Below are positions 1 to 64,000 of a stretch of DNA of 64,000 nt, piece after piece; the first letter of the stretch is position 1; the number at the start of each line of letters is the position of its first letter. The notes beneath the pieces are model-generated. The model made no database searches. It worked only from the letters and a program-made list of their open reading frames with translations, and was not told where the DNA came from. Source of the stretch: a virus; IMG/VR virus record IMGVR_UViG_3300010367_000050, positions 16,509-80,508 of that record; one strand, 5' to 3'. The position numbers were made by a program, and so were the translations under genes.

Positions 1-1219
1 TACCAACGCGGTTTTTTAGCCATACCAATCTGGCTTTGTCCTCTTCAGCTTCTTTCTTGGTCTGATTAATGGACGCTAGAGCGTCAGCAGTAGCCAGCTT
101 GGTGAAATCTCCAGCGATGTCATCTCCCATGGCTGTCTCCTTATTGACACCGCCTCTGTTCGTCTGAGTGACTGTGGCTCCAGCCAGATTCATGGAACCG
201 CACAACCCACGTAGTTCCACACCTAACCAGGCCAACTGTTTGACCTCATCTTTGATGTGTGTAGGCATCTCTAGCAGGTCCAAATAATCCAGTAGAAGCA
301 AGTCTACATCAAAGCCATCCCTGGCTTTTAGCAGCATCAAGTGAGCTCGCAAGCCAGAAATGGAAAGTTTGTGAGCCGGGAACTCCTTGATGTAGACATC
401 TGCTCCAATGTTCTTCCGCAGATTCTTCATCCACTTGGACAGTTTCCGTTTGCCTTCTTCAGTCAATCCGGCTAGATCGTCATCTGTTTTACCCAATAGG
501 CATTGATCATACCGGCCTCTGGTAATGTTCATAGCCAATTCCAGAGTGATGTGAGCTACCCTCTTACCACGCTTGGCTGCACCAGTGCCTATGTTTATGA
601 GCCAATTGGTCTTACCGACGTTGGGAGCAGCCATGAATATAGCCAATTCGCGCTTGCCTAGTCCTCCACGCAAGGGTCCGTCGACACAATCGAATCCTGT
701 TGGAACCACTACACGTGATTCCTCAATGGTCTGACGGGTGTCAGCATCGGCAAGGAGATATGTGCCCTTGCCATCCACTTCTGCTCCTATGGTCTGGGCT
801 TTTTGAATGCGGGCTGTTACCTCGGAGAACTTGCCATTCTGAATGTCTTCAACAGATTCCAACAAGGCTTCTTTCATAGCCTCTCGTTGGCAAAACCCAA
901 TCAGAGTATCCTGGATGAACTCCATTTGCTCAGCAGCATCATCCTGGAGATCAGTGACAATGTCAAGCAGCAGATCGAAATCGTCAGCCGCGCTTTTCTT
1001 GTTGGACTTGTCAAAGTACGTATGGGCCTGGTCGTAGATAGCCATACGTGACGGGTGCTTTTGATACTTGCGATAGTGCTCCAGGATGAACCGGCAGAGA
1101 TGTTGTTCACTTGGAGTCTCAAAATATCTTGGCTGAATCACACTCGAAGCCAAAACAGAGAACTCCGTGCTAACCATCATCAACGAGAGCACGTGATGTC
1201 TAAATGCGTCAGTTTTCAT
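1..1219 (-). CDS. Replicative DNA helicase, DnaB/T4 gp41-like (SF4); 3' end runs off the window
   Basis: Not in the ORF track; translated by hand from ATG at 1219 (MKTDAFRHHVLSL...). Contains VPTGFDCVDGPLRGGLGKRELAIFMAAPNVGKT (Walker A), HITLEL, YIKEFP and LLLLDYLDLL (Walker B). Confidence 0.92.
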   Translation of the reverse strand, partial: MKTDAFRHHVLSLMMVSTEFSVLASSVIQPRYFETPSEQHLCRFILEHYRKYQKHPSRMAIYDQAHTYFDKSNKKSAADDFDLLLDIVTDLQDDAAEQMEFIQDTLIGFCQREAMKEALLESVEDIQNGKFSEVTARIQKAQTIGAEVDGKGTYLLADADTRQTIEESRVVVPTGFDCVDGPLRGGLGKRELAIFMAAPNVGKTNWLINIGTGAAKRGKRVAHITLELAMNITRGRYDQCLLGKTDDDLAGLTEEGKRKLSKWMKNLRKNIGADVYIKEFPAHKLSISGLRAHLMLLKARDGFDVDLLLLDYLDLLEMPTHIKDEVKQLAWLGVELRGLCGSMNLAGATVTQTNRGGVNKETAMGDDIAGDFTKLATADALASINQTKKEAEEDKARLVWLKNRVG

Positions 1220-1979
1220 AGTCGTTCCACTTCAGTGGCCCATGTTCTGTGATAGCAATCATCAGGGCTTCCAGGCAAGCTCCCTGTATGACTGAACTGC
1301 GGTTGAACCTCTTCAGCTGGTCTTGAATCCTGGGATTGTCAATGATTCCAGCCTCAACTAACTCTCTAAACTCCGGATAACACAACAAGTACCAGGACTG
1401 AACTTGAGGATACAGGTACCACAGAGCCTCTGCCAGTGACGGCGTTTGAAGCTCTATCAACCTGTCCGACCACTTCAAGGCTTCCACGTGACCCTTGGAT
1501 ACTCTGTTTCTCAGGTTGCGTTCCAATGAATTGGTTACAGCCTTCTTATCCTCCGTCCGGATAAACTTGCGTTCCTGTCTCTTCTCCCAATCCTCATATC
1601 GCTTCTGCGCCGACTCTCCGAAGCAATGATACAATGTGAAATACTGGATGCGGATACAATCAGCCTGCGCGAGCATCCATCTATCAATGTCAATATTACT
1701 GGCAGTTATGTAATTCAATAGCGCCAATGCTGTAGGAGTGTACTTCCCGCCTACATAGTTTTCTGGAGTTTTGAACGGTGGAAGGTACCCACGTTTCTTC
1801 TTGAGATACGCAATTTTATTGAATGACCTAGACACTAACCCGTAGTTGTGTGTAACACGGAGGGCATGTATGTAAGTGGTCCTGATGTCTTTGGGAATCT
1901 TAGATTTGCGAAGCTGTGACAAGTGCTTTAGTCGGATAGTCTGCTCTTTGCGAGCCTGGTTCCAGGGGTGCGGTGTCAC
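1209..1979 (-). CDS. Hypothetical protein overlapping the helicase start (possible replication accessory/loader)
   Basis: 256 aa ORF with a basic N-terminus; function inferred from position only. Confidence 0.7.
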   Translation of the reverse strand: MTPHPWNQARKEQTIRLKHLSQLRKSKIPKDIRTTYIHALRVTHNYGLVSRSFNKIAYLKKKRGYLPPFKTPENYVGGKYTPTALALLNYITASNIDIDRWMLAQADCIRIQYFTLYHCFGESAQKRYEDWEKRQERKFIRTEDKKAVTNSLERNLRNRVSKGHVEALKWSDRLIELQTPSLAEALWYLYPQVQSWYLLCYPEFRELVEAGIIDNPRIQDQLKRFNRSSVIQGACLEALMIAITEHGPLKWNDYEN

Positions 1980-1994
1980 TTCTTGCCTCTTGCT

Positions 1995-2570
1995 CTAAGT
2001 AACGGGTTGGGAGTCTAAAGAGACCGCTGCCACTTTCTCAATATACTTCCGGAGTGAGATTAGTTGGAAGAAAAGCCAATCATCAAAGGAAAGGTTGCTT
2101 CCAGACTCCTTGTACTCCAGTTCAATCTTCTTGACCCAGTGCTTGACTTCTTCAACCTCTGTAGGCTTGAACTTCATGGGATTCCGCTGTTGATTCAAGC
2201 AGTCCATCGCTACACGAGCCCGCTTGTCCAAGAGTGTTTCCCACTCCCGTACGAGGTTGGACACCACAATACGCCGATCCAGGGTTGTGTTCAAGTCCAA
2301 CCACTCCTGAACATAACCGGCGCTTTGGTCTTTGTGACACAGTTGAATGTCCACAGGCTGTAGAGGCTTGTTGTTAGTGTGAACAAACAGGAAGATATCA
2401 CACTCACCCATCAGTCTCTCACGATCTTCGTCTGTGAGCTTCCAGCGTGTTGCCACGAGTCCAGCCGGGCTTCTGAGAGCAGGCAAGGGTGTGAACTCGG
2501 GTTGGTCTTCAGCATAGACAACTTCATACGGTTCAAGACCGGTGACGACAGGTGATACTGGATTTGGCAT
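1995..2570 (-). CDS. Phage hypothetical protein
   Basis: Start moved to MPNPVSP at 2570 (AAGGAG SD). N-terminal AEDQPEFTPLPA...RWKLTDEDR resembles a recurrent phage domain of unknown function. Confidence 0.75.
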   Translation of the reverse strand: MPNPVSPVVTGLEPYEVVYAEDQPEFTPLPALRSPAGLVATRWKLTDEDRERLMGECDIFLFVHTNNKPLQPVDIQLCHKDQSAGYVQEWLDLNTTLDRRIVVSNLVREWETLLDKRARVAMDCLNQQRNPMKFKPTEVEEVKHWVKKIELEYKESGSNLSFDDWLFFQLISLRKYIEKVAAVSLDSQPVT

Positions 2571-2806
2571 TTCATCTCCTTGTGAAGCAAGCCACGAAGT
2601 GGCGAAGCTTAGTGCGAAGCACACAGGCCCTATTTTTCATTTATGAAAAATAGAAACATATAAAACATATCCCTGTTATATAACCGGGGGCCAATAGTTT
2701 CCCGCGCCTAGGGCGCGTCCGAGGCGCGCGCGGCACTCAACCCCCAGTCAGTGTATTACGTGAGAATTCGATAATCGATCTATTACAGTACGATAATCGG
2801 ACGGCT

Positions 2807-3067
2807 CTATGGCCATGTGAATTTCTTGCAGAACTCATCAAGGTTGCGGACGAATGTATCGCCGTCAACTCCAAAGAGGCTCACAGACTTATATACCACA
2901 TAGTCCTTGCCTTCGCGTGCACCATTGTCGGCGCAGACCGCAAGATGAACAACCATGTACCGGTTATTGCTTTTGATGTGACGAAAGAACAAACCTTCGT
3001 TGACGTCTACAGGTTTGAGGTGATCAGGTTTTGGGGTGGGTTTGTCTTTTGGAGCTTTCTTGGGCAC
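2807..3067 (-). CDS. DUF1653-like protein
   Basis: GTG at 3067 with AAAGGA SD; FRHIKSNNRYMV...YVVYKS...TFVRNLDEF pattern. Confidence 0.8.
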   Translation of the reverse strand: MPKKAPKDKPTPKPDHLKPVDVNEGLFFRHIKSNNRYMVVHLAVCADNGAREGKDYVVYKSVSLFGVDGDTFVRNLDEFCKKFTWP

Positions 3068-3068
3068 G

Positions 3069-4523
3069 TTACATCCTTTCTTGTAGATAAGCGTATACGT
3101 CCGGTGGCAAGGACGGGAAGCCCTCTGCCATCTTGAAACCTTTTGTAGACTCAATAATGATTTGGCGACCTCTGGAGTGCTTGGCACATACAGAGTTGAA
3201 CTCATCGTCAAAGTCCACATACCAGGCTGTCTTGTTGCCTGTGTTATTCTGGCGAAGTGTTCTGCCAATAGACTGTTTGATGCTGATCTCGTTACAACCT
3301 CCACCAGCATAGATAAGTGCTTCAATGTCAGGAACATCTATGCCAGTATCAAAGATGGGAGTGCATATACAAGCAAACTTCTCTCCTGACTCCAATCTCT
3401 TCAGAGTCTTTACACGGTTGCTTGCTTGACTATGAGTTAGGGTTGCTCCAGGGTAGTGTCTGTGTATACGCTTTCCATGATCAGTGTGCCTTACCAGCAC
3501 TACAGTCTGTCGTCCTGTGGCTACAAAGGCTTCAGCTAACAAGGCCACAAGTCTGTTGCGCTCGTCAGCCATCTCCACTACACCCCAGTCTAATCCATAC
3601 TTGCAGGTGGAAGCTAGGCGAGTAAGGTTCACAGGTAGAAAGACCGCATTTAGATTTGCGCTGATTCCTCTCTCGATAAGCGTATCATTCCCGAGGTTGG
3701 CTAGAACCGGACCCGTAAGACCCAATACGAAATGCTTCTGAACATTACCCTCTCGGAAGGGCGTACCCGAGAAGCCTACGCGCACGTCGCCCGTAGTGCC
3801 TTCAACCGAATTGAAATACCTATCGTCGGATAGGCAGTGACACTCGTCAGGGAACACAAACTCTGCGTCTTTCAAGAATCGAATGGTCTTGGAGAGCTTT
3901 GGAGTTTTCTTTCGCTTGGCTATGGTGTGGTACATAGCAACAGTGATATCGTCAGGCTGGAACGTTCCATCTCCAACAATTCCAATGTTACGTTCCAGAG
4001 CAAACGAAAGCCTGTGAGCTGTCTGAGTCAACAACTCCTTACGAGGAACATACACCACACCCTTTTGAAATTTGCCAGCCTTTATTGTGCCGGCCATGAT
4101 CTCAGTCTTGCCGCCGTTTGTGGCAACCTGAATGACACCTCTGCTGTATCGGAGAATCTTCCACACGGCTTCCAGCTGATAATCGCGGAGTTCAATCTGA
4201 CCCAGCTTGGGATGGGGTAGGACAAGCTGTGCTATGGACTCCACAGCCTTGGGCTCGGGATAACCTATGACCTCAACATCGTGCCCGTTCTTGCGCAGAA
4301 CGGTGACAGCTTTGGAGATCAATCCGCTGTAGAACTTGCCAGTCTGTAGAGAGAAGAAGTGCTGTTTGCCGTCCCACATTCCACTCTGGTACAAGGGACT
4401 GAAGAAGTAACCTTCCTTATGGAATGACAAATTATCATCCAACAGCTTGTAGGCATGCCGGAGGTCTCGTGGGTCATCGGCGGATAGCTCAGACCTCACA
4501 CGGTCATATGTGATTGTGATCAT
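3069..4523 (-). CDS. SF2 DExH helicase, UvsW-like
   Basis: ELRDYQ, ATNGGKT, DECH, SGT, TGIDVPDI and QSIGRTLR motifs. Start placed at MITIT because the longer ORF overlaps a terminator. Confidence 0.92.
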   Translation of the reverse strand: MITITYDRVRSELSADDPRDLRHAYKLLDDNLSFHKEGYFFSPLYQSGMWDGKQHFFSLQTGKFYSGLISKAVTVLRKNGHDVEVIGYPEPKAVESIAQLVLPHPKLGQIELRDYQLEAVWKILRYSRGVIQVATNGGKTEIMAGTIKAGKFQKGVVYVPRKELLTQTAHRLSFALERNIGIVGDGTFQPDDITVAMYHTIAKRKKTPKLSKTIRFLKDAEFVFPDECHCLSDDRYFNSVEGTTGDVRVGFSGTPFREGNVQKHFVLGLTGPVLANLGNDTLIERGISANLNAVFLPVNLTRLASTCKYGLDWGVVEMADERNRLVALLAEAFVATGRQTVVLVRHTDHGKRIHRHYPGATLTHSQASNRVKTLKRLESGEKFACICTPIFDTGIDVPDIEALIYAGGGCNEISIKQSIGRTLRQNNTGNKTAWYVDFDDEFNSVCAKHSRGRQIIIESTKGFKMAEGFPSLPPDVYAYLQERM

Positions 4524-4574
4524 TTTTCCGTCCCTAGGAATAGGGACGATTTTGGGAGTGTAAAGGTTTTCTGG

Positions 4575-4603
4575 AAAAGAGAAAAGGCCCACAACCGTGG
4601 GCC
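4575..4603 (-). terminator. Intrinsic terminator after the lysis cassette
   Basis: GGCCCAC-ggtt-GTGGGCC followed by TTTTCTCTTTT on the minus strand. Confidence 0.8.
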
Positions 4604-4609
4604 AATCCC

Positions 4610-4816
4610 TTATGACTGTTGGTTGAGATCAGCCTCAGCCTTGGCAATCTCAGAATCAGCAAAATCTACGATCTGGTTTGCTTTGGTCTCAGCCATTTTG
4701 TGGAAGTCATCAAACGATAGTGCCGTCTGACCCTTTACAGCCTGGTTTGCTTTGTATTCAGCGTACAGCTGAACGGCCAGGGTAACGGCAGCAAGTACAA
4801 GCTGCTGTGTATTCAC
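4610..4816 (-). CDS. Small lysis-cassette protein with hydrophobic N-terminal helix
   Basis: 68 aa, AAGGAGG SD, last gene before the terminator. Confidence 0.75.
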   Translation of the reverse strand: MNTQQLVLAAVTLAVQLYAEYKANQAVKGQTALSFDDFHKMAETKANQIVDFADSEIAKAEADLNQQS

Positions 4817-4828
4817 GAGCCCTCCTTG

Positions 4829-5299
4829 TTAGTGGTTGGACAGCTGGACAACAGTGGAGATGGTGTTGAAGCCCAGCTGAATGGACGAAAGCAACTGGTT
4901 GAACTTCGCCAGGGAGTCCGGGTCCAAGCCGCCGACGGAGTTGACGATGACTTGAATATCAGCCAGACCTTGAGCAACTTGTGTACGAATGTCAGCCGCA
5001 CTCGCGTGGGACTTGATCAATCCGCTGAGTACAGGCTCCATCTGGCCGATTTTCTTGAAGGCTGATTGGATGACGATGTGATCCTGTGGCTTGATCAACT
5101 TCAGGGAGTACACGTCAGCTTCAGCCTGTTGAGCCAGTGAAGTGTAATTCATGACGTCATTCAGAACCGATTCGGCCTTGGCATAGGGGTCAAGGGTTGG
5201 GGCAACAACTCCAGTTGTGGAGGTGGAAGCCCGGTGAGCGCAACCGACTGTCGAGAAGACCAGAACGGCTGTAATGGTCAGGGCAAAAATCCTGCGCAT
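4829..5299 (-). CDS. Lipoprotein, spanin candidate
   Basis: MRRIFALTITAVLVFSTVG-C lipobox, helical body, downstream of endolysin and holin; AAGGAG SD at the revised start. Confidence 0.75.
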   Translation of the reverse strand: MRRIFALTITAVLVFSTVGCAHRASTSTTGVVAPTLDPYAKAESVLNDVMNYTSLAQQAEADVYSLKLIKPQDHIVIQSAFKKIGQMEPVLSGLIKSHASAADIRTQVAQGLADIQVIVNSVGGLDPDSLAKFNQLLSSIQLGFNTISTVVQLSNH

Positions 5300-5312
5300 G
5301 GGTTGCTCCTTG

Positions 5313-5672
5313 TTATTCGTATTTGGGAATTTCCCTGGACAGACCCTTGGGAAGCTTGGAGTCCAGGAAGTCCAAGACATCGTCGGCCAGATACCCGGCG
5401 AACACCGCGGTCAGCTTTGTGATGGGAGCGGCGTATGTCAATGTGATACCAGCCCAGGCAAACAACTTGTTGGCGAGTGTTGGGTCCCCCACGTAGATAA
5501 GAAACAGACCCAGGAAGATGCCGAAGCGGATCACAAGCGGCACCCATAGCTTGATGAACCACGCTCCCATGGAAGGAGAAACGCCAGCCTTGACAGCGTT
5601 CTGCGCTCCCTTGAGACAGTGAAAAAGGAATCCCAGCAGCAGTAGCAGGGACAGAATGACGAGGTTGTTCAT
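5313..5672 (-). CDS. Putative holin
   Basis: 119 aa with about 3 hydrophobic segments and a charged C-terminus; adjacent to the endolysin. Confidence 0.65.
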   Translation of the reverse strand: MNNLVILSLLLLLGFLFHCLKGAQNAVKAGVSPSMGAWFIKLWVPLVIRFGIFLGLFLIYVGDPTLANKLFAWAGITLTYAAPITKLTAVFAGYLADDVLDFLDSKLPKGLSREIPKYE

Positions 5673-5685
5673 TATGATCTCCTTG

Positions 5686-6264
5686 TTAGATTGTGGGCCT
5701 TGTGTCAGCCCGTCTCAACCACCCATTCAGAAAAACCTTCTGCGTTGGGTCTCGTGCGACGATTGCGTTGTAATGGATTTTAGCCACTTGTACCAAATTG
5801 GTGTAAACCTGCTCTGGCGTGCACAGGTGAAGAGTGCTCAGAGTGGTAGGCCCGAGGTCTCCATCCAACGTGAGATGAACGCCAGAGCAAGCAGTGATGG
5901 CGGTCTGTAGCATAATCCTGCCAACCTTGGGTCCACAATTGTATCCCAGATCGAAGGTCTTCACTGCTAACAGAGGGTCCATCTGCTCGAATGCAGGTAC
6001 ATAAAATTTCAGTACCTTTGCAATTTCTCTAACATCAGAGCGACTCAGCTTGCGCAGATCATCAATGTCTACATCACCGTCTCCGTCCTTGTCAAAGGAC
6101 ACTGCAAAGTGATAAGCCATAGCGACCTTGCTGGCGTTGATCAAAGTTTGAAGGGTGACCCCCATCATTGTAGGGCCACCCTTGTCCAGAGGGTGATTTG
6201 AAAAACCACCCTCTATGTCCGGCCTCAGAGTGAAATCAAGGCACTTGTCCAGTATGTCTGCCAT
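5686..6264 (-). CDS. Endolysin, glycoside hydrolase family 108 with C-terminal peptidoglycan-binding domain
   Basis: EGGFSNHPLDKGGPTMMGVT (GH108 signature), FDLGYNCG, DGDLGPTTL, FLNGWLRR. Confidence 0.93.
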   Translation of the reverse strand: MADILDKCLDFTLRPDIEGGFSNHPLDKGGPTMMGVTLQTLINASKVAMAYHFAVSFDKDGDGDVDIDDLRKLSRSDVREIAKVLKFYVPAFEQMDPLLAVKTFDLGYNCGPKVGRIMLQTAITACSGVHLTLDGDLGPTTLSTLHLCTPEQVYTNLVQVAKIHYNAIVARDPTQKVFLNGWLRRADTRPTI

Positions 6265-6273
6265 GTTATTCTC

Positions 6274-6876
6274 CTAGTGCATTTGAGACAGGGAGTGGGT
6301 GTAGAACCGGAAGAGTAGCACGCACACAGTGATTACAAGTCCCAGCGCAACAGAGGCAAACACGACAAGCGCACCAAACACCTGTGTAACCAATATGGCT
6401 CCGATCCCTCGCTGTACAAGCTTCTCGTGCTTGTTGAGGTCCATACGGAGTTCGTGATGACCTCTCATCATATCTTCACGAAGCTTTTCAAGAGCTTGCT
6501 CGTTCTTCTCCATGCGCCGCTCGTTGGCTACGTGCATTTCTATTGTTTTTTCTTCTTTGTCTTTCACCATCTTCTCCACGAGGAATTTGGTGTCAACATT
6601 AGCTTGTTGCCAGCCTTTGTCGTAATGCTGACGTCTGGCTGGTTCCCCCTGAATGAAGGACTCAACCTTTGAGGCCCAACCTTCAACCTTGGCAGTAAGT
6701 TCATCAATCTTGCCTGTCAATACTTTCTCAAGTTTAGTCAAAAGTCCATCCGTCCCGCTGTGATCAAAGAGCATATTCATCCGCAACTCCGTCTCAGCTT
6801 GAAAGGTTTTCAGGCTCTCGATATCTTTGTCATGAGATATGTCGAGTGAACGCCCGCTGGCTCTGGTTGTGCCCAT
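6274..6876 (-). CDS. Coiled-coil protein with C-terminal membrane anchor (lysis-associated?)
   Basis: 200 aa, heptad-rich body, long hydrophobic C-terminus, immediately upstream of the endolysin. Confidence 0.7.
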   Translation of the reverse strand: MGTTRASGRSLDISHDKDIESLKTFQAETELRMNMLFDHSGTDGLLTKLEKVLTGKIDELTAKVEGWASKVESFIQGEPARRQHYDKGWQQANVDTKFLVEKMVKDKEEKTIEMHVANERRMEKNEQALEKLREDMMRGHHELRMDLNKHEKLVQRGIGAILVTQVFGALVVFASVALGLVITVCVLLFRFYTHSLSQMH

Positions 6877-6907
6877 TGTAACTCTCCTCTAAAGCATCGC
6901 CTGCGAA

Positions 6908-7765
6908 CTATTGAACGTCAGTCTCATACCAGGATTGGCTTAGATACGTTGTGGTGCCTCCGCGATTGATCTGATACCACCAACCAGCAGGCACCATACA
7001 CCGGAATCCAACTGGTTGATTATTTGTGGTAGCTCCATATTGATTCGCGTCTATTCTCATAGAGGGAAAGCTTGGACCTACAGTACAGTCAACCCAAGAC
7101 CAGTTGGAACCATTTACGTTGAACCACCCTGATACAAAAATCATGTGGTTGGTGTTATTCTGATACGGAACCCCTGACCCGCGTGAACCACTCACGTCGT
7201 GAACATTTCCACCGATAACTGTGGGGGCTGGCGTGTCACAATTAGCTGATCCAGTGGTAGTTACTCCAGTAGCGAATTGACCAGCGCTGCACTGGTTAGG
7301 TGGATTGGCCAAAGCAGACGCGGTGTTAGCTGTATTGGCACTCCCAGCAGTCGTAGCGTTTCCGGCGTTCGTTGCATTGTCTGCGTTATTGGCGTGTCCA
7401 GCGTTTGTAGCATTTGCTGCATTCGTCGCATTCGTAGCGTTGACGGCATTCGTAGCGTTTGTAGCAGTTGTGGCACTGCCCGCACTACTGGAGTAGTCCG
7501 CGTTGGTAGCATGACCAGCGTTGGTAGCGGAACTTGCGTTTCCATTCAGTGAACCATTGAACACAGACGCTGTAACACTCGTTGCCACGTTCAAAGCATT
7601 AGCTACCAAGCTTGTAAACCCGCCGCTTGATGGCACGTTGTTACCGATTGGAGTGCTGTTGATCTGTGAAAGAGTGAGGTCCACTCCGCGTTGAGGAGTC
7701 AACCCAAAGGCAACTCCCAAGACAACGAGGATAACGGTAGCTCCAAATAATGTCTTGTTACGCAT
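6908..7765 (-). CDS. Tail fibre-like protein with N-terminal signal peptide and NAT repeats
   Basis: MRNKTLFGATVILVVLGVAFG leader; INSTPIG...GGFTSL fibre motif; (N-A-x)n repeats; beta-rich C-terminal head. Confidence 0.75.
   Translation of the reverse strand: MRNKTLFGATVILVVLGVAFGLTPQRGVDLTLSQINSTPIGNNVPSSGGFTSLVANALNVATSVTASVFNGSLNGNASSATNAGHATNADYSSSAGSATTATNATNAVNATNATNAANATNAGHANNADNATNAGNATTAGSANTANTASALANPPNQCSAGQFATGVTTTGSANCDTPAPTVIGGNVHDVSGSRGSGVPYQNNTNHMIFVSGWFNVNGSNWSWVDCTVGPSFPSMRIDANQYGATTNNQPVGFRCMVPAGWWYQINRGGTTTYLSQSWYETDVQ
7320..7545 (-). repeat. 9-nt period coding repeat (NAT/NAx tripeptides) in the fibre shaft
   Basis: ATNAGHATNA...ATNATNAVNATNATNAANATNAGHANNADNATNAGNATTAG. 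Confidence 0.85.
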
Positions 7766-7774
7766 AATGTCTCC

Positions 7775-8677
7775 TTAGATGGCTGTCATAGCCGTGAGAG
7801 GGTACAATTCCAGGTTGTCATGAGCCTTGAATTTCTGCTGCGATCTACTGTTGGCATCTGGAGCGACAAGGCCGAACCCGTGAACTGTGCCGGGGTTGGC
7901 AACGCCTCGGTTACCTAATCCGTCCTGTTGGAATATCAGGGTGATCTCCATACCTTCCTTCAGGTTGCTGAATCCGAAGGTGGCTACATCACTTGATAAC
8001 AGGATATGGAATGTTCTTCCCAGAGAGGCGTCCATAGTCATACCGGTAGCACCATTCACGTGGACTGTGGTTTCCAGTAGCTTTGCGGTCAACAACGCGC
8101 TGGTGATGAGGGCCAGGATAGCCGGGATGGACTGGAAGAATTGTGTGCGTTCAAACTTGATTTGATCAGCTGTGATAGCTGTTTGCCCAAATTCTCGCTT
8201 GACATCGCAAAGAAGACTTCCCACGAATCCGGCTGGGGGAGCTACTGGGTACACCGGTTCGTAGTCTTCATCGCCGACGACGAAAATGTATTGAACGTCG
8301 TCGTATGTTCTGTAGTTGATTACGTCACCCGCAGGAGTGGTGAGGGGAGTATCTGAAGTTTGCTTCGGGCAAGCGTACACTGTGACCCAGCGAGATTTAC
8401 CGGCTGCTGACACTGTGCCAGTCTGGGATAGATCGAGTGCCGTTGCCAGTGATGTTACCACTATGGTTCCGTCCTCCAGTACAATCTTGCCCGGCTGGAC
8501 TAGCACAGACATGGAGTTGACTGGAGTGGTAGGAAGCGTTCCGAACCCATTGACGATGCCTTTGTTTCCAAATGACACGAGGACATCACGGATTCCATTC
8601 TGAGGAACGGTCTCCACGGCTGTCATGTCTGGTACGCCGATGAGTTGTTCAAAATAGTAATTGTGCCGTTCCATCAA
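7775..8677 (-). CDS. Baseplate-attached tail fibre/adaptor protein
   Basis: Follows the KPA-ending wedge gene; GIVNGF...SVLVQPG N-terminal module; C-terminal TLIFQQDGLGNR module seen in fibre proteins. No signal peptide. Confidence 0.7.
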   Translation of the reverse strand: MMERHNYYFEQLIGVPDMTAVETVPQNGIRDVLVSFGNKGIVNGFGTLPTTPVNSMSVLVQPGKIVLEDGTIVVTSLATALDLSQTGTVSAAGKSRWVTVYACPKQTSDTPLTTPAGDVINYRTYDDVQYIFVVGDEDYEPVYPVAPPAGFVGSLLCDVKREFGQTAITADQIKFERTQFFQSIPAILALITSALLTAKLLETTVHVNGATGMTMDASLGRTFHILLSSDVATFGFSNLKEGMEITLIFQQDGLGNRGVANPGTVHGFGLVAPDANSRSQQKFKAHDNLELYPLTAMTAI

Positions 8678-8686
8678 ATCTCCTCG

Positions 8687-9445
8687 TTATTGAAAGACAA
8701 AGCGCCAGTTGTACCTGGCGGGCTTCATGAATTCCACAATGGTAGCGATCTCATCCAACAGATTGTCGTTGGCTCCAAACATGAAGTAGGGGTCCGCGTA
8801 CAAGTCAGTGACTTCATCTGCAGACACAGTCCTATTCCAAATTCTCACGTATTCCAAAGCTGGATTGTTGTAGAAACTTTCCAATTCAGGAAGGTCTGAA
8901 AACTTTGAGATCGTAAGAAATCTGGCAGCTGGAGACTGAGTATCCGTTAGAATTCCATCGATGTAAGTGAATTGCCCAATTCCGGGGTCTTGTGAGATCA
9001 CAACATGGCGTTGGTGATCAGAATTATCCCACGCTAAATACTCGATGGAGTATTTGCCGGCCAGGAAAACGTCCTCAGCTAAATTAGCATCGGCTCCCGA
9101 GAAGTCAATTCTCAGCGCAGGCCTCGCATCGGTTCCTACTGTAACCCAAGTTGCACCAGAACGAGTCGCGGTGTTCCCGCCAGCTACATCATCAGCATTT
9201 CCTGCACCTTCCCATAGGGGCCAAAATTGCGGTATAAACTCTAATGATGGACCCTGCGCTATGGTCAGACTGGATGACGCGGGTTTAGCCCCGGCTATCC
9301 TACGCTTGACATAAACAATGAAAGTTGGAGAGTTGGGGTCATACAGAATTGTAGCCCCTTCTTCGACAGGGGGCGAAGAAGGGTCATAACCACCCCACCC
9401 ACCTTGACCCCAGCCGCCTTGACCCCATCCAATATTTGGACTCAT
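8687..9445 (-). CDS. Baseplate wedge gpI-like C-terminal half with LamG/concanavalin-like insert
   Basis: Ends IATIVEFMKPARYNWRFVF (gpI-type KPA motif); RHVVI...TYIDG...YVRIWNRTVSADEV is LamG-like; starts GWGQGGWGQGGWGG. Confidence 0.65.
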   Translation of the reverse strand: MSPNIGWGQGGWGQGGWGGYDPSSPPVEEGATILYDPNSPTFIVYVKRRIAGAKPASSSLTIAQGPSLEFIPQFWPLWEGAGNADDVAGGNTATRSGATWVTVGTDARPALRIDFSGADANLAEDVFLAGKYSIEYLAWDNSDHQRHVVISQDPGIGQFTYIDGILTDTQSPAARFLTISKFSDLPELESFYNNPALEYVRIWNRTVSADEVTDLYADPYFMFGANDNLLDEIATIVEFMKPARYNWRFVFQ

Positions 9446-9451
9446 GTGTAA

Positions 9452-9489
9452 CCCTCGGTTTGAAGTATATCACAATCTCAAACCGAGGG
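9452..9489 (-). promoter_or_regulatory. 12-bp inverted repeat covering the SD of the 9445 gene, with an extended -10 element in the loop
   Basis: CCCTCGGTTTGA-N14-TCAAACCGAGGG; the minus-strand loop reads TG-A-TATACT. Confidence 0.6.
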
Positions 9490-9536
9490 GTAGTTGATTC
9501 AGAATTACAGGCAACGCTGGTTACCATTGCAACAGG

Positions 9537-12500
9537 CTACCATGTCCAATAAATTGAAACATCGATTGTTGGAGCCGTTGCGCAAGTGCCAGAGCTTATA
9601 GCAATCCCATAATAATGTCCGCTTACTGTTGGAGTTACTCCTGATGCTTGGTAAACACCATCGGACGTACCTGTAAACAAGGTTTGTACAGTAGTTGCGG
9701 AACCATATACTGTTGATGGGCTTGTTCCTAAATCCATCAGGTTGATTGTGGGCGCAACCGTACAAGAAATCGAGCCTTCAAGACGCGCGGTGATGAGCGG
9801 TCCAGTAGTACCGACATAGGTCGTATAAAATACATGACCTAGCATCGTTCCAGTTGCAAATACAGCAGGGGAAATAGTTGTACTGACATTCGTACTTATA
9901 AGCCCATTGTTAATTGCGTTTTGAACATATGCAGTTGTTGCAACTAACGTTGAACTATCAGCGCTTGTTTGAGTTGTGGCTGTTGTTCCATTAGGTAGCA
10001 CTGTCGTATCGACAGCATTTAGGTTGGAATCTATTCCGACAATGTGGCCGCTGGTGAAGGTGCCCAACGCACTTAGTAATTTTGTGCCTGTTGTTCCTTG
10101 TACTCCTGTAAGTAGAGTGCTGCGACCAAAGAGTTCCAGACCTGTTTGCTTGAGGCCCCAGAGACGGTTGTTCAAGCTGTCGGAAAACAATGCTAAATAA
10201 CCAGCAAATGAGGAGTCTGGTGATACAAAAATACCGCATCCGCCCGAAGGACAGGCACCACTGCTGCTGTTAGCCTTGATCCTGAAGATGGGAACAGTCC
10301 CAGTCATGAACCCAGTAGAAAAGGCAAAGTCCATGTTTGGATTGTTTGTGGCGGTTACTTGGAAATTGAATGGCTGAAGGCTAAGAACTCGGTCGTTTCC
10401 GTGAGTATTCCCGCACTGGAAAGCGTGAGACCAGCCATTGGTCATAATGTCAAATGAGCAATAATTGGCTCCGTTGGCTGCGTCTTGCGTCTTGATTCTC
10501 CAAGCTCCAGTACCGCCAAGTACGCTTCCCTGGGCGAAGTACACATTGTAGTTGTTGTCTGGAGTTTTGAACCCGGCCACTGTTCCAAAGTCTATTGGAG
10601 TAGCTGGAGAGTTCACTACAAGATAACCTGACGGGTTCCATTTGCTAGCTGTGTAAACTGTGCCAGCGCCACCAGTATCATACATACAAGGATTGGTCTT
10701 TGTATTCGTGTAAAGGGCTGTGTCATAAACCACGATTGGACCAGAATATCCAGCTGTTCGAATCAAAGAGTAATAGAACGCCCCGAGAATGGGTCGAGGT
10801 AGACAAATTTGAATGTAATTGGTTGCACTCAGAGTTGCAGGCCCAGTAGTGACGTTGACTACAGGAGAACAACCACTGGGGTTGAGATTACCGCCTCCAG
10901 CTGCGCAAATCATGTAAGATGCTGAGGTACTTCCTACTGCCGCTGGAGGAATATAAACAGTAGGAGTTGTAAGAGTGTCCGGTTGGGTGACGAGAGCGCC
11001 TTTGCTAATAATTCCACCCAGTGCTGTTATTTGATGAAGTGCAGGATCAAAATACAATCCAACGCCTCCAGTCCTGGTAAACTTTACTGAAGGGGCTGTT
11101 ACGGACCCTTGACCAACTTCAATAGCAGTGAATGCCTTAGTCGCAAAAAGATCCTGCGGCGGAATTCCTCCAACTTGTTGAGCAATCGAATTTAGCAAAG
11201 CTCGCCCACCAGGACCAATGTGGGTGGTAGGGTCACTAACTCCAAATAACAACCTGGTGAGTCCATCATGTGAGTTGGGTTGAGCAAAACCTACATCAAG
11301 AAACATCGCGTTGCCGCTTACGCCACGATTGATCTGGTTTACTTGAGCCATTATTGCTTGATCTAAAGGACCAACCGCGTTTACAGTGGAAGTATTGCCT
11401 GCTTGGTACGCATCAACCCAAACTAAATCTGCGGTGTACGCTCGGCATTGCGTATCCCACCCGTAACCAGCTGCGTTACAAGCTGTCGATGTGCCATAGG
11501 TAGCTGCTTTGGTTACGTGTTGAGCGTTTGTGCGATCGTAGTCCTTTTGGAAGTAGGTTTCGATTCCATTCCCAGCTTCAGTCCTGTTATCGAAGTACTG
11601 CACATACGTTGTGTCTGGAATTGGCATTCCATTGTACCACGGAGCAGTATACGAGTCTGGAGCCGCAAACAAGCTATCATAGCTCGAACCGCCGAAGCCC
11701 ATGTCTTCAATAACAATACCACTCTGGTTAGGGTTGTAAAGACCAAATCCCACGATCTTCACCGCATCGCCAGAGTTTGTTACCTTCACATAGCCAATTC
11801 CATCATGAGTGACCCTAGCTTCTTGAATGCTTATGTTTGATGTGAGAAGATTCCCCCATGTTGGCAATGAACCAGTACAACTTCCCCCGGTTACAGTTAT
11901 GGTAGATGTGTATGGGTTATATCCACTGCCCTGACTGGTAACAGTGACATGATCAATCTGACCTAGAGAATTAGGAAACGCAGTACCAACGAATCCTGTG
12001 CCTCCAGTAGCTCCAAGAGTGAGTGTTCCACATCCAGACCCGCTGCCTACACCAAGCACTCCAACAGCAACAATACCTCCAGTAGCAGCGCATGAACTTG
12101 GTTGGGTGCTAGAGAGAGTTTCGTTGAAATAGTTGAGACCGTCAGAAGACGTTTGAATATTGATGGTAGATGGCTTACCGTCGCACAGATAGAAGACGGA
12201 AGCCTGCTGCATATTGCGCTGTCGTGTATCTGTGCCCATTTGCGCTGAAACAAGATTGAATGTCAGAGTACCAGTAGTACTGGACGAACCCAGGATAAGG
12301 GACGAACCATTTGGAGTTGTGGGGTCTGGTGCCCCGTTAGGGGAAAGCGTTACAGAACCACTGGTACCGGAATTCAGATTGATTGAGCCCTGACCGAGTC
12401 CATAGAAACCTTCATTGTTAGCTCCACCAGTATGCGCTGTACTAGTGAAATATCCAGCTACACCCAATCCAAAAGACTGCTGCATAATGGAATAAAAGGT

Positions 12501-13331
12501 TGCAAAAGCACTTACGGAGTCACCGTGAAATCTAACAGCCCACTGAACAAGGGAGGGTATTCCTGTGATAGAGGGAGTTACGCCGTTGTTGAGGAGATCA
12601 ATCCAGTGGGACTTGATGGTCCCCTCACGCGGGTAATAATCTTTGCGTTGAGTGGTAGGCTGGAAAAAGTTATTGCCTCGACTTCCAAACGTCTTCCCAG
12701 CGCGGTCATCCACAACCTGTGTCGTGCATGTTGGCGTCATGTAGTTTGGAGTATTGTCAACTGTATCAGTAACAGTTGAGTTCGCAGGTACATACACATT
12801 CAAATTTGTGGCTGGTGCGCAAGCTGCTGTGTAAGCCGCTTGGATAGTGGCGTATGTTACGCCATCAGCTATTACCAGTCCTAATGCCGAAGTTGAACCT
12901 CCATTGGATGTTGAAATAACGTTGTACCCGGAGGTATCCGAAAAGGCCACTCCACTCTGTCCGTTAGCAAAGACAGCAGATGAGCCCGTTGTAGCCTTGA
13001 CGCACACATTCTTACCGCCCAGTGTATTGTTCTTGACGTACACCGCCCTGCCAGGAGAGATTGGAAGAATCAAGCACCTGTCTGCAGTCAAAGAGACAGA
13101 GCTTGAAACGATGAAGGTGCCACGGAAGGGTCCGTCAGCGGCAGGAACAGTGCATCCGCTGGGAGATACGATATCGCAATCCGCATTGCCAATCACAATA
13201 GACGACAACCCGTGATCGCTGTCCGTGGGCGAGTTTACTGTTGAGTGGGCACTCAAGCCGATACCCTGAGCATAGCTCATTGTCCCAGCAAAGGCCAACA
13301 GCAGAGCAAGAAATAATTTGCGCATTTTCAC
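9537..13331 (-). CDS. Large tailspike/fibre-like protein with signal peptide and putative SGNH-esterase domain
   Basis: MRKLFLALLLAFAGTMSYA-Q leader; LTADRCLILP...YVKNNTLGG fibre N-domain; FHGDS / GFGGSS / YFDN / DPTTH SGNH-like blocks; ADSSTLVATTAYVQNA fibre motif. Confidence 0.75.
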   Translation of the reverse strand: MKMRKLFLALLLAFAGTMSYAQGIGLSAHSTVNSPTDSDHGLSSIVIGNADCDIVSPSGCTVPAADGPFRGTFIVSSSVSLTADRCLILPISPGRAVYVKNNTLGGKNVCVKATTGSSAVFANGQSGVAFSDTSGYNVISTSNGGSTSALGLVIADGVTYATIQAAYTAACAPATNLNVYVPANSTVTDTVDNTPNYMTPTCTTQVVDDRAGKTFGSRGNNFFQPTTQRKDYYPREGTIKSHWIDLLNNGVTPSITGIPSLVQWAVRFHGDSVSAFATFYSIMQQSFGLGVAGYFTSTAHTGGANNEGFYGLGQGSINLNSGTSGSVTLSPNGAPDPTTPNGSSLILGSSSTTGTLTFNLVSAQMGTDTRQRNMQQASVFYLCDGKPSTINIQTSSDGLNYFNETLSSTQPSSCAATGGIVAVGVLGVGSGSGCGTLTLGATGGTGFVGTAFPNSLGQIDHVTVTSQGSGYNPYTSTITVTGGSCTGSLPTWGNLLTSNISIQEARVTHDGIGYVKVTNSGDAVKIVGFGLYNPNQSGIVIEDMGFGGSSYDSLFAAPDSYTAPWYNGMPIPDTTYVQYFDNRTEAGNGIETYFQKDYDRTNAQHVTKAATYGTSTACNAAGYGWDTQCRAYTADLVWVDAYQAGNTSTVNAVGPLDQAIMAQVNQINRGVSGNAMFLDVGFAQPNSHDGLTRLLFGVSDPTTHIGPGGRALLNSIAQQVGGIPPQDLFATKAFTAIEVGQGSVTAPSVKFTRTGGVGLYFDPALHQITALGGIISKGALVTQPDTLTTPTVYIPPAAVGSTSASYMICAAGGGNLNPSGCSPVVNVTTGPATLSATNYIQICLPRPILGAFYYSLIRTAGYSGPIVVYDTALYTNTKTNPCMYDTGGAGTVYTASKWNPSGYLVVNSPATPIDFGTVAGFKTPDNNYNVYFAQGSVLGGTGAWRIKTQDAANGANYCSFDIMTNGWSHAFQCGNTHGNDRVLSLQPFNFQVTATNNPNMDFAFSTGFMTGTVPIFRIKANSSSGACPSGGCGIFVSPDSSFAGYLALFSDSLNNRLWGLKQTGLELFGRSTLLTGVQGTTGTKLLSALGTFTSGHIVGIDSNLNAVDTTVLPNGTTATTQTSADSSTLVATTAYVQNAINNGLISTNVSTTISPAVFATGTMLGHVFYTTYVGTTGPLITARLEGSISCTVAPTINLMDLGTSPSTVYGSATTVQTLFTGTSDGVYQASGVTPTVSGHYYGIAISSGTCATAPTIDVSIYWTW

Positions 13332-13340
13332 AATTCCCCT

Positions 13341-14465
13341 TTAGTTATTTGGCCTCGGGCTATAGGACCCAGAGATGTAAGTATTGACAGTTGCGTACAG
13401 GCACATACCCACCGAATCGCTGTGTTGATTGGTGAACGTGAATGAAGTGCCAGAGTCCATAACGAGAGCAAACCCCGATACTGTGTCTGTCCATGATGAG
13501 TGGGTACAGCTGCCCGGAGTCGCAACGTAAATCTTCTGACCTCCAGTTGGAGAGTATGGACCGTACACCTTGTTTACAACAGTCGTTACTACCCCAGCGT
13601 CTGTCAGAGTTCCCGACGTGTTTAGAGTACAGTTGTTGCTACTGGCAGAACACGAGGTGGCTCCAGTAGTTCCAACTCCACCGAACGTACGGGCGTTCCA
13701 ACTTACAGTCGTTGATTGTGTCTTGGGAACTCCGTTCCCGGTCGCGTTCAGGGTGAACGTTGTTGAACTCGCTGAATGTTTTACAAATGAGCCTGTTACC
13801 GAGCCGCTGGTGAACGGGCTACTGAGAGTTGTAGGAGAACTGATGCTGTCGGTATTGGTGATGGTAGCGACCGTTGGCGTCACCGAATACGCTGCGCTGA
13901 ACGTTGGATTTGTCAGCGTTGTTCCAATCTCCAGCAACGTTGTAGGCGTCGTAAAGCTGTTGATGGTGAACGACGGACCTGACGAAATTGTGGTGGTACC
14001 CCCACCAGTGGAGATAGCAATGCCGTCACCGGCTACCAAGTTAGGAACATGATTGTCCACATATTGCTTCGTGGTCGCTTGCAACCCCGTAGTTGGGTCA
14101 GCAGGCAGCACAATTGCTCCGGTCATAGTACCACCAGCCAACGGCAAGTAGCCTGCAATGGTTCCGCTGAAGGAGCCAGTGAGAAGGCTCAGATTTCCGC
14201 TTTGATCAATGGACAAAAGGTGGGTTCCGTCATTCTTGTCGATGTAGAAGGTTCCTGAATTGCGCAACCTCCACGGAGCGGAATTGTCTCCTGTGAGATA
14301 GCCTTCCAGCATCGTCATATTGCCATTGGCCACCACATCCCAATTTGGGTAGCCTTTGGGTGGTATGTAGAACTTCAACTTGGGAGTCTGGTACTGAGGC
14401 CCAAGCTGCGCCTGGGCTGATAACAGACCAAACAATAGTGTGATGGCAAATACAATCCGTCGCAT
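13341..14465 (-). CDS. Tail fibre-like protein with signal peptide
   Basis: MRRIVFAITLLFGLLSAQA-Q leader; TPKLKFYIP...NWDVVANGNMTMLE and YLPLAGGTMTGAI...ATTKQYVD fibre motifs; Thr/Ser-rich beta C-terminus. Confidence 0.78.
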   Translation of the reverse strand: MRRIVFAITLLFGLLSAQAQLGPQYQTPKLKFYIPPKGYPNWDVVANGNMTMLEGYLTGDNSAPWRLRNSGTFYIDKNDGTHLLSIDQSGNLSLLTGSFSGTIAGYLPLAGGTMTGAIVLPADPTTGLQATTKQYVDNHVPNLVAGDGIAISTGGGTTTISSGPSFTINSFTTPTTLLEIGTTLTNPTFSAAYSVTPTVATITNTDSISSPTTLSSPFTSGSVTGSFVKHSASSTTFTLNATGNGVPKTQSTTVSWNARTFGGVGTTGATSCSASSNNCTLNTSGTLTDAGVVTTVVNKVYGPYSPTGGQKIYVATPGSCTHSSWTDTVSGFALVMDSGTSFTFTNQHSDSVGMCLYATVNTYISGSYSPRPNN

Positions 14466-14521
14466 GGACTCTCCTTTGAGTCAGGTCTGACGGAGAGTAG
14501 GACACGCTGTCAATCAACAGA

Positions 14522-14986
14522 TTAGGACGTTGTAGTGCCGCCCAAAGTGCTTACACCGAGTCTCCAGCAGTACTCTAGGTCCACACGGATAGTCACGTTT
14601 GCCCCGGTGAGATAACGGATTGCTGAGATCATACCCTGCTTCGTACCCCTGCGAGCATAGATGTCTGTCAACTGTTCCAGCTTGTTGCCAGCTTTCCAGC
14701 GTTCAGGAGTCATGAATGGAAACGGGGTGCCCAGCTTTTGAGCATTGTACGGGATGAAGTCCACGGGCGAATTTCTGACAACGCCGATCTGGCTCAATAG
14801 AACAGTAGCATCCTGTACCTCTTGTTGCTGGGAAGTGTACGCTTCAGCAAAATCCACAAGAGACCCGTCGTCCACTGTGATGTAGATTCCAGGTATGATC
14901 TCAAGTATGTCAATGGGGGTTGCTGAATAGCCCCCATAGCCACCTTCGCCCCATCCGCCCTCGCCCCATCCGCTTTGTGGTGTCAT
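14522..14986 (-). CDS. Baseplate wedge P2 gpI-like protein, N-terminal half
   Basis: Directly after baseplate J; FIPYNAQKLG and IYARRGTKQGM motifs; ends WRLGVSTLGGTT; starts GWGEGGWGEGGYGG. Confidence 0.8.
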   Translation of the reverse strand: MTPQSGWGEGGWGEGGYGGYSATPIDILEIIPGIYITVDDGSLVDFAEAYTSQQQEVQDATVLLSQIGVVRNSPVDFIPYNAQKLGTPFPFMTPERWKAGNKLEQLTDIYARRGTKQGMISAIRYLTGANVTIRVDLEYCWRLGVSTLGGTTTS

Positions 14987-16413
14987 GAGAAAGTAACCGT
15001 CCCCAATACTGGAAATTCATTTACAGCTAGCTGTGTATCAGCAGGAGCAAGAATGGCAAGATTGCGAACCCCAGCAAGTTGCTGAAGAATGGCGATCTGA
15101 ACAGATGTATAGATTCCCATACCGAACTCGGGTTTGAATCCGGAGTACCCATTGACTGGATCATACGCTGGATCATACATATTGATGAGAGCCTGGCGGA
15201 TCACATTCTGTACGCTAACCTGTGTATAGCCTGTAGACACATTCAGCTGAATGTTGTAGTTCATCGTCCTGTACGTCGGGCCCATAACCACGATCTCATG
15301 GCCAAGCACAACTGGCTTCGTCACTGTTAGCAGAGTGATTACGTCAGACTTCAACTGATCTGAAGGTTGTCCACCGCCCACCGGAACAATAAACACTTCA
15401 ATCATCTGACGTGGCAAGCTGGAAAGCGTCTTCCAGTTCACGGCCTGAGCTACCTGAACTCCAGGAATCTGAGTCACGGCGGACTCAATGTCGTCCAAAG
15501 TCAGCAGGGCTTGCGGAACCCGCAGATTGTCTACTGCGTGATAACGTACCTGATCCATGGTTTCCACATCGCCACCCGGAGTAGCCGCAAGAGCATTGAT
15601 AGCCGTCAAACTCAAGGGCTGAGCGCTGCCAGCATCGTTGACGTCAGATACGGCATTGGTCAGCTGCTGAGCACCAATGGCTCCTTTGGATCCACCTCCT
15701 GTTTTGTATGACATTTGGATGTTGGCATTCACAGGCGGCTTCTTGCCAGTAGCTCCATTTCCAAAGATAACTGTCGACACGCCGTTTGAATTGGTATAGG
15801 TCGAGTAATGCGTGTCTGTAGCAAGGGAGTCGACAAAGTTTTTCACGAATGTCCAAGTTACCCCATTGACAACGACAACCACTTCGTCCGGCATAACAGG
15901 GTAGTTGGTTAGATCGTACATCTGGTTAGCAGCACCAGTGCCGGTTGCGTTGTCAGTATATGACACCCACTGCTTCATCAAGACAGCGTCTGATAGTGTG
16001 GCTCCGGCACGAATTACAACGGGCTCAGTGGTCTCATACACAATCCCAGGCAGGGTGGTGTTGAACTGAGTTCCGGCGGGAATTTCTGTATCTGCCGTGA
16101 CTGCTGTTGCTGACTGAATCACCGCTGAAACATAGGAGGGTGTTTGCCAGCGTGGCGTGTATCCAAGGCCACGAGCGTGAGCAAACACATTCCTTGGATC
16201 CAATGCCTCCATGATGAAAGCTTCACGGGCCATACGATTGATGTATGCGAAGTTCATCTCTGCTACCATAGAGATGGCTTCAAGCAACATGATCATATTG
16301 TTGGAGTCTTGGTTGTCGGTCCACTCCGGAAACTTGATGGTGAGGCGTGCGATCAACTCCTGAAGGAGACTGTCAGCAGTAACTGATGTCAAAGGAAGCT
16401 GGTCAACTGGCAT
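14983..16413 (-). CDS. Baseplate J-like wedge protein
   Basis: FPEWTD, ARGLGYTP, IPAGTQF, IFGNGATGKKPP, YKTGGGSKG, GGDVET motifs. Confidence 0.92.
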   Translation of the reverse strand: MPVDQLPLTSVTADSLLQELIARLTIKFPEWTDNQDSNNMIMLLEAISMVAEMNFAYINRMAREAFIMEALDPRNVFAHARGLGYTPRWQTPSYVSAVIQSATAVTADTEIPAGTQFNTTLPGIVYETTEPVVIRAGATLSDAVLMKQWVSYTDNATGTGAANQMYDLTNYPVMPDEVVVVVNGVTWTFVKNFVDSLATDTHYSTYTNSNGVSTVIFGNGATGKKPPVNANIQMSYKTGGGSKGAIGAQQLTNAVSDVNDAGSAQPLSLTAINALAATPGGDVETMDQVRYHAVDNLRVPQALLTLDDIESAVTQIPGVQVAQAVNWKTLSSLPRQMIEVFIVPVGGGQPSDQLKSDVITLLTVTKPVVLGHEIVVMGPTYRTMNYNIQLNVSTGYTQVSVQNVIRQALINMYDPAYDPVNGYSGFKPEFGMGIYTSVQIAILQQLAGVRNLAILAPADTQLAVNEFPVLGTVTFS

Positions 16414-16422
16414 GAAGGACTC

Positions 16423-16821
16423 CTACAGAGAGAATTGAACCTGCGTGTTTGCTGTGGACTCCGTAAAGTCCGGATTGATAACTGTGTAGTTGATGGTGAT
16501 ATTGAAGTTGTTGGAAGTATCTGTATCAATGGTTATGTCAGACGCTTCAACCTTGACCCTGGGCTCCCATTTCTTGATAGCTTCCAGTATTAGGTTTGTA
16601 ATCAATTGCTTGGTCGAATCCGAGGTGTCCTCAAACTGCATACGGCACACGCGGCAGCCGAATGTGGGATTCCAAGGACGCTCTCCAGGAAACGTTTGGA
16701 GAATCTGCAACAATGAGGAGTTGATCAATGCAATAGTATTATTGCGGACATAGGTCAACCTGCCTACCGCAGCCTTGCTGATCATCGGAAATGGGAATCC
16801 AGACTGTTGACTCAGACTCAT
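16423..16821 (-). CDS. gp25/GPW-like baseplate protein
   Basis: ILQTFPGERPWNPTFGC...IKKWEPRV. Confidence 0.93.
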   Translation of the reverse strand: MSLSQQSGFPFPMISKAAVGRLTYVRNNTIALINSSLLQILQTFPGERPWNPTFGCRVCRMQFEDTSDSTKQLITNLILEAIKKWEPRVKVEASDITIDTDTSNNFNITINYTVINPDFTESTANTQVQFSL

Positions 16822-16842
16822 ATGGACCTCGTTGGATTATAT

Positions 16843-17430
16843 CTACACCATGCTAATAATGAGACCGCTCCGCACAGTAATCACCTTCCCACTAGCCGTA
16901 AACACGCCGCTGGCTCCGGTAGCAAAGTCGGCGTTACCCTCCACGGATAGCTCGCCGGTTAGCGAGAGGTCACCATTTATAGAGAGATTCCCTTCCACTT
17001 GAATTCCTGCCGTAGCGACCTTGATGGACGTTTCCTCTACCCGTAACGTGATAGAATTATCAGAACGGTCTAGTACAATCCTAGCGCCCTCTTTGGTAAT
17101 CAAGAGAATCTTGGAATTGGAAGCCTCGTCAGGGCTTTCTCCGGTACCCCACCACCCGCCAGACCAGAGCGGATATTCGGCTCTGCCATGATCAAACTCT
17201 ACGTACACCCAGTCTCCAACATCTGGAATATGCCATAATGAGAACGCGCCGGCAGCAGAGGCTATTGGTAGAGCCCACGTGTCAGGGTAGTCTTGAATGC
17301 CATGAACTTGTGGACAGTGCACCTTGATACGTCCAAGGTTGTTCGGGTCACTGTTATCAATAACTTTGGCCCTGTACTTGCCGTAGAACAGCCCACAATA
17401 CTCTAGGCCATGTATAATCTCTTGGCTCAT
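16843..17430 (-). CDS. Baseplate central spike, gp5/gpV OB-fold
   Basis: YRAKVIDNSDPNNLGRIKV...IPDVGDWVYVEFDHG...PLWSG. Confidence 0.92.
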   Translation of the reverse strand: MSQEIIHGLEYCGLFYGKYRAKVIDNSDPNNLGRIKVHCPQVHGIQDYPDTWALPIASAAGAFSLWHIPDVGDWVYVEFDHGRAEYPLWSGGWWGTGESPDEASNSKILLITKEGARIVLDRSDNSITLRVEETSIKVATAGIQVEGNLSINGDLSLTGELSVEGNADFATGASGVFTASGKVITVRSGLIISMV

Positions 17431-18683
17431 TTGATTGATCCTGTCTCTGCGTCCACGCTGACAGTCCTGTCTTTGGACTTGGTGTTTGAAGGCAGCTGCT
17501 TGTTCAAGGGTTCCTTGTTCTTCTCGCCGGTCTTGGTGTTATTACCGTGACGGGCTAACTCAAACTGAGTTGTAAATCCGGATTCTTGTCCTATGCGATG
17601 TTCCACGCAGCAAGTGTACCAATTTCCTGAATCGCGCTTGGCCAGGCCTCGCACGTGTACAATATCCCGAGCTTTGGCCGAAGGGATGCCCTCTGTATAA
17701 ATAGTTAGCTCACCTTTCTTCTTGCGTTTCTTGGTAAGCTCTCCTGTTGCCATAGCAGCTGTGTTATTGCCGAAGTAGTCTGGAGTGGACATCACGTTCC
17801 CGACATCAGGAGGAATTTGTGAGATGTCAGTCTTGGATAATTCTGTCCATTTCAGAGCACCAGACTTGTAATTCTTGCCTTGAGCAGTTGTAGGGCTGGG
17901 CGAAGTTAGCCACGAATGTCCGTCCTCCCCGGAGATAGCCAAGGCCCTCGTGTCTCCTGATCCTTGACCTTTCACCACTTCCTTGGTGTATGGATTGATG
18001 CTTATGGCAGTAGTGGCGTTGTCGCCAAGAGACTTCTTGGCGTCCACATTCACAGTGGCAGTAAGTATGTTGCTATCCTCGCCCTGGCCAAACACAAGTT
18101 CCAATCTTGGCACGGCTCCATAGTCTCGACGAGCAAACACAATAGTGTCATTTTCAAAGGATAGCTGATATCCAAACCTATCTGCTAACACCCGGAGAAC
18201 TTGTCTATCGCTCCAGTTGGCGTGGGAGAAGGCTGGAACACGTTCAGAGCCTCCTGAGATGCTACTGTTCAATCCATTGCGAGCAGCAATCTCAGACACG
18301 ATGTTGCGCAAAGAGGTTTCGCCATAGCTCTTTTGTGCTCTACGCGCTGCCAAAGTAGCTGACTTGGTGGTCGCCTTGATATGGCTGTAGATACCATCCA
18401 TGGAGTAATGAGTGGATGGCTTCATGATTACATATCCAGAGCGTTCAGCGCTGAGGTCACCTCCGGTGTACCCCCATTTGATTCCAAGAATTCCTCCCAC
18501 CTTGATGATAGCAGAATCGGCAATCTTGAATTTGGAGTCTTCACAAATCAGGGTAACCTCATTGTCACCTTCGTCTTCATCACGCACGTGTACCTCTTCC
18601 AACTGTAAATCTGCTGGAAGAAAAAGGTGCCCGTCAATAGTGACGAACACCTCGACTCCTGAGAAACCTTTATATGTTGGCAT
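17427..18683 (-). CDS. Baseplate hub, gpD/gp27-like
   Basis: WGY, IVSEIAARNGL, SDRQVLRVLADRFGY, SGNWYTCCVEH...GFTT. Confidence 0.88.
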   Translation of the reverse strand: MPTYKGFSGVEVFVTIDGHLFLPADLQLEEVHVRDEDEGDNEVTLICEDSKFKIADSAIIKVGGILGIKWGYTGGDLSAERSGYVIMKPSTHYSMDGIYSHIKATTKSATLAARRAQKSYGETSLRNIVSEIAARNGLNSSISGGSERVPAFSHANWSDRQVLRVLADRFGYQLSFENDTIVFARRDYGAVPRLELVFGQGEDSNILTATVNVDAKKSLGDNATTAISINPYTKEVVKGQGSGDTRALAISGEDGHSWLTSPSPTTAQGKNYKSGALKWTELSKTDISQIPPDVGNVMSTPDYFGNNTAAMATGELTKKRKKKGELTIYTEGIPSAKARDIVHVRGLAKRDSGNWYTCCVEHRIGQESGFTTQFELARHGNNTKTGEKNKEPLNKQLPSNTKSKDRTVSVDAETGSIK

Positions 18684-18987
18684 CCAACACCTCCATCTCC
18701 ACGGCTCGTTGGCTGGGGATGCGTAAGGTGACGCCTACAGGTAGAAACAAAGGATGGTCCAATAACTGTGAAGCGTTAGAGTCATAGATGACCCACCACA
18801 ATCTTACATCCTTGTAAAACTTGTAAGCAAGCACCGGCAGACGGTCACCTAGCTTAGTGACATACTGGATGTCATCCACGCGTTGCTGCTCCAACAGTGG
18901 AACCCGTGTGCTGAACTCCAGGCTTCCATTCACGTTCAAAAGTGGACACCGGCTCGGAAGCTCATAAACTGAAATGTTCAAACTCAT
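18670..18987 (-). CDS. LysM-like/gpX-like baseplate protein
   Basis: GDRLPVLAYKFYKDVRLWWVIYDSN...GVTLRIP. Confidence 0.88.
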   Translation of the reverse strand: MSLNISVYELPSRCPLLNVNGSLEFSTRVPLLEQQRVDDIQYVTKLGDRLPVLAYKFYKDVRLWWVIYDSNASQLLDHPLFLPVGVTLRIPSQRAVEMEVLDANI

Positions 18988-19433
18988 TGAATACCTCCCA
19001 AGCCTGTATAAACTGTGTCGTCCTCAATCTCATCCAGCCGTAGTCTCACACGAGTCTCTTGTATGGACATACCATCAGCGTATGTAAAGATGGGCGGTTA
19101 GTTGTCTACCTCCAGCAAAAGATAACGCTTGCCCACGTATTGAGAACCAATGTTGATGTAGAACGGGTGAGGCGCTCCTGTGTCTGATTGCGCCCGTAGC
19201 CAACTCTTTAGCAGAGCTACCTTGGAGTCTGTATCAGGTCCCAACAAGAAAATCTCAAGCTGTAACTCGCTGTCACCGCATCCTACCCACAAGTGATTGG
19301 ATAACCTGCGGCCAATTACATCGCGCTTGGCAAAGTTTGTGCGTTGCCGCTCCTTTGTAACCGGCTCGAAGTCAAATTCAAACTTTGTAAGGTTGACAAC
19401 ATCAACGATGCTACCCCGCTTTCTGTCACTCAT
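18984..19433 (-). CDS. Tail tube initiator (gpU-like), interrupted by an in-frame TAA at 19098-19100
   Basis: Follows the tape measure gene. The 111 aa ORF continues in frame past TAA as PPIFTYADGMSIQETRVRLRLDEIEDD...IQ to a TGA overlapping the next ATG. Confidence 0.7.
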
Positions 19434-19436
19434 GCT

Positions 19437-21797
19437 CTATCTCCCAGATGCAGTCTCACCCTGCTGATGAGTTGTAACCGCGTTACCCACCGCACGCCCG
19501 TCAAGCTTGACTGTGCTGTTGACTTGGATAGGCCGTCTGCTCATGTCTCGGGTAGCAGTAGCCAGCTGTTGAACATGCTGCTGTGTAATCGCGTGCTGCG
19601 AGTCTTGTCTATTCTGATTAGCTGATTGCGGTCCAATCAGAGCATCAGCGTGTTCACGCGGGAGAGTTCCTTGTGGAGTCAACAGAGTCATCGTCTCTCC
19701 GGCCATTGCTGCCCCAATGCCAGGGATGATCGATAAGGCTGCTCTGACAGCCACGCCCAGAGCTTCAAATTTGGAGATGATCCAGTCAATGGCTTTCTGA
19801 AACGTGTTGCTTATCCAAGATGTGAACTCTCCAAACCAAGACTTGAGCAACCCCCAGTTCTGAATAATGAGGATGGGCAGAGCAAACCACGGAGCTAACA
19901 TCGTGATGGCTGTCTTAGCCGCCGTCCCAAGCCCGGTGAACCATCCAACAATCTCATTGCGGTATCGCAAGAACGCGATAATGCCTACAACTAGCGCAGC
20001 AATAGCGGCAATCACTAATCCAATCGGATTGGCAGTCATAGCCGCGTTCCACGCCCATTGTACGGCTGTGGCAATTCTGGCGGCTGCGGTGAAAGCAATG
20101 GTGACAGCGTTAGCGATTCCTACAGCTACAGCACCGGCTGCGGTAGCCACTCTCCATACAGCAATAGCCGCCGTCCAAGCTATCTGAGCGGCTGTCGCCA
20201 CAATAACTCCAACACGGTAGGCGGCTACAGCAAAGATAAGGGCACCCATTGTGACCCCAAATGCTTTCCAAACGCCGGAGCCCATGCTGGTTCCGAGAAG
20301 TCCCAAAGTTTCAAGCAGACGCATTCCGGCCCATACCAATCCCCACAGAGGCGCGGTGACCCACAGAACTGCTGATGTTAGGTATCCCATCACCTCGATA
20401 GCAATCTGGATACCTTCAACTAAGCCAGTAACAAACTTGTATGCTCTGTAGAAGATCATGAACAACTCTGTAACAATACCGGTCAACCCGTTCTTGGCTA
20501 AGGCATCGGCTGTTGAGCCTGACAATTGACCAATTCCATTCTTCATGGACATCACAAGCTGTACCATAGCTGTGCCTACAAGAATGGTCTTATCCCAGAA
20601 GCTCTTCAGCACGTCACCAATTCCAAGGAAATTGTTCTTGACGGCTACATAGATCAATCCTGCTGCTACCAAGAACCAACCCACGGGTCCGGAGAGCGCG
20701 AGTAGGCTCTGGCCTAGAGCAGCTACCTGTTGCGCTCCCATGACGAACTGAACGAACTTCCATACGCCCAGCAGAATAAGTGTCGCGCCTGCTGCGTTGA
20801 GAACTGCTCCAGTCAAAGCTATCACAGCTATAGCCAACTTAGTAAAACCAGGATGCTGTTGGGCTAGTGTCATAAACCAGATAGCCAGCCGCCCGATGGG
20901 AGCTAGCAGAGCCGTTGCGCCTTTGAGAACCCACGCCAGTCCATCACCTACCGCCTTTGCGAATGGGATTACCACAGATGGGTCGAACACGTCCAGTACA
21001 GCCTGTAGAATCTGCTTGATCTGGGGTTTGATGCGGTCACCGATCTGAGCCCCAAGAATGATCAACTGATCCTGAACGTTGGACCACATACCAGGGATAG
21101 TGCCCATGTACATCTTCATGCCACCGGCAAACTTGGCTTCAATAACCTTGTTGACTGCGGCCAAGAATTTCTCTGGGTCAGCACCCTTGACGGTTCTGTG
21201 AGTCTTGGGGTCAATTGGGCCTCCAGCTTCCTGAATATCCTGGTAGCTAATGCCACGTACCTGCATAAACCGCATGGCCTGTGCGTAGGCTCCGGTGCGG
21301 ACCTTACCAAGGATCATGGCAGCATAGTCAATGGGCATCTGCATCATCGAGGCCCATTCTCCGGCGGTCTGAAGTTCCTTCATGACTCGTTGAGACGTAA
21401 AACCAAACGCCAATAGGTTCTTGGCGCCAGCCATGACCTGTGGAATAGTGAACGGGGTCTTCACAGCGAATGTCGTCAGCTGCTCAAACAGATTGTCGCC
21501 CACAGTCGCGTCCCTAGCCATCAACCTGATCTGATTACGCAATATTTCCAAGTCATTTGACGACTTGAGGGACACCTTACCGATGCCCCCCAAGAACGCC
21601 ATGAGTCCAGTACCAAGGAACATAAGGCTGCTTCCGGCTCCCATCAACTTCCAACCATTGTTGATCTGATTCTGGTTGTTGATGATAGCATTGGTGAGGT
21701 TCTTGGATGAACTCACAATGGCCTGGCTAGGGGCAGAGAACATGTTGCGTAGTTGTACCGTCACTCCCATTCCCAGCATATCTGTCAAAGCCATCAC
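19437..21797 (-). CDS. Tape measure protein
   Basis: 786 aa, Ala/Gly/hydrophobic-rich; FAVKTPF tape-measure domain; ANPIGLVIAAIAAL; follows the tail chaperone. Confidence 0.93.
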   Translation of the reverse strand: MMALTDMLGMGVTVQLRNMFSAPSQAIVSSSKNLTNAIINNQNQINNGWKLMGAGSSLMFLGTGLMAFLGGIGKVSLKSSNDLEILRNQIRLMARDATVGDNLFEQLTTFAVKTPFTIPQVMAGAKNLLAFGFTSQRVMKELQTAGEWASMMQMPIDYAAMILGKVRTGAYAQAMRFMQVRGISYQDIQEAGGPIDPKTHRTVKGADPEKFLAAVNKVIEAKFAGGMKMYMGTIPGMWSNVQDQLIILGAQIGDRIKPQIKQILQAVLDVFDPSVVIPFAKAVGDGLAWVLKGATALLAPIGRLAIWFMTLAQQHPGFTKLAIAVIALTGAVLNAAGATLILLGVWKFVQFVMGAQQVAALGQSLLALSGPVGWFLVAAGLIYVAVKNNFLGIGDVLKSFWDKTILVGTAMVQLVMSMKNGIGQLSGSTADALAKNGLTGIVTELFMIFYRAYKFVTGLVEGIQIAIEVMGYLTSAVLWVTAPLWGLVWAGMRLLETLGLLGTSMGSGVWKAFGVTMGALIFAVAAYRVGVIVATAAQIAWTAAIAVWRVATAAGAVAVGIANAVTIAFTAAARIATAVQWAWNAAMTANPIGLVIAAIAALVVGIIAFLRYRNEIVGWFTGLGTAAKTAITMLAPWFALPILIIQNWGLLKSWFGEFTSWISNTFQKAIDWIISKFEALGVAVRAALSIIPGIGAAMAGETMTLLTPQGTLPREHADALIGPQSANQNRQDSQHAITQQHVQQLATATRDMSRRPIQVNSTVKLDGRAVGNAVTTHQQGETASGR

Positions 21798-21970
21798 TTA
21801 CCTCCGGATGCAACTGATTCCTCGTACTCCAACTGCTTTTTGTGAATGTGTAGCAAGATTGCTCGTTCCGTTACTGTAAGCTCAAGAAAGTCATTCCAAC
21901 CCAACGGGGCTCCACCTTTGGCAAGAAAATACCAATCGGCTAGTAGTCCATGTTGGGGGTTATAAAATTT
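21794..21970 (-). CDS. -1 frameshift extension of the tail chaperone (gpGT-like)
   Basis: Slippery heptamer A AAT TTT at 21970-21964; the -1 frame is open (YNPQHGLLADWYFLAKGGAPLGWNDFLELTVTERAILL...) to TGA at 21794-21796, overlapping the tape measure start. Confidence 0.8.
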   Translation of the reverse strand, partial: KFYNPQHGLLADWYFLAKGGAPLGWNDFLELTVTERAILLHIHKKQLEYEESVASGGK

Positions 21971-22689
21971 GGCTGCTCAATCAGGTTGAACACGACTTCA
22001 GCACCGCAACTTGGGCAAGGCAGTTTCACCGTGGAGTCAAGCTCGCCTTCATTGGCACGGACCTGCTTGCGAAGTTCATTCAAGTACTTCTCTTGCATCT
22101 TGCCGAGTTCCAGCGGAACCCAGGTTTCTTCCACTTTGACATGGACGCTGCGAAGGGACAAGTCAGTTAGGCTGTCCGCATTCTGGCGCATACGCAGGAT
22201 ACGCATCTCATCGTTTCCATCAAGCGGTTTGAACTTCATCTTCATCCCAAGCACGTCAATCTCGATGATCCGGGAATCCCCATTCGGGTAAGGGCGAACT
22301 TGGAACGCTGTGGGGTCGTTGAGATCCACTTCCCAATCATTGCGAACCTTGCACTGTGGGCACTCAGTGGCAAACTCGAATGAGTCCCCAATACTGTGTC
22401 GCCGAATCTGGAACAACAGGGTGGTGCGGTCTCCCGACAGCATGTCGAGAACAAATTGTAACCGCTTGTTGTCATCGGCAGGCAGGGCGTCTTCACCCAC
22501 CGTCTCAGTGCAGTTAGCCAGGAGTTCCTGAATCGCCATACCGTTCATGAGCTTGGAGCGATTCATGAAATTCCGCTGGTCCGCGCCGGTCATCTCCCGC
22601 ACAGTAGCTTTCTTGCCGCTTGGAAGGGTTACGTCAACCGGAGCACGATTGCCGTACAATGCTGCTAAGATTTCGTTCTGTTCTGTCAT
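21940..22689 (-). CDS. Tail assembly chaperone (gpG-like; Zn-binding CxxC pairs)
   Basis: Between tube and tape measure; VTLPSG, CPQC and CPSCG motifs. Confidence 0.75.
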   Translation of the reverse strand: MTEQNEILAALYGNRAPVDVTLPSGKKATVREMTGADQRNFMNRSKLMNGMAIQELLANCTETVGEDALPADDNKRLQFVLDMLSGDRTTLLFQIRRHSIGDSFEFATECPQCKVRNDWEVDLNDPTAFQVRPYPNGDSRIIEIDVLGMKMKFKPLDGNDEMRILRMRQNADSLTDLSLRSVHVKVEETWVPLELGKMQEKYLNELRKQVRANEGELDSTVKLPCPSCGAEVVFNLIEQPNFITPNMDY

Positions 22690-22700
22690 GTATTCCTCGC

Positions 22701-22737
22701 AAAAAGTAAGGGTCAGGATGGTTGTCCTGACCCTTTT
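22701..22737 (-). terminator. Terminator after the tail tube gene
   Basis: AAGGGTCAGGA-N6-TCCTGACCCTT followed by ACTTTTT on the minus strand. Confidence 0.8.
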
Positions 22738-22761
22738 GTAATGTGAGGATTGAAATCAGCA

Positions 22762-23298
22762 CTAGGAAAGAACGACGGTGCTCCCGATGTTCATGCCATT
22801 CGAGCTAACCCCGCCACTGACTTGAACCGAGCCAGACGTGGGAATGTAGCGGTCCACGTTGAACTTCAGCTTGTCGATGGCGTTACCCTCACCAAGCTTG
22901 TCGAGGTCAGCCAGATCGATATCAGCCGGATAAACTCCCCAGAGTTCATGGCGCTCCACAATCGTGACACCATCAGCAGAGTACTCCACGATTGAGATGT
23001 TCTTCTTGTAAATCTCCGGAGTTGCCATGGCGCCGGATTGAAGATTGACGATGAGAGCAAGCCAATCCTTCCACCAGACAGCTGCTGACTCCGAGGGTTT
23101 GAGGGTTTCCATCTCAAGCTGCCCGAAGTTGACGCGGGAAGCTGTGTTGACGGTGAAGGGGCCATCGCCATGCTTGGCGGAGGCGACTTCAAACTTGGGA
23201 AGCTTGACCTTCTGCGCATAAGCAGTATCAAGTCCTTCCACTTCCACCGCAAAGCGGTAGACTTTGCGCGGATTGATTTGACGTCCAATTGCTGCCAT
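22762..23298 (-). CDS. Tail tube protein (T4 gp19-like)
   Basis: YRFAVEVEG...WWKDW...YKKNISI...LWGVYP...LDK; follows the sheath gene. Confidence 0.9.
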   Translation of the reverse strand: MAAIGRQINPRKVYRFAVEVEGLDTAYAQKVKLPKFEVASAKHGDGPFTVNTASRVNFGQLEMETLKPSESAAVWWKDWLALIVNLQSGAMATPEIYKKNISIVEYSADGVTIVERHELWGVYPADIDLADLDKLGEGNAIDKLKFNVDRYIPTSGSVQVSGGVSSNGMNIGSTVVLS

Positions 23299-23325
23299 TT
23301 TACAGTATCTCCTTAGTGGACTTGT

Positions 23326-24813
23326 TTACTGCTCGCTCACAGAAGCCTGGAACAGGCTCTGAAGGTTGTTGACCTGGATGGTGAACAGAATATTGCGGAT
23401 GTAGCCGATGGGGGTGAACGCGATGAGCGTCTTGTAGGTTCCCACGGCCAGATCATCAGGCTGGTTGTACTGGGCGTCAGTCACAACCGAAGCTTCCTGA
23501 TCACCAATATAGCTCCATCCCGAATAGATGGCGCGGTTGGCTTCGTAGTTCTGAAGGATTGGAAGTGCCTTCAGGTACGCTTTCCGCCAGCTGACCGGGT
23601 CCATCGGGTCAAACAGGATGCTCTTGAACAGTGGAGTCAGCTTGCGGTTCATGTCCACCAACAGGCGACGGACATGAATTTGATTGAAGGCTGATCCATT
23701 GGTGTCCTTCAGGAAAGTGTCAGCACCCCAGACACACGCTCCAAAGTCAGGGTCATTGCCGACAATGTTGATACCCAGAGTGGAAAGGTTATCAGCATCG
23801 TCAACGTTGGCCGGAGAAAGCAGGTTGTTTGCAAAGCTCTTGATGTTGGGAATCACCCCACGAGTTCCGCCTGCCGGCGCACGGTAGATGTTGCCAGACA
23901 GAGTATCGCTGTAGGACCACACTGCTGCGACATCCAGCAGGCAAGGGCCAGCTACGTCTGCTTGATCTTCCACGCTGAACGCCGTTGTTAGCGAACTGCG
24001 GTATCCAGCAAGGTAGCTGGAGTTGAAGTTGAGTCCGGCAGCAAAGGTGGTAGCCTGGGCTGCGGACGAAGCCGGGTCAACCTCGAACAAGCCGATCACG
24101 TCACCACGACCCTCAGCGTAAGCCTTCAGGTTCTGAATGTGGGTTGAGGTGTAGATGCCCATGGCAAACACCGAGGTCAAGCCGACAACGTCATCGAACT
24201 TGGTTAGCAAGTTGTTGATGGCAGTTGCCTTCGCGGTGTCATCAGCAAATGCTCCATCGGTTCCGGTTGCGAGATACACCGGGACGCCGGCAGTGGCAGG
24301 GGGCTCCGTATAGCCAGCTGTGGTGGTGATTACGATGCGCTGAGATTTGGCGTTCACCGTGGCAATAAGGTTATCTAAGCTGGTGCCCGTGAAGGTCTCC
24401 TCCAGCGAAGGGTTGGTGGGATACCGGACAATCAGCTTGTTCACGCCGCTGGCAACCGGGAAGTATTCAATCCCCAGCTTGGCGTTGGCCCAGCTTCCCA
24501 AATCCTTGGCAGTCACAGTGACCTTGGGGCCAACCCAGGTGTACAATGCCGCTGTTGCGCCGGTGGCGATGAGGCGAACGATGTAAAGTGTCGTACCGCG
24601 TACAAGTGCACGGCGAATCTGAGGATAGAATGGGGATTGAGTCCCATTCGCACCGAATAGTCGCTTGAACTGATCGACCGTGCTGACCTTATATGCCTTG
24701 TCAGCCTGGCCAAACAGAGTGGGGACGACGACACCATGGATTCCTGACAGGGACACTGCCGGAACCAGGGAGTTGTCTATCGTCAAAGATGATGTTTTCG
24801 GAAGTCCTGCCAT
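23326..24813 (-). CDS. Contractile tail sheath protein
   Basis: QFKRLFG, AKDLGSWAN, RAPAGGTRG, LGIN, VWGADT, IHVRRL, FDPMD. Confidence 0.93.
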   Translation of the reverse strand: MAGLPKTSSLTIDNSLVPAVSLSGIHGVVVPTLFGQADKAYKVSTVDQFKRLFGANGTQSPFYPQIRRALVRGTTLYIVRLIATGATAALYTWVGPKVTVTAKDLGSWANAKLGIEYFPVASGVNKLIVRYPTNPSLEETFTGTSLDNLIATVNAKSQRIVITTTAGYTEPPATAGVPVYLATGTDGAFADDTAKATAINNLLTKFDDVVGLTSVFAMGIYTSTHIQNLKAYAEGRGDVIGLFEVDPASSAAQATTFAAGLNFNSSYLAGYRSSLTTAFSVEDQADVAGPCLLDVAAVWSYSDTLSGNIYRAPAGGTRGVIPNIKSFANNLLSPANVDDADNLSTLGINIVGNDPDFGACVWGADTFLKDTNGSAFNQIHVRRLLVDMNRKLTPLFKSILFDPMDPVSWRKAYLKALPILQNYEANRAIYSGWSYIGDQEASVVTDAQYNQPDDLAVGTYKTLIAFTPIGYIRNILFTIQVNNLQSLFQASVSEQ

Positions 24814-24864
24814 GTTCCACTTCTCCTCTCACAGATATTGCTTCGTGGATTGTTAGAGTTGGCC

Positions 24865-25476
24865 TCAAGATTGAGGAGTGTATTCAAAATCAACGTTGAT
24901 TGTCTTGATCGCCGGAACAGTTTCGGTGGCTGTCGGAAAGTCAAAGACCTCAAAGCGGATATTGAAAATTCTGGAGTAAAACTCCTGATCGGGCTGGTCT
25001 CGGTTGATGTAGCCTGCGTAGTTGTAATTTACAAAGCTGCTTGTGAACCCTCCGACAGCATCTCCATTTCCGTCAGTGATAGTGGAATCCCACACGTGCA
25101 TAATTCCCCTGGGGGGGAACGTGTCGTGTACAATTTGTTGAAATTGGCGCATCCAGGTTACAGAATCCGTCTGAATCTCGATCTGATAAATGCGGTCATA
25201 CGCCTTGGGCCAGTCTGACCTCACGTAGCTATCAACCTTGTTGTTCACTACAACAGGATCAAGAAACTGAGCTTTGGTACCGCCGCCATTGCCCGGATTG
25301 AATACATCAGTCACCTGCATAACGCTGAATACCGCGTGCTGGTTCTTCAAGTCGGCTTTGGTCACCATGCTGTTCAGAACTGGCTTATCGATGTTCTTGG
25401 CAGCGAGAGCTTGCTTCAACTTCTGTTGAATACTCCGTTCGATCTCTGTGTAGCAGTCCAGTAGTTCAGGCATCAT
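24865..25476 (-). CDS. Tail terminator/completion protein (putative)
   Basis: Upstream of the sheath; YDRIYQIEI...FYSRIFNIRF pattern. Confidence 0.65.
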   Translation of the reverse strand: MMPELLDCYTEIERSIQQKLKQALAAKNIDKPVLNSMVTKADLKNQHAVFSVMQVTDVFNPGNGGGTKAQFLDPVVVNNKVDSYVRSDWPKAYDRIYQIEIQTDSVTWMRQFQQIVHDTFPPRGIMHVWDSTITDGNGDAVGGFTSSFVNYNYAGYINRDQPDQEFYSRIFNIRFEVFDFPTATETVPAIKTINVDFEYTPQS

Positions 25477-26018
25477 CTTTCTCCTAAAGGCTTTCCAGTA
25501 GCCATCGCTTTGATATCCTGCGTGGCCCAGTACACAGCTGTCCCAATTCGGCTTTGGTTCACGCGCTTGTTATGCTCGTTCAGAGGTCTCCAGAGGGGTC
25601 TCGGAGGAATCTTGACATTGAACTCCTCCCAGCCATACTCCAACAGTTCAGCAATGTTGTACAAGGGAATGTCGTTCTTGTTCATGGGACCCTCAGTACG
25701 CATCAAACCGACAGTACCAGTGATTACAGACCCTTCGTCTGCTACTTGGTTGGTTATGGCCTGTAAATACGTGGAGGTCATTATGTAAATCTGCTCAGAG
25801 TAACCCTTGTGTTTTTTCCACTCTACATACCATTCCTGGAGAGCAGTCCAGCTGGTTCCGTCAGCGGCAACCTGATTCTGGATGGATAGGACAGCATCGC
25901 GCTCCATAGCCTGTACGATCTGCTGTACGGCTCTGATCAAACGTGCTTTGATCTTTGGCTCCAGTTGCTGGAGTAATGGGAGATTGTTATTGTCAATGGT
26001 GAGTTCAACTGTGTACAC
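25473..26018 (-). CDS. Neck/virion morphogenesis protein (Mu gpG/HK97 gp10-like)
   Basis: WTAL, LEYG...IPPRPLWRP. Confidence 0.8.
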   Translation of the reverse strand: MYTVELTIDNNNLPLLQQLEPKIKARLIRAVQQIVQAMERDAVLSIQNQVAADGTSWTALQEWYVEWKKHKGYSEQIYIMTSTYLQAITNQVADEGSVITGTVGLMRTEGPMNKNDIPLYNIAELLEYGWEEFNVKIPPRPLWRPLNEHNKRVNQSRIGTAVYWATQDIKAMATGKPLGER

Positions 26019-26019
26019 C

Positions 26020-26457
26020 TTACTCCACCCATTCCAATTCCACTTCCCACAAGAGCGTGCCTAGATCGCTGAACTGCGCAGAGGGTGTTGCCATCCTGAT
26101 CTCGTACTCTTTGCCAGCGTATGGGCCATCCGAGAAGAGGATGCAGTCAGCTTCGCTGTCAATGACAATGTTTTGCGCGTCCAGGTCGGCTTTCCAGAAG
26201 TACAGGCGCCAAGTTTCCTGGCCTCGCTGACCCATATCTGATTTTGCTACGTTCTTGTACCTACCCGATTCACCAACGCTATACTCGAAAAGCGCGACGA
26301 GAGGTTTATCAGAGGTAGTTGAGACAGGATGTTCGCCATACGTATCGACTCCGGTAACCCGCTTTCGCAGGACGACGTTCTGCTTGAAGAACGTATCTCT
26401 GACGTCCTTGAGGGCACTAAACACAGTTTGGAGGTCATCTGTAGACAAGAGGTCCAT
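26020..26457 (-). CDS. Head closure protein (putative)
   Basis: Size, position and VVLRK...DTYGE...EYEI pattern. Confidence 0.65.
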   Translation of the reverse strand: MDLLSTDDLQTVFSALKDVRDTFFKQNVVLRKRVTGVDTYGEHPVSTTSDKPLVALFEYSVGESGRYKNVAKSDMGQRGQETWRLYFWKADLDAQNIVIDSEADCILFSDGPYAGKEYEIRMATPSAQFSDLGTLLWEVELEWVE

Positions 26458-26458
26458 G

Positions 26459-26947
26459 TTAGCAATCCTTTATGAAGTAGGCACCGGCCTGTACAATGTA
26501 ACCTTCTGACGGCCAGCAGTCTCCAGAGACAATCGACTGTAGGTACGCTGGCGGAATGGGCTCCTGCTGGAAGAACACGTTCTCAGCAGCTTCGTACATC
26601 ACAAGTTCTTCAGTCCACAGAGGCAACAGAACCTTGTACAGGGAAGACACATTCTGGAATTCTACTTGGGCGGGTCCAGCGCCAGCCTTAGCCAGGACGC
26701 GGCCGGAAAACAGCTTGTTCACTACACCAATCACACTGATGGCGGCACGGAGAGCAATCATAACCTTCTGACGTTCATCAAGACGTGTCTCGTCAAGAGT
26801 GATGGGAGGAACGTCTTCTGGAAACAGGTATGTCCAGTAAAGAGCCATGGCCCCGTTCAACGCCGCTGCTATGTTGTACGAAGGCATCAACGTAGCAACA
26901 TCAGGGATGTATGTCTGAAAGTAATCCTGAAGCGTGAACTGGGCCAT
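26459..26947 (-). CDS. Head-tail adaptor (putative)
   Basis: Position after the capsid module; KAGAGPAQVEF beta-hairpin. Confidence 0.6.
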   Translation of the reverse strand: MAQFTLQDYFQTYIPDVATLMPSYNIAAALNGAMALYWTYLFPEDVPPITLDETRLDERQKVMIALRAAISVIGVVNKLFSGRVLAKAGAGPAQVEFQNVSSLYKVLLPLWTEELVMYEAAENVFFQQEPIPPAYLQSIVSGDCWPSEGYIVQAGAYFIKDC

Positions 26948-26970
26948 GGCTTATCTCCGCTGGTTAGGGG

Positions 26971-27450
26971 TTAATTGTCGTCGCCAGATTCTTCTGCCTT
27001 GGCGCTCTTCTTGACCTTCTTGATGGCCTTGCTCTTCTTGGGGCTGTCTTCGTCGTCGTTGAGAGCTTCATCCAGTTCATCCACGTCCTCTTCGTGGTCG
27101 TCGCCAGCCGGAGGGTTGGGGCTCTCATAGAGGTCTTCGGCAGTCTCAACAGGTTCGGTTTCAACGTTCTCACCCTCCTGAACAGCCTTCTCGGATTCAG
27201 CCTCTTCTTTCTTGGCCTTCTTGAGCTCTGCCTTGAGGTCAGCCACGTACTGCTTGGCCTCAGTAAGAGTCATGGGAATCAGACCACCGTTTTGGATCCA
27301 CTGACGCATATGATGGCTGACGGTGCTTTCCACCTTGGCAACCTTTTTGCCAGTGACGTTGATGCCGGTCTGGGTGTCCAGAAAATTGTGCTCGGTGTTG
27401 GCGAGGCGAATCCAGAACGGCGTTTGCAGGTTGTGTGCTTGTTTTGCCAT
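26971..27450 (-). CDS. Hypothetical protein with acidic then basic low-complexity tail
   Basis: 159 aa directly after the capsid gene; GAGAAGGA SD. Confidence 0.75.
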   Translation of the reverse strand: MAKQAHNLQTPFWIRLANTEHNFLDTQTGINVTGKKVAKVESTVSHHMRQWIQNGGLIPMTLTEAKQYVADLKAELKKAKKEEAESEKAVQEGENVETEPVETAEDLYESPNPPAGDDHEEDVDELDEALNDDEDSPKKSKAIKKVKKSAKAEESGDDN

Positions 27451-27474
27451 CTTTTCCTTCTCCTTGATACTAGA

Positions 27475-27503
27475 AAAGCCCAGAGTTGGAGTCTCTGGGC
27501 TTT
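27475..27503 (-). terminator. Terminator after the major capsid gene
   Basis: AAAGCCCAGAG-N7-CTCTGGGCTTT. Confidence 0.8.
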
Positions 27504-27524
27504 CCTGTGTTGTGTTCGAGTGGG

Positions 27525-28601
27525 TTAGTACAGAGGCGCCAGGAAGCTGGGGAACGCCGCCGTGCTGGACTTGTCGAGGATAACGCGCGCATCACGGAAC
27601 ACGTTCATGAATCCCGTGGTGGTGGACACGTATGTGGAGTTGATCTGGCGCTGAACAATGCGGTCGGACTCCACGGTGAGCGGAACAGCGGTCAGCTGAA
27701 CGGCGGCCAGGGTGGGGTCAACCATGAGCAGTTGGTTGGCGGGGATGGTGTTATGGGTGTAGGCGTCGATGTCACGCGGAACCGGGGTCTTGGTGTTCAG
27801 GCCCAGTTCGGAGTTGCCCACCTTGGCGGTCTTGCGGAACTCATCCATGTTCAACATGTAGTTGATCATGTCCTCGTTGCCGATAACCTTGGTCCACTTG
27901 CGGTTGCGGAGCGAACCACGTACGAACACCTTGATCAGGTCAGCATAGGTCATCGTGCCGTTGACGGCCACGCCGACTGTGCCCGAAGACTCGGAACCGT
28001 CAGCCTGATCGCCGTTGATGAGAACGCTGATCAGATCGCGGGTCAGGCGCGAACCCAGCTTGATGCCCACATCCTGGAGGAAGATGGATAGCATGGAGAC
28101 GCTGGTGTAACGGATGGCTTCGTCAACCAGTTCCAGGCCGATGCCGCGCTTGCCAATGTGTACGGTCTTCTGACCGTACTTCAGCGAACCCAGTTCCATG
28201 GACTCGCCGGCACCGAGGTCTTTGGGCTCGTTGTTGAGGCCAGTGGTGTCCCAGAACGGGGCAACCTGCGTGGGCTGCGCCACGGTCTCTTCACGGATGA
28301 TGAAGTCACGATAAATGGGGCTGTTGATGAAGCCCTTGCGAATGGCGTCACGGAAAATCTCCGGCACCAGCCAGCGTACGGCCTCGTCTTGGCGGTCCAG
28401 AATCTGGGTGACGGTCACGTTGGTAGGATCAATGGCCAGTTCCTCGTACAGTTTTTCAACTGTATAGGGCGTGGTATTGTCGCAGTCCATCGTGTAGTTG
28501 TCCTTCAGGTGCTGGGACAAAGTAACGTCAAAACCCTTCTGACGCTTCGCCTCCATCTCCTTGTGGAGTTTCTTGGGTGAAAGCTGTTCCTTCCGTTCCA
28601 T
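27525..28601 (-). CDS. Major capsid protein (HK97 fold)
   Basis: Start at MERKEQ (AAGGAG SD); WLVPEIFRDAI, GE...KRGIGLELVDEAI; strong codon bias. Confidence 0.88.
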   Translation of the reverse strand: MERKEQLSPKKLHKEMEAKRQKGFDVTLSQHLKDNYTMDCDNTTPYTVEKLYEELAIDPTNVTVTQILDRQDEAVRWLVPEIFRDAIRKGFINSPIYRDFIIREETVAQPTQVAPFWDTTGLNNEPKDLGAGESMELGSLKYGQKTVHIGKRGIGLELVDEAIRYTSVSMLSIFLQDVGIKLGSRLTRDLISVLINGDQADGSESSGTVGVAVNGTMTYADLIKVFVRGSLRNRKWTKVIGNEDMINYMLNMDEFRKTAKVGNSELGLNTKTPVPRDIDAYTHNTIPANQLLMVDPTLAAVQLTAVPLTVESDRIVQRQINSTYVSTTTGFMNVFRDARVILDKSSTAAFPSFLAPLY

Positions 28602-28653
28602 GTTTGCTTGTCTCCTTGAATGAGGTTGAAGTTGCGTTGAGGGTGGGAAGGAA

Positions 28654-29034
28654 CTAGCCCCTGGGGACCACTGAGATGGTTGCGCCGGTGGCTCCACCGT
28701 TGAGAGCGATGCCGAAAGCAAGTGGAATATCCGTGGCGACTGTTGCCGGAGCCGCCGGAATCACTGTGTTTGCGGCAGACATCTTGACATTGTTGCCGGC
28801 AACGACAGCGGTTGCTCCAACCGTGACCTCGAAAATCTGAGCAGCAAAGAGTTCAACAACCACAGTGCCCTTGTACTTGTCGATGGTGATGACGCGGCCA
28901 ATGGCCCGGCCAGTCGTTGCGGTGGTAACCGTGAGGTCGCCGCTGATCTGGACCAGGTCATTCACCGCAGCCGTTGAGATGCTGGCGTGGGTGAAGCTCT
29001 GGGCTACAATCCCCTGACGCTGAAACTTGTTCAT
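28654..29034 (-). CDS. Capsid decoration/cement protein
   Basis: 126 aa Ala/Val/Gly/Thr-rich, between protease and capsid; FGIALNGGATGATISV. Confidence 0.75.
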   Translation of the reverse strand: MNKFQRQGIVAQSFTHASISTAAVNDLVQISGDLTVTTATTGRAIGRVITIDKYKGTVVVELFAAQIFEVTVGATAVVAGNNVKMSAANTVIPAAPATVATDIPLAFGIALNGGATGATISVVPRG

Positions 29035-29085
29035 GTCTTTGTCTCCTGTTTCAAAGCTGGTTGAGTGTTGTTCGTTCAGTGAATA

Positions 29086-30363
29086 CTAGTCGTGGATGGA
29101 AGCCACACTTGCCGTCACACGACGAGCTTCCAGCTTGGTCTGCTTTGCGGGCTCGGTCACTTCCTGCTTGGACGAACGACGGGAAAGTTCCGTTGCGCCG
29201 CACTTGGTGCAGGACAGAGGAGCAATGGTGTTTGCGCGCTCCGTGTACGAGGTGATGAAGCTCTGGGCTACTTCCAGGGACGCCGTATTGAGCATGGTGC
29301 GCATGGCATCGCTGGCCTTGTCGCCTTCGACCAGATTGTACAGACGCAGGGCTTCGGTGCGACGGTCTTTGACGATGAGCTCCAGGGAGTCCTTGGAAAC
29401 CTTGAGGCCGTCAACTTCCGTCTTCAGGGTGGTGTTCTCGGTTGAGAGCGTGGTGACCTTGGCAGTCTCGGCTGCGAGTTCCGCCGTCTTGGTCTCAGCC
29501 TGAGTCTTGAACGTATCACGTTCCGTGGTCAGAGTCACGATATTGGCGTTGGCGGTTGAAATCTGAGTATTGAAGTTGGCAATCGCGGCGAATACTTCTT
29601 CGTCGCTGGGTGCTTCCTTCTCAAGCTTCAGAACGGCAGCGAGTTTCTTGATATCCAAGGTTTCCTCCAGGGATTGTGAATTGGATGTAGTGCCTGGAAC
29701 AGTGATGGACCCATCTTGACCAATCTGCTTGGCGTACGGGTCTGCTCCCTGCCACACAACACTGTATTCATATGTACGAGTAATCTTGGTGACCAAAGCC
29801 TGTACCATACGGCCATCGACAGTGGAGCCAAGTTTCCACGCAAACTCTTCATCCTTCATCTTTGGATGAGATTTTACGTAGTCGAACTCAATTGTTACAG
29901 AGCCTGAGTTCAGTGCGCCTGAGACCAACCCCCGAGCTACCTTGGGGTCAGCCTTAGAATCAACCTTGAGCATGAAGTTCACACCGTGAGGAACGCCGGG
30001 TGTCTTCTCATCCCAGTAAGCGTCCTGCGTGGTGCCAATCCAGTTATCCACGTTCATGTCGTGGTTCTTGAGGATAACCAGGCTGTTGAACATTCCAACA
30101 GCGTCCTTCAGAGCCTGTCCGTTGTTGTAGCTAAAGTCAATTGCTCCATCACGAACAGTGGTAGCTGACAGCGCACGAAACGGAACAAGGATGTAATCTT
30201 CAGGCTTGACTGTTAGGAAGTCACGAAGCTCAGCCTCACTCATGGAGGAGAAGTCCTGGCTCAGGGACTCCGACAAATGAGCCTTCAAACCCTCAGAGCC
30301 CAGAGGCAGCAGGCTACCGCTCACCTGCATCCTGCCGCGTCCATCTTGTAGACGGATTTTCAT
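29086..30363 (-). CDS. Prohead protease fused to coiled-coil scaffold
   Basis: LKNHD...IG, LNSGSV, YEYSVVWQGADP; C-terminal coiled coil and CTKCG. Confidence 0.85.
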   Translation of the reverse strand: MKIRLQDGRGRMQVSGSLLPLGSEGLKAHLSESLSQDFSSMSEAELRDFLTVKPEDYILVPFRALSATTVRDGAIDFSYNNGQALKDAVGMFNSLVILKNHDMNVDNWIGTTQDAYWDEKTPGVPHGVNFMLKVDSKADPKVARGLVSGALNSGSVTIEFDYVKSHPKMKDEEFAWKLGSTVDGRMVQALVTKITRTYEYSVVWQGADPYAKQIGQDGSITVPGTTSNSQSLEETLDIKKLAAVLKLEKEAPSDEEVFAAIANFNTQISTANANIVTLTTERDTFKTQAETKTAELAAETAKVTTLSTENTTLKTEVDGLKVSKDSLELIVKDRRTEALRLYNLVEGDKASDAMRTMLNTASLEVAQSFITSYTERANTIAPLSCTKCGATELSRRSSKQEVTEPAKQTKLEARRVTASVASIHD

Positions 30364-30503
30364 TTTTCCTTGGTCTCCTTGCCCTTGTCCTTCTTTTCTT
30401 CAGGGGTGAACACCTTATCGGGGTTGTGACGCATGGCCTCACGACCAATAACGCCTGCCTCGTTGGAGCCCACTGTGATCTTCATTGAATTGATCTTTCC
30501 CAT
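30360..30503 (-). CDS. Small basic protein (47 aa)
   Basis: Hand translation MGKINSMKITVGSNEAGVIGREAMRHNPDKVF...; GAGGTG SD; stop overlaps the protease ATG. Confidence 0.65.
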   Translation of the reverse strand: MGKINSMKITVGSNEAGVIGREAMRHNPDKVFTPEEKKDKGKETKEK

Positions 30504-30550
30504 AATCACCTCACTGTTAGATTGAAAGTTGAAACTAGGCCCTCAAACCA

Positions 30551-31399
30551 TCATTCAACAGAGTACGCCGGTGTTTCATTTTCAGCATAAAAATCCTTGA
30601 ATACTGTACGGTGGCGGCACTCCGGGTGGAATGGGGGCACTTCATAACCGAGGGCTTGTAACTCTGCGTCAGAGGAGTTTTGCAAGTCTTCATAACTGAT
30701 CTTGCCTTTCAAGAACGGCATGAATGATTCATAGTCCTGGCTTTGGGTCAGAGAGTCCAACCGCGACAATGACGACGATAACGTGAATACACGTCCAATC
30801 ATGTTACGGCAAAACTCACAGGTCTTCAGATCGTCAGGGCCAGCAATCTCAAACGTCTGAACATGGGCTTGGCGCATGTTGTTTAGCTGACCAAACACCC
30901 TGGACCTCGACACGGTTGTGTTCACGATCTGACGAATCTTGGCTCTGTCATTGCCTAGTAGGTCTCCAAAAGTGGAGATGAATGCGTCCATCTCCTTACG
31001 GTCAGTTGCGATCGATCTACCGTTTTCAATAAATGCCTTCCGTATGTAATCCATCACCTTGGTCTTCAACTCTTCGCTTTCAACGTACTTGGCAATATAG
31101 CTCTGAGAAGCGAGGTCTAGGAACTTGATGGCACGATAGTCAGGGAGACGCAGAAACGAGCGAGGCAATTGTGAATCAGAGGCCACCAAAGCCCTGTAAA
31201 TCTCCGAAGTCTGTGACGCTATCATGTTCTTGAACCGGCGAGAGTTCAACTTGATGCCGTATTCCTGGGTCAAAATGGAGTACAAGCTATTGGATATCTG
31301 CGTAAGGTCAGCCGGATTGAGCTCAGCTGAGCCAAGATAGTGTATGATTCTATCAAAGGCCGAGGCTTCGGCGTCATCGAGTTGTGCCAGAATTATGCT
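30551..31399 (-). CDS. Head morphogenesis domain (Mu gpF/SPP1 gp7-like), probably expressed fused to the portal
   Basis: IVNTTVSR, DLKTCEFC, PPFHPECR; frame is open 38 codons upstream of the TTG at 31285, back to the portal stop; no SD at that TTG. Confidence 0.85.
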   Translation of the reverse strand, partial: SIILAQLDDAEASAFDRIIHYLGSAELNPADLTQISNSLYSILTQEYGIKLNSRRFKNMIASQTSEIYRALVASDSQLPRSFLRLPDYRAIKFLDLASQSYIAKYVESEELKTKVMDYIRKAFIENGRSIATDRKEMDAFISTFGDLLGNDRAKIRQIVNTTVSRSRVFGQLNNMRQAHVQTFEIAGPDDLKTCEFCRNMIGRVFTLSSSLSRLDSLTQSQDYESFMPFLKGKISYEDLQNSSDAELQALGYEVPPFHPECRHRTVFKDFYAENETPAYSVE

Positions 31400-32990
31400 A
31401 AAGATACCTCCGATATTTGGATTTTAGTTCGTCTTCCTGTTTGGACAGAGACACAGGCGGCATTCCAGCATCCGTGCGAAGCGTGTTGAGTACCTCAATA
31501 GGAGTGTCCCGCTTGAAGTAGTATTGCTTCATCTCCTTGTTGTAGGCGAACTGAACAGACGCTTGTTCCTTGGGCTGCTTTTTCTTGGGGTTCTTTGGGG
31601 TGTTGTCTGTCTTTCCACCGGTACTCGGGCGTTGATCCAGGTTCTTGTCTTGAGCATTCGGGTCCACACGGGGTTCAGCTTGGTCAGGCACAGCATAACC
31701 AAGTCTGTTTGCCTTCTCCGTCTGGTCAATGACGCCACCGTTGTACAGAGCTTCGGCGTTGGCGATGTCGATCATCTCAGCCTGAGCCTTCTGAAGGTTA
31801 CTCAAGGCCTGTGATTCGTTGAAGCCTACGCAAACTTGCGCTGTGATGCCAGCCATTAGCAAGTCCAAGCCCCATCCAAAGTCCAAGCTCTTACCCACTA
31901 GTCTCTGATAGTTGGTAAGCTGAGACACCATCTTGGAGTGCACCACGCTGGCATATGTTTCTGTAGTGCTGTACGTTCTGCCGTGCATGGCGGGGTCTGC
32001 CATGATCGCAGAGAACAGCTGTTCCTCGTTCATCTTGAACAGATCGTTGATGCCGCGCACGTCACTAGTGACACTCTTCACGTCGAACTCAAACGCACCC
32101 TGAAACCCAGCGGCGATGCCGTCTCCAAAGGAAGTCTTCAGGTTATCTGTAACCTGGTTCAAATAGGCCAAGCAGCGAGCAGTGTATCTGTCCTGATTCT
32201 CACCGGGGTTCTGTTTTGGAGGAGTGACCTTGTAAGTCATCAGACCCATGATACCAACCTTCTTGATAACCTTGTTGATGTTACGAAGCATCGCCTGCTG
32301 TAGAGCTACCGGCTGGAGAGCAGCAATGAATGGAGGAACAGCGTATGGGCTGTCTTCGATAGTCTCAGCGTTGGCGTAGAAGTAGGTCTTGAGGTTGAGC
32401 TTTACAGCGTTGCGGTAGTTATCCAAGGCCAAGACAGTGTTACGGGGAACCTGCACGGGATAATATCCCATACCGTCCTGCCTAGGTACCCACCGAATGT
32501 CTCGCACGGGTACAAAGAACACTTTGTCAATACCAGATAGATTGTTGGTAGGCACCCACTCAGTGGAGATAGCTCCCATGCGAGCGACCTGAGCAAAGAT
32601 ACCGTTGATCAGTCCGTCTGGGCCTCCGCCAAACGGATACATGACGTCAGCGCGGTCGCGGATACGCTGTACCGCAGCTTCGATCACTGTGTCACTCTCG
32701 CCCTTGACGCTCAACAGATGACCCGTGTTCCCTAGTTGCACGATGTGACCCACAGCCTGCCGGATATCGGGATTGATCAGGCTGAGATTGGCGATGGCTT
32801 CATAGATAGCGATAGGCCACTTGCGGGGCAGAGTGAAGTCATACTCACCCTTCAACTCTGAGATTAGCAGTCCAGGGTCATCAGGTGCCGATACGCGAGT
32901 GACAGGCAGTCCACTAACGTCCGTTGTCTGCGTCACTGACTTCGTTGTATTTTTGGCTCGAAGCCCTGTTATCCAATCTCGAAATCCCAT
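31398..32990 (-). CDS. Portal protein
   Basis: 530 aa directly after the large terminase; SPYAVPP, STTETYASV; typical size and position. Confidence 0.85.
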   Translation of the reverse strand: MGFRDWITGLRAKNTTKSVTQTTDVSGLPVTRVSAPDDPGLLISELKGEYDFTLPRKWPIAIYEAIANLSLINPDIRQAVGHIVQLGNTGHLLSVKGESDTVIEAAVQRIRDRADVMYPFGGGPDGLINGIFAQVARMGAISTEWVPTNNLSGIDKVFFVPVRDIRWVPRQDGMGYYPVQVPRNTVLALDNYRNAVKLNLKTYFYANAETIEDSPYAVPPFIAALQPVALQQAMLRNINKVIKKVGIMGLMTYKVTPPKQNPGENQDRYTARCLAYLNQVTDNLKTSFGDGIAAGFQGAFEFDVKSVTSDVRGINDLFKMNEEQLFSAIMADPAMHGRTYSTTETYASVVHSKMVSQLTNYQRLVGKSLDFGWGLDLLMAGITAQVCVGFNESQALSNLQKAQAEMIDIANAEALYNGGVIDQTEKANRLGYAVPDQAEPRVDPNAQDKNLDQRPSTGGKTDNTPKNPKKKQPKEQASVQFAYNKEMKQYYFKRDTPIEVLNTLRTDAGMPPVSLSKQEDELKSKYRRYL

Positions 32991-33032
32991 CGTTGTCTCC
33001 TAATCTAGTCCATACTGTAAAGGTTCAAGGCA

Positions 33033-34658
33033 CTAACTGAACAATACCGGTAGGTTCACTGAATGCTTGTAGCGGGCTCTTGCTAGCTGTGCTATCAACC
33101 AGGCCAACACCAAGTCGTCGTTGTACCCGTCATTAGCTCTTGGGTTAGGCTTGCGAGTTTCCTGAAAATTGAACACCAACATCTCGTTGAGCAAACGCAA
33201 ACTGTTTATGAGAAGAACTGCTTCAGGAATATGCCCTTTCTGGCGTAATTCCTCATGCTCTCTGATGAGCTCTTCACCTGCTGAGATAAGTACCGGGCGG
33301 TTGGCTGAGGTCGTGGTAAATCCAACAATCAGTGTCTCTTCATTGGTAACCGTTTGAGTGTTCGCCTCTTCATCGATGGTAGCATCTTCCTTGATGTAAG
33401 TGTACAGATTGGGATAGTTCTTGTCAATCATCTTCTGTACAGTTACAAGACCAACACCGTTCCGCTCGATTACAACCTGTCCCCAGTTGTAGTACTTTCC
33501 AATAGCGAACAGATACGACGCAAACACGTTTGGCTTGCAATGAACCCGCATCTCTGCCGCTTGCTCGCCGGTCTCCCACTCCACTACTTGTATAGCATGA
33601 AAATCACTTCCGTCTCCAGTAGCGGAGTCCGCTCCAATGATGTATAGCTTTCCAGGAACAGGCTTCTTGAAGATGTACAGCCCCTCGGCCTTCTTCCCAT
33701 AAAGTCCATCGTAGTCATCAAATCTCTCTGGGGCATACAACACTTTACCAATTTTACGAGTGCGAAGCACCTCAGACCAATCAGATAAAATGGTAGTGTC
33801 GAACACAGGACGGCCAGAGTTCAAAAAGTCGCAGTCAACCTCCTGAGCGCATAGTGCCGGGCCAAGTTCCCGCCTCTGCATAGCATACCACTTCTCATCC
33901 CGCTCAGGGTGCATCTTCCAATGAAGCCTTATGGGATTGAAGTCTGACAGCTTACCTACGGCGTCTCTCCACTTGCCAGCAAACCAATTGCCTAGGCCAT
34001 TAGCTGTAGAGATAGCAATGGCTTGTCCGCCCGTCGACAGAGTGGGAAAAGCCGCACCCCAAATCTTGTCAATCCACCTTACAAAGGCAGCTTCGTCAAT
34101 GATCAGAAGTGATAGACCTTCTGAACGGCCTGCCTCTTCAGAAGTCGGCACAGACATGATTCTGGAGTTGTTCTCGAACACAATTGTACTGGTGTTCCAC
34201 TGCGCTGCGAGAGGGCCTTTTAGCCACAACGGTAAATGACGGTAGGCATACTTGATTTTGTCGAGGAAGCGTTTCGCAGTCTCTTCCTTGATCGAGATGA
34301 TGACCACGGTCTTATCCGCACGAAACATCGCGTACCAGAGAGCAAATAGAGCTACAAGCCAGGATAGTCCCATCTGACGAGGCTTCAACACGATGTTGAA
34401 GACGTGAAGCAGAAACTGCTTCAGAGCAATCCTCTGGAAGGGATACAGCTTCATAGGGATACGGCCCTTGACTGGGTCTTGTATGTAGCAGTAATTATGT
34501 ATGAAATGAATGGGGTTGGCCGCACACCGTAGCCACTCCTCGACCTCTGGACCCTTTGGGTCTCTACCAGGTAGTTCAGAGAATCCCCACGATAACCGCG
34601 TGGAGTCAAACTCTATCTCATATTTTTTGATCTTGATCTTGCCTAGCAGCTTTTTCAC
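33033..34658 (-). CDS. terL: Terminase large subunit
   Basis: LYPFQ, KPRQMGLS (Walker A), LIIDEAAF (Walker B), ISTANG, IGAD, IERNGVG, DDLV. Confidence 0.96.
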   Translation of the reverse strand: MKKLLGKIKIKKYEIEFDSTRLSWGFSELPGRDPKGPEVEEWLRCAANPIHFIHNYCYIQDPVKGRIPMKLYPFQRIALKQFLLHVFNIVLKPRQMGLSWLVALFALWYAMFRADKTVVIISIKEETAKRFLDKIKYAYRHLPLWLKGPLAAQWNTSTIVFENNSRIMSVPTSEEAGRSEGLSLLIIDEAAFVRWIDKIWGAAFPTLSTGGQAIAISTANGLGNWFAGKWRDAVGKLSDFNPIRLHWKMHPERDEKWYAMQRRELGPALCAQEVDCDFLNSGRPVFDTTILSDWSEVLRTRKIGKVLYAPERFDDYDGLYGKKAEGLYIFKKPVPGKLYIIGADSATGDGSDFHAIQVVEWETGEQAAEMRVHCKPNVFASYLFAIGKYYNWGQVVIERNGVGLVTVQKMIDKNYPNLYTYIKEDATIDEEANTQTVTNEETLIVGFTTTSANRPVLISAGEELIREHEELRQKGHIPEAVLLINSLRLLNEMLVFNFQETRKPNPRANDGYNDDLVLAWLIAQLARARYKHSVNLPVLFS

Positions 34659-35575
34659 TGGCCTTTCCTCTCATTGATGCCGATCTGCATAATCTCATCG
34701 TCCTCATCGGTCATCTGTATGGCTTTAGGCACAGCTAAGTCTCCAGCCCTGCGTGCAGACGGCAAAACCCCAGCGAATTCCTTGGATACAAACTCTTGAA
34801 GCATTTTCACCGGCATTACATTGAGATTGTTGTTATTGATGACCAGCGAATGAGCCTTTACAATAGCCTGAAGCTTGGCTCCTGAGCCGGTGATCTTGAA
34901 CAGGTCATCCATGCCCTTTGTGGCTCTGTTGGCCATATCAAGAGCAGCTAAGGCAGCGCTGTACATTGATGCACGGTCTCTTCCTGTTAGAGCATCAATC
35001 TTTACATTTGAGGCTATCTTGCCGTCTTTCCTCATCTGTATGAGCTCTTTAGTCTGAGCGTCAGACCGTTCAATGTCGTTGCGTATAATGTTGAATAACG
35101 CCAACGCCCGGCCTCTGTCCTGAAACCGCATCTCCATCAAGGCAAAAGCCAGAGCAGGCAAATCGCGCTCGTCATTTCCCAAAAAGAATTTGGAGTGCTG
35201 ATCCTTCAATTCCTTGATGTCAATCTGGACGGTCTTCAATGGTACGTTCAAACACTTGGCTAGTTCTGACTCAGTAACCAGAACACCATTATGGGTGTGG
35301 CCGTTCATCATCCAGGCACGAACCTCTTCCCGTCGCATCTGGGTGTGCTCGCCTTTGGCCATTGCCTCGTCACCTGTGATTGCCATTTCACTGTACATGG
35401 CTGCTACATGCTGCTCATGACGTGCCGGGGTCAGACGGGGTTCTCTCACAATCTGTTCGGGAGGTAACACCTGAGCCTGCGGAGCCTCAACGGGCTTCTT
35501 TTTCTTGACTTTCTTAGCCTTTTTGCCAAGGGAATCCACTCCACGCAATGCTACTAGTGCCATACGGTTCTCCAA
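34655..35575 (-). CDS. Terminase small subunit candidate (HTH plus helical region)
   Basis: Overlaps the terL start; ESELAKCLNVPLKTVQIDI HTH. Confidence 0.6.
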   Translation of the reverse strand: MENRMALVALRGVDSLGKKAKKVKKKKPVEAPQAQVLPPEQIVREPRLTPARHEQHVAAMYSEMAITGDEAMAKGEHTQMRREEVRAWMMNGHTHNGVLVTESELAKCLNVPLKTVQIDIKELKDQHSKFFLGNDERDLPALAFALMEMRFQDRGRALALFNIIRNDIERSDAQTKELIQMRKDGKIASNVKIDALTGRDRASMYSAALAALDMANRATKGMDDLFKITGSGAKLQAIVKAHSLVINNNNLNVMPVKMLQEFVSKEFAGVLPSARRAGDLAVPKAIQMTDEDDEIMQIGINERKGQ

Positions 35576-35674
35576 TCGACATTTATGTAGCTATTTGCTA
35601 CAAATGATAAACATTTTCTATTCAAAGGTTTCGTTTCGGACTACTTTAGAGTAGTATTGAATTCGGAGGTTTAC

Positions 35675-35902
35675 ATGGCTCGACCAACTAAAATGACCGG
35701 ATGGTGGAAAGAACTGCTCGAACAACGAGCGAGTGGCCGGGTTGATCTGCTTGCCACCTTGTGCGGGGTTGATGTGCGCAGTGTGCGGAGGTGGAGCCAA
35801 GGTACTAAGCTGCAAGGGGAACACTTGACCAAGCTCCGGAAGGTGGCTGGTAAAGAATTGCTTCAGACTGCCCCAAGTCATATCAGGGGTAACCATGGCT
35901 AA
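35675..35902 (+). CDS. Cro/XRE-like HTH protein
   Basis: GGAGGT SD before ATG 35675; LATLCGVDVRSVRRWSQG. Confidence 0.75.
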   Translation: MARPTKMTGWWKELLEQRASGRVDLLATLCGVDVRSVRRWSQGTKLQGEHLTKLRKVAGKELLQTAPSHIRGNHG

Positions 35903-36476
35903 GGTCACCCCCATTCCAATCTCTTGGATAAACAAGAAGGCCAAGAAGACCTTGATAAAGATGTATGGCAAGCAGAGACTCATGATACAAGCGTTGCCCA
36001 ACATCGTGAGTCCTGATGACTTCCCCCACCAGGCCTGTTTCGATGTGGAATTCATGATAGCTCTGCTCAGCCATGGAGCGTGGATAACCAAGGATTGGAA
36101 ACCGTACGCCAGGTACACCATAGCACAAAGACTCAAGACCAACAAAGAGGCAATATTCGTTGAACCCTTTGACAAGATAGCTGATGACTTCTTGAACTTC
36201 CAGCTATACGGAGGCACATTCCAGGCCGCAGCAGCCCTCCGCAAACAAGCTGTTGCTACCATGAAATCTGGCGGAAGGACAGCAAGACAAATGGCTGCGG
36301 CCAAGTTGATACTGAGTACCATGGATGAGATACAATTCAACACGTTGGTCCAACCCTTTCACTGGATACGACTGGCTAAGGCTGTGGAAGAACAGTGCCC
36401 TGTCTATTCGCTAGCAGCCTACGCCATAGAGAAGCACAAACAGAAGTTGACGCTTGTAAGGCTGTTACAGTCCTAG
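35895..36476 (+). CDS. Hypothetical protein
   Basis: 193 aa coupled to the HTH gene. Confidence 0.7.
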   Translation: MAKVTPIPISWINKKAKKTLIKMYGKQRLMIQALPNIVSPDDFPHQACFDVEFMIALLSHGAWITKDWKPYARYTIAQRLKTNKEAIFVEPFDKIADDFLNFQLYGGTFQAAAALRKQAVATMKSGGRTARQMAAAKLILSTMDEIQFNTLVQPFHWIRLAKAVEEQCPVYSLAAYAIEKHKQKLTLVRLLQS

Positions 36477-37816
36477 CCTTCAGCCATCAACATCTCTTGT
36501 CTCTTGGTCATGACAACCTTTTGAGCTTGTAACAGACTCTTGGTCTCAAACGAGAGCCGTTGCTGTATATCTGTCAATACCACAAGATTCCTGCTGGTGT
36601 TGAACTTGCCAAAGGGCTGCTTGATGTCAGATAGGAACGCAGATACAGTAGCCTTAGCAGCTGATTCTGTGCCTCCGAACCTATCCTTCACCTGCTTGAC
36701 CAAGTCATTCCGGGTGCACTTACCTGTAACAATCAGCGTGTAAATCAAGCTGTTTCTACAGCCCAATTGAAAACCCATGCTATCTGTGTTTCCAAGACGA
36801 CGCCGGGGTGGAGTTTTGCGTTCTCCAAAGGATGGAATGGGTTTCTTCTTGATCTTCTGAGACTCTGCGCTCTCGTATCCAGGTATTTGATCCAAGCTAA
36901 TGCGTTTGGACACAAGCTCCCTGTACTCATGGTCTGTATGAAGCTTGTGTAGGCAGGTCTTATACACTGCCTTGATACCTTCAGGACTAATGTTGTGTTT
37001 CTTGGACAAGGTTGGGCCACAAGTCCAATCTCGGGACAACGCCTTGAGTATCTCCAAGTCCCTGTCGATGGCATCAATCTGATCCACAGACGGCACAGTA
37101 AAGGTCAGTCCACCAAAGAAGTGTATGAGTCTTTCAAATGCCCGTTCTCCAAGCAGTCCACGTAACTCTGGAATCATGGAATGCTTGAACCTGTTGGAGA
37201 ACATCTTGTCGTCCCTGACTGGCTTCACTCCCTTGGAGTACTCCGTGCGGAGAGTCACCAACACATGGTCTAACAGGAATCTGGCGTGCTTTGGGTTGAC
37301 GTCGAAGCCCTGGACCACGGTTTTCAATACTCGTGTGCGGTTACTCTCGAAATCATTGGAACTAAGAACGCCGAATACATATTTTGCAGCCTCCTCTGCA
37401 CCCGGTTCGGTTCTCAGCTTCTTCAAGGTTTTGTCACTAAGTTCCAGCTGAGGTATCTCATGGATGTTAGCCTTGGAGGGTTGGGCTATGGCGTCGAACT
37501 CGTACTCATCAGGGGTCCGCTTGTGATCCAGAGGTCTCAGTTTAGCCTCATACCACAGAGCCCTCTTGATGACTTGAGTGGCATATACGAACAGGTTACC
37601 CTGATTGGGATTGAATTGATCGATAATGTCTCCACACTTGATCAGTGCGATCTGTACCAAGTCATCTTCTGACTGGTTACGCTGGTCATACACAACATTG
37701 TTGCGTGCTATGTTTTGTATGAGTGGGACAAAATGAGGCAGAATAGCCTCTTTCCGCATGCCAATTCCAATCATGCGGGAGACCTTATGTGTATCAAATA
37801 CGTCAGGATGCTTCAT
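36473..37816 (-). CDS. Multi-domain regulator: sigma70 region 2-like + Mor-like + paralogous C-terminal domain
   Basis: PLIQNIA...DDLVQIALI...FNPNQGNLFVYATQVI (sigma r2); RLIHFFGGLTFTVPS...RDLEI...LSKKHNISPEGI (Mor-like). Confidence 0.7.
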   Translation of the reverse strand: MKHPDVFDTHKVSRMIGIGMRKEAILPHFVPLIQNIARNNVVYDQRNQSEDDLVQIALIKCGDIIDQFNPNQGNLFVYATQVIKRALWYEAKLRPLDHKRTPDEYEFDAIAQPSKANIHEIPQLELSDKTLKKLRTEPGAEEAAKYVFGVLSSNDFESNRTRVLKTVVQGFDVNPKHARFLLDHVLVTLRTEYSKGVKPVRDDKMFSNRFKHSMIPELRGLLGERAFERLIHFFGGLTFTVPSVDQIDAIDRDLEILKALSRDWTCGPTLSKKHNISPEGIKAVYKTCLHKLHTDHEYRELVSKRISLDQIPGYESAESQKIKKKPIPSFGERKTPPRRRLGNTDSMGFQLGCRNSLIYTLIVTGKCTRNDLVKQVKDRFGGTESAAKATVSAFLSDIKQPFGKFNTSRNLVVLTDIQQRLSFETKSLLQAQKVVMTKRQEMLMAEG

Positions 37817-37822
37817 GATCGG

Positions 37823-38239
37823 CTACCTCTTCTCAGACGGAACAACCGTGGGATTGCTCGACAAGGCATCCAACTTCTCTTTGGCCCTTGTTCTGAGTGT
37901 GTCGTTCAGCTTCTCTGACTTCTTGAAATGCAGGATAACGCTGGGTTTGCTCAAGTATCGAACGCCCTGCGTGCGGTTGAACCGCATCCTGGGGGCCAAC
38001 TCACGAGCCTCAAACTTTCCAAGACCTTTGAGTTGTACGCTGTAGCCCTCAGCAAGAGCGTCAATCATACCCTCAATCAAAAGACGGGTGGCTCTGGACA
38101 TGGCTACTGATGACACGCCATACCGCTTCGATACCCAACGGGCAAACTGAATGTTAGAGAGGGTGACTTTTCCAGGAAGGATTCGTGTTACAGGCTTATA
38201 CGGATCTGGCACAGGGATTCTCCAATCACCACTAAGCAT
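37823..38239 (-). CDS. HU/IHF-family DNA-binding protein
   Basis: ALAEGYSVQLKGLGKFE...FKKSEKL. Confidence 0.88.
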   Translation of the reverse strand: MLSGDWRIPVPDPYKPVTRILPGKVTLSNIQFARWVSKRYGVSSVAMSRATRLLIEGMIDALAEGYSVQLKGLGKFEARELAPRMRFNRTQGVRYLSKPSVILHFKKSEKLNDTLRTRAKEKLDALSSNPTVVPSEKR

Positions 38240-38320
38240 AGCCGTACTTGCTGAGCGAGTAAATGGAAAAATCCCCTAGCCTACTGGGTTATGATAAATT
38301 GAGTGGGACGAAGAAACCGC

Positions 38321-38887
38321 TCAATTGAGACGGATGCGTTTTACAACAGAGGCGTCACAGTTTTCAATAAACGACTGTAATTGGAACATATGAAGCGTAT
38401 GGTCCACAGTTGACCGATGAAAGGTCAGACTGATCCTGCGAGCCTTCTTGATATCTGTGAACTTATTCAACAACTTGAATGTGCGCTCGTCGATGGCAAC
38501 CAACGTCTGCTTGCGGTTCTCTTTGAACACAAGCAAGGGCAACTTGCCTACTGATTTGGCGTCGTCTTCACACTGTTTCCACCAGTCATACACCGGCGAT
38601 TTGCCGTACAAGCACTGATACAGTTCAACGCAAGCATAAGTCTTGCACTCCACAGAGAAAGGAAACCTGGCATCTGGCGGAGCTACAATATCACCGTGGA
38701 AGTCTCTCGTGGCATCGCTGGCCTTACTGAACCTGGATTGGCCTTGTTTGCCCCAGGCTCCAGATCCAGGTGTACGTCTGAATGTGCATCCAAACCAAGC
38801 TCCAAGGCTCTTGGCTACAACGCGCTCAAATTCTTTCCAATCTTTTGCCACGTCTGTTTGTTCTCCTGTCAACCCTAATAACGTCAC
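38321..38887 (-). CDS. Holliday junction resolvase-like PD-(D/E)XK nuclease
   Basis: FERVVAKSL, RTPGSGA, GDI, SVECK, WWKQ, PLLVFKENR. Confidence 0.85.
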   Translation of the reverse strand: MTLLGLTGEQTDVAKDWKEFERVVAKSLGAWFGCTFRRTPGSGAWGKQGQSRFSKASDATRDFHGDIVAPPDARFPFSVECKTYACVELYQCLYGKSPVYDWWKQCEDDAKSVGKLPLLVFKENRKQTLVAIDERTFKLLNKFTDIKKARRISLTFHRSTVDHTLHMFQLQSFIENCDASVVKRIRLN

Positions 38888-38973
38888 AATCTCCTTAGAA
38901 GTTCTCAGAATGGAGATAAACTCAAAGCTTTCCTTGAATTATAACGTCCGATACTCTAATAGCCGGAGGTAAC

Positions 38974-39537
38974 ATGAATGCTGACGAAATGAAAGCTCTG
39001 CGTAATGCTCGCAGAGAGAAGTGGGACATGAGGTTTCTCCAGATGGCCTGTATGCTAGGCAAATGGAGCAAAGACCGCAGTGATCGCACTCCTGGGGTTG
39101 GGTCCGTTATTGTCGACCGATCTACTCTGCGAGTTGTGTCTGTTGGGTACAACGGGTTTCCGGCAGGGATCAACGATGATATAGCCGGACGGCACGAGCG
39201 TCCAGAGAAATACCAGTGGACCGTTCACGCTGAAGCCAACGCTATTGCCGGAGCAGCACAACTTGGAATTCGCCTGGCTGGAACCTCACTCTACAGTACA
39301 CAAATCCCATGCTCAGGTTGTATGGCTCTGCTTATTCAAGCGGGTATTCAATTTGCCATATTTCCCAATTTCACTGATCTTCCGGAGAAATGGTTACAAG
39401 ACTGTGCTATTTCTATACAAATGGCCCAAGAGGCAGGAGTGATAACAAGAATCTATGAGTCAATCGCGCCAATATCTATTGAGCATCGTCGCCCAACTTC
39501 CGGAACACTTCAGAAAGCTTTGTCGTCACGTAGTTGA
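38974..39537 (+). CDS. dCMP deaminase
   Basis: GYNGFP, HAEANA, PCSGC. Confidence 0.93.
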   Translation: MNADEMKALRNARREKWDMRFLQMACMLGKWSKDRSDRTPGVGSVIVDRSTLRVVSVGYNGFPAGINDDIAGRHERPEKYQWTVHAEANAIAGAAQLGIRLAGTSLYSTQIPCSGCMALLIQAGIQFAIFPNFTDLPEKWLQDCAISIQMAQEAGVITRIYESIAPISIEHRRPTSGTLQKALSSRS

Positions 39538-39976
39538 TAACAGTGAGTTCCAACTTGTTGCCGCTTCCAGAACACAACATCACAACTATGTCGGGGGCTT
39601 GGAAGAGCACACCGCAGAAGTGCTCCAATTTGGAGTGAAACAGATAGGCGTTGATCCCGTATTTGTTGTGGCTGCAATCTGGCACGACTTCGCCAAGATT
39701 TTTGAATACGAGTTCATAACAGCCGACGAGACAAGTGCTGACCTTGTTGTTGTTTCCAAACCTTACAGAGACCTTATAGGACACATTGTGGGCAGCTACA
39801 CAGAATTCGTACAAGTAGCTCAGTCCTTCGGCTACCCTGATTCGTTCATAGCCAGCGTTGGTCACTGTATATTGGCTCACCACGGCAGAAAAGAATGGGG
39901 TTCTCCAGTAGAACCCAGAACTCCAGAAGCCTGGATGCTACACTCTTGCGACATGATGTCTGCGCAGCGCAAGTAA
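39455..39976 (+). CDS. HD-domain hydrolase, YhaM/Cbf1-like
   Basis: HHNYVGGLEEHT, HDFAK, ILAHHG..EWGSP..P.TPEA. Confidence 0.88.
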   Translation: MSQSRQYLLSIVAQLPEHFRKLCRHVVDNSEFQLVAASRTQHHNYVGGLEEHTAEVLQFGVKQIGVDPVFVVAAIWHDFAKIFEYEFITADETSADLVVVSKPYRDLIGHIVGSYTEFVQVAQSFGYPDSFIASVGHCILAHHGRKEWGSPVEPRTPEAWMLHSCDMMSAQRK

Positions 39977-40020
39977 ACCTTTTAGACTTCACAACCGTTA
40001 CAGTACTACAGGAGAATTTC

Positions 40021-40404
40021 ATGAAATTCGCGTCATGCGCTATGTTCCTATTGTTAGCTGTGTCGTCCATCGCTCAAACTCCGACTGCCAAACCGAGCCC
40101 CAAAACGCCAAATACACAGACTGCTTCAACTCAATCTGTCGATGGCCAAGATCGAGCTCAGCTGCTTCAGCAAGCTTCAGCCATGTACCGCGAGAATGTG
40201 ATGCTGAAGATGAAGCTCAACAAAGAACGCCTCTTGCGCCTTCAAGAGCAAGCTCTGCCGCTACAACAAGAGCGCCAGGAAATGATTCAGGAACTCAACC
40301 AGTCCAACCCCGGTTATCACTGGGATGAAGGCTCGGAGTCTATGGTGAAGAACCCCGAACCCGAAAAGCCTGCTCCGGCTCCCGCGCCGCCTGCCACGAA
40401 ATAA
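40021..40404 (+). CDS. Secreted protein with signal peptide and coiled coil
   Basis: AGGAG SD; MKFASCAMFLLLAVSSIA-Q leader. Confidence 0.75.
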   Translation: MKFASCAMFLLLAVSSIAQTPTAKPSPKTPNTQTASTQSVDGQDRAQLLQQASAMYRENVMLKMKLNKERLLRLQEQALPLQQERQEMIQELNQSNPGYHWDEGSESMVKNPEPEKPAPAPAPPATK

Positions 40405-40424
40405 CGATTCTTCTCTCATTGTTA

Positions 40425-40472
40425 CGGGGTGCCATGGTTTCCGGAAGGGGAACGGGCACCCCGAATCCTTTT
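40425..40472 (+). terminator. Long hairpin, terminator-like
   Basis: CGGGGTGCC...GGCACCCCG with an inner stem, followed by AATCCTTTT. Confidence 0.55.
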
Positions 40473-40499
40473 AGCAATTCTCAGCGCAACGGAGCGATA

Positions 40500-40925
40500 A
40501 TGCACAGAGTACCCTTCACCAAGCACCATGTTAGGCTCTTTCTGGATGCCAAACTAACAGAATTGAGCACTAAGAAAGCCAGACTTGGACTAGTGATTGA
40601 TCTATCCAACAATGAGCACATTCAAACTGAGATTGATCGTACCCAAGCTCAAATAGCTGTTTTGGAGTCCGTCAGGGGAGCCATTGTGGGTCCCAGAACC
40701 TCCCTCAAGCCTTTGAACACAAGACTTTGCCGGTTCACCCGAGACGGCAGCACCTGTGGGCGACCTATCGCACCTCACAACAAGACTGGAATCTGCACCT
40801 ACTGTTGGAAGCGTAACTCTGAAGGTGTAAATAACCTGTTGGCTTCCGAAGGGTGGGACAGAGAAGATCCAAGTACACACTATAAAGACAAGAGCTTACT
40901 GGGTCTTCCGTCTCGCCTACAATAA
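40500..40925 (+). CDS. Hypothetical Zn-finger protein
   Basis: GGAG SD; C..CGRPI...ICTYC. Confidence 0.65.
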   Translation: MHRVPFTKHHVRLFLDAKLTELSTKKARLGLVIDLSNNEHIQTEIDRTQAQIAVLESVRGAIVGPRTSLKPLNTRLCRFTRDGSTCGRPIAPHNKTGICTYCWKRNSEGVNNLLASEGWDREDPSTHYKDKSLLGLPSRLQ

Positions 40926-40929
40926 TAGC

Positions 40930-41223
40930 ATGAACCGGCCTCCAGTACAAGTAACCTTTGGCAAGATAAACCACATCGATGAGGCTGATAAGCACCCTGA
41001 CGAGCAGTTCCAACATGCGCTGGACTGGGCCACCGGAGACAACACTCCAGGCATGTGGCGGAAAGACGAATTCAAGCCAGAAAGCGACTGTGGACTGTGG
41101 TACATAGTCAAGTTTTCGTTCCTCGTTTACATCATCGGGTGTGGTACAGCCCTGAATGAAGTGCTAAACGACATTACGGCCAAGTACGGGCCTGTGAGAG
41201 AATGGATTCAATTAGGAGATTGA
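40930..41223 (+). CDS. Hypothetical protein
   Basis: 97 aa in a tightly packed plus-strand operon. Confidence 0.6.
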   Translation: MNRPPVQVTFGKINHIDEADKHPDEQFQHALDWATGDNTPGMWRKDEFKPESDCGLWYIVKFSFLVYIIGCGTALNEVLNDITAKYGPVREWIQLGD

Positions 41224-41487
41224 ATGGACAGTATTGAACTCGACAAACAAAAGATCATCGACGGGCTGCGTATACAGGAAACCCCTGTATCGGCCAGCAA
41301 TACAGACTGCGCGCATCCCGAAATTCAACCAAGGTTCGTGAGCCATATGTTCGATGGACCTACTGTTGTACTGATGGGCTACACCTGTCTCAAATGCAAA
41401 CATACCTTTGACGTTTGCCACGCTTGCACGGCTACCATTGGGCTCCCGGCTTTCCATGTTGGAGGCGACAAATGGCACAACAGCTAA
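41224..41487 (+). CDS. Hypothetical Cys-rich protein
   Basis: AGGAG SD; CLKC, CHAC. Confidence 0.65.
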   Translation: MDSIELDKQKIIDGLRIQETPVSASNTDCAHPEIQPRFVSHMFDGPTVVLMGYTCLKCKHTFDVCHACTATIGLPAFHVGGDKWHNS

Positions 41488-41915
41488 TCTCGTATGTAAC
41501 AGGATTCATGGTGTGCTGTGGAAAGGTCTTGCTTATCAATAAGGTACGACCAGTTTGGCAAGAAGGACTGGCAAATGGGGTGGGCGGTAAGATCGAACCA
41601 AATGAAACCCCGTTACAAGCCATGATAAGAGAATTCCAAGAAGAAACAGGGTATCATCAACCTGTTTGGGAAGAGTTCTGCGAACTCAGCGACGGGGCAA
41701 ATTTCAAAGTTCACTTTTTCGTTTGTGTATTGCCGTTTCAACCCAAGGTAAGATCAGTCACTGACGAGACAGTATTCTGGGTTGACCACAGTCCATTTCC
41801 TCCCGGTACATTTGTAATTCCTAATCTGAGATGGTTACTGCCCATGGCGTTCAATAGACTAGACGCAAGGCACACTATCGAGAAATTCACTGTCCTAGAA
41901 CAAGTGCGAAGGTAA
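41472..41915 (+). CDS. Nudix hydrolase
   Basis: GGKIEPNETPLQAMIREFQEETG Nudix box; GGAGG SD. Confidence 0.92.
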   Translation: MAQQLISYVTGFMVCCGKVLLINKVRPVWQEGLANGVGGKIEPNETPLQAMIREFQEETGYHQPVWEEFCELSDGANFKVHFFVCVLPFQPKVRSVTDETVFWVDHSPFPPGTFVIPNLRWLLPMAFNRLDARHTIEKFTVLEQVRR

Positions 41916-41917
41916 CT

Positions 41918-42148
41918 ATGCGTCCTGACCTGGAGATCGTCAACGGCAGACCGAAACAGCGCAAGCTTACACCAAAACAGAAATACATCAACAAATATCG
42001 TGAAGAGGCTCTGAAGGAACTCAAATGCCACATACATGTTACTGGCAGTAACTCTGACGTGGTAGCTTGTGTCAGAGCCGTGATGAGGTTTACAGAGACT
42101 ATGTGGCCGGGCGTTTGGAGTGAGGATGATCGTTTATCGCAAGACTGA
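41918..42148 (+). CDS. Hypothetical protein
   Basis: 76 aa, operon packing. Confidence 0.6.
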   Translation: MRPDLEIVNGRPKQRKLTPKQKYINKYREEALKELKCHIHVTGSNSDVVACVRAVMRFTETMWPGVWSEDDRLSQD

Positions 42149-42588
42149 CGTTGGGAAGATAGTGTTTCATGGATCGTCTTCTGTGTTTGATGAATCCATA
42201 GCGCAAGGCTGGAAGGGCACAGTTCATGTAACTGATGTACCCCGTCTTGCGGTTATGGAGGCTGTATGGAAGTGCTCTGGAGATGGGTCGCATATAGATG
42301 ACTCTCTCAAGAAAGTACACGTTGGTGGGCGTCCTACTCTCTACATGCTTGTTGTCAATCCACGCAAACTACGTTGGGATGACGCATGGTGTAAAGAAGA
42401 CGGACCCCCACTTTTGCTGGTCGTTACCGGCTTCTGCCATTTGGGATACAGTAAAGTTAGACCGCGCGTGCTTGAAACAATTGATACAGGAGTTGTTGGA
42501 GAAACGCACGTACCACGACTACAACAAGATTACACTTATCAACGACACCGAAAGTCTGAATCAGATACGTGTGGTCCAAGGAGAATAA
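42126..42588 (+). pseudogene. Hypothetical gene apparently broken by one extra C in the C5 run at 42405-42409
   Basis: Removing one C joins MIVYRK...WCKEDG to PHFCWSLPAS...VVQGE and fills the gap to the next gene; span is 3n+1. Confidence 0.55.
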
Positions 42589-42591
42589 CAC

Positions 42592-43611
42592 ATGTCGCAA
42601 AGCCCCTACGCATCCTGGCTTCCTCCCCTTGCACGCATGACGAAGTCATTCCTGAAACAGAACATTCCTGGTACCAAACGCACCTATGCTGTGACTTCCA
42701 ACAAATTCACAGCCCTTGGAAGCGCCGCAATAACCGGACTCAACACTCCCGGTGTTGGCAATGGAGTTGCTATCATAACTGGTCCTGGACCATACCAAGG
42801 TAAGCAGGCGCGCAGGTTGTCTGTTATGGCTCCAGATGGTCAACAAGCCAATGGAATTGCCTACACTATGTTGGACGCCACTATGGGCCTGCCACCGTCT
42901 GCTACTGTTTCCAATGGCGCACTCATTATCACAGCCGCTGTAGACAGTGTCAACGCCGATGGCTCTGTGAATATGAGAGTTACAGCTACCAATGTAAACG
43001 CGGTTCAGCTGTACGTTAGCAACAAGCTGATCACACAACAGGACTACAAAGGTTCCCCAATAAATTTCACCATCAACACGCAAGGGAACAATAATGTCGG
43101 GTTCCAGGGATGGAACGGGAACAACAGCGTACTTGTAAACGTGCAAGTGTCGGTAAACGTCCCTATCCTTCCCGACATCAAGAGCGGAACAATCAGAGGC
43201 AGTTTCCTTGCAGACAAAATGCCACAAGCGTTCGAGTTCCTTCTGGAACTGCAGATGAACGGGTGGAATGCTCCTGTAAGTGGGCAGATTAGGCCAACCA
43301 CGTTCCACGAATGGAAGGATGAAACAACAGAATGGGTAGATGTTGGTATCGACACCGGATTTGTTCCAGGACAGTGGAACACATTCGAGCTTCATGCCTC
43401 ATTCGATATGGCCAACCGCAAGTACTACTATGAGTGGTTGTACATCAACGATGTTCCTGTATTCATCGACCGTCACGTGGGGTACAACTACACTCCAGCA
43501 GTCATGCCTAACAGAGAGCCCAAGAACGGAACTGGAATCTATGTCGCTGTTCAACAGGACTGGGTAGGTGCTGTATGGGTTGCCGATCTGGAGATTGACA
43601 TTTACAGCTAA
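42592..43611 (+). CDS. Beta-rich hypothetical protein (Ig-like plus lectin/concanavalin-like)
   Basis: 339 aa, AAGGAG SD; PGQWNTFEL...YEWLYINDV...WVADLEI. Confidence 0.7.
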   Translation: MSQSPYASWLPPLARMTKSFLKQNIPGTKRTYAVTSNKFTALGSAAITGLNTPGVGNGVAIITGPGPYQGKQARRLSVMAPDGQQANGIAYTMLDATMGLPPSATVSNGALIITAAVDSVNADGSVNMRVTATNVNAVQLYVSNKLITQQDYKGSPINFTINTQGNNNVGFQGWNGNNSVLVNVQVSVNVPILPDIKSGTIRGSFLADKMPQAFEFLLELQMNGWNAPVSGQIRPTTFHEWKDETTEWVDVGIDTGFVPGQWNTFELHASFDMANRKYYYEWLYINDVPVFIDRHVGYNYTPAVMPNREPKNGTGIYVAVQQDWVGAVWVADLEIDIYS

Positions 43612-43619
43612 CAACTCAG

Positions 43620-43659
43620 GGCTATCCTTGGTAACAATACAGGGATAGCCTATTCTTTT
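43620..43659 (+). terminator. Intrinsic terminator
   Basis: GGCTATCCTTG-N9-CAGGGATAGCC then TATTCTTTT. Confidence 0.7.
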
Positions 43660-43746
43660 GGAGGCATAGATGCCTGAAGAATGACATATCAGGCAGGTGC
43701 GACGCGGGACCACATCCGGTTAGTGAAACCACCAGCTGCGTAGACT

Positions 43747-44127
43747 GTGGCAAGGAACTACACTGGAAAGATGGGAATTGGTGGACATGGGATGCAGACT
43801 TATTTCCTCACAAGGAGCCACAACACGGAGGAACTCCAAGGAGAGACAATGCCAAAGTGGAATAGGTACAACCGCAAAGATCACGTCATACAGTATGCAC
43901 TGATGACACCCAGGGCTTGGATACAGGGTCAGCCTGACTTCAACAGTAGATGGTGGTCCGGAGACCATAATGGAGCTTCGCATTGTATACTCATGAGAGA
44001 TGATGGAAAGCTCATGGCTGTAACCTGTGATGAAGCTAGGCAGTACGGATGGGAAACAGCCATGATGTATGACTTTGGAAAGAACCCTGTAATCGTCAAG
44101 CACATGTACGTGAGGATGGTAATATGA
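43747..44127 (+). CDS. Hypothetical protein (start uncertain)
   Basis: ORF whose stop overlaps the next ATG. Confidence 0.55.
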   Translation: MARNYTGKMGIGGHGMQTYFLTRSHNTEELQGETMPKWNRYNRKDHVIQYALMTPRAWIQGQPDFNSRWWSGDHNGASHCILMRDDGKLMAVTCDEARQYGWETAMMYDFGKNPVIVKHMYVRMVI

Positions 44128-44378
44128 CAATGTGGAACAAGTTCAAGACCAAGCTACGCCTGTGGTGGAACGGCCGTTGCCCAGGGTGTTACATAAATGA
44201 TGGCGTTATCATGGCGTTGGACTCCAGAGGCAAGTGTATTCGTTGTACCGATGGGAACGGCAACAGCAAGCAAGACCCTGGTGAGGTATCTCCAATTGTG
44301 ACTTGGCTTGAAAACGCAAGAACAAATGACGACAAGCCGGGTCCAACTCCACGCCCCAGGAACAAGCAAGGATATTGA
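44124..44378 (+). CDS. Hypothetical Zn-ribbon protein
   Basis: CPGC...CIRC. Confidence 0.6.
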   Translation: MTMWNKFKTKLRLWWNGRCPGCYINDGVIMALDSRGKCIRCTDGNGNSKQDPGEVSPIVTWLENARTNDDKPGPTPRPRNKQGY

Positions 44379-44475
44379 CGTCTATTGGGCAATTTTCCAC
44401 TAAAAATTTTATTCAACATTACCTCCTGTCTACAAGAAGGAGTTAGTCTATCCCCTAGAGGGAGAGGAGAGTGAG

Positions 44476-44700
44476 ATGACTGTTGTGAGTCCCAATCCCG
44501 TTGTGGTTGTGTCTGTTATGGGCGTTGTATTGTCCAGTCTTGTCCTTTGTGCCCGTGGAATTCATATGGCAGTGACAGATTGGCCCAATACCCGCCATGT
44601 TGTACGGATTGTGTTCATCTTGTTGGTGACACTGTTGTCAGTTTTGTTATTGGATGTGTTTGTCATTTGTTGGCATAGTCTTGTGGGGATACAGCAGTGA
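44476..44700 (+). CDS. Small two-TM membrane protein
   Basis: Two hydrophobic segments; GAGGAG SD. Confidence 0.55.
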   Translation: MTVVSPNPVVVVSVMGVVLSSLVLCARGIHMAVTDWPNTRHVVRIVFILLVTLLSVLLLDVFVICWHSLVGIQQ

Positions 44701-44887
44701 TTGACAAGGCGTATCCACGGTTGAAATCCATAATGACAGGCAAGTGGTATGTTGTACTTATGAAGCGGCCACGGTGGTCGTGGGAAACTACTGGAGCTTG
44801 GAATGTCTATGGAGTTAGCATGGGCATTCGCACATCGCTATCTGTACGTGCAGCGTAGTACTCCCCCTAGGGAAGAGGGAGGGAGCC

Positions 44888-45094
44888 TTGGGAAATAGTA
44901 TCAGCGCTGTATCAGTTGCAATGGTAGCGTGTACGGTGTGTGCTCTCTTGTCTGCTAACACGGCTTCACGCCTGTACAAGAGAGGTGGAGACGGTATGGA
45001 CGCTTGGATTACAGTTACAGCGATCATGTTGATGTCTGTCTTTGGCTTTGCATCCTTGTTATTGATGGGGGCGGTGTTGTCGTTATGTCTGTGA
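44888..45094 (+). CDS. Small two-TM membrane protein
   Basis: Two hydrophobic segments; purine-rich SD-like run. Confidence 0.45.
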   Translation: MGNSISAVSVAMVACTVCALLSANTASRLYKRGGDGMDAWITVTAIMLMSVFGFASLLLMGAVLSLCL

Positions 45095-45781
45095 ATAGCT
45101 TGATCTGCACGGTTGGAGTGGCTTCCTTGGGTATCCTGTTGGAGAGTCGTGTCTTCAAGGACAGGGTGCTTGTCTCCATGGATGTGTTGTGTGTTGTGGC
45201 TATGTTGTTGCTCCTGTCGTATTGGAGCCTGGTCCATTCTGCTATGCATGTTTGTACCGAGTTGTTGTGGAGGATATATGTGGCTCTTGGGTGATGTATT
45301 GGCGTCTTATGTCAAAATTTGTGTTTGCGAGGTTGGGCAGCCAGTTTCCGCACGTCCTGAGTGCTGAGCCTGGGAGGCCATGGGGAGGTGTGGGGCCCCT
45401 TGTGTGCTGTGTGTCAGCGGCTGTGCTCCGATGCATTCAGTCAAGCTACAAGCACAACAGACAACTGGGCACGTGGGAAACAACCTCAAAGCCCAGAGAC
45501 GCAATCCTACGGAGGGGATTCTAGGGAGCAGGTGCTGTTCTCTGGACTTGTCTCTATGGGAACTGTAGGGACTATCAGGACTGGTCTCTGCTCCCTCCCT
45601 AGGGGCTTTCTAGAGCAATACACAGACGGTTGTGGGTCCCAGTTACAACAAGGAATGGACTAGGTGGGATTCTCAACACGAGGCTGTACTCTCCTGTGTT
45701 CACTCCCATGCGTCCCTCCCTAGGGGTAGCTAGAGGGTATTTCTAACAGTACTTGCAGACGCTGGTCAGTTCTGACAATAC

Positions 45782-45804
45782 AAAAGGCACCCCGAAAGGT
45801 GCCT
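45782..45804 (-). terminator. Terminator closing the minus-strand early operon
   Basis: Minus strand AGGCACCT-TTCG-GGGTGCCT-TTT. Confidence 0.8.
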
Positions 45805-45830
45805 AGTGGCGCTGCGATCTGAGCTGTGTA

Positions 45831-46107
45831 CTATAGGCTGGGCGTAGTTCGTCCAGCTGTAAAACTGCAATGGTTGCCCGTTCCGATGGGATGCCGATGG
45901 CCGCAATAGCAAGGATATGTACTGTTGATGTGCGCCCTCATGGCGATGGCTGTGTTGACTGCGTCTTGCGCGTCATTCGTGAAGTAGACCGCTGGATGCT
46001 GCCAACCTTTGTCCCACTCTTGGAGACGTACCTGGAATTCCCCTTCGACGACTCGGATAACTTACGCCGTGCTCTTTCGCGATTGCTTTTGCCTGAGCCT
46101 GTGTCAT
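45831..46107 (-). pseudogene. Hypothetical gene with one apparent extra base near 46062
   Basis: GGGAG SD; MTQAQAKAIAKEHGV joins VIRVVEGEFQVRL...YFTNDAQDAVNTAIAM in the +1 frame; span is 3n+1. Confidence 0.55.
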
Positions 46108-46136
46108 AAATGTCTCCCTGCCGCGTTCCTATCGGA

Positions 46137-46232
46137 CTAAAGGTTGGAGGCTTCGCTGAGGTTGGACCGTACTTCGAGGGTTACAAAGACGGCTGCGATG
46201 ACGATGAGGTATGCGATAAAAAGGTGTTCCAT
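46137..46232 (-). CDS. 31 aa single-TM peptide
   Basis: AAGGAG SD; MEHLFIAYLIVIAAVFVTLEVRSNLSEASNL. Confidence 0.6.
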   Translation of the reverse strand: MEHLFIAYLIVIAAVFVTLEVRSNLSEASNL

Positions 46233-46292
46233 AAAATTGTCTCCTTTGAGCTTTGAGGGACAGGGGAGTCGTACGGACCTCCCCTCCGGACC

Positions 46293-46877
46293 CTACTTGA
46301 CGCTGAGGTTGTACTGCGAGAGAACCTTGGCGTACTTCCCGGCTTGGCGCTTCGGGCTGATACCGCGAAGGTCTTTGAGGATTCCCTTGCCGAGGGCCTC
46401 TACTGCCTTGTTGAGGGATTCGTCCTTGACGGAGATGACTCCGCTGTCCTCGTTGACGTTGAGCTCCAAACCGCGTGAGGCGTGATAGGTACCGATCGAA
46501 CGCTTGATGTCGCTGAAGAATACGCTGGCCGTGGTCTTCTTGCGGCGGTTGTCTCCGTCCGTACCGTCGCTGAACTTTGCGAGGAAGGAGTCAATAATCT
46601 CCTTCTTGGTCGAAGTACCGGCGATGAGGAGTTCGCTGAGGAAACCCGTTTCGGTGGCCGCGCCGAATCCGAGTGCGTTGAGCTCGCGTGCCGGAGTTGC
46701 TTCCGTGGTGGTTTCGGTCTCGGTGGACTCTTCGGTAGGCGCGGGTGTCTCTTCCGGGGTTACGTTGACCGGAACGAGTTCGTTGGACTCGACGGTATCG
46801 ACCGTTTCGATGGTCTCTTCCGCTACGGCTACGTGCTGTTCGATGCTCTTGGACGACTTGCGAATCTTCTTCGACAT
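46293..46877 (-). CDS. Early protein with acidic N-terminal arm; paralogue of 52338..52913
   Basis: AAGGAG SD and own promoter; GF...TET...FSDIK...GTYHASRGL. Confidence 0.85.
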   Translation of the reverse strand: MSKKIRKSSKSIEQHVAVAEETIETVDTVESNELVPVNVTPEETPAPTEESTETETTTEATPARELNALGFGAATETGFLSELLIAGTSTKKEIIDSFLAKFSDGTDGDNRRKKTTASVFFSDIKRSIGTYHASRGLELNVNEDSGVISVKDESLNKAVEALGKGILKDLRGISPKRQAGKYAKVLSQYNLSVK

Positions 46878-46970
46878 TTTTGTTCTCCTTCCCCGGTATC
46901 CGCCGGAGTTCGGGTTAGAGGTTTCGCGTGGACTTCGGTTGCTTCCGTTGCCCTTTCGATTACAAATACA

Positions 46971-46999
46971 AGGTTATCGTAGTTTCGGACTAAAGTAAA
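46971..46999 (-). promoter_or_regulatory. Sigma70-like promoter with upstream A/T tracts
   Basis: TTTACT-N17-TAACCT. Confidence 0.65.
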
Positions 47000-47843
47000 G
47001 CGAAAAACGAACTATTTTTCATTTATTTCGTCAGCGGAAGGGTCCGAACTGCCGCGAACGTATCGGACTATATAAGAGAAAGAGACCCACCGATTGCTCT
47101 GAACCCATCCTAGCGCGATTACGGGGTATTCTCATTTCACCACGCTTACCCTTGGAGACTAGCCTTTGCGTTGCACCTAGGTGTATCCTAGACGTATATG
47201 GTTTTTCATAGATTTTTGAAGAGTCTATGGGATATGAAAGCCACCTATGAGAAATGGTATCACTATTAGGAACTGGCGAGACGGTATCGGACGTTTATTA
47301 ACGCCCATCTCCATCGCTCATAGAGAATCGCCGTTCGCTAATGCGATTCGCCAAATGCCATTCGCCAATCCTCATTCACATCGGTCATACGCGCAGGGCC
47401 ATTTTCAACGCCCAGGCCGACTGGCTCTACGCAAATTGCGTAGACTAAAAAGTGGATAACATGTTGTGATGGGGAGGGCTTTGTAGCGTCTCGATCTAGG
47501 GAAGTCTCCGTGTCCGATAGAGTCCCGAGCCTTGAGGAACCTTACAGAAGAGTTTTCTCTGAGAATCGCGGAAACTTTTTTCGAGGGGTAAGAGATGTAC
47601 TCGGGATAACTTGTCGAAACCAAGATGCAAGCTTCACGAGGTCTTCGATTGTAGGATACCCGCGTTGACGTACACAGAAAGCGCAGTAAGCAAATCCGCA
47701 GCGATTCTTCTGATGATCTCTCCACATAGCCGGATAGTCATTCTGTAACTGTTCCTGCGTAGGCTCCGGGGCAGCATTTGAACTACAATTCTTCAGGTCC
47801 ATCGCTCTCATTCTCTTATGGGGGAGGTGGTTTATTTTTGAAA

Positions 47844-48155
47844 TCAGTCGCAGGAAGTTTCTGTTACTTTATAGCTGCCCCCAACGGTAATCACCTTGCC
47901 ACCGTTGAAGTTGTCCTTGAACGTGATTGTACCGTTGTCGTTGAAGTACACGTGCTCCGTGTATCCCAAGCTCAAGAATCCATAGTTGATCAGGTAGCAC
48001 TTTGTTGGTGGGGCCGGGTGCTGTTGCGGCACGATCTCAGTTTTCTGTAATTGTTCATCCTGCTTATCAAACGCTATGGCTGCCAGACCGCTTCCAAGGG
48101 CGACTATTACCACCAGAAGCAACCCTCTCATAAGTGACTTGTCGTCTACGCTCAT
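47844..48155 (-). CDS. Membrane-anchored hypothetical protein
   Basis: N-terminal hydrophobic helix. Confidence 0.65.
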   Translation of the reverse strand: MSVDDKSLMRGLLLVVIVALGSGLAAIAFDKQDEQLQKTEIVPQQHPAPPTKCYLINYGFLSLGYTEHVYFNDNGTITFKDNFNGGKVITVGGSYKVTETSCD

Positions 48156-48476
48156 AGGTTCTCCCAGATGTCATCAAAGATAGAGGCAAGGCAGTATTGG
48201 TCCTTAGTGCAAGGAGAATGTTCCGAGAGGAACTTGTCCCGTTCTTCCTCTTCACCGTCAGCAATAAGCTCAAGCTGCTCTTTTGTAAGAGTTTTCAGCC
48301 AGTTCTCAAGGCGTACAAAGATCATCGAGGTACACGCCCTCAGCGCCCAGTGCTTCGTCCATAACTTTCTCGATGCGCTGAACAGCGTCAGGCTCTTCAC
48401 GGTTGATCATTCCCGCTGACTGGGCCATACTCAACGTAACTTCCCATATCAGCGGGAATCGATCTTTGTTGGACAT
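48152..48476 (-). pseudogene. Hypothetical gene with one apparent extra base at 48317-48319
   Basis: MSNKDRFPL...VYLDDL joins VRLENWLKTL...IWENL in the +1 frame; span is 3n+1. Confidence 0.6.
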
Positions 48477-48481
48477 GCTTT

Positions 48482-48745
48482 CTACTCCTCATCAATCTCG
48501 TTCTTCAGAGTATCCCAAAAGTCGTTCTCAGAAACCCTGTTCATATCAATCATGAACTCGGTTCCGGTCTTCTCTCGGGATTTGACTACGTGGACAGAAA
48601 ACTTGCTATGTGGCAAGTTTCTGACAGGCGGAACGATGATTGTCTCACCGTCCAGGATAGCTTTCTTGGCATCCTCGAAGGACATTCCAAGTATGTTGAC
48701 TTCTTTACTCATAACAACACCTCGTGTGGGAGAAAAGTACTGCAA
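48482..48745 (-). CDS. Hypothetical protein (likely start at MSKEV)
   Basis: GAGGTG SD before the internal ATG. Confidence 0.6.
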   Translation of the reverse strand: MQYFSPTRGVVMSKEVNILGMSFEDAKKAILDGETIIVPPVRNLPHSKFSVHVVKSREKTGTEFMIDMNRVSENDFWDTLKNEIDEE

Positions 48746-48760
48746 TACTACAGTCTTAGT

Positions 48761-48967
48761 CTACCGCTTCGGTGTAGCAATAGCGAGACGAGCGGCCTCT
48801 ACAAAGGTGTCCCAACGAATCAGCTTGACATCGTGAATAATGTCCTGTAAAGGACGGTTAGAGGTAAAGATTCCAACTCCTAACACCAGGAATCCCAAGA
48901 TCAGAAGAGACAGCTGAACGTGAGCGTTTTCACTCGCGTTCTTCAATAATACTTTCATGGTTGTCAC
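48761..48967 (-). CDS. Small single-TM protein
   Basis: One hydrophobic helix. Confidence 0.5.
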   Translation of the reverse strand: MTTMKVLLKNASENAHVQLSLLILGFLVLGVGIFTSNRPLQDIIHDVKLIRWDTFVEAARLAIATPKR

Positions 48968-49529
48968 ACTCCACTAACACTGTTTTTATGAGGCCCTGGA
49001 GATAAAATACGCCATCAACCTCAACCCATCGCTTGTCGTCAACAAACGCAGCGTTATCAGGCAAGCGGGACTTGAAATGTTCCGGTACACGTCCACCGAA
49101 CCAAACATTATGGGAGACAATAACCTCACCTGTAAGCGTTCTGAACTCAAACTTGGATCCACCGAACCCCAGGCCAAATCTGGGCTTTGCCTTCAAATTA
49201 GGTTCCGGTCCAATCTGATAACAGCCACCGTTGACACGGAGAGTCTTATTGGGATCAACGTCATTCAGCCAGAAGTCACAGTTGATACAAGTTTTGTTGG
49301 CTCTCAGTTTCTCTCCATGAACGTAGTGAGTCCCATCTTGGCAACCGCAGACAGAGCACGTGATGACTTGCTCTTTCTCTATGAGCTCCTCAAGAGTCTC
49401 ATACGCGAGTCCTCGACAGGACAACTTCTTACGTGCGTTGACCTCACTCCAGAGTTCGTGAACAATCTCTGGTTTACCCTCGAAAGGATGTATCAAGCAA
49501 AAGTACTTCTTGTTCGGGTCGATTATCAC
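48930..49529 (-). CDS. Phage hypothetical protein with CxxC pairs
   Basis: CSVC, CINCDFW, GFGGSKF...SHNVWFGGRVP...LPDNA. Confidence 0.75.
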   Translation of the reverse strand: MIIDPNKKYFCLIHPFEGKPEIVHELWSEVNARKKLSCRGLAYETLEELIEKEQVITCSVCGCQDGTHYVHGEKLRANKTCINCDFWLNDVDPNKTLRVNGGCYQIGPEPNLKAKPRFGLGFGGSKFEFRTLTGEVIVSHNVWFGGRVPEHFKSRLPDNAAFVDDKRWVEVDGVFYLQGLIKTVLVECDNHESIIEERE

Positions 49530-49546
49530 GGTGTCTCCTGTCCTTT

Positions 49547-49744
49547 TTATAAGAGCGTTACTCGGGGGACATCTTCTGTCCCGTAGGTTCGTTTGCCCCA
49601 GCCGATAGCAGCCTCTTCTGAGGTATCAGGACAATAGGCTATCAAATAGCAAATGAGATGAGGGAGTTTGTACTCAATCTTGTAGTTCAAGGGAGCATCC
49701 GGGTCACGGCCCATAGCGATATTGCGCATCTGATGTTGAGTCAT
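49547..49744 (-). CDS. Hypothetical protein
   Basis: AGGAG SD before MTQHQ. Confidence 0.55.
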   Translation of the reverse strand: MTQHQMRNIAMGRDPDAPLNYKIEYKLPHLICYLIAYCPDTSEEAAIGWGKRTYGTEDVPRVTLL

Positions 49745-49746
49745 GG

Positions 49747-50079
49747 CTAAGCTCCTGCCGGAAGGTGCGTGTAACGTCCGCAGCCGTAGTGATGGATGAG
49801 GTATTCGTTGGGCTTGAACTGGGGTCCATCCCCGAACTCCCACGCAATGCCCGTGACGTACTCAAGGTGCTGAATCTTGCGAACCTCCGACTGAAGCCAG
49901 ATATCCTCCAACGTTACATCCATGTCAGGGTGCTGCTGGCTCAGAGAGTTCCAAAGCAGCGTAGCAGCAATTGATCCCTTGACGGTGTTGTCAAAGTGCT
50001 CTGTGTACTCAAGAGTTTGGTGTTCGCCTTTGGCGTTCAGCATGTACATCTTGACGATATAACGGGCATCGAGTTCCAT
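49747..50079 (-). CDS. Hypothetical protein
   Basis: AAAGGA SD; promoter upstream. Confidence 0.7.
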   Translation of the reverse strand: MELDARYIVKMYMLNAKGEHQTLEYTEHFDNTVKGSIAATLLWNSLSQQHPDMDVTLEDIWLQSEVRKIQHLEYVTGIAWEFGDGPQFKPNEYLIHHYGCGRYTHLPAGA

Positions 50080-50119
50080 ATCAGTTCCTTTCCCACAGCC
50101 GGGATTACCTTACAGTCCT

Positions 50120-50148
50120 AGTATCGGCGATGGCGCATACAAAGTCTA
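50120..50148 (-). promoter_or_regulatory. Sigma70-like promoter
   Basis: TAGACT-N17-GATACT. Confidence 0.6.
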
Positions 50149-50457
50149 GTGGAAAGTTTCTTGCTGGCCGTATTCTCGCCGTGTACAGAATCCCCAATAG
50201 TCAGTCTGTAGCAGCTTGATCTGATAGTTGATGTCAGCAATAGATTCGTATATCAATTGTTGGGCGTCTGTAACGAATGCAGGTAGTCTCCCGCTTACAA
50301 GGAAGCTTGCAGTGTTAGTCCAGTACTTACACAAGTGGCCCTCAGCGCGGAATAGGACTCCACGAACGTGTACGAGTTCCCGCATCCACTTCCTACGCAG
50401 AAACAAGATAACCCACAAATACGTGAGAACGCTACCGATTCTGTCAAGGGTGTACAC
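50146..50457 (-). CDS. Hypothetical protein
   Basis: GTG start with AAAGGA SD. Confidence 0.5.
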   Translation of the reverse strand: MYTLDRIGSVLTYLWVILFLRRKWMRELVHVRGVLFRAEGHLCKYWTNTASFLVSGRLPAFVTDAQQLIYESIADINYQIKLLQTDYWGFCTRREYGQQETFH

Positions 50458-50470
50458 TTTGAATATCCTT

Positions 50471-50828
50471 TCACGCTCGCAATTTGCGGAGAGCTTCGTC
50501 AACAGACATACCATCCCAGCACGTCTTCCAATTCCTCACGCTTGCGGTCTTCGTTTTGTCGCTCTATTGCCTTTTGTCGGTTGAACTCTTCTCTCGCCAG
50601 CTTTCCTGCTTCTGTGCGCGCAGGGTCAACAGTAATGAAGAGTGATACCTCACGGCCTTCGCGGTCTACAAAAACAAGCGTCCCTGTTGGCTTAGCAACT
50701 ACAGTAAAGTGGGCCTTCACCAATCGGTTAGCGGTCTCAAGATCAAGAGAACCTCCAAAAGAACCCCAGCACACTTTGATTGCGCTGTTGTTTGCCAACC
50801 GGGTATGATATCCAATGGATTTACGCAC
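50471..50828 (-). pseudogene. Hypothetical gene with one apparent extra base at 50515-50517
   Basis: ...EELEDVL continues as DGMSVDEALRKLRA in the +1 frame; span is 3n+1. Confidence 0.55.
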
Positions 50829-51069
50829 TCTTGTCCTCCACAACCCTCACCACGGTTGCGTCCACTTCCACGCAGCCTTGTCCTGACATCAGCTTTCCAA
50901 ACTCGGCAAACGTGAGGTTGACACTTAGCCGGAAATGGGTTCTCAAGGTGTTTGGATCGTTGCTAACGATGTTCAGATAGATGCGGCCTTCACGAGGATC
51001 AATGCCAGTCCCTCGGATATTGCCTGTAGCAATCTCGACTGGAAATTGCTCTTCAATGCGCTCACTCAC
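50821..51069 (-). CDS. Hypothetical protein
   Basis: GTG with AGGAGG SD. Confidence 0.65.
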   Translation of the reverse strand: MSERIEEQFPVEIATGNIRGTGIDPREGRIYLNIVSNDPNTLRTHFRLSVNLTFAEFGKLMSGQGCVEVDATVVRVVEDKSA

Positions 51070-51157
51070 TGCTGTTTCCTCCTGCGCGTGTATGCTGCTT
51101 GAATGGGTATCCCAACCGTGAGATACAGCAGAACCAAGACAATTCCAATATCCAATA

Positions 51158-51715
51158 TCACAGCAAGTCCTCCCACACTTGATAGAGCATCTTCCCAATC
51201 TTCTCGGGATCAGGGCTGGTCAGCACGATCTCAAAGGCTTTATCACTGTCTCCCATAGCGAGCACGCTCTGTTCCGCTCCAGAAAGGCCTGAGAGCCAAG
51301 AATCGAGTGCTGCTATCACAGATAGATCAATAGCCCTGGATTCTCCGATGTACTTGTTGAATTTACACTCATAGTCGAACAGGGACTGAGGCTCTGTCGA
51401 ACCTTTCGCCATGGCCAGAGTGTATTGGCGTGCCACGAGTTGCCACACCTTGCTGAACATATGGGAGTAGTCAGGATTGGTAGGACGATACTCAGTCCAA
51501 GCATTGTAGCCGGCGTCAGTCATTGCCAACACGTACATGGCAACATCCATATTCGCCCCGTAGTTGTTAGTGACTTTGTTATTGGCTACGCCAGTGGCCC
51601 TAACATGAAACTCTTTGACAATGCGATCACCGTTGCACTTCAAGAACACTACCACGCTGCCCAGCTTGAGCTTGGTAACAGACTCGATCATCTTGCGACT
51701 AACAACCTGATTCAT
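51158..51715 (-). CDS. Hypothetical protein; C-terminus resembles the 48152 product
   Basis: AAAGGA SD; LDSWLSGLS...VWEDL. Confidence 0.75.
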   Translation of the reverse strand: MNQVVSRKMIESVTKLKLGSVVVFLKCNGDRIVKEFHVRATGVANNKVTNNYGANMDVAMYVLAMTDAGYNAWTEYRPTNPDYSHMFSKVWQLVARQYTLAMAKGSTEPQSLFDYECKFNKYIGESRAIDLSVIAALDSWLSGLSGAEQSVLAMGDSDKAFEIVLTSPDPEKIGKMLYQVWEDLL

Positions 51716-51843
51716 ACTATTCCTTTCCCGTTCTTAGGGATGTACTAAGTATCCTCTATGTAATTATCAATAGCTAGTCCACGTTGAAATACAAAGAGCC
51801 AGCCGGTGAATTGGCTGGCTCTCTTCCCCTGGGAGTGGCGGGG

Positions 51844-52281
51844 TTATGCAGGCGTGTGCTGTGAACGCCCGACATCTGCTCGACTCTTTGGTTTGAACTT
51901 TGTACGAGTTGGTTTGAGCTTGACTTCGCCCTTGTCCTTGCGGTGCTCCTCACGATTGAATACCGCGTGCTTGGCCTTGACCTTGAGTGGGTTGATAGGA
52001 ACAACCACGTTGGCCATGCGCTGTGGCTGCTTCATCACAGGCTTGTTGACCCTGGCCTGTGGGTTGTTCATGCGCAGTTCCTTGAACACGTTGTTGGCCG
52101 CGGTCTCAGCGAACGCACGAGCGTCCTTGGACGTGGGGAAAGGTGAGCCGGTGACCTTCTGCTGGTTACAAAACAGGTTCCAGTTGTGAGTCTTTGGGTC
52201 CTGCTCCAAATACAACTCACGACCGTTGAAAGATGCGGAGAATGCTGTCTGAGACTCCGCTTTCCACTGTAGCAATGCCAT
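51844..52281 (-). CDS. Basic hypothetical protein
   Basis: GGGAG SD; Lys/Arg-rich tail. Confidence 0.7.
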   Translation of the reverse strand: MALLQWKAESQTAFSASFNGRELYLEQDPKTHNWNLFCNQQKVTGSPFPTSKDARAFAETAANNVFKELRMNNPQARVNKPVMKQPQRMANVVVPINPLKVKAKHAVFNREEHRKDKGEVKLKPTRTKFKPKSRADVGRSQHTPA

Positions 52282-52337
52282 TACAATCACTCCCTTGCGT
52301 TTTGACAAGTTATCTCCTGTTAGGAGTTGTTTACCAG

Positions 52338-52913
52338 CTACTCACCAACCTTGGGGAGCTTGAACTTCTTGATTACTGCAGCAACCTTCTCGGGATGCTT
52401 CTTGAGGGTGAAGCCTTTGAGCTCTTTGAGCACGCCGTTCTTGATTGCTGACTTGATCAGCTTGGTGCGATCGGGATCAAGGGAAAGCTTGCCGCCGTCG
52501 CCCTCGACAATAATCAGGCCACGAGATGCGTGGTAGGTTCCCCACTGCTTGCGCACGTCGGACAGGAAGACGCCAAAGGATATTTTCTTGCGCTTGAACC
52601 CGCCTGGGTCCTTGGACTCAGGGCCAGCGAATTTCTCCTGGAACATCTTCAGCATCTCATCCTTGGTATACTCGCCAGTAGAGAGCAATCCAAGCAGATA
52701 GCTGGTCTCAGTGTTCTCACCGAACCCAAACTCATCGAGTTCTCCAAGTGCCTTGAAGGGCTTGGCCTTCTCAGCCTTTGCCGTTGTGACGGCCTGTTCC
52801 ATCTCTTCCACAGCAGAAGGCGGAACTTCGGTTGGGGTTGCGTTCTTCTTGATTGCAACCTCGTCAGTAAGAATGCCAGCTTTCTTGGCACCCCTTGGTG
52901 TCTTCACTCCCAT
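52338..52913 (-). CDS. Paralogue of 46293..46877
   Basis: GFGENTET...FLSDVRK..GTYHASRGL; AAGGAG SD. Confidence 0.85.
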   Translation of the reverse strand: MGVKTPRGAKKAGILTDEVAIKKNATPTEVPPSAVEEMEQAVTTAKAEKAKPFKALGELDEFGFGENTETSYLLGLLSTGEYTKDEMLKMFQEKFAGPESKDPGGFKRKKISFGVFLSDVRKQWGTYHASRGLIIVEGDGGKLSLDPDRTKLIKSAIKNGVLKELKGFTLKKHPEKVAAVIKKFKLPKVGE

Positions 52914-52950
52914 TTTGTTGCTCCTTACCCGTTGTGGGTGAATACTTGTA

Positions 52951-52979
52951 ATGCTACTCTCGACCGGAACCCAAGCGAA
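52951..52979 (-). promoter_or_regulatory. Sigma70-like promoter
   Basis: TTCGCT-N17-TAGCAT. Confidence 0.55.
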
Positions 52980-53002
52980 GTGTGTTGGTAGGTTCTATTT
53001 CT

Positions 53003-53695
53003 TCACTTGAACTCTGTGTCATTGACATAAACCGCGTCAACGTCCTGCAATGAAATTTGATGAGGTTGGGGTAACTCCTTGTTTATGGCTGCAACAATGG
53101 CAGCACGAAATTTGGCGCCAGCATGGGAGTGAGCGTGTTTCAAACCTAACAGATAGTCTGATACAGCGGTCTGTTGTTTGAGAGTGGCTGGAATCTGGAA
53201 ATCAAGCCGGGCCTCGACTGTGAGCTCATAGGCTACAGCAACAGTAACATCCAGCATAGCCGCTCCAGCGAGAGGATCAAATGGATTGTGCTCCCAGTTT
53301 AGAGGCTCCCAACCAGCAATTTCCAATGCCCGCAGACTCCATGGTGCCGCAAGCAGTGTTTGGTATCCTGCTTGAATCGCGTGGCCATAAGTAGTCAACG
53401 CCAACTCAGGTGGATGAGGTAGAATAAAACCGTGCATCTGAGCTGTATCGATTAGTTGTATGCTATTGCGGTCTACTATCATTACCGCATCACGGAGGCC
53501 TAATTGCGGTGGCCAATCACGAACCTTGGTGTAGGCAATCAATGGGTCTGTTCCTGGGCAAAACTCCTCAGCACCAGCAAAAGTCTTCCAATCGTGCTTG
53601 CTAAATGGTCTCAATAAATCCATTATTCCAGTCCTTTCTCCCGCGTATCGGGGATATCTAAAGACTAACTCTCCATTTATCCCAATAAACGCCAA
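53003..53695 (-). CDS. Hypothetical protein
   Basis: 230 aa ORF. Confidence 0.7.
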   Translation of the reverse strand: MAFIGINGELVFRYPRYAGERTGIMDLLRPFSKHDWKTFAGAEEFCPGTDPLIAYTKVRDWPPQLGLRDAVMIVDRNSIQLIDTAQMHGFILPHPPELALTTYGHAIQAGYQTLLAAPWSLRALEIAGWEPLNWEHNPFDPLAGAAMLDVTVAVAYELTVEARLDFQIPATLKQQTAVSDYLLGLKHAHSHAGAKFRAAIVAAINKELPQPHQISLQDVDAVYVNDTEFK

Positions 53696-53895
53696 CGAAT
53701 CCTATTGACTCGTCAGAGCGAGTAGAGACGAACTGCTTGCACGCTGATGCATGAGCTTCGGTTCAGACTGTCAAACCGTTCGACGTTAGCATATGCTGTC
53801 TCCGCTGCGCCCTTGGTGTCAAACTCCACAAGTTGCGAAGACATACCTTCGTTGGCTATCATAATGACTAGCAGTCTGTACAATGTTGTTTCTCC

Positions 53896-54114
53896 TCAGT
53901 ATATGATTGGTAGATTGGTGATGTTTTCTGCCGCTGCTCGCAGCCTTGCGTCTTCGACTTCTTCCAGCCAGTCATTCTCATCAACAAGATCAAGGAGTTC
54001 CAAGGTCTGTTTCTGAACATGAGCGGCTGTTGAGCCAGGAGCAAGTTTGAGCCCTTTGATATGTGCTCGAATGAAATCTGTATCAATTGGTTGTAACTCG
54101 GTGACCCTCGCCAT
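53896..54114 (-). CDS. Hypothetical protein
   Basis: GGAGG SD; promoter TTTACC-N18-GATACT at 54163-54134. Confidence 0.7.
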   Translation of the reverse strand: MARVTELQPIDTDFIRAHIKGLKLAPGSTAAHVQKQTLELLDLVDENDWLEEVEDARLRAAAENITNLPIIY

Positions 54115-54464
54115 ATTCCTCCGGTGTAACTCTAGTATCGTTCGACGGAGACCCCAGGGTAAACCGCTTGATAACGGTTTTGTTACAATGTACTAACGCT
54201 TGGGGATGTTCATACCCATAAAGCGCATGAACCACAGGCGGAAGGATACAACACGATGTTGGCGATAAACAGCACGAGTGAGGCGTATATCAGCCTCACA
54301 GTACTCCATCATTGCTCTTTGGTACTCAATATCTCTCCGCACGGTTCAATCTGACCTTCCTGAGCCAATTCCTCTTGCTCAATCTGTTGATGAGTCGCTG
54401 ACGGTCCACGTTGTCTCTGCCCTCTTCGCAGTTGTTACACAGAGCCCATTGCACCAATACTTCT

Positions 54465-54872
54465 CTACGTTTGAGTTTTTGTTTCACCGTCTGTCTCCTT
54501 GTGTTCTTTGATACCTGTAAACAGATCCAGCCTGTCGTTGGCAATACAGACGTTCTCCAAGTACATCAACAGCATCTCAGAGATGTAATGCTCAAAGTCT
54601 GTCTTGTCAGCAATCTCACGTGAGCTCTTGTTCAATATCTCAATCGTAAACTCGCTCAAGGGCTTGTGCCACAGGAACTTGATACTGAACGCAATCTTGT
54701 CGCCAGTCCCAGTGGTGTAGACCGATGTGAGATAGTAAGCCCGGCTGGTTTCCTGATGTTCCCAATTAGCAAGTTTGGGATGGTCGAATCCATCGGCCAC
54801 CCCAAGGATAACACTGCGTTGTGCTACACGTTCAGCCATTACGACCCTCCCAAACCCTGACGAGGATGCCAA
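54465..54872 (-). CDS. Hypothetical protein (likely start at MAERV)
   Basis: GGAGG SD before the internal ATG. Confidence 0.6.
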   Translation of the reverse strand: MASSSGFGRVVMAERVAQRSVILGVADGFDHPKLANWEHQETSRAYYLTSVYTTGTGDKIAFSIKFLWHKPLSEFTIEILNKSSREIADKTDFEHYISEMLLMYLENVCIANDRLDLFTGIKEHKETDGETKTQT

Positions 54873-54944
54873 AAAGAGCCATGAAAATGAGGAAAGAGAG
54901 CATTACCCATAAGCCTCCATTTGTTATATGAACGTTTTGCATGA

Positions 54945-55181
54945 CTACGCGCAAGCCTCCAACATCGGGTCACTAATAACCGGATGGACTACAAAACCGC
55001 CATCCAAATTGATTTCCCAGGTGCAGGGCACCTTGGTGTGTCGGAATACAAACGGAACGTCTTGTGTCAATACTGACGGTCCCAAATATCCGCTGGGAAG
55101 GTCCGGCCTGAATACTGGCTTCAAGCTGAGGGCTTCCATGTCGCAGACAAACTGTGTATGGTCTCTGTGGGTGAACTTCAT
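54945..55181 (-). CDS. Hypothetical protein
   Basis: AAGGA SD. Confidence 0.55.
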   Translation of the reverse strand: MKFTHRDHTQFVCDMEALSLKPVFRPDLPSGYLGPSVLTQDVPFVFRHTKVPCTWEINLDGGFVVHPVISDPMLEACA

Positions 55182-55467
55182 TTCCTTGCTCCAATTTCGG
55201 GCATCGACTTATACACCTAGTCTAGCCTCTAAACTCCTCAAACGAAAGCGATGTGCCATGCAACTCTAAAACATCCGCTCAACAGAAAGCGGCGAGAGTT
55301 GTTGAACAGCAACAGCACTCAAAATCCATACACGTTATAACGGCTAACATGTTATGTGCTGCTCACCTTCCGGGGAGAACGGGGCATGTAATTTCAAGTA
55401 GACTACAGAAAATGTCTTGGGCTGAGAACCGTAGATCGTAGATTCTAACAGTCCCTAGCCCTCGACA

Positions 55468-55686
55468 TTACGAATCAAGCTTAGTGTCTTCTTTCATTTT
55501 GGGCGATATTCCTGGGGGAAGTGCCCGTTGACTTCGGGTAGTTGGCAGGGTAAGGTCAATGAGAGGTCGGCTGTCGTCATGCATTGGATCAACTTCAACG
55601 ACAGTCTCATAGCTCATTGAAACGTGTTGGTACACTGTCCTGGTGCGTTGAACAGTGACTTTCTTGGAAAGTGGAACTCTGAACAT
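55468..55686 (-). CDS. Hypothetical protein
   Basis: 72 aa, same strand as neighbours. Confidence 0.5.
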   Translation of the reverse strand: MFRVPLSKKVTVQRTRTVYQHVSMSYETVVEVDPMHDDSRPLIDLTLPTTRSQRALPPGISPKMKEDTKLDS

Positions 55687-55716
55687 TCCTGTACGTACTC
55701 CTACATGGGAGGTGGG

Positions 55717-56016
55717 TTATTTTTGAGAATAGTATGAGTTTACGTACTGAATGAAACACTGGGCCTGAAGCTTATCCCGTTGTGCTTTCACCCTGGGGTT
55801 AGTACGGCACGCATACGTCAACTCTCTGTACCGAGGGTAATGCACCCATTTTGAACTGATCTTGTTACCCTTTCGAGACCGGCAGTACTCTCCACGACGA
55901 GCACCGCATACAGAACAATGTTGCAAGCACACAGTGACGCGAATATGGTCATACGGCCTATAACCGCCATATAACTTGTAGTATAACTCCGGAATTACAT
56001 CATGGCGTCTTTTCAT
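55717..56016 (-). CDS. Zn-finger protein
   Basis: CSVCGARRGEYC...H..R. Confidence 0.7.
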   Translation of the reverse strand: MKRRHDVIPELYYKLYGGYRPYDHIRVTVCLQHCSVCGARRGEYCRSRKGNKISSKWVHYPRYRELTYACRTNPRVKAQRDKLQAQCFIQYVNSYYSQK

Positions 56017-57020
56017 AAGAGGAACTTGGGCCGTTCATTATCGTTACACTTACATGTGGGATTGTTCTGTGTAGCTCCGCACTTGTTACAGATTATCGGA
56101 GAGTTGTCTTGGTCGCGTATGTCGCGAATATGTTGAATCAGCTGGGGGTAATATGTGGAAAAGTACTTGAGTGTATTCTTCCCACGAATCTCCAACTTGT
56201 CGGCCTCTTTCCAGAGGTCTTCATCAATGAATGCCTTGATGTTTCTTTGTATAACGTCAACTAGTACATCCGGTTGGAGTGCGTCCAACTCCCAGGACAC
56301 ATCGCCGTACTCATTCCTATATTTGACGTATCGTGGATCAGTATGCTTGGCAGGGTCTGGGGGAGGGTCATACTTTTCGATCTGTGACATGTTCAGAGCA
56401 ATACGGCACACCTTGATGTCCTGCCTCATGAACAGGCTCAGCTTCTCTTTGATGTCTCTTGACATGTCCAATCCGGATGGGTCATGATCTCCACAGTGGA
56501 GAATAGTTACAGTCTTGCCAGACTTTTGCTTGCCTAGCAATCTCTGGGAAGCATTCCATAGTTCCGTCTGTGATGAATACCCTCTGCAAGAGAAATGAGG
56601 CACATCCAACGGGTAACAAGCCGCGTCCACGATACCCCGCAGGGCATCCTTCTCCACCCACACCTCCACGTAGTTGCTCTGGTTGAACCAGTGATCAACG
56701 TGGTAGGACTGTATTGTGGCCTCTATGATCTGCGATGGCTTCTCCCAGGATGTGGGCTTAATGAGGTTCCGGGTACGATCTACCACAGAGAACCAATCCA
56801 CCAAGCCAGCCATTCTGGCTTCAGATATGAGGTTTTGGAGTTTGTTGTACTCCTCCACCTTGTTTGGAATGAACTTGCGTGAGACAAACTGATAGTACAG
56901 CTGTCTCACGCTCATGTCCAAACCTTGCTTGTGGTACTCCTGAAAGATGGAGTTGGCAATAGCAATCCTGCGTTCATTCTCCGGACTGAAACGCTTGTTG
57001 ATGTATTGTATGATCGGCAT
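56013..57020 (-). CDS. Topoisomerase VI-A/Spo11/JetD-like wHTH-TOPRIM protein
   Basis: SVRQLYYQFVS, EVWVEKDAL, RGYSS, GDHDPSG, WELDAL. Confidence 0.85.
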   Translation of the reverse strand: MPIIQYINKRFSPENERRIAIANSIFQEYHKQGLDMSVRQLYYQFVSRKFIPNKVEEYNKLQNLISEARMAGLVDWFSVVDRTRNLIKPTSWEKPSQIIEATIQSYHVDHWFNQSNYVEVWVEKDALRGIVDAACYPLDVPHFSCRGYSSQTELWNASQRLLGKQKSGKTVTILHCGDHDPSGLDMSRDIKEKLSLFMRQDIKVCRIALNMSQIEKYDPPPDPAKHTDPRYVKYRNEYGDVSWELDALQPDVLVDVIQRNIKAFIDEDLWKEADKLEIRGKNTLKYFSTYYPQLIQHIRDIRDQDNSPIICNKCGATQNNPTCKCNDNERPKFLL

Positions 57021-57979
57021 TAGTTCAGCCTGTCTTGGGACTTACCTGCCCCAACTTGGTGGTCCAGGTTGATACTTTCTCCAGCCTTACTACCGCTGGT
57101 GTAGGCTCTCCAGTCCTTGCGCTCAGATTCCCTGCGTCGCTCCCTTTGCCACCGGGCCTGATCTCGGGCGTATCTCTTGTCAGCCTGAATCCTCTGATTC
57201 TCCTCCCCCTTCTCACGCTTGGCCCGCTGCTGTGGAGTTTCGTTCTTGAGAACCTCAATGCGTTCCTGCTCTTCTTTCAGCTGAGCTTCCTTGCGTTCCT
57301 CGCTCCACTTCTGTTGGCTCTCCTGCTGACGCTTGTAAGCACCCTCTCCATACAGGGCGTCATAATTCTTCTCTTCCTCAATCTTGGCTACGTCACGCAG
57401 AGCCAGGGCAGTCGAAGGTCCATCAGGCGTGGAGGCTTTGAGTTCACGAAACTTTTCCCACAAGCGCATCCGAAGACGATCTGCGCAACCTTCGCGCCAG
57501 GATATCGCAGATCGGCTCAAACGTTCCACATGCGGAAAAGGGAGTATGCGTTCAATCGTGTCACAAATATATTCACCCATCAACTTGGCAGCGATCACAT
57601 TGGACTCACGACCCAGTATTGTAAATCGCTTCACCCGTCGGCTGCGCAAGATGGTTCCATCACGCTTGCTGTAGTCGTGTTCCTTACGGTTCTGAACCCA
57701 AATCCAACAAAAGTTGACGTCTCCAATAACTCCCCAGAGCTCGCGCTGCCACTTGTACATGGCCGAACGGTTGATGACAGATTTCTCACGCTTCTCTTCA
57801 ACAGGCTTGGTTCCACCTGCTACCGGAGTGTTCTCAACAGTAGCGATGTCGAGGTTGTATTTGGCCATCAAGTCCTGAACCATGGACATAGCGGTGGCAG
57901 CTTCGGCCTCTGTTCCGGCGTTTTGAGCCAGCGCGTAAGCCTTCTGAATCTTGCGGATAATGCTTTCTGAGACTTCCAT
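57020..57979 (-). CDS. DUF2786-family protein
   Basis: IIRKIQKAYALA...EAEAATAMSMVQDLMAKYNL; GGAGG SD. Confidence 0.85.
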   Translation of the reverse strand: MEVSESIIRKIQKAYALAQNAGTEAEAATAMSMVQDLMAKYNLDIATVENTPVAGGTKPVEEKREKSVINRSAMYKWQRELWGVIGDVNFCWIWVQNRKEHDYSKRDGTILRSRRVKRFTILGRESNVIAAKLMGEYICDTIERILPFPHVERLSRSAISWREGCADRLRMRLWEKFRELKASTPDGPSTALALRDVAKIEEEKNYDALYGEGAYKRQQESQQKWSEERKEAQLKEEQERIEVLKNETPQQRAKREKGEENQRIQADKRYARDQARWQRERRRESERKDWRAYTSGSKAGESINLDHQVGAGKSQDRLN

Positions 57980-58040
57980 TACTTCCTCCAATAAGGGGTG
58001 GCGTTACTCGATTAGAATAACGCCACTCTCTTCTCACGCT

Positions 58041-58069
58041 ACTATGTTGGGTTATCTGTATCTAGTCAA
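58041..58069 (-). promoter_or_regulatory. Sigma70-like promoter followed by a leader hairpin (57998-58026)
   Basis: TTGACT-N17-CATAGT; GTGGCGTTA...TAACGCCAC. Confidence 0.6.
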
Positions 58070-58073
58070 CAGA

Positions 58074-58340
58074 TCAGAAGGTGATCCCATGGTTGCGGAG
58101 GAAGAGGTCAATGTCTTGTACTTCTGACATCAGCTTCTGCCGACGAATGACGAGGAATTCAATGACTTCCTCACACTTGCCATCCAAGTGCGCGTTGTCC
58201 TGCTGAAGCTTGGCGATCTCTGCTCCTCGGTTGAGGTACAGAGATTCATAACCAGGTTCAGAACATTCGTTCACAACCGGCGTTTGAGCTTGGCTCTTCT
58301 TGGGACGGTATCCGTTGGTCTTGGGTTTCTGAGTCGCCAT
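58074..58340 (-). CDS. Hypothetical coiled-coil protein
   Basis: AAGGAG SD. Confidence 0.7.
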   Translation of the reverse strand: MATQKPKTNGYRPKKSQAQTPVVNECSEPGYESLYLNRGAEIAKLQQDNAHLDGKCEEVIEFLVIRRQKLMSEVQDIDLFLRNHGITF

Positions 58341-58348
58341 AGTTCTCC

Positions 58349-58690
58349 TTATCGTGCTACTGGTTTACAACTACACTTTTGGACAGCGTTGAAACATCCT
58401 GTACACTCGTTGCGTTCGTTCAAAGAGCGTCCACACGTACACAGTATGTTTGAAATGATCTCACCAGGTTTCAGAAGTCCCAGATCAGAGGCCAGTACAA
58501 GCTGGTCCAAGCGTTCCAATGTCCTACCCATGAGCGAAGCACCTACCTTGTAGAACAGATAGTCACGCTCCAATTCTCCGTTAGCACCATTCAAGATGAC
58601 TTGACCAGCAGCGGCAACTGCCTCGCGCAATACAGTCTGTCGGCGCAAATCCTCACGGAGCAACAACTTCTGTTTTTCCTCAGGCAGCAT
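58349..58690 (-). CDS. Hypothetical protein with Cys-rich C-terminus
   Basis: CTCG...CTGC...CSC. Confidence 0.65.
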   Translation of the reverse strand: MLPEEKQKLLLREDLRRQTVLREAVAAAGQVILNGANGELERDYLFYKVGASLMGRTLERLDQLVLASDLGLLKPGEIISNILCTCGRSLNERNECTGCFNAVQKCSCKPVAR

Positions 58691-58976
58691 GTTCCAGCCG
58701 TTTCATATCCAAAGTGAGGAAAGCTGCTGCCAGAGCTAGATTTTCCAAGACGGTTGGCCGTAAGTCATACGGAGGAAGACAAGCTGGATACCTGTCAAAC
58801 GCCATGAGCACGTAGTCCTCGGTGTTGCCGCGTTCCTGTCTGCGAGCCGCTTCGATATGACACTGTGAGGCAAACTCCAACTCGCCAAATTGGAACTTGG
58901 ACACATCACCATCAGGGATTGTGTAGCACAACAGATTGTAAACGTAACGATGTACAAGTGCTTCAAGGTTAGTCAT
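58680..58976 (-). CDS. Hypothetical protein
   Basis: GGAG SD before MTNLE; ENLALAAAFL pattern. Confidence 0.6.
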   Translation of the reverse strand: MTNLEALVHRYVYNLLCYTIPDGDVSKFQFGELEFASQCHIEAARRQERGNTEDYVLMAFDRYPACLPPYDLRPTVLENLALAAAFLTLDMKRLEHAA

Positions 58977-59203
58977 GGCGTCTCCGTTTCTCTGAGTTTG
59001 TTGTACAAATCCTTGCCTGGCCTCTCCACCCCGATGCTGCGAGCAAACCGGCTGGATAGTGAGAACCCGATTCCCTGTTTGCGGACCCAGGTCACCCACT
59101 TTCCATAATGATCAATTTGTTTGGCTGCTGCTGTCATTGCTTGAGTAAGGGGCGTTTCATGGCTCTTTACTGCTCTGCGACACGGTAATGCGATCTTGTT
59201 CAA
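58973..59203 (-). CDS. Hypothetical protein
   Basis: AAGGAG SD; promoter-like TTCGCT-N16-GATACT at 59252-59225. Confidence 0.55.
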   Translation of the reverse strand: MNKIALPCRRAVKSHETPLTQAMTAAAKQIDHYGKWVTWVRKQGIGFSLSSRFARSIGVERPGKDLYNKLRETETP

Positions 59204-59259
59204 CTCCTTGCACCCTCCATTCTTAGTATCTCTCGGACGGCCTCTCAGCGAAAGGTCTG

Positions 59260-62205
59260 TTACGCTAACTTGGCGATACCATCCACCTTCTGAATAACAA
59301 TGGACTCGTGTAGCATCTTGTTCAATCCCGTGTGACTCGTGAGATAGATCGTCAACTTGAGTTCACGGGCAAGCTCTTGTATCATGTCTAACACGGTCTC
59401 CAACCCGGTTCCGTCCAAGGTGTCTAACGTTTCATCTAACAACATGATGTTGATGTTACTTCTGCTATGGGCTATCTTGAACAGAGCAAGCATAACACAC
59501 AGATCAATACGACGTTTCTCACCGCTGGAGTTACCCCCATACACGTCAGAGCCCATTTCATTCCAAGCCTTGATCTCAAACTTGTCCTTGGCAGCTGACT
59601 CCTTGAACGTTTGGAATTCAATAGTTACAGAGCCACCGCTCAATTTGGATGAGAATTCGTTGGAGTACTGTGTCAGGTCCGGTATAATCTGATCCAACAA
59701 GAAGCTGCGAACTCCAGAATTACCAAAGACGTCAGTCCAGAACTCCAACTGACTAACCTGCGATTGTTGAGACGAGACCTTCTTGGTCCCATACTCAATG
59801 TCAGTTTTCAACGTATCAACATCAAATTGAACCTTGGCTACCAAGCCAGGATACGGGTTTACAGGGGCAGCATCCAAGGCTTTCTGAATACCCGCTATGG
59901 CTGCTCTGGAAGTGCCCTGCTTGAACTCAGCTGAAGATATTTGCCTGCGCTTGTCCTCGATCTCACGAGTCAACTTGTGTATCTCTTCTGTGAGCTCCGT
60001 CTGACGTGCTCTCTGTTCTTTCATGGTAGTAACAGCAGAGTTCAGGTCTACCAATTGAGCCTCCAACTTAGCACGAGCGTCAGTGAGGGTCTTGCGCTCT
60101 CGTTGATACGCAACAATCATCTTGCCAGTATTCGCCACAGCCTGACCGCAGGTAGGACAAGGTTTGCCTGCTAAATTATTGGCTTTGTCGAGCTTAGACT
60201 GTATCTGATCTGTGGAAACTTGGTTTGCCTCTATCTCTGTGGACTTGGACGAAGCCTTAGCCCTGATATCGGCCCAAGCTTCATGATCAAAAGGTTCAAA
60301 TTCAGCCTTCTTAGTCGTTAGCTGCGACTCTAAGCCAGCAATCTCAGTCTTGTACTTTTCAATAATGGCATCCAATATACCTATGTTTGTGTTGTGTTCC
60401 CCAATCTCTTCCTGGAGTTCAGACACGCGGGCCTTTTCCGACTTCTCCCAGTCCAAGTCTTCTCTCTGATATTCCTCCAGAGTAGCTGTCGCGCGGGAAA
60501 GGTTCTCCACCTTGCCGTTTAGCTCCGTAGCGGTTATCAGGAGGTCTTTTCTGACGTCCTTGATGATCTCCTTCGCTAAGGCTCCAGCAGCGGTAAACCG
60601 GCGGGTCTGAAGGATAGAGTCCAGAATTTGCTTCTGATTGGCGTCAGTGGAGCTAACAAACTTGAGCGCATCCGGTGAGAACGCGACTACAGAACTGAAT
60701 GTCTTGAAATCGATTCCAAGCTTCTTGTTGATTTCAGCCTGCGTGAGGTCCGTTGTACCCAGGGTCGCCCGTCCCTTGTTTACATACAGTTCAACTCCGG
60801 TTCCACCATACTCCTTGGACTTGCGGAATCTAATGATCTTCACCAAGTCACCGCCAATACGCAGGGTTGTCTCCACCTCACAGTTACGGCCGACTTTTCT
60901 GTTGATAACCTTGTCCGCAGGTACATTCCTGGCAGTCTCGCCGTATAAGCACCAGAATATGGACTCTGGGAGAAACGCCGATTTTCCAGCGCCATTGGAG
61001 TCAAATCCTTCACTGGACAGATTCTCTCCAACAACTCCAATGACACTTCCGGGGTAGTCCAGCTTGAGCTCGATCTCACCGATGGACATAAAGTTGCGCA
61101 CCTTCACCTTCAGCAACTTGACGTGAGCATTAGCTGATCCAGCGGGAGCAGCGCTATTCAATAGTTGCCTGCCAATTTTGATCCATTTCTCAGGCTTGTT
61201 GTGATACTTCAGGAACTCCTTGAGTATGTCTATATCAGACATCGACTCGTTCAATTCAATCCTGGCCTTGGCAGTCGTAGCCTTCCTGGAAGCTACAATC
61301 TTAGCATGTAGATTCAGTTCAGACACGACCTCTGTTACTCGTGATAACAGCAAGGGATTGTCTATGACAACATCCAAATAGTGGAGTTGAAGGGCTTCCT
61401 CATTGACAGACTCCAATAATTCCGTGGCAGTGATCGATCTGAACTGCTTACAACCCGTCTTGTAACTCTTCACGGTTCCGTCAGCATACAACATCTGCCA
61501 ACGCTTTACTTCTTGAATCTCTCCACGATTTATTTGTGTGAGTGAGCCAGTATACCAAACATTATCAGCCATTTTCTGAGGCTTGTGATAGTGACCAAGA
61601 AATACTGCCTTGAGCTCGGTGTGACGCAAGTCTTCGACCTTGACGGGGTCTTTGATGACATATTCCACTGGGCCAATAAATGCCCCATCAACACCGATGT
61701 GAGCAAATAACAAGTCAGGCATGCCATCCACGTCCAACCTCTGAAGGCAGTGAAGTATGTCCTTGTGAGACGACATGTACGGTATCACGCCGCATTGCCA
61801 ACCAGCTATCTTATCAATACATTGGGTGTCGTACACCTGTACAAGCTTCCTCAACCCGTAGATTGAATGGATAGCCCCGGCTTTGTCCATCTGGTCGTGA
61901 TTGCCGGTGTTGATATAGACGGGAAGCTCGTACTCTTGGACTACTTGTTCCAATGCCCAATACACATACTGGAACACGTCAACAGAAATGCTCCCCCGGA
62001 CGTGAAACAGATCGCCGTTGATGAAGAGAGCATCAGCGCCCAGTGACTTAGCGCGTTTGGCGACATACAAGAACACATCTAACTGGTCGTTTAGCCTGGA
62101 GTTGATCGGAGTTCCGAGTACTGGATGCGTTATAGTCCTGGCGAATTCAGGGAAATCGTGGAAGTGCGGGTCAGCAATAATTGCTATGTTTCCTAATTGT
62201 CTCAC
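59260..62205 (-). CDS. SbcD/Mre11 nuclease fused to SbcC/Rad50 ATPase (gp47-gp46-like)
   Basis: ADPH, GDLFH, GNHD, GHYH phosphoesterase motifs; then VRNFMSI, NGAGKS, coiled coil with CPTCG hook, SSGEKRR, LLDE, SH. Confidence 0.93.
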   Translation of the reverse strand: MRQLGNIAIIADPHFHDFPEFARTITHPVLGTPINSRLNDQLDVFLYVAKRAKSLGADALFINGDLFHVRGSISVDVFQYVYWALEQVVQEYELPVYINTGNHDQMDKAGAIHSIYGLRKLVQVYDTQCIDKIAGWQCGVIPYMSSHKDILHCLQRLDVDGMPDLLFAHIGVDGAFIGPVEYVIKDPVKVEDLRHTELKAVFLGHYHKPQKMADNVWYTGSLTQINRGEIQEVKRWQMLYADGTVKSYKTGCKQFRSITATELLESVNEEALQLHYLDVVIDNPLLLSRVTEVVSELNLHAKIVASRKATTAKARIELNESMSDIDILKEFLKYHNKPEKWIKIGRQLLNSAAPAGSANAHVKLLKVKVRNFMSIGEIELKLDYPGSVIGVVGENLSSEGFDSNGAGKSAFLPESIFWCLYGETARNVPADKVINRKVGRNCEVETTLRIGGDLVKIIRFRKSKEYGGTGVELYVNKGRATLGTTDLTQAEINKKLGIDFKTFSSVVAFSPDALKFVSSTDANQKQILDSILQTRRFTAAGALAKEIIKDVRKDLLITATELNGKVENLSRATATLEEYQREDLDWEKSEKARVSELQEEIGEHNTNIGILDAIIEKYKTEIAGLESQLTTKKAEFEPFDHEAWADIRAKASSKSTEIEANQVSTDQIQSKLDKANNLAGKPCPTCGQAVANTGKMIVAYQRERKTLTDARAKLEAQLVDLNSAVTTMKEQRARQTELTEEIHKLTREIEDKRRQISSAEFKQGTSRAAIAGIQKALDAAPVNPYPGLVAKVQFDVDTLKTDIEYGTKKVSSQQSQVSQLEFWTDVFGNSGVRSFLLDQIIPDLTQYSNEFSSKLSGGSVTIEFQTFKESAAKDKFEIKAWNEMGSDVYGGNSSGEKRRIDLCVMLALFKIAHSRSNINIMLLDETLDTLDGTGLETVLDMIQELARELKLTIYLTSHTGLNKMLHESIVIQKVDGIAKLA

Positions 62206-62211
62206 AATTCC

Positions 62212-62457
62212 TCACAGATTCGGGTCCATGTTGGCAAGAACCTCTTGCTGCTTGATGTAAGCTTCGTGCTTACACTCACAAGCTTGTTTGGTTGACCACT
62301 TCTGTCTTACAATACCTCGGCAGTTTTGACAACGTCCCGCACGGCATTCCAAGCAGAAAGCTTTGTTTTGAGCCCGGCGACCAGTAGAGGTGCTTAGCTC
62401 TTGCGCTCTTGTGCCATTGTATTTGGTGCCGTGTGGGACTGAGTATTCATACGCCAT
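62212..62457 (-). CDS. Small Cys-rich protein
   Basis: CLEC...CQNC...CEC. Confidence 0.6.
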   Translation of the reverse strand: MAYEYSVPHGTKYNGTRAQELSTSTGRRAQNKAFCLECRAGRCQNCRGIVRQKWSTKQACECKHEAYIKQQEVLANMDPNL

Positions 62458-62458
62458 G

Positions 62459-63778
62459 CTATGACTTATCCTCCCGTACTCTTACAAAGACTGGGAACTG
62501 GAGTTTGGGGATTCCGGACTCATTCACGGTCTTCTCTTGATACGAAATTTCTGCTATCATACCAGCCAACTCATTGCGGCGTTCCCATAACTCATCGCGT
62601 TCTTTGTCTGAAAGCCTCAACCCAGCCTTACACTCGGTTCCATCGCCCATGTCTATCACAAGTTTGCCAGCTGTGTCAGCATGCTTCTTGCCCTCTTCAC
62701 CGGGCTCCACCCTGACTATCATCAGGTCAATGGTATCCATCTTCTTGTGCTTGAGGATGCTCGATTTGGTCTTGAAGTTATAGGGCTCGTCAAACCTGAA
62801 CATAGCACCCTCATAACCCTGTCTCATGTACTGATCCCGGATGGAATCCAACTTGGGCATTACAAGCATGTTGGGAGGTACAACCTTGGTCTCCACCAAC
62901 TTCAGGTTCTGAAACATTCCAAACGTCGAGCCATTGGCCAGTTGAGCCAGCTTATGCTTGCGACTGCTGAAACTGCTTGTCCTTTGACGGCGCCATTGAG
63001 TCAGGGTGATCATGTCAAACACATAGAACACAGCATCTTCGACCTCGTTGCCAGCCAATTTCTTGGTCTTGCGTGTTGTAAAGAAGTCCTTGTTGATGAC
63101 CTCTCCGTCAAACACCAACCCGATATCCTTGAAATCGCTAAACTCCATGACTGTGCGAAGATTCTTGGCGATCATCTGATAGTTCAGCATAGGGTGCCCC
63201 TTACGTGACAAGCAGTCCACTTGCCCGTCAGGCTGAACAATTACAACCATGCGATCGCCGTTCAACTTAGGCTGAACGAACACCTTCTTGAGGCGTCCTG
63301 GCACTAGCTGTTCGTGAATGTGATTGAACAGCTTCTTACAGTGACGTTCTTCCAAAGGCTCCGCGAGAGCAACCCCAAACGTGGGAATGAACCCTGGAAG
63401 CACTTTGTTTACAAGTGCCGCGCCGACTCCACAGCGAAGGTCTTTCAACATAATCCTGCGTAGAATCATCGCTCCATTCATTGACAAGTTGGACTGAAGC
63501 TCAACTGTCCTTTGTAGGATACTCTTCCCACGAATCTCTCCAGACAAAATTCCGTAACAATGATCAGTTATGGCTTTCCATTCCCCCACTATCCTGCCAC
63601 GAGCCGTGGCACCCGGTAGCTTCTGAATATTGAACTTGCGATATGGATCCAAGGCCAGCAGAAGCATTTCCTTGAATTCAGGCACCATCTCGCTGTACTT
63701 CTCGATGATATTGATCTTGCCTGTAGATGTGGAGTCAGACTCCAGTTCACGCAATGCCTTAGCCAATAGTGTAATCAC
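62459..63778 (-). CDS. ATP-dependent DNA ligase
   Basis: KDLRCG, QPKLNGDR (motif I), FDGE, VFD, YEGAM, LKHK, FPVFVRVREDK; GTG start with GGAG SD. Confidence 0.94.
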   Translation of the reverse strand: MITLLAKALRELESDSTSTGKINIIEKYSEMVPEFKEMLLLALDPYRKFNIQKLPGATARGRIVGEWKAITDHCYGILSGEIRGKSILQRTVELQSNLSMNGAMILRRIMLKDLRCGVGAALVNKVLPGFIPTFGVALAEPLEERHCKKLFNHIHEQLVPGRLKKVFVQPKLNGDRMVVIVQPDGQVDCLSRKGHPMLNYQMIAKNLRTVMEFSDFKDIGLVFDGEVINKDFFTTRKTKKLAGNEVEDAVFYVFDMITLTQWRRQRTSSFSSRKHKLAQLANGSTFGMFQNLKLVETKVVPPNMLVMPKLDSIRDQYMRQGYEGAMFRFDEPYNFKTKSSILKHKKMDTIDLMIVRVEPGEEGKKHADTAGKLVIDMGDGTECKAGLRLSDKERDELWERRNELAGMIAEISYQEKTVNESGIPKLQFPVFVRVREDKS

Positions 63779-64000
63779 TGGTCGTCTCCAGATGCTGAAA
63801 TGGTTGAATGAAGGCTGTGAAGTTTGCCAGGATGGACGCGAACTGATGCCGGGCAAGATTTGTGCGCACGGTCATCTTGTTCAAGCTTCCCATCCGGTAC
63901 TCGATGTCGTGAGATTGATAACAGTGGTGGCACTCTCCACACAGAGACACTAGCTTTACACTTTTAGCTAGTTAACCAATCCCGGCGTCACAGAAAACGA

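Follow-up and report, generated by a model that had tools for sequence, protein, structure and literature searches.

To our knowledge, every tailed-phage assembly described so far takes place in the cytoplasm. The long fibres of T4 and the tailspikes of P22 can join complete particles last, and the receptor-masking proteins Llp and Cor are small lipoproteins. Several phage proteins do rely on the host Sec pathway, including Sec- and SAR-exported endolysins, spanins and Llp/Cor (PMC6116005), but these act in lysis or exclusion, are small or enzymatic, and none of them is a fibre-type receptor-binding protein. Our search of the literature on exported receptor-binding proteins of tailed phages likewise returned only endolysin and Lom-type cases. 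Beyond phages, the MAT fibres of Bdellovibrio bacteriovorus (PMC10769870) are similar by description, combining a Sec signal peptide, a conserved N-terminal domain, a phage-like trimeric fibre and swappable tips; they differ in being encoded by chromosomal genes of the predator, outside a phage tail module, and in their display on its own surface.

Here we describe three fibre-type proteins with signal-peptide-like leaders in a 64,000-nucleotide stretch (the window, to which all positions refer) of IMG/VR record IMGVR_UViG_3300010367_000050. The source record is an uncultured, 99% complete, 80.5 kb myovirus with a contractile tail, from soil, and its host is probably a member of the Acidobacteria. 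All features discussed below lie on the minus strand, and a slash marks a cleavage site.

Three fibre ORFs between baseplate and lysis genes

The original prediction placed three fibre ORFs (13341..14465, 9537..13331 and 6908..7765) in the slot between the baseplate and lysis genes, and both the ORFs and the slot are borne out, although the long ORF is better read from ATG 13325 than from GTG 13331, since its database copy (P0084) and all of its orthologues start MRK. Upstream lie genes for a leaderless gp25-like baseplate wedge protein (16423..16821; 132 aa; Pfam GPW_gp25, 6e-18; PHROG baseplate wedge), a leaderless Baseplate J-like protein (14983..16413; 476 aa; Pfam Baseplate_J, 2.6e-7; phrog_219, 3e-32) and, overlapping J by 4 nt, a leaderless protein of 154 aa (14522..14986) with an N-terminal GWGEGGWGEGGYGGY motif. 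Pfam and PHROG searches gave no match for this last protein, which is putatively gpI-like by its position and motif. Searching IMG/VR for relatives of baseplate J found none, so near kin of this myovirus do not figure in the comparisons below.

Downstream of the fibre ORFs, a 200-aa protein (6274..6876) that combines a coiled coil with a membrane helix at its C-terminus adjoins the lysis genes. These comprise a GH108 endolysin with a PG_binding_3 domain and no leader (5686..6264; Pfam 2.5e-13 and 2.9e-7; phrog_315), a putative holin, recognised by its position and hydrophobic segments as a multi-pass membrane protein of 119 aa (5313..5672), and a putative outer-membrane spanin-like lipoprotein, recognised by its sequence (4829..5299; 156 aa from Met28 of the ORF; lipobox STVG/C). 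A further ORF near the lysis genes (4610..4816) is followed by a strong terminator-like hairpin (4603-4586). In a promoter and terminator scan with an E. coli-type consensus, this hairpin 3' of the lysis genes was the only strong one on the minus strand, and promoter- or terminator-like sites in the fibre region did not exceed chance, a result that counts as weak evidence given the consensus used. On the same weak ground, we ruled against autonomous 'moron' expression of the region.

All three ORFs open with a signal-peptide-like leader, composed of a basic n-region and an uncharged hydrophobic core, and in each case the leader ATG lies 5-9 nt downstream of AAGGAG or AAGGGG. In fibre protein 1 (P0001) the leader spans aa 1-19 (MRRIVFAITLLFGLLSAQA, then Gln; 14409..14465; SD AAGGAG) and the AF2 model has a helix over residues 2-20; in fibre/spike protein 2 it also spans aa 1-19 (MRKLFLALLLAFAGTMSYA, then Gln; 13269..13325; SD AAGGGG); and in fibre protein 3 (P0003) aa 1-21 (MRNKTLFGATVILVVLGVAFG, then Leu; 7703..7765; SD AAGGAG) form a leader or signal-anchor. 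Leaders were called with a crude hydropathy and charge rule and cleavage sites with a hand rule, not with SignalP. By these rules, P0001 and protein 2 possess the basic n-region and, within the first 25-30 residues, the uncharged h-region of about 7-15 residues expected of a signal peptide, with small-x-small sites at AQA/Q and SYA/Q respectively. The basic-hydrophobic-small leaders originally proposed for all three proteins hold for SAQA-Q and MSYA-Q, whereas VAFG-L has the hydrophobic core but no clear cleavage site at AFG/L. Because this core is longer than typical, with 17-18 residues, many of them Gly, Ala or Thr, and the site is unclear, the P0003 leader may be an uncleaved anchor. A similar N-terminus, ending LAWG/L, is found in P0101. 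A lipobox Cys near the cleavage site is absent from all three fibre proteins. When applied to the whole genome, the crude rule flags 5 of 102 crude ORFs, namely these three, a multi-pass membrane protein and a 96-aa early ORF, making the fibre ORFs the only late ones with a leader.

Domain organisation and homology

P0001 (13341..14465; 374 aa) consists of the leader, a fibre N-domain, an LPLAGGTMTG..TKQYVD block and two Ig/FN3-like beta-sandwiches. The fibre motifs on which the original prediction relied reflect real homology: residues 9-145 match a tail fiber protein of Tunturiibacter phage Tunturi_5 (2e-12), and the block, as LPLAGGTMTG..ATTKQYVD, is present in 24 viral contigs. The AF2 model reaches pLDDT >90 over residues 150-374, with residues 20-140 modelled without confidence; matches in BFVD are to phage tail fibre-type models, down to 1.7e-15, and comparison with solved structures yields generic Ig/FN3 folds only. 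Across homologues the N-domain is joined to differing C-termini. Used alone as a query against viral and genome collections, P0001 matched only leaderless proteins, through the common fibre motif. A sequence search of solved structures gave no match for P0001, P0002 or P0004, and Pfam and PHROGs returned nothing useful for the three fibre proteins, the one match of P0003 being spurious and due to low complexity.

Protein 2 (P0084; 9537..13325; 1262 aa) has a conserved body behind its leader and a hypervariable 172-aa C-terminal tip. Its four orthologues, one of them in a Terriglobus genome, all keep a leader ending in Gly or Ala before Gln, and while they are 49-63% identical overall, identity falls to 40-45% in the leaders, where the physico-chemical pattern is kept, and to 13-21% in the tip, against 43-73% in the body. 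An outer-membrane beta-signal at the C-terminus (…VSIYWTW) was considered and rejected, as the orthologues end differently; more generally, their C-termini are unrelated and hold no conserved sorting motif of the OMP beta-signal, PEP-CTERM or T9SS C-terminal domain kind. Protein 2 had no match in the ESM Atlas, and neither it nor fibre protein 3 had one in the cultured-phage collection.

P0003 (6908..7765; 285 aa) carries an INSTPIG motif and NATNA-type repeats after its leader or anchor, together with a CxxGQ..C loop and a conserved C-terminal domain with a Cys pair. This domain is common to the homologues P0093, P0094, P0097 and P0134, three of which have leaders ending AQ, the start of P0097 being truncated and ending SQ. 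Tail-module location, fibre homology and a conserved attachment end with a variable tip, as expected of tail fibres or receptor-binding proteins, are all found at this locus.

Two leaderless proteins, which did not feature in the original prediction, sit among the leader-bearing ORFs. In P0005 (8687..9445; 252 aa, 0 Cys), GWGQGGWGQGGWGGY at the N-terminus precedes a putative LamG/ConA-like lectin domain; Pfam gave no match, and its structural neighbours in the ESM Atlas are Laminin_G_3 clusters at TM 0.5-0.6, which we regard as a lead only. P0005 and the 154-aa protein were rejected as paralogues, their BLASTP similarity being limited to a Gly/Trp motif, across which ~50 nt of coding DNA are ~80% alike. 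P0004 (7775..8674; 299 aa from its ATG) is a baseplate-periphery protein of TssK/RBP-shoulder-like type whose C-terminal domain is separate. Its AF2 model (pLDDT 89.8) matches TssK (6n38, 5mwn), an Anabaena CIS baseplate (7b5h) and the phi812 baseplate (9euj) in Foldseek with probability 1.00 and E-values of 8e-5 to 8e-4, at TM values of only 0.25-0.33. The N-terminal shoulder fold and the position of the gene beside the wedge genes agree with this assignment, to be read with those TM values, and the N-domain occurs in >100 proteins with other C-termini, some of them Gp53-like_C, Collar or PTR.

Leaders co-occur with conserved cysteines

The leaders are translated and conserved among relatives, and they co-occur with conserved cysteines. 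Our counts of 4 Cys in P0001, 22 in protein 2 and 4 in P0003, and of none in baseplate J, agree with those first made by hand; among the other structural proteins, the tube and tape measure also have 0, the major capsid protein 1, and the portal and sheath 2 each. Leader-bearing homologues of P0001 (n=25) have a median of 5 Cys, with an even number in 19, whereas the leaderless ones (n=49) have a median of 0 (p = 3e-9). Similarly, in 18 IMG/VR contigs the median is 10 Cys for the 29 leader-bearing ORFs, all of which contain Cys, and 0 for the 67 leaderless ORFs (p = 1.5e-10). In protein 2, Cys is the most conserved residue type, 19 of 22 being invariant compared with 32% of all residues (p = 2e-7). 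Conserved and mostly even-numbered cysteines of this kind are expected of proteins with structural disulfides; in the P0001 model, C272 and C279 belong to successive strands (272-275 and 278-281), a suggestive arrangement at most.

The leaderless tail fibres start exactly at the predicted mature N-terminus of the cleaved protein. Examples are P0068, which contains Peptidase_S74 and Phage_fiber_2, and P0082, whose relatives are annotated as tail fibres in cultured cyanophages.

A predicted route through the host envelope

The Ala/Gln junctions predicted for the phage leaders fit the pattern of the host lineage, for in a 400-kb sample of a Terriglobus genome, where site choice was unbiased, 13 of 42 leader-like ORFs had Gln at +1, more than any other residue. 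Gln also occupies +1 in P0001 and protein 2, as well as in 21 of the 25 leader-bearing homologues, a count for which site choice was biased toward Gln. The Terriglobus genome encodes a glutaminyl cyclase (PF05096, 323 bits) and VKOR (68 bits), so that the two hallmarks of the Q-rule, Gln at +1 and a glutaminyl cyclase in the host lineage, occur together. Q-rule substrates, in which this Gln becomes pyroglutamate, were described for Bacteroidetes in an analysis that did not extend to Acidobacteria (PMC5837995).

Conserved leaders, their co-occurrence with cysteines, the leaders of three large Tunturi 5 ORFs, the Ala/Gln pattern, the glutaminyl cyclase and VKOR all support export and oxidative folding. 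With secretion signals and conserved cysteine pairs on fibre-type proteins, it is very probable, judged from sequence comparison, that these proteins are exported and fold oxidatively in the host periplasm. Of the original prediction, the export, cleavage and oxidation steps are accordingly the ones that comparison supports strongly, through leader conservation, the leader-cysteine link, the invariant cysteines of protein 2 and the Ala/Gln pattern.

That the exported fibres then dock on virions at lysis is only plausible. Their position in the late operon, the swapped tip of protein 2, the occurrence of the P0001 N-domain in two large Tunturi 5 ORFs annotated as tail fibres and the leader-bearing proteins annotated from MS/MS as virion components in Cellulophaga phage phi18:3 speak for docking, and it is weakened by the leaderless baseplate-periphery proteins, which could serve adsorption alone. 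We note that phi18:3 is a short-tailed phage of a host from another phylum, that co-purified envelope proteins could account for its MS/MS identifications, and that fibres freed at lysis dilute fast.

As the best overall explanation, which we hold with about even confidence, we propose that the three genes encode fibre-type host-recognition proteins that are exported and dock after lysis. These late products of the tail-fibre slot would carry a signal for host Sec and signal peptidase I and cross the inner membrane, two of them being cut at Ala/Gln, after which a glutaminyl cyclase of the host may cyclise the Gln so exposed. P0003, whose unclear cleavage site counts against this explanation, may stay anchored via its N-terminal helix. 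Folding with disulfide bonds would take place in the periplasm, probably as trimers, while assembly of the head, tail and baseplate, with the gpI-like protein, TssK-like P0004 and LamG-like P0005 among the leaderless components, would proceed in the cytoplasm. Rupture of the envelope by the holin, endolysin and spanins would mix the compartments, and the mature fibres could dock on the finished baseplate via their conserved N-terminal domains, their variable C-terminal tips setting host range. Such docking would be comparable to the late addition of T4 long fibres or P22 tailspikes.

Alternative readings

It is also possible, although rather unlikely, that, as the original prediction allowed, the proteins are exported without joining the virion, and act at the envelope of the infected cell in soluble periplasmic or tethered form. 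There they might bind or mask receptors, remodel exopolysaccharide or act as decoys to stop progeny adhering to debris, and adsorption might be left to the TssK-like and LamG-like proteins. The phage does have leaderless baseplate-periphery proteins with plausible binding domains, and P0003 appears anchored rather than cleaved. Precedents of a kind are the Bdellovibrio MAT fibres, Sec-exported phage-fibre-like trimers that work on a cell surface (PMC10769870), and proteins of Porphyromonas gingivalis phages with Q-rule signal peptides, interpreted as host-surface modifiers (PMC10367356). However, at 285-1262 aa and with no lipobox, the three proteins are unlike Llp and Cor; without their leaders they begin where true tail fibres begin; their genes follow J and the gpI-like gene directly within the late run, and promoter-like signals there do not exceed chance; protein 2 shows the tip swapping typical of a host-range determinant; and the leader-bearing neighbours in phi18:3 are annotated as virion proteins from MS/MS.

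A reading in which the leaders drive no export, and the proteins fold and join the baseplate in the cytoplasm, seems improbable to us. The hydrophobic N-terminus would then lie buried in the baseplate, be removed by a protease of the phage or keep assembly at the membrane, and the cysteines would bind metal or oxidise after release. Such a reading would keep to the textbook picture of wholly cytoplasmic tailed-phage assembly; residues 20-140 of P0001 lack a confident model, and SignalP-type patterns in capsid proteins of P. gingivalis phages were judged not to reflect export (PMC10367356). Yet leader and cysteines are gained and lost together across homologues, the leaders match the Ala/Gln pattern of the host-lineage sample, and the charge of the n-region would put the body outside the membrane; moreover, leaderless relatives manage without the segment, and no other structural protein of this phage has such a start.

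Finally, the notion of true starts further downstream, with hydrophobic stretches that are accidental or untranslated, draws on homologues that begin just past the leader position, but can be set aside as hardly credible, there being no in-frame start between leader and conserved N-motif, strong SD sites before the leader ATGs, and leaders kept in dozens of diverged homologues. Homologues starting downstream of the leaders, named at the outset as grounds for rejecting export, do exist; they are leaderless tail fibres and, with a ribosome-binding site in front of each leader start, do not point to a wrong start here.

Comparison with known systems

Returning to export with docking at lysis, we tentatively suggest that tailed phages infecting Acidobacteriota, and probably those infecting Bacteroidota, are built in two compartments, with Sec-exported, disulfide-bonded, Ala/Gln-cut receptor-binding fibres maturing in the periplasm and attaching only at lysis; in the present contractile-tailed phage, the docking platform could, with similar reserve, be the cytoplasm-built TssK-like and LamG-like baseplate periphery. 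If periplasmic maturation is true for a whole group of soil phages, it would represent a new step in virion assembly, in which attachment after lysis relies on Sec, signal peptidase and disulfide formation in the host. It would also account for the use of disulfide-rich binding domains by such phages, and change how receptor-binding proteins of Acidobacteria and Bacteroidota phages are predicted and expressed. Should they remain on the cell instead, the proteins would constitute a new class of large, fibre-derived envelope proteins encoded by phages.

Leaderless fibres and spikes (the P2 gpH slot, T4 long fibres, the P22 tailspike and P0068) occupy the same slot after J and a gpI-like gene, and those such as P0068 have the same N-terminal motif, the LPLxGGTMTG..TKQYVD block and a conserved body with a swapped tip; the BFVD neighbours of P0001 are phage tail-fibre models. 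To this plan the three proteins described here add a Sec-type leader of 19-21 residues and conserved cysteine pairs, where leaderless relatives have a median of 0 Cys. In Cellulophaga phage phi18:3 (NC_021794), gp085-gp087 are three adjacent large late proteins encoded before the lysis genes, with leaders ending SQ, AQ and AQ, and their GenBank notes read virion structural, structural and tail protein, 'based on experimental MS/MS proteomics analysis'; this phage differs in its Bacteroidota host and short tail, no sequence similarity was found, and the three proteins have 0, 1 and 3 Cys. Tunturi 5 (PP885688; PMC11924767), a cultured Acidobacteriota myovirus, has a contractile tail like that of the present phage, although it is a 309-kb jumbo phage and the C-terminal parts of its proteins are different. 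Its gp337 (34% identity, 2e-12) and gp341 have the N-domain of P0001 in common, and gp337, gp338 and gp341 all possess leaders, two of them ending A/Q; two of these large ORFs, which have the N-domain, are annotated as tail fibres, and the paper describing the phage makes no mention of the leaders. As cultured phages, Tunturi 5 and phi18:3, share the feature, the question is directly testable.

Genomic setting of the fibre genes

The window spans bases 16509-80508 of an IMG/VR record that is 80,508 bases long with a completeness rating of 99%, and a complete contractile-tail morphogenesis module lies on the minus strand of the window, in the order large terminase, portal, protease, major capsid protein, sheath, tube, tape measure, hub and spike proteins, gp25-like protein and baseplate J. 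The fibre slot (6908-14986, minus strand) follows baseplate J and precedes a lysis cassette on the same strand, which encodes a GH108 endolysin without a leader, a holin-like protein with several membrane passes, and two spanin-type products, one a lipoprotein and the other a small membrane protein. Inside the slot, a site scan with an E. coli-type consensus found promoter-like and terminator-like sites no more frequently than expected by chance, and the sole strong terminator-like hairpin on the minus strand (4603-4586) lies downstream of the lysis genes. The fibre genes therefore appear to be part of the late gene run. The endolysin gene is separated from the last fibre gene by one that encodes a 200-aa coiled-coil protein (6274-6876, minus strand); this protein has one membrane helix, at its C-terminus, and matched no family.

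Fibre leaders are translated and resemble signal peptides

The original prediction held that three fibre or spike proteins encoded in this slot carry Sec leaders (signal-peptide-like N-termini) and paired cysteines, and that they are exported, cleaved, oxidised and docked on virions at lysis. Checked translations of fibre protein 1 (P0001, 374 aa, 13341-14465), protein 2 (1262 aa, 9537-13325) and protein 3 (P0003, 285 aa, 6908-7765), all on the minus strand, agree with its description of the ORFs and their N-termini. The database copy of protein 2 and every orthologue begin at the position equivalent to ATG 13325, which by this comparison is most likely the start. Each leader ATG is preceded at 5-9 nt by AAGGAG or AAGGGG, and no in-frame start codon lies between leader and conserved N-terminal motif, indicating that the leaders are translated.

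Leaders were called with a crude hydropathy and charge rule, and genes in the loci examined were longest-ORF calls. Genome-wide, the rule flags five of 102 crude ORFs: the three fibre proteins, a polytopic membrane protein encoded beyond the window, and a 96-aa early-region ORF. The last of these (42298-42588, plus strand; leader-like start MTLSRKYTLVGVLLSTCLLSIHA...) may encode a small protein that is exported or sits in the membrane. The leader of protein 1, modelled as a helix by AlphaFold, has a textbook n-h-c organisation ending AQA-Q, as does that of protein 2, ending SYA-Q. The protein 3 leader has a longer, Gly/Ala/Thr-rich core without a clear cleavage site and may be a signal-anchor. 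Its N-terminal helix (7703-7765, minus strand), rich in the same residues, resembles the signal-anchor-release domains of SAR endolysins; as an idea only, protein 3 might be held in the membrane by this helix and freed once the holin fires.

The leader as a module on an ordinary fibre

Two leaderless homologues, P0068 (with Peptidase_S74 and Phage_fiber_2 domains) and P0082, whose relatives in cultured cyanophages are annotated as tail fibres, start with MAxT[YF]TxNY..KP..G....W, and this stretch aligns with the residues that come right after the predicted cleavage site of protein 1, its relatives and the fibres of the cultured Acidobacteria myovirus Tunturi 5. Homologues starting downstream of the leaders had been named in advance as counting against the prediction; these are such homologues. 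Given the ribosome-binding sites and how many relatives bear leaders, however, they show that a leader module was gained or lost, not that the start was misplaced. On these alignments, the leader is a module added to an ordinary fibre.

In the AlphaFold model of protein 1, residues 150-374 form two confident Ig/FN3-like sandwiches and residues 20-140 are uncertain, as would be expected when a trimeric shaft is predicted from a single chain. Among predicted viral structures, its closest neighbours are phage proteins, several of them named tail fibre and some from crAss-like phages; solved structures gave generic Ig/FN3 matches only. The body of protein 2 is conserved, and its last 172 residues are unrelated between orthologues; host-range determinants typically show such exchange of tips.

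The four protein 2 orthologues are 49-63% identical overall (52-66% by local BLASTP), and all run from an MRK start through a hydrophobic core to G/A-Q. The leader stretch itself is only 40-45% identical, and signal peptides evolve with such low sequence identity. One orthologue is found in the acidobacterium Terriglobus sp. 2YAB30_2, at the edge of a phage-like block adjoining host efflux and TetR genes (scaffold NZ_JBFRFJ010000020; L029 7631-13672), probably a prophage or remnant with a different tail module; directly upstream are a 303-aa leader-bearing ORF and a 467-aa ORF that gives a leader from an internal Met start.

Leaders are present in 25 of the 74 protein 1 homologues, and almost every one of these leaders has a small residue and then Gln at its end. 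Furthermore, residues 9-145 of protein 1, including part of the leader, align with a Tunturi 5 tail fiber protein, and gp337, gp338 and gp341 of that phage all carry such leaders at their N-termini, which the paper on the Tunturi phages does not mention (PMC11924767). Among hits of protein 3 (P0104, P0106, P0111, P0112, P0118 and others) are many metagenomic proteins of 200-300 aa with an N-terminal membrane anchor of the ..VALGGSSYAA type and NATNA-type repeats as in protein 3; these form a separate family.

At least eight different large leader-bearing ORFs on IMG/VR contigs (L055, L057, L062-L066 and L071) have the motif Q-[IV]-[PS]APQI-x-[LV]-[ST]-GN-[ILV]-G in common, positioned directly after the predicted cleavage site, and the small protein 1-like ORFs share ..PAPQVKG[IV]VQP[VA]NGG. 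A mature N-terminus that is conserved among proteins which differ elsewhere looks like a shared docking peptide.

In a 400-kb sample of the Terriglobus genome (L034-L053), with sites chosen without a bonus for Gln, this residue was by far the commonest after the predicted site (13 of 42 leader-like ORFs, a set that includes membrane proteins and false calls). The same genome has genes for a glutaminyl cyclase (PF05096, 323 bits) and for a disulfide oxidoreductase of the VKOR type. The published Q-rule, described for Bacteroidetes in work that did not analyse Acidobacteria (PMC5837995), may extend to Acidobacteriota. That the phage leaders copy the Gln pattern of the host lineage argues for real use of the host Sec and signal peptidase I pathway.

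Leaders and conserved cysteines occur together

The predicted cysteine counts hold (four, 22 and four in proteins 1, 2 and 3), as does the absence of Cys from baseplate J; the tube and tape measure also have none, the capsid protein one, and the portal and sheath two each. Among protein 1 homologues, those with a leader have a median of five Cys, with an even number in 19 of 25, and leaderless ones a median of zero (Mann-Whitney p = 3e-9). On each of 18 IMG/VR contigs, chosen for carrying the protein 1 C-terminal domain, a series of leaderless ORFs with few or no Cys comes before one to four ORFs that bear leaders. For same-strand ORFs of at least 200 aa on these contigs, the median is ten Cys with a leader (n = 29, none Cys-free) and zero without (n = 67, 34 Cys-free; p = 1.5e-10).

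No other residue type of protein 2 is as conserved as Cys, which is invariant at 19 of 22 positions versus 32% of all positions (Fisher p = 2e-7) and lies mostly in local pairs (for example 50/58, 616/627, 807/819, 956/971 and 1025/1030). Both Cys of the C-terminal domain of protein 3 are retained in its leader-bearing relatives. Candidate disulfide pairs are C272-C279 and C320-C355 in protein 1, C159-C176 and C227-C256 in protein 3, and nine local pairs in protein 2. Read from sequence, this pattern of leaders and conserved cysteines is a signature of folding in an oxidising compartment.

Leaderless proteins are interleaved with the fibre genes

Two leaderless proteins, P0004 (299 aa, 7775-8674) and P0005 (252 aa, 8687-9445), both on the minus strand, are interleaved with the leader-bearing genes. 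P0004 starts at ATG 8674, as more than 100 homologues show by aligning from their own first residue. Its high-confidence model (pLDDT 89.8) has fold matches to the shoulder domain of TssK and to baseplate proteins from phage phi812 and from the Anabaena contractile injection system (E 8e-5 to 8e-4, at a TM of only 0.25-0.33), and its N-domain is elsewhere joined to tail-fibre C-termini, for example Gp53-like_C, Collar and phage tail repeat. As a lead only, the predicted structure of P0005 resembles LamG/ConA-like lectin domains (Atlas TM 0.5-0.6). A baseplate periphery made in the cytoplasm could thus be a docking platform for the fibres.

Apart from the N-terminal motif GWGxGGWGxGG[WY]GGY, which both carry, P0005 has no similarity to the 154-aa protein encoded at the gpI position (14522-14986, minus strand). 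The approximately 50 nt encoding the motif are about 80% alike, forming a direct repeat (14920-14986 and 9380-9445, minus strand) that brackets the gene pair for proteins 1 and 2, which suggests either that recombination has exchanged a cassette or that the two proteins are paralogous adaptors.

Proposed route and alternatives

We consider it highly probable that the fibres are exported, cleaved and oxidatively folded. Whether they then dock on virions at lysis is an even call: mature fibres would attach to finished virions upon lysis, a reading favoured by the late-operon position, the N-domains in common with true fibres and Tunturi 5, the exchanged tip of protein 2 and the Cellulophaga phage phi18:3 record, where MS/MS underlies the annotation of three adjacent proteins, whose leaders end SQ, AQ and AQ, as virion or tail proteins. 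In T4 and P22, fibres or spikes are classically added late, to particles that are already finished.

A purely cell-envelope role for the exported fibre-like proteins seems rather unlikely. The main argument for it is that the leaderless P0004 and P0005 could themselves be the real adsorption devices; the anchor-like start of protein 3 and analogies with the Bdellovibrio MAT fibres (PMC10769870) and the signal-peptide proteins of P. gingivalis phages (PMC10367356) point the same way. The link between leaders and cysteines speaks against folding in the cytoplasm with the leader unused, which we regard as improbable, and an annotation artefact is for practical purposes excluded.

Our literature search found no description of tailed phages whose receptor-binding proteins carry Sec leaders. 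With respect to known systems, export of fibres as proposed here would add a contractile-tailed case, in which TssK-like and LamG-like baseplate proteins without leaders lie among the putatively exported fibres, and Tunturi 5 as a cultured myovirus model. Also new are the preference for Gln at +1 in the Terriglobus genome, which encodes the cyclase and VKOR as well, and the alignment of predicted mature ends with the starts of leaderless fibres.

Follow-up and report, generated by a model that had tools for sequence, protein, structure and literature searches.

A programmed +1 frameshift of the type known from prfB probably operates at the end of a phage portal gene, where a Shine-Dalgarno (SD)-like GGAGG, a 3-nt UAU spacer and a slip from CUU to UUY would yield a minority fusion of the portal protein to a MuF-like domain. 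The gene lies in a 64 kb stretch of viral DNA, which we refer to as the window. We further lean towards the view that the prfB cassette has been co-opted by a clade of soil phages for this minority portal-MuF fusion, in two thirds of them without the stop codon. The original prediction, that a prfB-type cassette joins a gpF-like domain to some of the portal subunits, has gained strong comparative support from the related sequences described below.

The end of the portal gene and the downstream reading frame

The 3' end of the portal gene, at positions 31412-31397 of the minus strand, reads CGG AGG TAT CTT TAG C. As had been predicted, this sequence agrees with the prfB site except that the stop is UAG, and the +1 frame is open for 38 codons that continue into the ORF at 30551..31285. 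The conceptual +1 fusion has the predicted length of 812 aa (91 kDa), with 282 codons after the slip. The features of the junction are as follows:

31398..32990, minus strand: portal gene in the 0 frame, 530 aa, 58.8 kDa; ATG start with AGGAG 7 nt upstream; ends with TAG
31406..31411, minus strand: internal SD-like GGAGGT, which would pair with ACCUCC, the anti-SD assumed for the 16S rRNA of the host
31404..31406, minus strand: TAT spacer of 3 nt, the E-site codon while CUU occupies the P site
31400..31403, minus strand: proposed shift site CTT_T, where tRNA-Leu would re-pair from CUU to UUU, one base forward
31398..31400, minus strand: TAG, the A-site stop of the portal frame; the next base is C (31397)
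31286..31399, minus strand: 38 start-less +1 codons (SIILAQLDDAEASAF...), the conserved N-terminal segment of the MuF-like module
30551..31285, minus strand: rest of the MuF/gp7-like head morphogenesis domain, with a C..C ... PP.H..CRH motif and TGA at 30551-30553

Upstream of AGC at 31399-31397, the first stop met in the +1 frame is a TAA at 31426-31424, so that the frame opens 20 nt before CTT, and by inspection CTT was the sole codon able to re-pair in the +1 frame within the 23-nt overlap of both open frames. The sequence GGAGGTATCTTT occurred a single time in the window. With one mismatch allowed, at least one match to it was obtained in 18 of 100 shuffles, which by itself is within chance, and its significance therefore derives from conservation in relatives. 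SD-like elements were combined in frame with CTT-Y at 8 of the 106 CTT-Y codons elsewhere in the window; these 8 sites were rejected as candidates, being without a full GGAGG, a stop or any known conservation. The pattern RGGRGGNNNCTTTRR was uninformative, since the site in the window starts with CGG and is skipped by it.

Whether the site contains two or three T was decided by Logan contigs from two soil runs, one of which is possibly the source of the window DNA while the other represents a second sample. The contigs were identical across 31200-31600 with no indel, and since this held for both runs, the three T are genuine. No RNA run was listed among the sequencing runs with the sequence of the window.

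The downstream ORF has no evident start of its own. There was no ATG, GTG or TTG in the +1 tract of the window before the TTG at 31285 (+118 nt), and the 20 nt upstream of this TTG contained no SD-like core, compared with 31 of the 48 ORFs in the window for which such a core was present; the original prediction was thus right that ORF 30551..31285 lacks an SD. The SD sites of the phage's own genes are strong, with AGGAG or GGAGG as ribosome-binding sites. ATA and ATT, located 10 and 13 nt past GGAGG in the window, are weak starts that are possible in principle. The MuF-like product predicted by the gene caller, P0001, was 224 aa long.

The genes are arranged in the order TerL (33033-34658; PF03237), portal, MuF-like, protease/scaffold (29086-30363) and major capsid protein (27525-28721). 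The portal protein matched phrog_3753 over residues 58-479 with an E-value of 1.2e-79, and a Pfam search at E<=0.01 gave no portal match for the 530-aa protein. In PHROGs, the MuF-like part matched head morphogenesis and minor head protein families with E-values of 1.6e-7 to 4.6e-5. The match to PF04233 (Phage_Mu_F) was below the family threshold (E 0.11; 13.7 bits, the cut-off being 29.6), and PF04233 was detected at E<1 in 4 of 9 clade members. In BFVD, the folds matched were those of minor capsid proteins and of proteins with a head morphogenesis domain (E 2e-7 to 3e-3), and nothing significant was returned for the MuF part by Foldseek against the PDB. Among the fused homologues, P0080 carries PF04233 and P0093 is named as a member of the SPP1 gp7 family. 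Taken by remote homology, predicted fold and genomic context, the product of 30551..31285 is classified as MuF/SPP1 gp7-like.

Conservation of the junction in related phages

The clade consisted of 27 portals of 528-565 aa with 48-64% identity, all of which were unfused. The junction DNA was read for 5 of them (the window, L002, L003, L004 and L046), and the remaining 22 junctions were deduced from the called proteins. In all 4 relatives with DNA, with portals that were 51-60% identical, the MuF ORF was located in the +1 frame. The alignment of the 5 junctions, with a mean column identity of 59%, contained GAGGTATCTT as its sole invariant run of more than 2 columns, and this run was found once per locus. 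GAGGT was invariant in all 5 junctions, and the spacing of GGAGG-TAT-CTT was constant with zero length variation. Each of AGG, TAT and CTT is a minority codon: TAT occurred in each of the 5 junctions, despite the more frequent use of TAC for Tyr, and so did CTT, which accounts for just 9-18% of the Leu codons. The base after CTT was T in the window, L002 and L004, and C in L003 and L046.

At the protein level, the sequence R-[Y/F]-L was kept at the point of the frame change in 27 of 27 portals, with Tyr in 25, Phe in 2 and Leu in every one. Upstream of the motif, the mean BLOSUM62 score per column was 2.26 in the portal frame versus 0.51 in the +1 frame, and downstream it was 1.57 in the +1 frame versus -0.53 in the portal frame, which also contained stops. 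As judged from these alignments, protein-level conservation switches frame at the motif in every relative.

The codon that follows CTT was variable. It was a stop in 9 of the 27 portals, Gln in 11, Arg in 6 and Cys in 1, and the DNA sequences had TAG-C in the window, TGA-C in L002, CGG in L003, TGT in L004 and CAA in L046. In the 18 portals with a sense codon after CUU, the portal frame extends 8-10 codons further, and at least 3 changes of the stop state were counted on the portal tree. Related portals had been proposed as the place to look for an SD-CTT-stop site: SD-TAT-CTT was present in 5 of 5 junctions, but the stop was absent from L003, L004 and L046. The suggestion that RF1 availability sets the ratio of the products is not supported as a feature of the element, since the UGA of L002 is an RF2 stop, two thirds of the clade have a sense codon and the stop state has changed repeatedly. 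The conserved parts in the sequences are GGAGG, UAU and CUU plus a pyrimidine, and the stop is not among them. Downstream of the junction, RNAalifold gave no convincing conserved structure (-5.2 kcal/mol, with no supporting covariation).

The 5 junctions had no start-like codon in common, either by position or by identity. L003 had none before +58 nt, where it was without an SD, and the codons located 10 nt past the SD core were ATA, CTG, CAG, CAA and CAG.

More distantly related portals were mostly fused. Among the portal homologues at 31-41% identity, 49 were uninterrupted portal-MuF fusions of 740-916 aa, and these aligned to the conceptual 812-aa product without gaps at the junction. In most of the best 150 HMM matches, the MuF part likewise corresponded to the C-terminal portion of a protein with a length of at least about 750 aa. 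The uninterrupted fusion that would have spoken against recoding was found in distant relatives only; the two modules were in different frames, rather than in a single uninterrupted ORF, in the window and all 27 clade members. P0046 was modelled as a natural stand-in for the conceptual 812-aa product, and in its AF2 model the residues aligned to the junction were located inside one continuous helix, 534-571. Since the junction falls inside a single predicted helix, the two ORFs would split a structural element. In 4 distant unfused loci (L049-L051 and L056), the next ORF follows in the frame of the portal after a single TAA; readthrough of this stop codon was considered and rejected, as each of these ORFs has its own GAGGAG plus ATG.

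The DNA search of cultured phages gave no match, the protein search gave no match above 31% identity, and no prophage of the close clade was found among the GTDB representative genomes. A scan of IMG/VR queried with the single portal protein gave no match, and the scan queried with an alignment did recover relatives.

Alternative explanations for the conserved frame change

The original prediction came with the caveat of a single-base insertion error, and deletion of one T does give a plain fusion of the kind seen in more distant relatives. That the frame change stems from faulty sequencing or assembly, or that a 1-nt insertion has recently inactivated what is truly a plain or decaying portal-MuF fusion, nevertheless has a negligible probability. 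The contig from the second sample was identical, all clade members were unfused at the same point, the same +1 offset was present in 4 of 4 relatives with DNA at branch lengths of 0.4-1 substitutions per site, and protein-level conservation persists in both parts. The caveat is refuted by the layout of these 4 diverged relatives and by the second sample. With regard to the similar single-base insertions mentioned for other parts of the window, PHROG scans of the overlapping ORF pairs 2807-3337/3069-4592 and 4829-5380/5313-5672 gave no sign of split genes. Correction of the frame in the RNA, by transcriptional slippage or by editing that removes one U, would result in the same fused protein, and the site does contain a short U run. 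Productive transcriptional slippage, however, needs long homopolymer runs, typically of 6-9 or more (reviewed in PMC5009743), and there are three T here and just two in L003 and L046 (CTTC). Since a conserved SD-like element with exact 3-nt spacing is a feature of ribosomal mechanisms (PMC2377451), we find such a correction scarcely credible.

A different possibility, to which we give a small chance, is that the MuF-like protein is made as a free protein, with GGAGG as its ribosome-binding site and a start or restart at ATA 31396-31394, ATT 31393-31391 or CTG 31390-31388. The order of SD, stop, ATA and ATT in the window resembles the geometry of translational coupling, and as few copies of MuF are needed, weak initiation could suffice. 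In the P0006/P0030 lineage, the deduced sequence has GTG GTG at distances of 10 and 13 nt, and in L004 GTG-ATG is located +19 and +22 nt from CTT; these codons were taken as starts by gene callers. Yet the 5 junctions share a start-like codon at no position, and the invariance of TAT-CTT-Y at synonymous sites would be unexplained, since GGAGG alone would do. The free protein would also begin in the middle of a helix, given the helix that spans the junction in the natural fusion, and the wider family is overwhelmingly fused. We regard a different role for the conserved 10-mer, for example as a promoter element or in protein binding or RNA processing, as very unlikely. In that case the MuF ORF would start only from TTG 31285 or Met 31222 and the 38 codons upstream would be untranslated. 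The 224-aa product P0001 and a loose likeness of TATCTT to a -10 element are in line with this proposal, but the 38 codons are free of stops and conserved as protein in both relatives and fusions, TTG 31285 has no SD, and the motif is located exactly at the conserved frame change in every relative.

Proposed mechanism and comparison with known systems

Our preferred explanation remains a ribosomal +1 shift of the prfB type. We infer the shifting itself, its efficiency and the stoichiometry in the virion, and the steps, for which the anti-SD and the tRNA pools of the host are assumed, would be as follows. With the CUU of Leu530 in the P site, GGAGG(U) six bases upstream would pair with the 16S anti-SD at a spacing too short to be relaxed, the tRNA on UAU would leave the E site early, and the peptidyl-tRNA-Leu would slip from CUU to UUU in the window, or to UUC in relatives. 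Translation in the +1 frame would proceed with Ser-Ile-Ile-Leu... to the end of the MuF-like ORF, so that two products would be made, the 91-kDa portal-MuF fusion and a 59-kDa portal protein terminating at UAG. The tryptic junction peptide of the fusion would be YLSIILAQLDDAEASAFDR, in which Leu comes from CUU and the following Ser from AGC. The MuF-like domain may hang from the C-terminus of the portal via a long disordered linker. In portal structures in general this end faces the capsid interior, and a few subunits per dodecamer would carry the domain.

In the phage represented by the window, UAG-C in the A site may lend the slip extra time, and most relatives would instead have a low-usage sense codon in this site. 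Slippage in the P site dominates prfB-type shifting, which is merely enhanced by hungry A-site and weak E-site codons, and UAU and UUU both belong to the E-site codons from which the tRNA is released fast and which increase frameshifting in prfB (PMC2377451). The best reading of the sequences is that the stop codon would be an optional enhancer of the shift and not essential for it. Relatives that lack a stop after CUU lack the strongest known stimulator of prfB, and the efficiency in these phages may be low. We also noted that GTG, TTG or ATG codons near the site in L002, L004 and the P0006 lineage could add independent initiation.

The corresponding site in the prfB gene of E. coli is AGG GGG UAU CUU UGA C. 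It shares with the window the internal SD-like element, the UAU spacer of 3 nt, the CUU_U slip and an A-site stop followed by C, and with the clade the lack of a downstream RNA structure; L002 even has UGA-C. However, prfB is a release factor gene in which the shift gives access to the main part of the protein, beyond codon 25, whereas the gene studied here encodes a phage portal and the shift would add a C-terminal domain near the end of the ORF. The stop in the window is UAG, which is read by RF1, and not UGA as in prfB, and most relatives have a sense codon instead. Since this is not a release factor gene and the stop is variable or absent, there would be no release-factor feedback loop, and the likely purpose is to keep two structural proteins at a fixed ratio.

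In the RECODE set, all cases of +1 shifting at CUU-stop are prfB (PMC10885494), and we found no published case of a portal-MuF +1 site of the prfB type in the literature. As stated in the original prediction, +1 shifty stops are known from phage structural genes, namely CCC_UAA in the tail tube gene of SPP1 (gp17.1/gp17.1*) and CCC_UGA in tsh and cps of the Listeria phages PSA, A118 and A500 (PMC6316719, PMC5009743). Like the proposed site, these are placed at the end of a structural gene and add a C-terminal domain to a fixed fraction of the subunits. They differ in that they slip on CCC (Pro) without an SD-like stimulator, with a pseudoknot in PSA cps, and in that they concern tail tube or capsid proteins and not the portal. 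Recoding likewise sets the ratio of a short to an extended protein in the tail assembly chaperones of the lambda G/GT type, although there by -1 shifting at slippery heptanucleotides, in many cases accompanied by a hairpin, in contrast to +1 shifting on CUU_Y with an upstream SD.

In-frame portal-MuF fusion genes are found in the Microbacterium phage clusters EA3, EA5, EA8 and EB (PMC7302621). These and the fusions of about 800 aa described above combine both modules in the order seen here, and the conceptual product is colinear with the relatives of about 800 aa. In-frame fusions place MuF on every portal subunit without recoding, whereas a change of frame would be needed here and the free portal would be the default. 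In SPP1, a small number of gp7 copies is brought inside the capsid through binding to the portal (PMC6316719). The gp6/gp7 pair covers the same two functions, but the two proteins are separate and non-covalent and gp7 has its own start codon; the portal-MuF fusion would be the covalent equivalent of gp7 binding to the portal protein gp6.

SD-stimulated +1 shifting at CUU_U is in bacteria known essentially from prfB alone. If the proposed mechanism is true, the site described here would be a second, independent and phylogenetically conserved use, which would make the cassette a portable module, and in a viral structural gene it would serve as a device for setting a ratio rather than as a feedback sensor. 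In the phages with a sense codon after CUU, it would also be a naturally occurring example of +1 shifting driven by the SD without a stop, and the natural series of A-site codons (UAG, UGA, CAA, CGG and UGU) could serve to separate the contribution of the core of SD, E site and P site from that of the pause in the A site. The MuF genes of the clade, which are now called as truncated or with arbitrary starts, should be annotated as the joined +1 product. For the phages themselves, the shift would explain how the MuF domain comes to be present on just some of the portal subunits.

Head module and the start of the MuF-like frame

The source record is an 80.5-kb IMG/VR virus with a completeness estimate of 99%. 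Its head-module genes were located on the minus strand, in the order large terminase, portal, MuF-like ORF, protease/scaffold and major capsid protein.

Genes of the head module in the window
33033-34658, minus strand, large terminase (PF03237, phrog_2)
31398-32990, minus strand, portal (phrog_3753, E 1.2e-79)
30551-31285 as listed, minus strand, MuF-like ORF
29086-30363, minus strand, protease/scaffold (phrog_8158)
27525-28721, minus strand, major capsid protein

The 3' end of the portal ORF reads AAA TCC AAA TAT CGG AGG TAT CTT TAG C up to position 31397, and the last part, CGG AGG TAT CTT TAG C at 31412-31397, agreed exactly with the original prediction. The +1 frame is open from a TAA at 31426-31424, just 20 nt 5' of the C in CTT, and runs for 38 codons without ATG, GTG or TTG up to a TTG at 31285, after which it stays open to a TGA at 30551-30553. 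Both frames are open over 23 nt only, from the +1-frame TAA to the portal TAG, and in this overlap only the tRNA on CTT_T can re-pair in the frame one base ahead. The conceptual product of a +1 shift at CTT_T is 812 amino acids long (91.0 kDa), which is the size originally proposed for the fusion, while the portal alone is 530 amino acids (58.8 kDa).

The original prediction carried the caveat that a single-base insertion error may have split an ordinary fusion gene, but this was not borne out. Positions 31200-31600 were covered by Logan contigs from 2 soil metagenome runs of one study, of which one is possibly the source of the window DNA and the other a different sample, and no difference or indel was observed. 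We consider it more decisive that the MuF ORF was offset by +1 from the portal frame, and at the same point, in 4 diverged relatives (loci L002/L045, L003/L047, L004/L048 and L046), the portals of which were 51% to 60% identical to that of the window.

The main rival explanation is that the MuF protein is made by independent, weak initiation, which we regard as very unlikely. Scattered ATG, GTG or TTG codons were present in frame in L002, L004 and L046, and gene calls place a seemingly conserved peptide, GGIF, at the N-terminus. However, this peptide is the +1 reading of GGA GGT ATC TTY, that is, of the shift site itself, and no start codon in the +1 frame was conserved across the 5 junctions, so the N-termini assigned by the gene callers are arbitrary (a product of 224 amino acids in the window, a start at the TTG that precedes GIF by two codons in the L002 type, and in the relative P0006 a GTG located past the site). 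The first start codon was located 118 nt after the site in the window and 58 nt after it in L003, both without an SD, and the scattered codons in L002, L004 and L046 lacked good SD sites. As originally proposed, no SD-like sequence precedes the TTG at 31285, whereas AGGAG/GGAGG-type sites were present at 31 of the 48 ORFs in the window.

It was also noted that other minus-strand ORFs in the window overlap in different frames, namely 2807-3337 with 3069-4592 (DNA helicase, phrog_16; 268 nt overlap) and 4829-5380 with 5313-5672. The downstream members of these pairs lacked SD sites, and PHROG scans gave no sign of a split single gene at either pair.

Conservation of the junction

When the site was sought in related phages, AGG TAT CTT was found at the junction in L002, L003, L004 and L046.

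Sequences at the portal-MuF junction
Window: CGG AGG TAT CTT TAG C
L002: GCG AGG TAT CTT TGA C
L003: AGG AGG TAT CTT CGG C
L004: CGG AGG TAT CTT TGT C
L046: CGG AGG TAT CTT CAA G

In the alignment of the 5 junctions, with a mean column identity of 59%, GAGGTATCTT was the only invariant run of more than 2 columns, and it occurred once per locus, in every case at the junction. AGG, TAT and CTT each make up a minority of the codons for their amino acid in these genomes (9% to 23% of Arg, 33% to 46% of Tyr and 9% to 18% of Leu codons, respectively), yet they are invariant over long branches, which argues for selection at the nucleotide level beyond the retention of Arg-Tyr-Leu. Protein-level conservation changes frame at the motif: the BLOSUM62 score per column was 2.26 in the portal frame versus 0.51 in the +1 frame for the eight codons 5' of the motif, and 1.57 in the +1 frame versus -0.53 in the portal frame, which contained many stops, for the twelve codons 3' of it. 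No conserved RNA structure was found 3' of the shift site. An SD-like core near an in-frame CTT-Y codon was present at 8 of 106 such codons in the window, including GAGGTG CTT C at 33767 (minus strand) inside the large terminase gene; the latter, with neither a stop nor known conservation, is probably due to chance.

The portal search identified 26 relatives with 48% to 64% identity, all of which are unfused given their lengths of 528 to 565 amino acids, and which formed a single clade with the window portal (support 100/100). At the equivalent point, all 27 portals contained R-[Y/F]-L, with R, A or G as the residue before it. The stop followed directly after Leu in 9 of them, the window included, while the portal frame continued for another 8 to 10 residues in the other 18, starting with Gln (11), Arg (6) or Cys (1); these extra residues arise because the conserved MuF N-terminus is read out of frame. 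On the clade tree, a minimum of 3 changes was required for the stop state, and of 9 for the four A-site classes taken together. Labile at the A-site codon, the element is fixed in its SD, UAU, CUU and following pyrimidine. In the small samples available from 3 relatives with a sense codon, usage of the A-site codon was low (CAA, 14 of 105 Gln codons or 13%, in L046; TGT, 3.7 per 1000 codons, in L048; CGG, 9 per 1000, in L047), consistent with a "hungry codon" in place of the stop.

Natural fusions and predicted structures

Outside the clade, 49 portal homologs with 31% to 41% identity were 740 to 916 amino acids long, one with a PF04233 domain and one named SPP1 gp7 family. These are uninterrupted portal-MuF fusions, and in alignments with all 49 the conceptual 812-residue product had no gap at the junction (for example, KYRRYL|SIILAQLDDAEASAF in the window and FQKFYF|AEVYPIIGGASESAL in the relative P0040). 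An HMM of the MuF part matched 2316 relatives among 1.84 billion representatives; among the best 150, most matched at the C-terminal end of a protein of about 750 amino acids or longer, and in about a third the match began in the first 20 profile positions, beside the junction. In a distant branch of unfused portals, a single TAA separates the portal from a next ORF in the same frame. Readthrough was rejected at these loci (L049:2156, L050:2372, L051:4019, L056:587) because each such ORF has its own GAGGAG and an ATG about 25 nt downstream, and the two are ordinary separate genes.

The AF2 model of the +1 ORF (pLDDT 74) matched no solved structure in PDB, and its BFVD matches were named minor capsid protein and phage head morphogenesis domain, one being an 816-residue fusion. 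In the AF2 model of the natural fusion P0046 (pLDDT 75.8), the portal core extends to residue ~440, followed by a largely disordered linker (~441-533) and the MuF part, which starts with a long helix (534-571). The residues REYF|AAVY (544-551), which align to the shift site, are located in the middle of this helix, so the portal ORF end and the +1 ORF start would encode halves of one structural element. Such a split agrees with a single polypeptide but not well with a protein that is initiated separately. The portal also has a stretch of basic, low-complexity sequence, KNLDQRPSTGGKTDNTPKNPKKKQPKEQ, at 31560-31650 (minus strand; portal residues ~447-477), which was conserved across the clade and corresponds to the disordered linker in the P0046 model, so that the C-terminal ~50 residues of the "portal" ORF resemble the start of the MuF module and not the portal fold.

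A probable prfB-type frameshift and its possible role

Based on the comparative and structural data, the junction is best explained by a programmed +1 frameshift of the prfB type that yields a portal-MuF fusion, and this explanation is probably correct. Under standard pairing rules, a pyrimidine after CUU would let a GAG-anticodon tRNA-Leu re-pair with UUU or UUC in the +1 frame. The prfB consensus is CTT_TGA_C with an upstream SD (PMC3711429), and the window element is built of the parts defined for prfB, with an SD-like sequence and a spacer of 3 nt ahead of CUU_U, followed by a stop (here UAG) and C. Liao et al. identified P-site slippage on CUU_U as the dominant factor in shifting, which is raised by early release of the E-site tRNA, with UAU and UUU among the four fastest-releasing codons, and by a hungry or stop codon in the A site, although neither enhancer is essential (PMC2377451). 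The E site was Tyr in 25 of the 27 portals, with TAT read directly in the 5 DNA junctions, and a Phe codon in 2; the P site was CUU in all 5 junctions, and the next base was a pyrimidine wherever known. Both the conserved E- and P-site parts and the unconserved A-site codon match this ranking. The original suggestion that RF1 availability sets the ratio could hold for at most this one phage, since L002 would need RF2 and most relatives neither. ARAGORN found no tRNA genes in the 64-kb window of the 80.5-kb record, so the phage has no obvious tRNA-Leu or suppressor tRNA of its own for the site.

The +1 sites known from phages lie in tail tube and capsid genes, where the shift relies on CCC followed by a stop or on a pseudoknot (PMC6316719, PMC5009743), and every CUU-stop +1 case in RECODE is prfB (PMC10885494). 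In-frame portal-MuF fusions are known from Microbacterium phages (PMC7302621), and full-text literature searches gave no publication on recoding at the junction between portal and MuF. In SPP1, a few copies of the MuF family protein gp7 enter the procapsid by binding the portal protein gp6, and they help infection to begin (PMC6316719). With a frameshift of low efficiency, a minority of the portal's twelve subunits would carry MuF, attached via a flexible linker. The C-terminal crown of portal structures faces the capsid interior, and MuF would therefore sit inside the capsid.

Follow-up and report, generated by a model that had tools for sequence, protein, structure and literature searches.

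One gene of an uncultured myovirus from a soil metagenome, together with its leader and the short ORF behind it, is nearly free of the dinucleotide TG on the sense strand. In this gene, which we call g1, direct counting gave only 3 TG in 585 nt, a depletion that is real and far beyond chance. The phage is predicted to encode a thymidine-hypermodification pathway whose products sit at TG in other phages, and we put at about 0.6 the probability that the island is a transcription unit from which the phage has removed the TG sites of its own modification. The window, by which we mean the whole stretch of DNA that was analysed (64,000 nt), belongs to a genome of 80.5 kb; the stretch was present in four soil-metagenome runs of one study, and the assembled contigs were all identical, showing neither variants nor molecule ends; no RNA run was listed with it. 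The features of the window that the argument needs are the following:

46105..47088, minus strand: TG-poor island, a single unit comprising leader, g1, hairpin and 31-aa ORF, with 12 minus-strand TG against 73.4 expected (P 8e-19)
46878..47088, minus strand: leader, presumably including the promoter, in which both strands are low in TG by count
47049..47070, minus strand: upstream copy of a 22-nt direct repeat (TAGTCCGATA..CGCGGCAG), read from the sequence, at the 5′ edge of the island
46983..46990, minus strand: copy of the core motif GTCCGAAA within the leader, read from the sequence
46293..46877, minus strand: g1, 194 aa, basic at the N-terminus, followed by a disordered acidic linker and, in the AlphaFold model, by a winged-helix domain at the C-terminus
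46261..46284, no strand assigned: hairpin with 7-bp G+C arms and a 10-nt loop, read from the sequence between g1 and the 31-aa ORF
46137..46232, minus strand: 31-aa hydrophobic ORF 3′ of g1 (from the translation), with an AAAGGAGA ribosome-binding site
46118..46139, minus strand: downstream copy of the 22-nt repeat, read from the sequence, at the 3′ edge of the island
47285..47292, minus strand: further copy of the core motif, read from the sequence
52338..52913, minus strand: g2, paralogue of g1 and internal control, with normal TG content (40 TG, o/e 1.25)
36515..36820, minus strand: third g1-type domain, found with hhalign at the C-terminus of a 447-aa ORF (36473..37816)
37823..38239, minus strand: HU-family DNA-binding protein (Pfam PF00216, E 2e-10)
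38974..39537, plus strand: dCMP deaminase (Pfam PF00383, E 5e-17)

An AAGGAG ribosome-binding site lies ahead of the g1 ATG. The hairpin has no T-run behind it; no intrinsic terminator was called in 45800..47600, hairpin included, and a scan of the same region for sigma-70 consensus promoters gave none. The two copies of the 22-nt repeat are identical at 18 of 22 positions, and the first 13 bases of the upstream copy, from GTCCGAT onward, are also found at position 594 of L001, a metagenomic homologue locus considered below. Other intergenic copies of the core motif lie at 38946 (+) and 35641 (-).

The three TG left in g1 are those of the ATG, of one ATT/GAC codon junction and of one TTG, against 22.9 expected from base composition (o/e 0.13). 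Resampling of codons according to genome usage, with the same protein, gave 31.4 ± 4.2 TG and a minimum of 17 in 2000 trials. Synonymous shuffling within the gene gave 8.5 ± 1.9 TG, and 3 or fewer were reached in only 0.15% of the shuffles (p 0.0015), which indicates that TG is avoided across codon boundaries too. Because all 16 NTGN contexts were depleted, the avoided unit is the dinucleotide itself. The protein contains no internal Met, Trp or Cys, and CTC is used in 13 of its 15 Leu codons. On the plus strand, the three longest CA-free gaps of the window (283, 206 and 125 nt) adjoin one another at the island, the next longest being 117 nt. When the 80.5-kb genome was taken in segments of 600 nt, no dinucleotide had an o/e lower than that of TG at the island. 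Much of this had been proposed in a sequence-only reading of the same DNA: its counts for g1 and for the paralogue (about 40) were reproduced, the missing residues, the Leu codon choice and the cross-codon avoidance were borne out, and the selection on the dinucleotide that it suggested, acting on a self-contained unit with its own leader, is supported by a count that falls outside the expectation of the codon-shuffled control.

Its claim that the depletion reaches the leader and the 31-aa ORF also held, with the qualification that both are less completely cleared than g1. The leader (46878..47088, minus strand) carries 5 TG against 15.7 expected (P 0.0017), and the downstream segment 46105..46292, which includes the 31-aa ORF, carries 4 against 14.0 (P 0.0018); the ORF itself has one TG besides that of its own ATG. 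Start codons account for 3 of the 12 TG that remain in the island. The strand specificity asserted by the same reading was found in the coding sequence, where sense-strand CA numbered 48 against 35 ± 4 expected, but it did not extend to the leader, which is low on both strands (5 TG and 5 CA on the minus strand, with 15.7 expected for each). Within the leader, minus-strand TG is absent from 46878..46962 and plus-strand TG from 46963..47049.

Analysis of the rest of the genome showed that the depletion is local. Genes other than g1 had TG o/e values between 0.73 and 1.65 and none was depleted in the 80.5-kb genome, for which the overall TG o/e was 1.23. As the sequence-only reading required for the capsid and other highly expressed genes, the capsid, portal, terminase and sheath genes were not depleted (1.17-1.33). 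The paralogue g2 shares 33% identity with g1 (alignment A1) and its protein contains 3 Met and 1 Trp. The third g1-type domain was detected at residues 333-434 of the 447-aa ORF (hhalign probability 98.6%, E 1.2e-15), in a gene with a TG o/e of 1.31; the similarity was seen by profile comparison only, as BLASTP of g1 against this ORF gave no match. Base usage in g1 is also marked by third positions that are 50% C, by a CG o/e of 1.39 and by an enrichment of TC on the cleared strand (o/e 1.9). Hypermutation from A to G or T to C, suggested by the raised CG, was dropped, given that relatives at saturating divergence retain the purge and the proteins are conserved.

The AlphaFold model of g1 showed pLDDT values above 90 over residues 65 to 190, approximately, with the element order H-H-H-E-E. 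The best structural matches were all winged helices (E2F-DP, FOXP, histone H5, Fur and ScpB), although only at Z 5-6, and the Foldseek E-values were 0.27 or higher; structural neighbours in the Atlas were OmpR-type, WYL and DeoR regulators with TM 0.4-0.5. Neither g1 nor g2 had a match in Pfam, PHROGs or PADLOC or belonged to a described defence or anti-defence family. Searches of 50,697 phage records with g1 (tblastn) and with the island (megablast) gave no match, and IMG/VR scans with g1, alignment A1, P0008, the 447-aa regulator and the portal recovered no relative. According to these models, g1 is probably a winged-helix protein of no known family, with predicted DNA binding.

A check of homologues, which the sequence-only reading had proposed, showed the bias in relatives of g1. 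Internal Met, Trp and Cys were absent in 15 of 45 relatives, seven of the 45 lacking His and Gln as well; from the composition of the normal members, the chance of such an absence in one protein is about 2e-6. P0008, encoded on a 45.5-kb contig, is one of those without all five residues. Another relative, P0002, is 69% identical to g1. The purge is retained by relatives at 30-50% identity. In 7-11 relatives CA was cleared as well. On the tree of the family the purged state needs at least 6 changes and sister pairs are found in opposite states, which argues that the purge follows the resident genome and not the function of the protein. In locus L001, a stretch of at least 866 nt contains 2 TG and 4 CA against 43.5 and 64.9 expected, one of the two TG being that of the ATG start. 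The cleared stretch covers the end of the gene, a 66-aa ORF without Met, Trp, Cys, His or Gln, and non-coding DNA, 340 nt of which it runs through, and base content is normal beyond it. Judged by these sequences, TG avoidance is a trait of the family. Resistance to oxidation was also considered as the cause of the loss of Met, Trp and Cys, and was dropped: the clearing includes synonymous and cross-codon TG as well as the non-coding flanks, and sister proteins differ in state.

Ahead of the window lie the core genes of a 5-hydroxymethyldeoxyuridine (5-hmdU) pathway (L002, 7964..13750):

L002 8562-9707, minus strand: thymidylate-synthase homologue, predicted dUMP hydroxymethylase (PF00303, E 1.3e-23)
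L002 10106-11095, minus strand: 5-hmdU DNA kinase, HMUDK_hel (PF18723, E 6e-65)
L002 11095-11781, minus strand: 5-hmdU DNA kinase, HMUDK_HMUD1 (PF18748, E 1e-18)
L002 11762-13750, minus strand: GATase-ADDT/aGPT-Pplase fusion, predicted transferase (PF18724, E 1e-25; PF18746; GATase domain)

An HD nucleotidase and a NUDIX protein are likewise encoded in the genome, and the dCMP deaminase at 38974..39537 likely feeds the route from dUMP to 5-hmdUMP. From its gene content, the phage is predicted to have the full 5-hmdU pathway of thymidine hypermodification. Relatives of the kinases were found in 496 phage records, including those of ViI and SP-10, and the nearest known kinases are those of the Bacillus phages SP-10 and YungSlug. 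Previous work found that resistant sites carry TG or TC and that the M6 kinase modifies TG (PMC6449724), that TG is occupied almost fully in SH-Ab 15599 (PMC13458397) and that F8 and 14-1 carry hypermodified T at TG (PMC12191111); in all, TG marks have been described in M6, ViI, phiW-14, SH-Ab 15599, F8 and 14-1 (PMC6449724, PMC13458397, PMC12191111), with TC as a second context reported for M6 and ViI. By analogy, TG would also be the marked dinucleotide in the phage under study. A protection test on palindromes containing TG sites gave p 4e-4 with a base-composition null and 0.16 with a dinucleotide null, and TGCA is avoided in the genome. Among other phages, Pseudomonas phage 14-1, in which TG marking was established experimentally, has an unannotated gap where two TG-poor arms, both strand-specific, lie side by side (58.9-59.9 kb of its record). 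We found no TG-free island in M6 or AIIMS-Plu-RaNi, which have the same pathway, and only a mild two-strand dip, at gene 35, in Microbacterium phage Morrigan.

Because the phage encodes a 5-hmdU pathway and the products of this pathway lie at TG in other phages, its own DNA mark is the likelier thing for the island to avoid. In the mechanism that we favour, 5-hmdU would replace T during replication, the 5-hmdU DNA kinase would phosphorylate 5-hmdU in DNA, and an amino acid:DNA transferase would then attach a bulky group. TG would have been purged from the sense strand as the site at which this hypermodification is installed, and the TG-free strand, lacking such sites, would stay ordinary DNA; the island stretch thus probably remains ordinary DNA within an otherwise marked chromosome. 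The strand that matters would be the non-template strand, contacted base by base by RNA polymerase at Y-G steps. The elemental pause of RNA polymerase has the consensus G-10 Y-1 G+1, and the core recognition element takes part in it. As for the purpose, our leading but tentative suggestion is that g1 acts as a DNA-binding regulator whose transcription must proceed from the fully marked DNA that enters the cell, or whatever its state of marking. A special expression status of the unit, early or protected, as the sequence-only reading proposed, is a reasonable reading of the data. More speculative, and on balance doubtful, is the proposal that bulky TG marks brake transcription, or some other reader of single strands, in a strand-specific manner. 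The expression programme would then be written partly in TG density, TG-free units would run from the marked parental chromosome, and the winged helix of g1 would serve as a pioneer factor, or else would read or shield marked DNA.

Clearing of the phage's own modification sites is supported by a purge that is extreme, local and extended over the entire unit, by the unpurged state of g2 and of the third domain copy in the same genome, by the occurrence of the purge as a family trait together with the clearing of L001, and by the strand-specific TG-poor arms of 14-1. Several points count against this explanation. The enrichment of TC on the cleared strand means that the kinase would have to be specific for TG only. 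The palindrome test reached significance with the base-composition null only, and TGCA itself is avoided. The excess of CA in the coding sequence implies that the template strand would still be densely marked, which a simple picture of a polymerase that cannot read marked DNA does not predict; the clearing tracks the presumed transcript, which would suit a reader of RNA equally well; and M6 and RaNi have the same pathway without an island.

A related proposal keeps the mark and changes its reader: the unit would be left unmarked so that host nucleases directed against hypermodified DNA (END, type IV) spare an urgently needed gene, or g1 itself would shield or mimic marked DNA. There are END nucleases whose early action is directed at TG-hypermodified phages, and inhibitors of these enzymes are encoded by phages (PMC12191111). 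The long acidic arm of g1 fits this proposal, and so do two relatives (P0026 and P0030) in which a g1-type winged helix is fused to a NucS-type nuclease domain, showing that the fold is used by nucleases. We nevertheless regard it as rather unlikely, since clearing 1 kb leaves the other 79 kb unprotected and one marked strand remains in the coding sequence itself; moreover, the known inhibitor gene of 14-1, gp88, is not TG-poor (o/e 0.91), and g1 matches neither a PADLOC model nor a known inhibitor. We also think it unlikely that selection acted on RNA, with UG avoided because of a UG-reading endoribonuclease, or with alternative NUG starts and UGA removed so that only true starts are used. 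The restriction of the clearing in g1 to the sense strand, in step with the presumed transcript, and the share of start codons among the TG left in the island and in L001 are what such selection would leave. But in relatives CA is cleared no less strictly than TG, with loss of His and Gln, the clearing crosses non-coding DNA in L001 and lowers both strands of the g1 leader, and the presence of a TG-directed DNA-marking pathway would become a coincidence. A bacterial RNase specific simply for UG is not known to us. A UG-cutting RNase was one of two causes that the sequence-only reading had offered, and the clearing of CA in relatives, non-coding DNA included, speaks against it.

The other cause that it had offered was a host defence reading asymmetric CA-containing motifs (type I/III R-M, BREX, Ssp CCA) in a first-entering segment. 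Restriction pressure on this genome is indeed strong: TTAA has 6 copies in the 80.5 kb, and five palindromes of 6 bp have none. No motif of 4-8 bp, however, can account for the loss of all 16 NTGN contexts. The purge also stays within 1 kb of a genome that is otherwise rich in CA and TG (o/e 1.22-1.23; about 6000 CA outside the purged 1 kb), and relatives from other samples, which do not necessarily share a host, show the same purge. A host defence of this type is very improbable as the cause, and the mechanism of the sequence-only reading is probably wrong. Improbable too is a role of the cleared DNA in protein binding or unwinding, for instance as an origin or as a regulator platform formed by the GTCCGAT repeats, for which the DNA would have to be unmarked and within which the gene would merely lie. 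GTCCGAT occurs 9 times in L001 against 0.29 expected, 4-5 copies bracket g1, the 22-nt repeat marks both edges of the island, and the encoded protein is itself a winged helix; yet GTCCGAT contains neither TG nor CA and needs no clearing, a purge of one strand of the coding sequence is ill suited to a site bound as duplex, and GC skew has no origin-like turning point at the island. Hardly credible, finally, is an origin without selection on TG, by recent transfer, by expression-driven choice of C-ending codons or by mutational bias. It would suit the C-rich third positions and the raised CG of g1, but not the outcome of the within-gene shuffle, the depletion of the non-coding flanks, the persistence of the purge at 30-50% identity, the differing states of sister proteins or the undepleted capsid and other structural genes, which are usually highly expressed.

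The phages with hypermodification in TG context share with the phage under study the families of the TS-like hydroxymethylase, the 5-hmdU DNA kinase and the aGPT-Pplase/ADDT transferase, and the dinucleotide purged in g1 is the one marked in M6, ViI, phiW-14, SH-Ab 15599, F8 and 14-1. In those phages genome-wide marking has been described, whereas here the system is predicted from genes; in the literature on TG hypermodification, we found no description of gene units cleared of the site. Avoidance of restriction sites resembles the purge of g1 in that a short word is removed by selection at the expense of codon choice, and the classic form, with TTAA and several 6-mers, is found in this very genome. 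It acts genome-wide and symmetrically on host sites of 4-8 bp, whereas the g1 purge concerns a 2-bp word over 1 kb of one strand and its likely reader is the phage's own enzyme; the island does not correspond to avoidance of one word of at least 4 bp on both strands of the genome. The ACA-less mRNAs made resistant to MazF are similar in that a single gene lacks a word on the sense strand, with amino-acid and codon choice bent to that end, but in relatives of g1 the complement and non-coding DNA are cleared too, and a reader of RNA does not account for this. Gene 0.3 (Ocr) of T7, an anti-restriction gene at the leading end that is expressed first, is comparable in concept, as a compact early unit, complete in itself, whose product has to be present before exposure of the remaining genome; there is no similarity in sequence or fold, and to our knowledge Ocr shows no word avoidance. 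As an analogy only, vertebrate CpG islands are likewise confined regions, at the starts of genes, that escape marking although the genome around them carries a mark at a single dinucleotide, but they retain the site and exclude the enzyme, whereas in the g1 island the site is deleted from the sequence.

Thymidine hypermodification has been studied as armour against restriction enzymes. A unit written to escape the mark would imply that, in the infected cell, the mark is costly or serves as a signal, and that phages manage it gene by gene, strongly enough to remove amino acids from proteins. Patterns of this kind would make it possible to predict from sequence, for uncultured phages, the context of the modification, the genes with special status and the strand that the cell reads, and cultured TG-marked phages are open to direct experiments, 14-1 offering comparable strand-specific arms. 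If TG marks do act as a brake, hypermodification would be a regulatory, epigenetic-like system besides an anti-restriction coat, and the cost of rewriting a unit free of TG would be up to five amino acids.

Recounting the minus-strand gene g1 (46293..46877) confirmed the numbers reported by the sequence-only reading: its sense strand carries 3 TG dinucleotides, compared with 22.9 expected from base composition and with 40 in its paralogue g2 (52338..52913). When the protein was held fixed and codons were drawn from genome usage, 31.4 +/- 4.2 TG were obtained, with a minimum of 17 in 2000 draws. A synonymous shuffle restricted to the gene's own codons still gave 8.5 +/- 1.9 TG (p 0.0015), showing that the depletion exceeds the codon-shuffled expectation and that TG is avoided at codon borders as well, the latter as had been claimed. 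All 16 NTGN contexts were depleted. At the island, three CA-free gaps of the plus strand (283, 206 and 125 nt) adjoin end to end; they are the longest in the window, followed by one of 117 nt. Across the 80.5-kb genome, scanned in 600-nt windows, no dinucleotide is as rare as TG at this place. No other gene of the genome showed TG depletion (all observed/expected ratios 0.73-1.65); it was absent from usually highly expressed genes such as the capsid, which together with portal, terminase, sheath, g2 and the HU-like gene lies at 1.17-1.33. The depletion extends to the leader and the neighbouring 31-aa ORF, as the same reading had proposed:

46878..47088, minus strand, leader: minus-strand TG 5 versus 15.7 expected
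46105..46292, minus strand, downstream stretch with the 31-aa ORF: minus-strand TG 4 versus 14.0 expected
46105..47088, minus strand, whole unit: minus-strand TG 12 versus 73.4 expected (P 8e-19)

Three of the 12 remaining TG are start codons. The proposed strand specificity held for the g1 coding sequence, where depletion is strictly one-stranded and sense-strand CA reaches 48 versus 35 +/- 4 expected; it failed for the leader, which is depleted on both strands. There, minus-strand TG is absent from 46878..46962 and plus-strand TG from 46963..47049, small counts that give only a hint of a switch of the cleared strand near 46963. A -10-like hexamer, TACGAT (46976..46981), would place the transcript start near 46963. 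Scanning 45800..47600 revealed neither a sigma-70 consensus promoter nor an intrinsic terminator, and the hairpin at 46261..46284 has no T-run behind it.

Examination of the gene family showed that the purge is recurrent. An exhaustive search for g1 relatives yielded 44 cluster representatives, 45 proteins with g1 included. Internal Met, Trp and Cys, whose codons necessarily contain TG, are missing from 15 of the 45; seven proteins (172-224 aa) also lack His and Gln, whose codons necessarily contain CA, and four more retain just a single His, the conserved one. From the composition of normal members (6.7% for the five residues), the chance of losing all five in one 190-aa protein is ~2e-6. On a maximum-likelihood tree the purged state was scattered, with at least 6 changes on well-supported branches and some sister pairs in opposite states, indicating that the purge tracks the resident genome and not protein function. 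The same pattern is found within the phage itself, with a purged g1 beside an unpurged g2. The DNA-level view of the relatives comes from one homologue, the 1405-nt metagenome contig L001 (51% identity over the last 75 residues). Its first 866 nt contain 2 TG versus 43.5 expected and 4 CA versus 64.9 expected, a cleared stretch comprising the gene end, a 66-aa ORF without Met, Trp, Cys, His or Gln and 340 nt of non-coding DNA; past position 866, TG and CA contents are normal or high. With both strands and non-coding DNA cleared, a reader acting on DNA is favoured for the whole family.

The window belongs to a single 80,508-bp contig from soil metagenomes, which represents a myovirus (sheath, tape measure, major head protein, protease, portal and large terminase) that also encodes an SbcCD-like nuclease and a ligase and is distant from its nearest GenBank phage (best terminase identity 38%). 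A 76-nt element occurs at both contig ends (positions 1-76 and 80430-80506, the latter 63922-63998 of the window). Its copies are 85% identical, which falls short of an exact terminal repeat, and a circular map would place them side by side. Directly upstream of the window start lies a complete thymidine-hypermodification cluster:

before window: thymidylate-synthase homologue
before window: HD nucleotidase
before window: 5-hmdU DNA kinase P-loop protein (PF18748, E 1e-18)
before window: kinase-family helical protein, beside the kinase (PF18723, E 6e-65)
before window: glutamine amidotransferase fused to amino acid:DNA transferase / aGPT-Pplase (PF18724, E 1e-25)
adjoining the cluster: family A polymerase

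Bacillus phages SP-10 and YungSlug encode the closest known kinases (~31-35% identity). Genes for a dCMP deaminase, a NUDIX protein and a protein of the HU family are found inside the window. The N-terminal part of the family A DNA polymerase (contig 4710-7373, minus strand) weakly resembles uracil-DNA glycosylase, at a score that misses the cut-off (PF03167, E 8e-4); UDG-fused phage polymerases are reportedly the subject of a 2025 preprint.

In other phages this pathway is tied to TG. Restriction-resistant sites of M6, ViI and phiW-14 contain TG or TC, and purified M6 kinase modifies TG (PMC6449724); TG occupancy is almost full in Acinetobacter phage SH-Ab 15599 (PMC13458397), and the hypermodified T of the Pbunaviruses F8 and 14-1 lies within a TG motif (PMC12191111). 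By extension, a TG-free strand would escape the present phage's own mark. If TG sites are protected, restriction pressure should purge only sites without TG or CA, and we compared 6-bp palindromes on this premise. In M6 the median observed/expected ratio was 0.0 without TG/CA and 0.72-0.98 with (p ~1e-5), and in RaNi, which has the same pathway, 0.06-0.10 and 1.02-1.13. The present genome gave 0.35 versus 0.92 (p 4e-4) under a base-composition null and 0.57 versus 0.79 (p 0.16) under a dinucleotide null, a difference in the predicted direction but significant only under the first null; TGCA is itself rare. TTAA occurs 6 times in 80.5 kb (observed/expected 0.02 by composition, 0.05 by Markov model; window 66, 9910, 26971, 47298, 56758 and 63972), AGATCT, CCCGGG, CTCGAG, CTTAAG and TTTAAA are absent from the whole genome, and several other 6-bp palindromes have 1-3 copies. 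These scarcities suggest that restriction sites are strongly avoided, most of them sites lacking TG/CA.

The pathway is not always accompanied by islands, since M6 and RaNi have no TG-free island and that of Microbacterium phage Morrigan is only mild. Morrigan gene 35 (23475-24326) has 9 TG and 11 CA per 400 nt versus ~29 expected; this phage has a hit to the kinase-family helical protein, under the annotation aGPT-Pplase1 domain. Comparable strand-specific arms were found in a cultured phage whose TG hypermodification is experimental (PMC12191111), Pseudomonas phage 14-1 (NC_011703), where the unannotated gap between gp75 and gp76 (58910-59898) contains two adjacent ones: 58910..59267 with 2 plus-strand CA, and 59420..59898 with few plus-strand TG (7 versus ~30 expected) and CA in excess. 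Our full-text literature search found no paper describing such islands.

The g1 protein, for which no Pfam, PHROG or PADLOC match was obtained, begins with a short basic stretch, continues as an acidic disordered arm and ends in a C-terminal domain whose fold is modelled with confidence (residues ~65-190 at pLDDT above 90). The best structural matches of this domain are all winged-helix DNA binders, with modest scores (VIA Z 5-6; Foldseek E 0.27 or higher; Atlas TM 0.4-0.5), and from the predicted fold we would guess that g1 binds DNA. The C-terminus of a 447-aa ORF (36473..37816) is a g1-type domain (hhalign 98.6%, E 1e-15). Two relatives, P0026 and P0030, join a NucS_C (PD-(D/E)xK) nuclease domain to a g1-type winged helix (E 1.5e-8 and 3.9e-8), which indicates that nucleases, too, use the domain for DNA binding or sensing. 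A motif core, GTCCGAT(A/T), preceded in each copy by an A/T-rich stretch, clusters around g1 on the gene's strand (47292, 47068, 46990, 46137) and recurs in two further intergenic regions (38946, plus; 35641, minus). A 22-nt version, TAGTCCGATA..CGCGGCAG, forms a direct repeat at both island edges (46118-46139 and 47049-47070, minus strand; 18/22 positions identical). L001 contains 9 core copies versus 0.29 expected, and at 594-613 shares 13 bases from GTCCGAT onward with the upstream 22-nt copy near g1. Our guess is that the motif is a promoter or operator element of the phage group, putatively bound by g1-type proteins; for the 22-nt repeat, a role as promoter or operator is conceivable, as is an origin as the termini of a mobile cassette.

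At the island's 3' edge, two candidate ORFs overlap on opposite strands (45973-46107, minus; 45870-46109, plus); a GGGAGA ribosome-binding site for the 44-aa minus-strand ORF lies just past the repeat, and TG is back in the final 45 nt of this ORF. Roughly 1 kb from the island, window 44743-45443 holds the genome's plus-strand TG maximum (78 per 500 nt versus a mean of 39 +/- 7). Small ORFs on the plus strand, coding for hydrophobic peptides, occupy this region (44476..44700, 44888..45094, 45004..45294), and G+C hairpin-like elements centred on CCCTAGGG, similar to the hairpin after g1, lie between the small ORFs of the block (44450-44470, 44860-44885, 45590-45615, 45705-45735).

We consider it probable, at roughly 60%, that the unit has been cleared of the phage's own modification sites. 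An RNA-level explanation, by a UG-sensitive RNase or by elimination of every NUG start, would fit the confinement of clearing to the transcript strand in g1; with both strands and non-coding DNA cleared in L001, we regard it as unlikely. The original proposal of escape from a host defence that reads asymmetric CA-containing motifs, made along with the UG-cutting RNase, seems to us very improbable, and neutral causes, beside the shuffle results, still more so.

As to what clearing the marks would serve, END nucleases sensing hypermodified DNA attack F8 and 14-1 (PMC12191111), and the anti-END gene of 14-1, gp88, is not TG-poor; escape from modification-dependent nucleases is a purpose we doubt. 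The idea that a binding platform or origin requires unmarked DNA, for which the motif copies might be considered, is rather improbable. The purge covers exactly the leader-gene-ORF unit and tracks the sense strand, which fits a purpose in expression. Tentatively, and at less than even odds, clearing of the phage's own sites would let the regulator g1 be transcribed from an incoming chromosome that is fully marked, or whatever the state of marking. The RNA polymerase core recognition element reads non-template Y-G steps at pause sites, where a bulky T in non-template TG could have an effect. Should TG be the marked site, the plus strand of 44743-45443 would be the most densely marked stretch.
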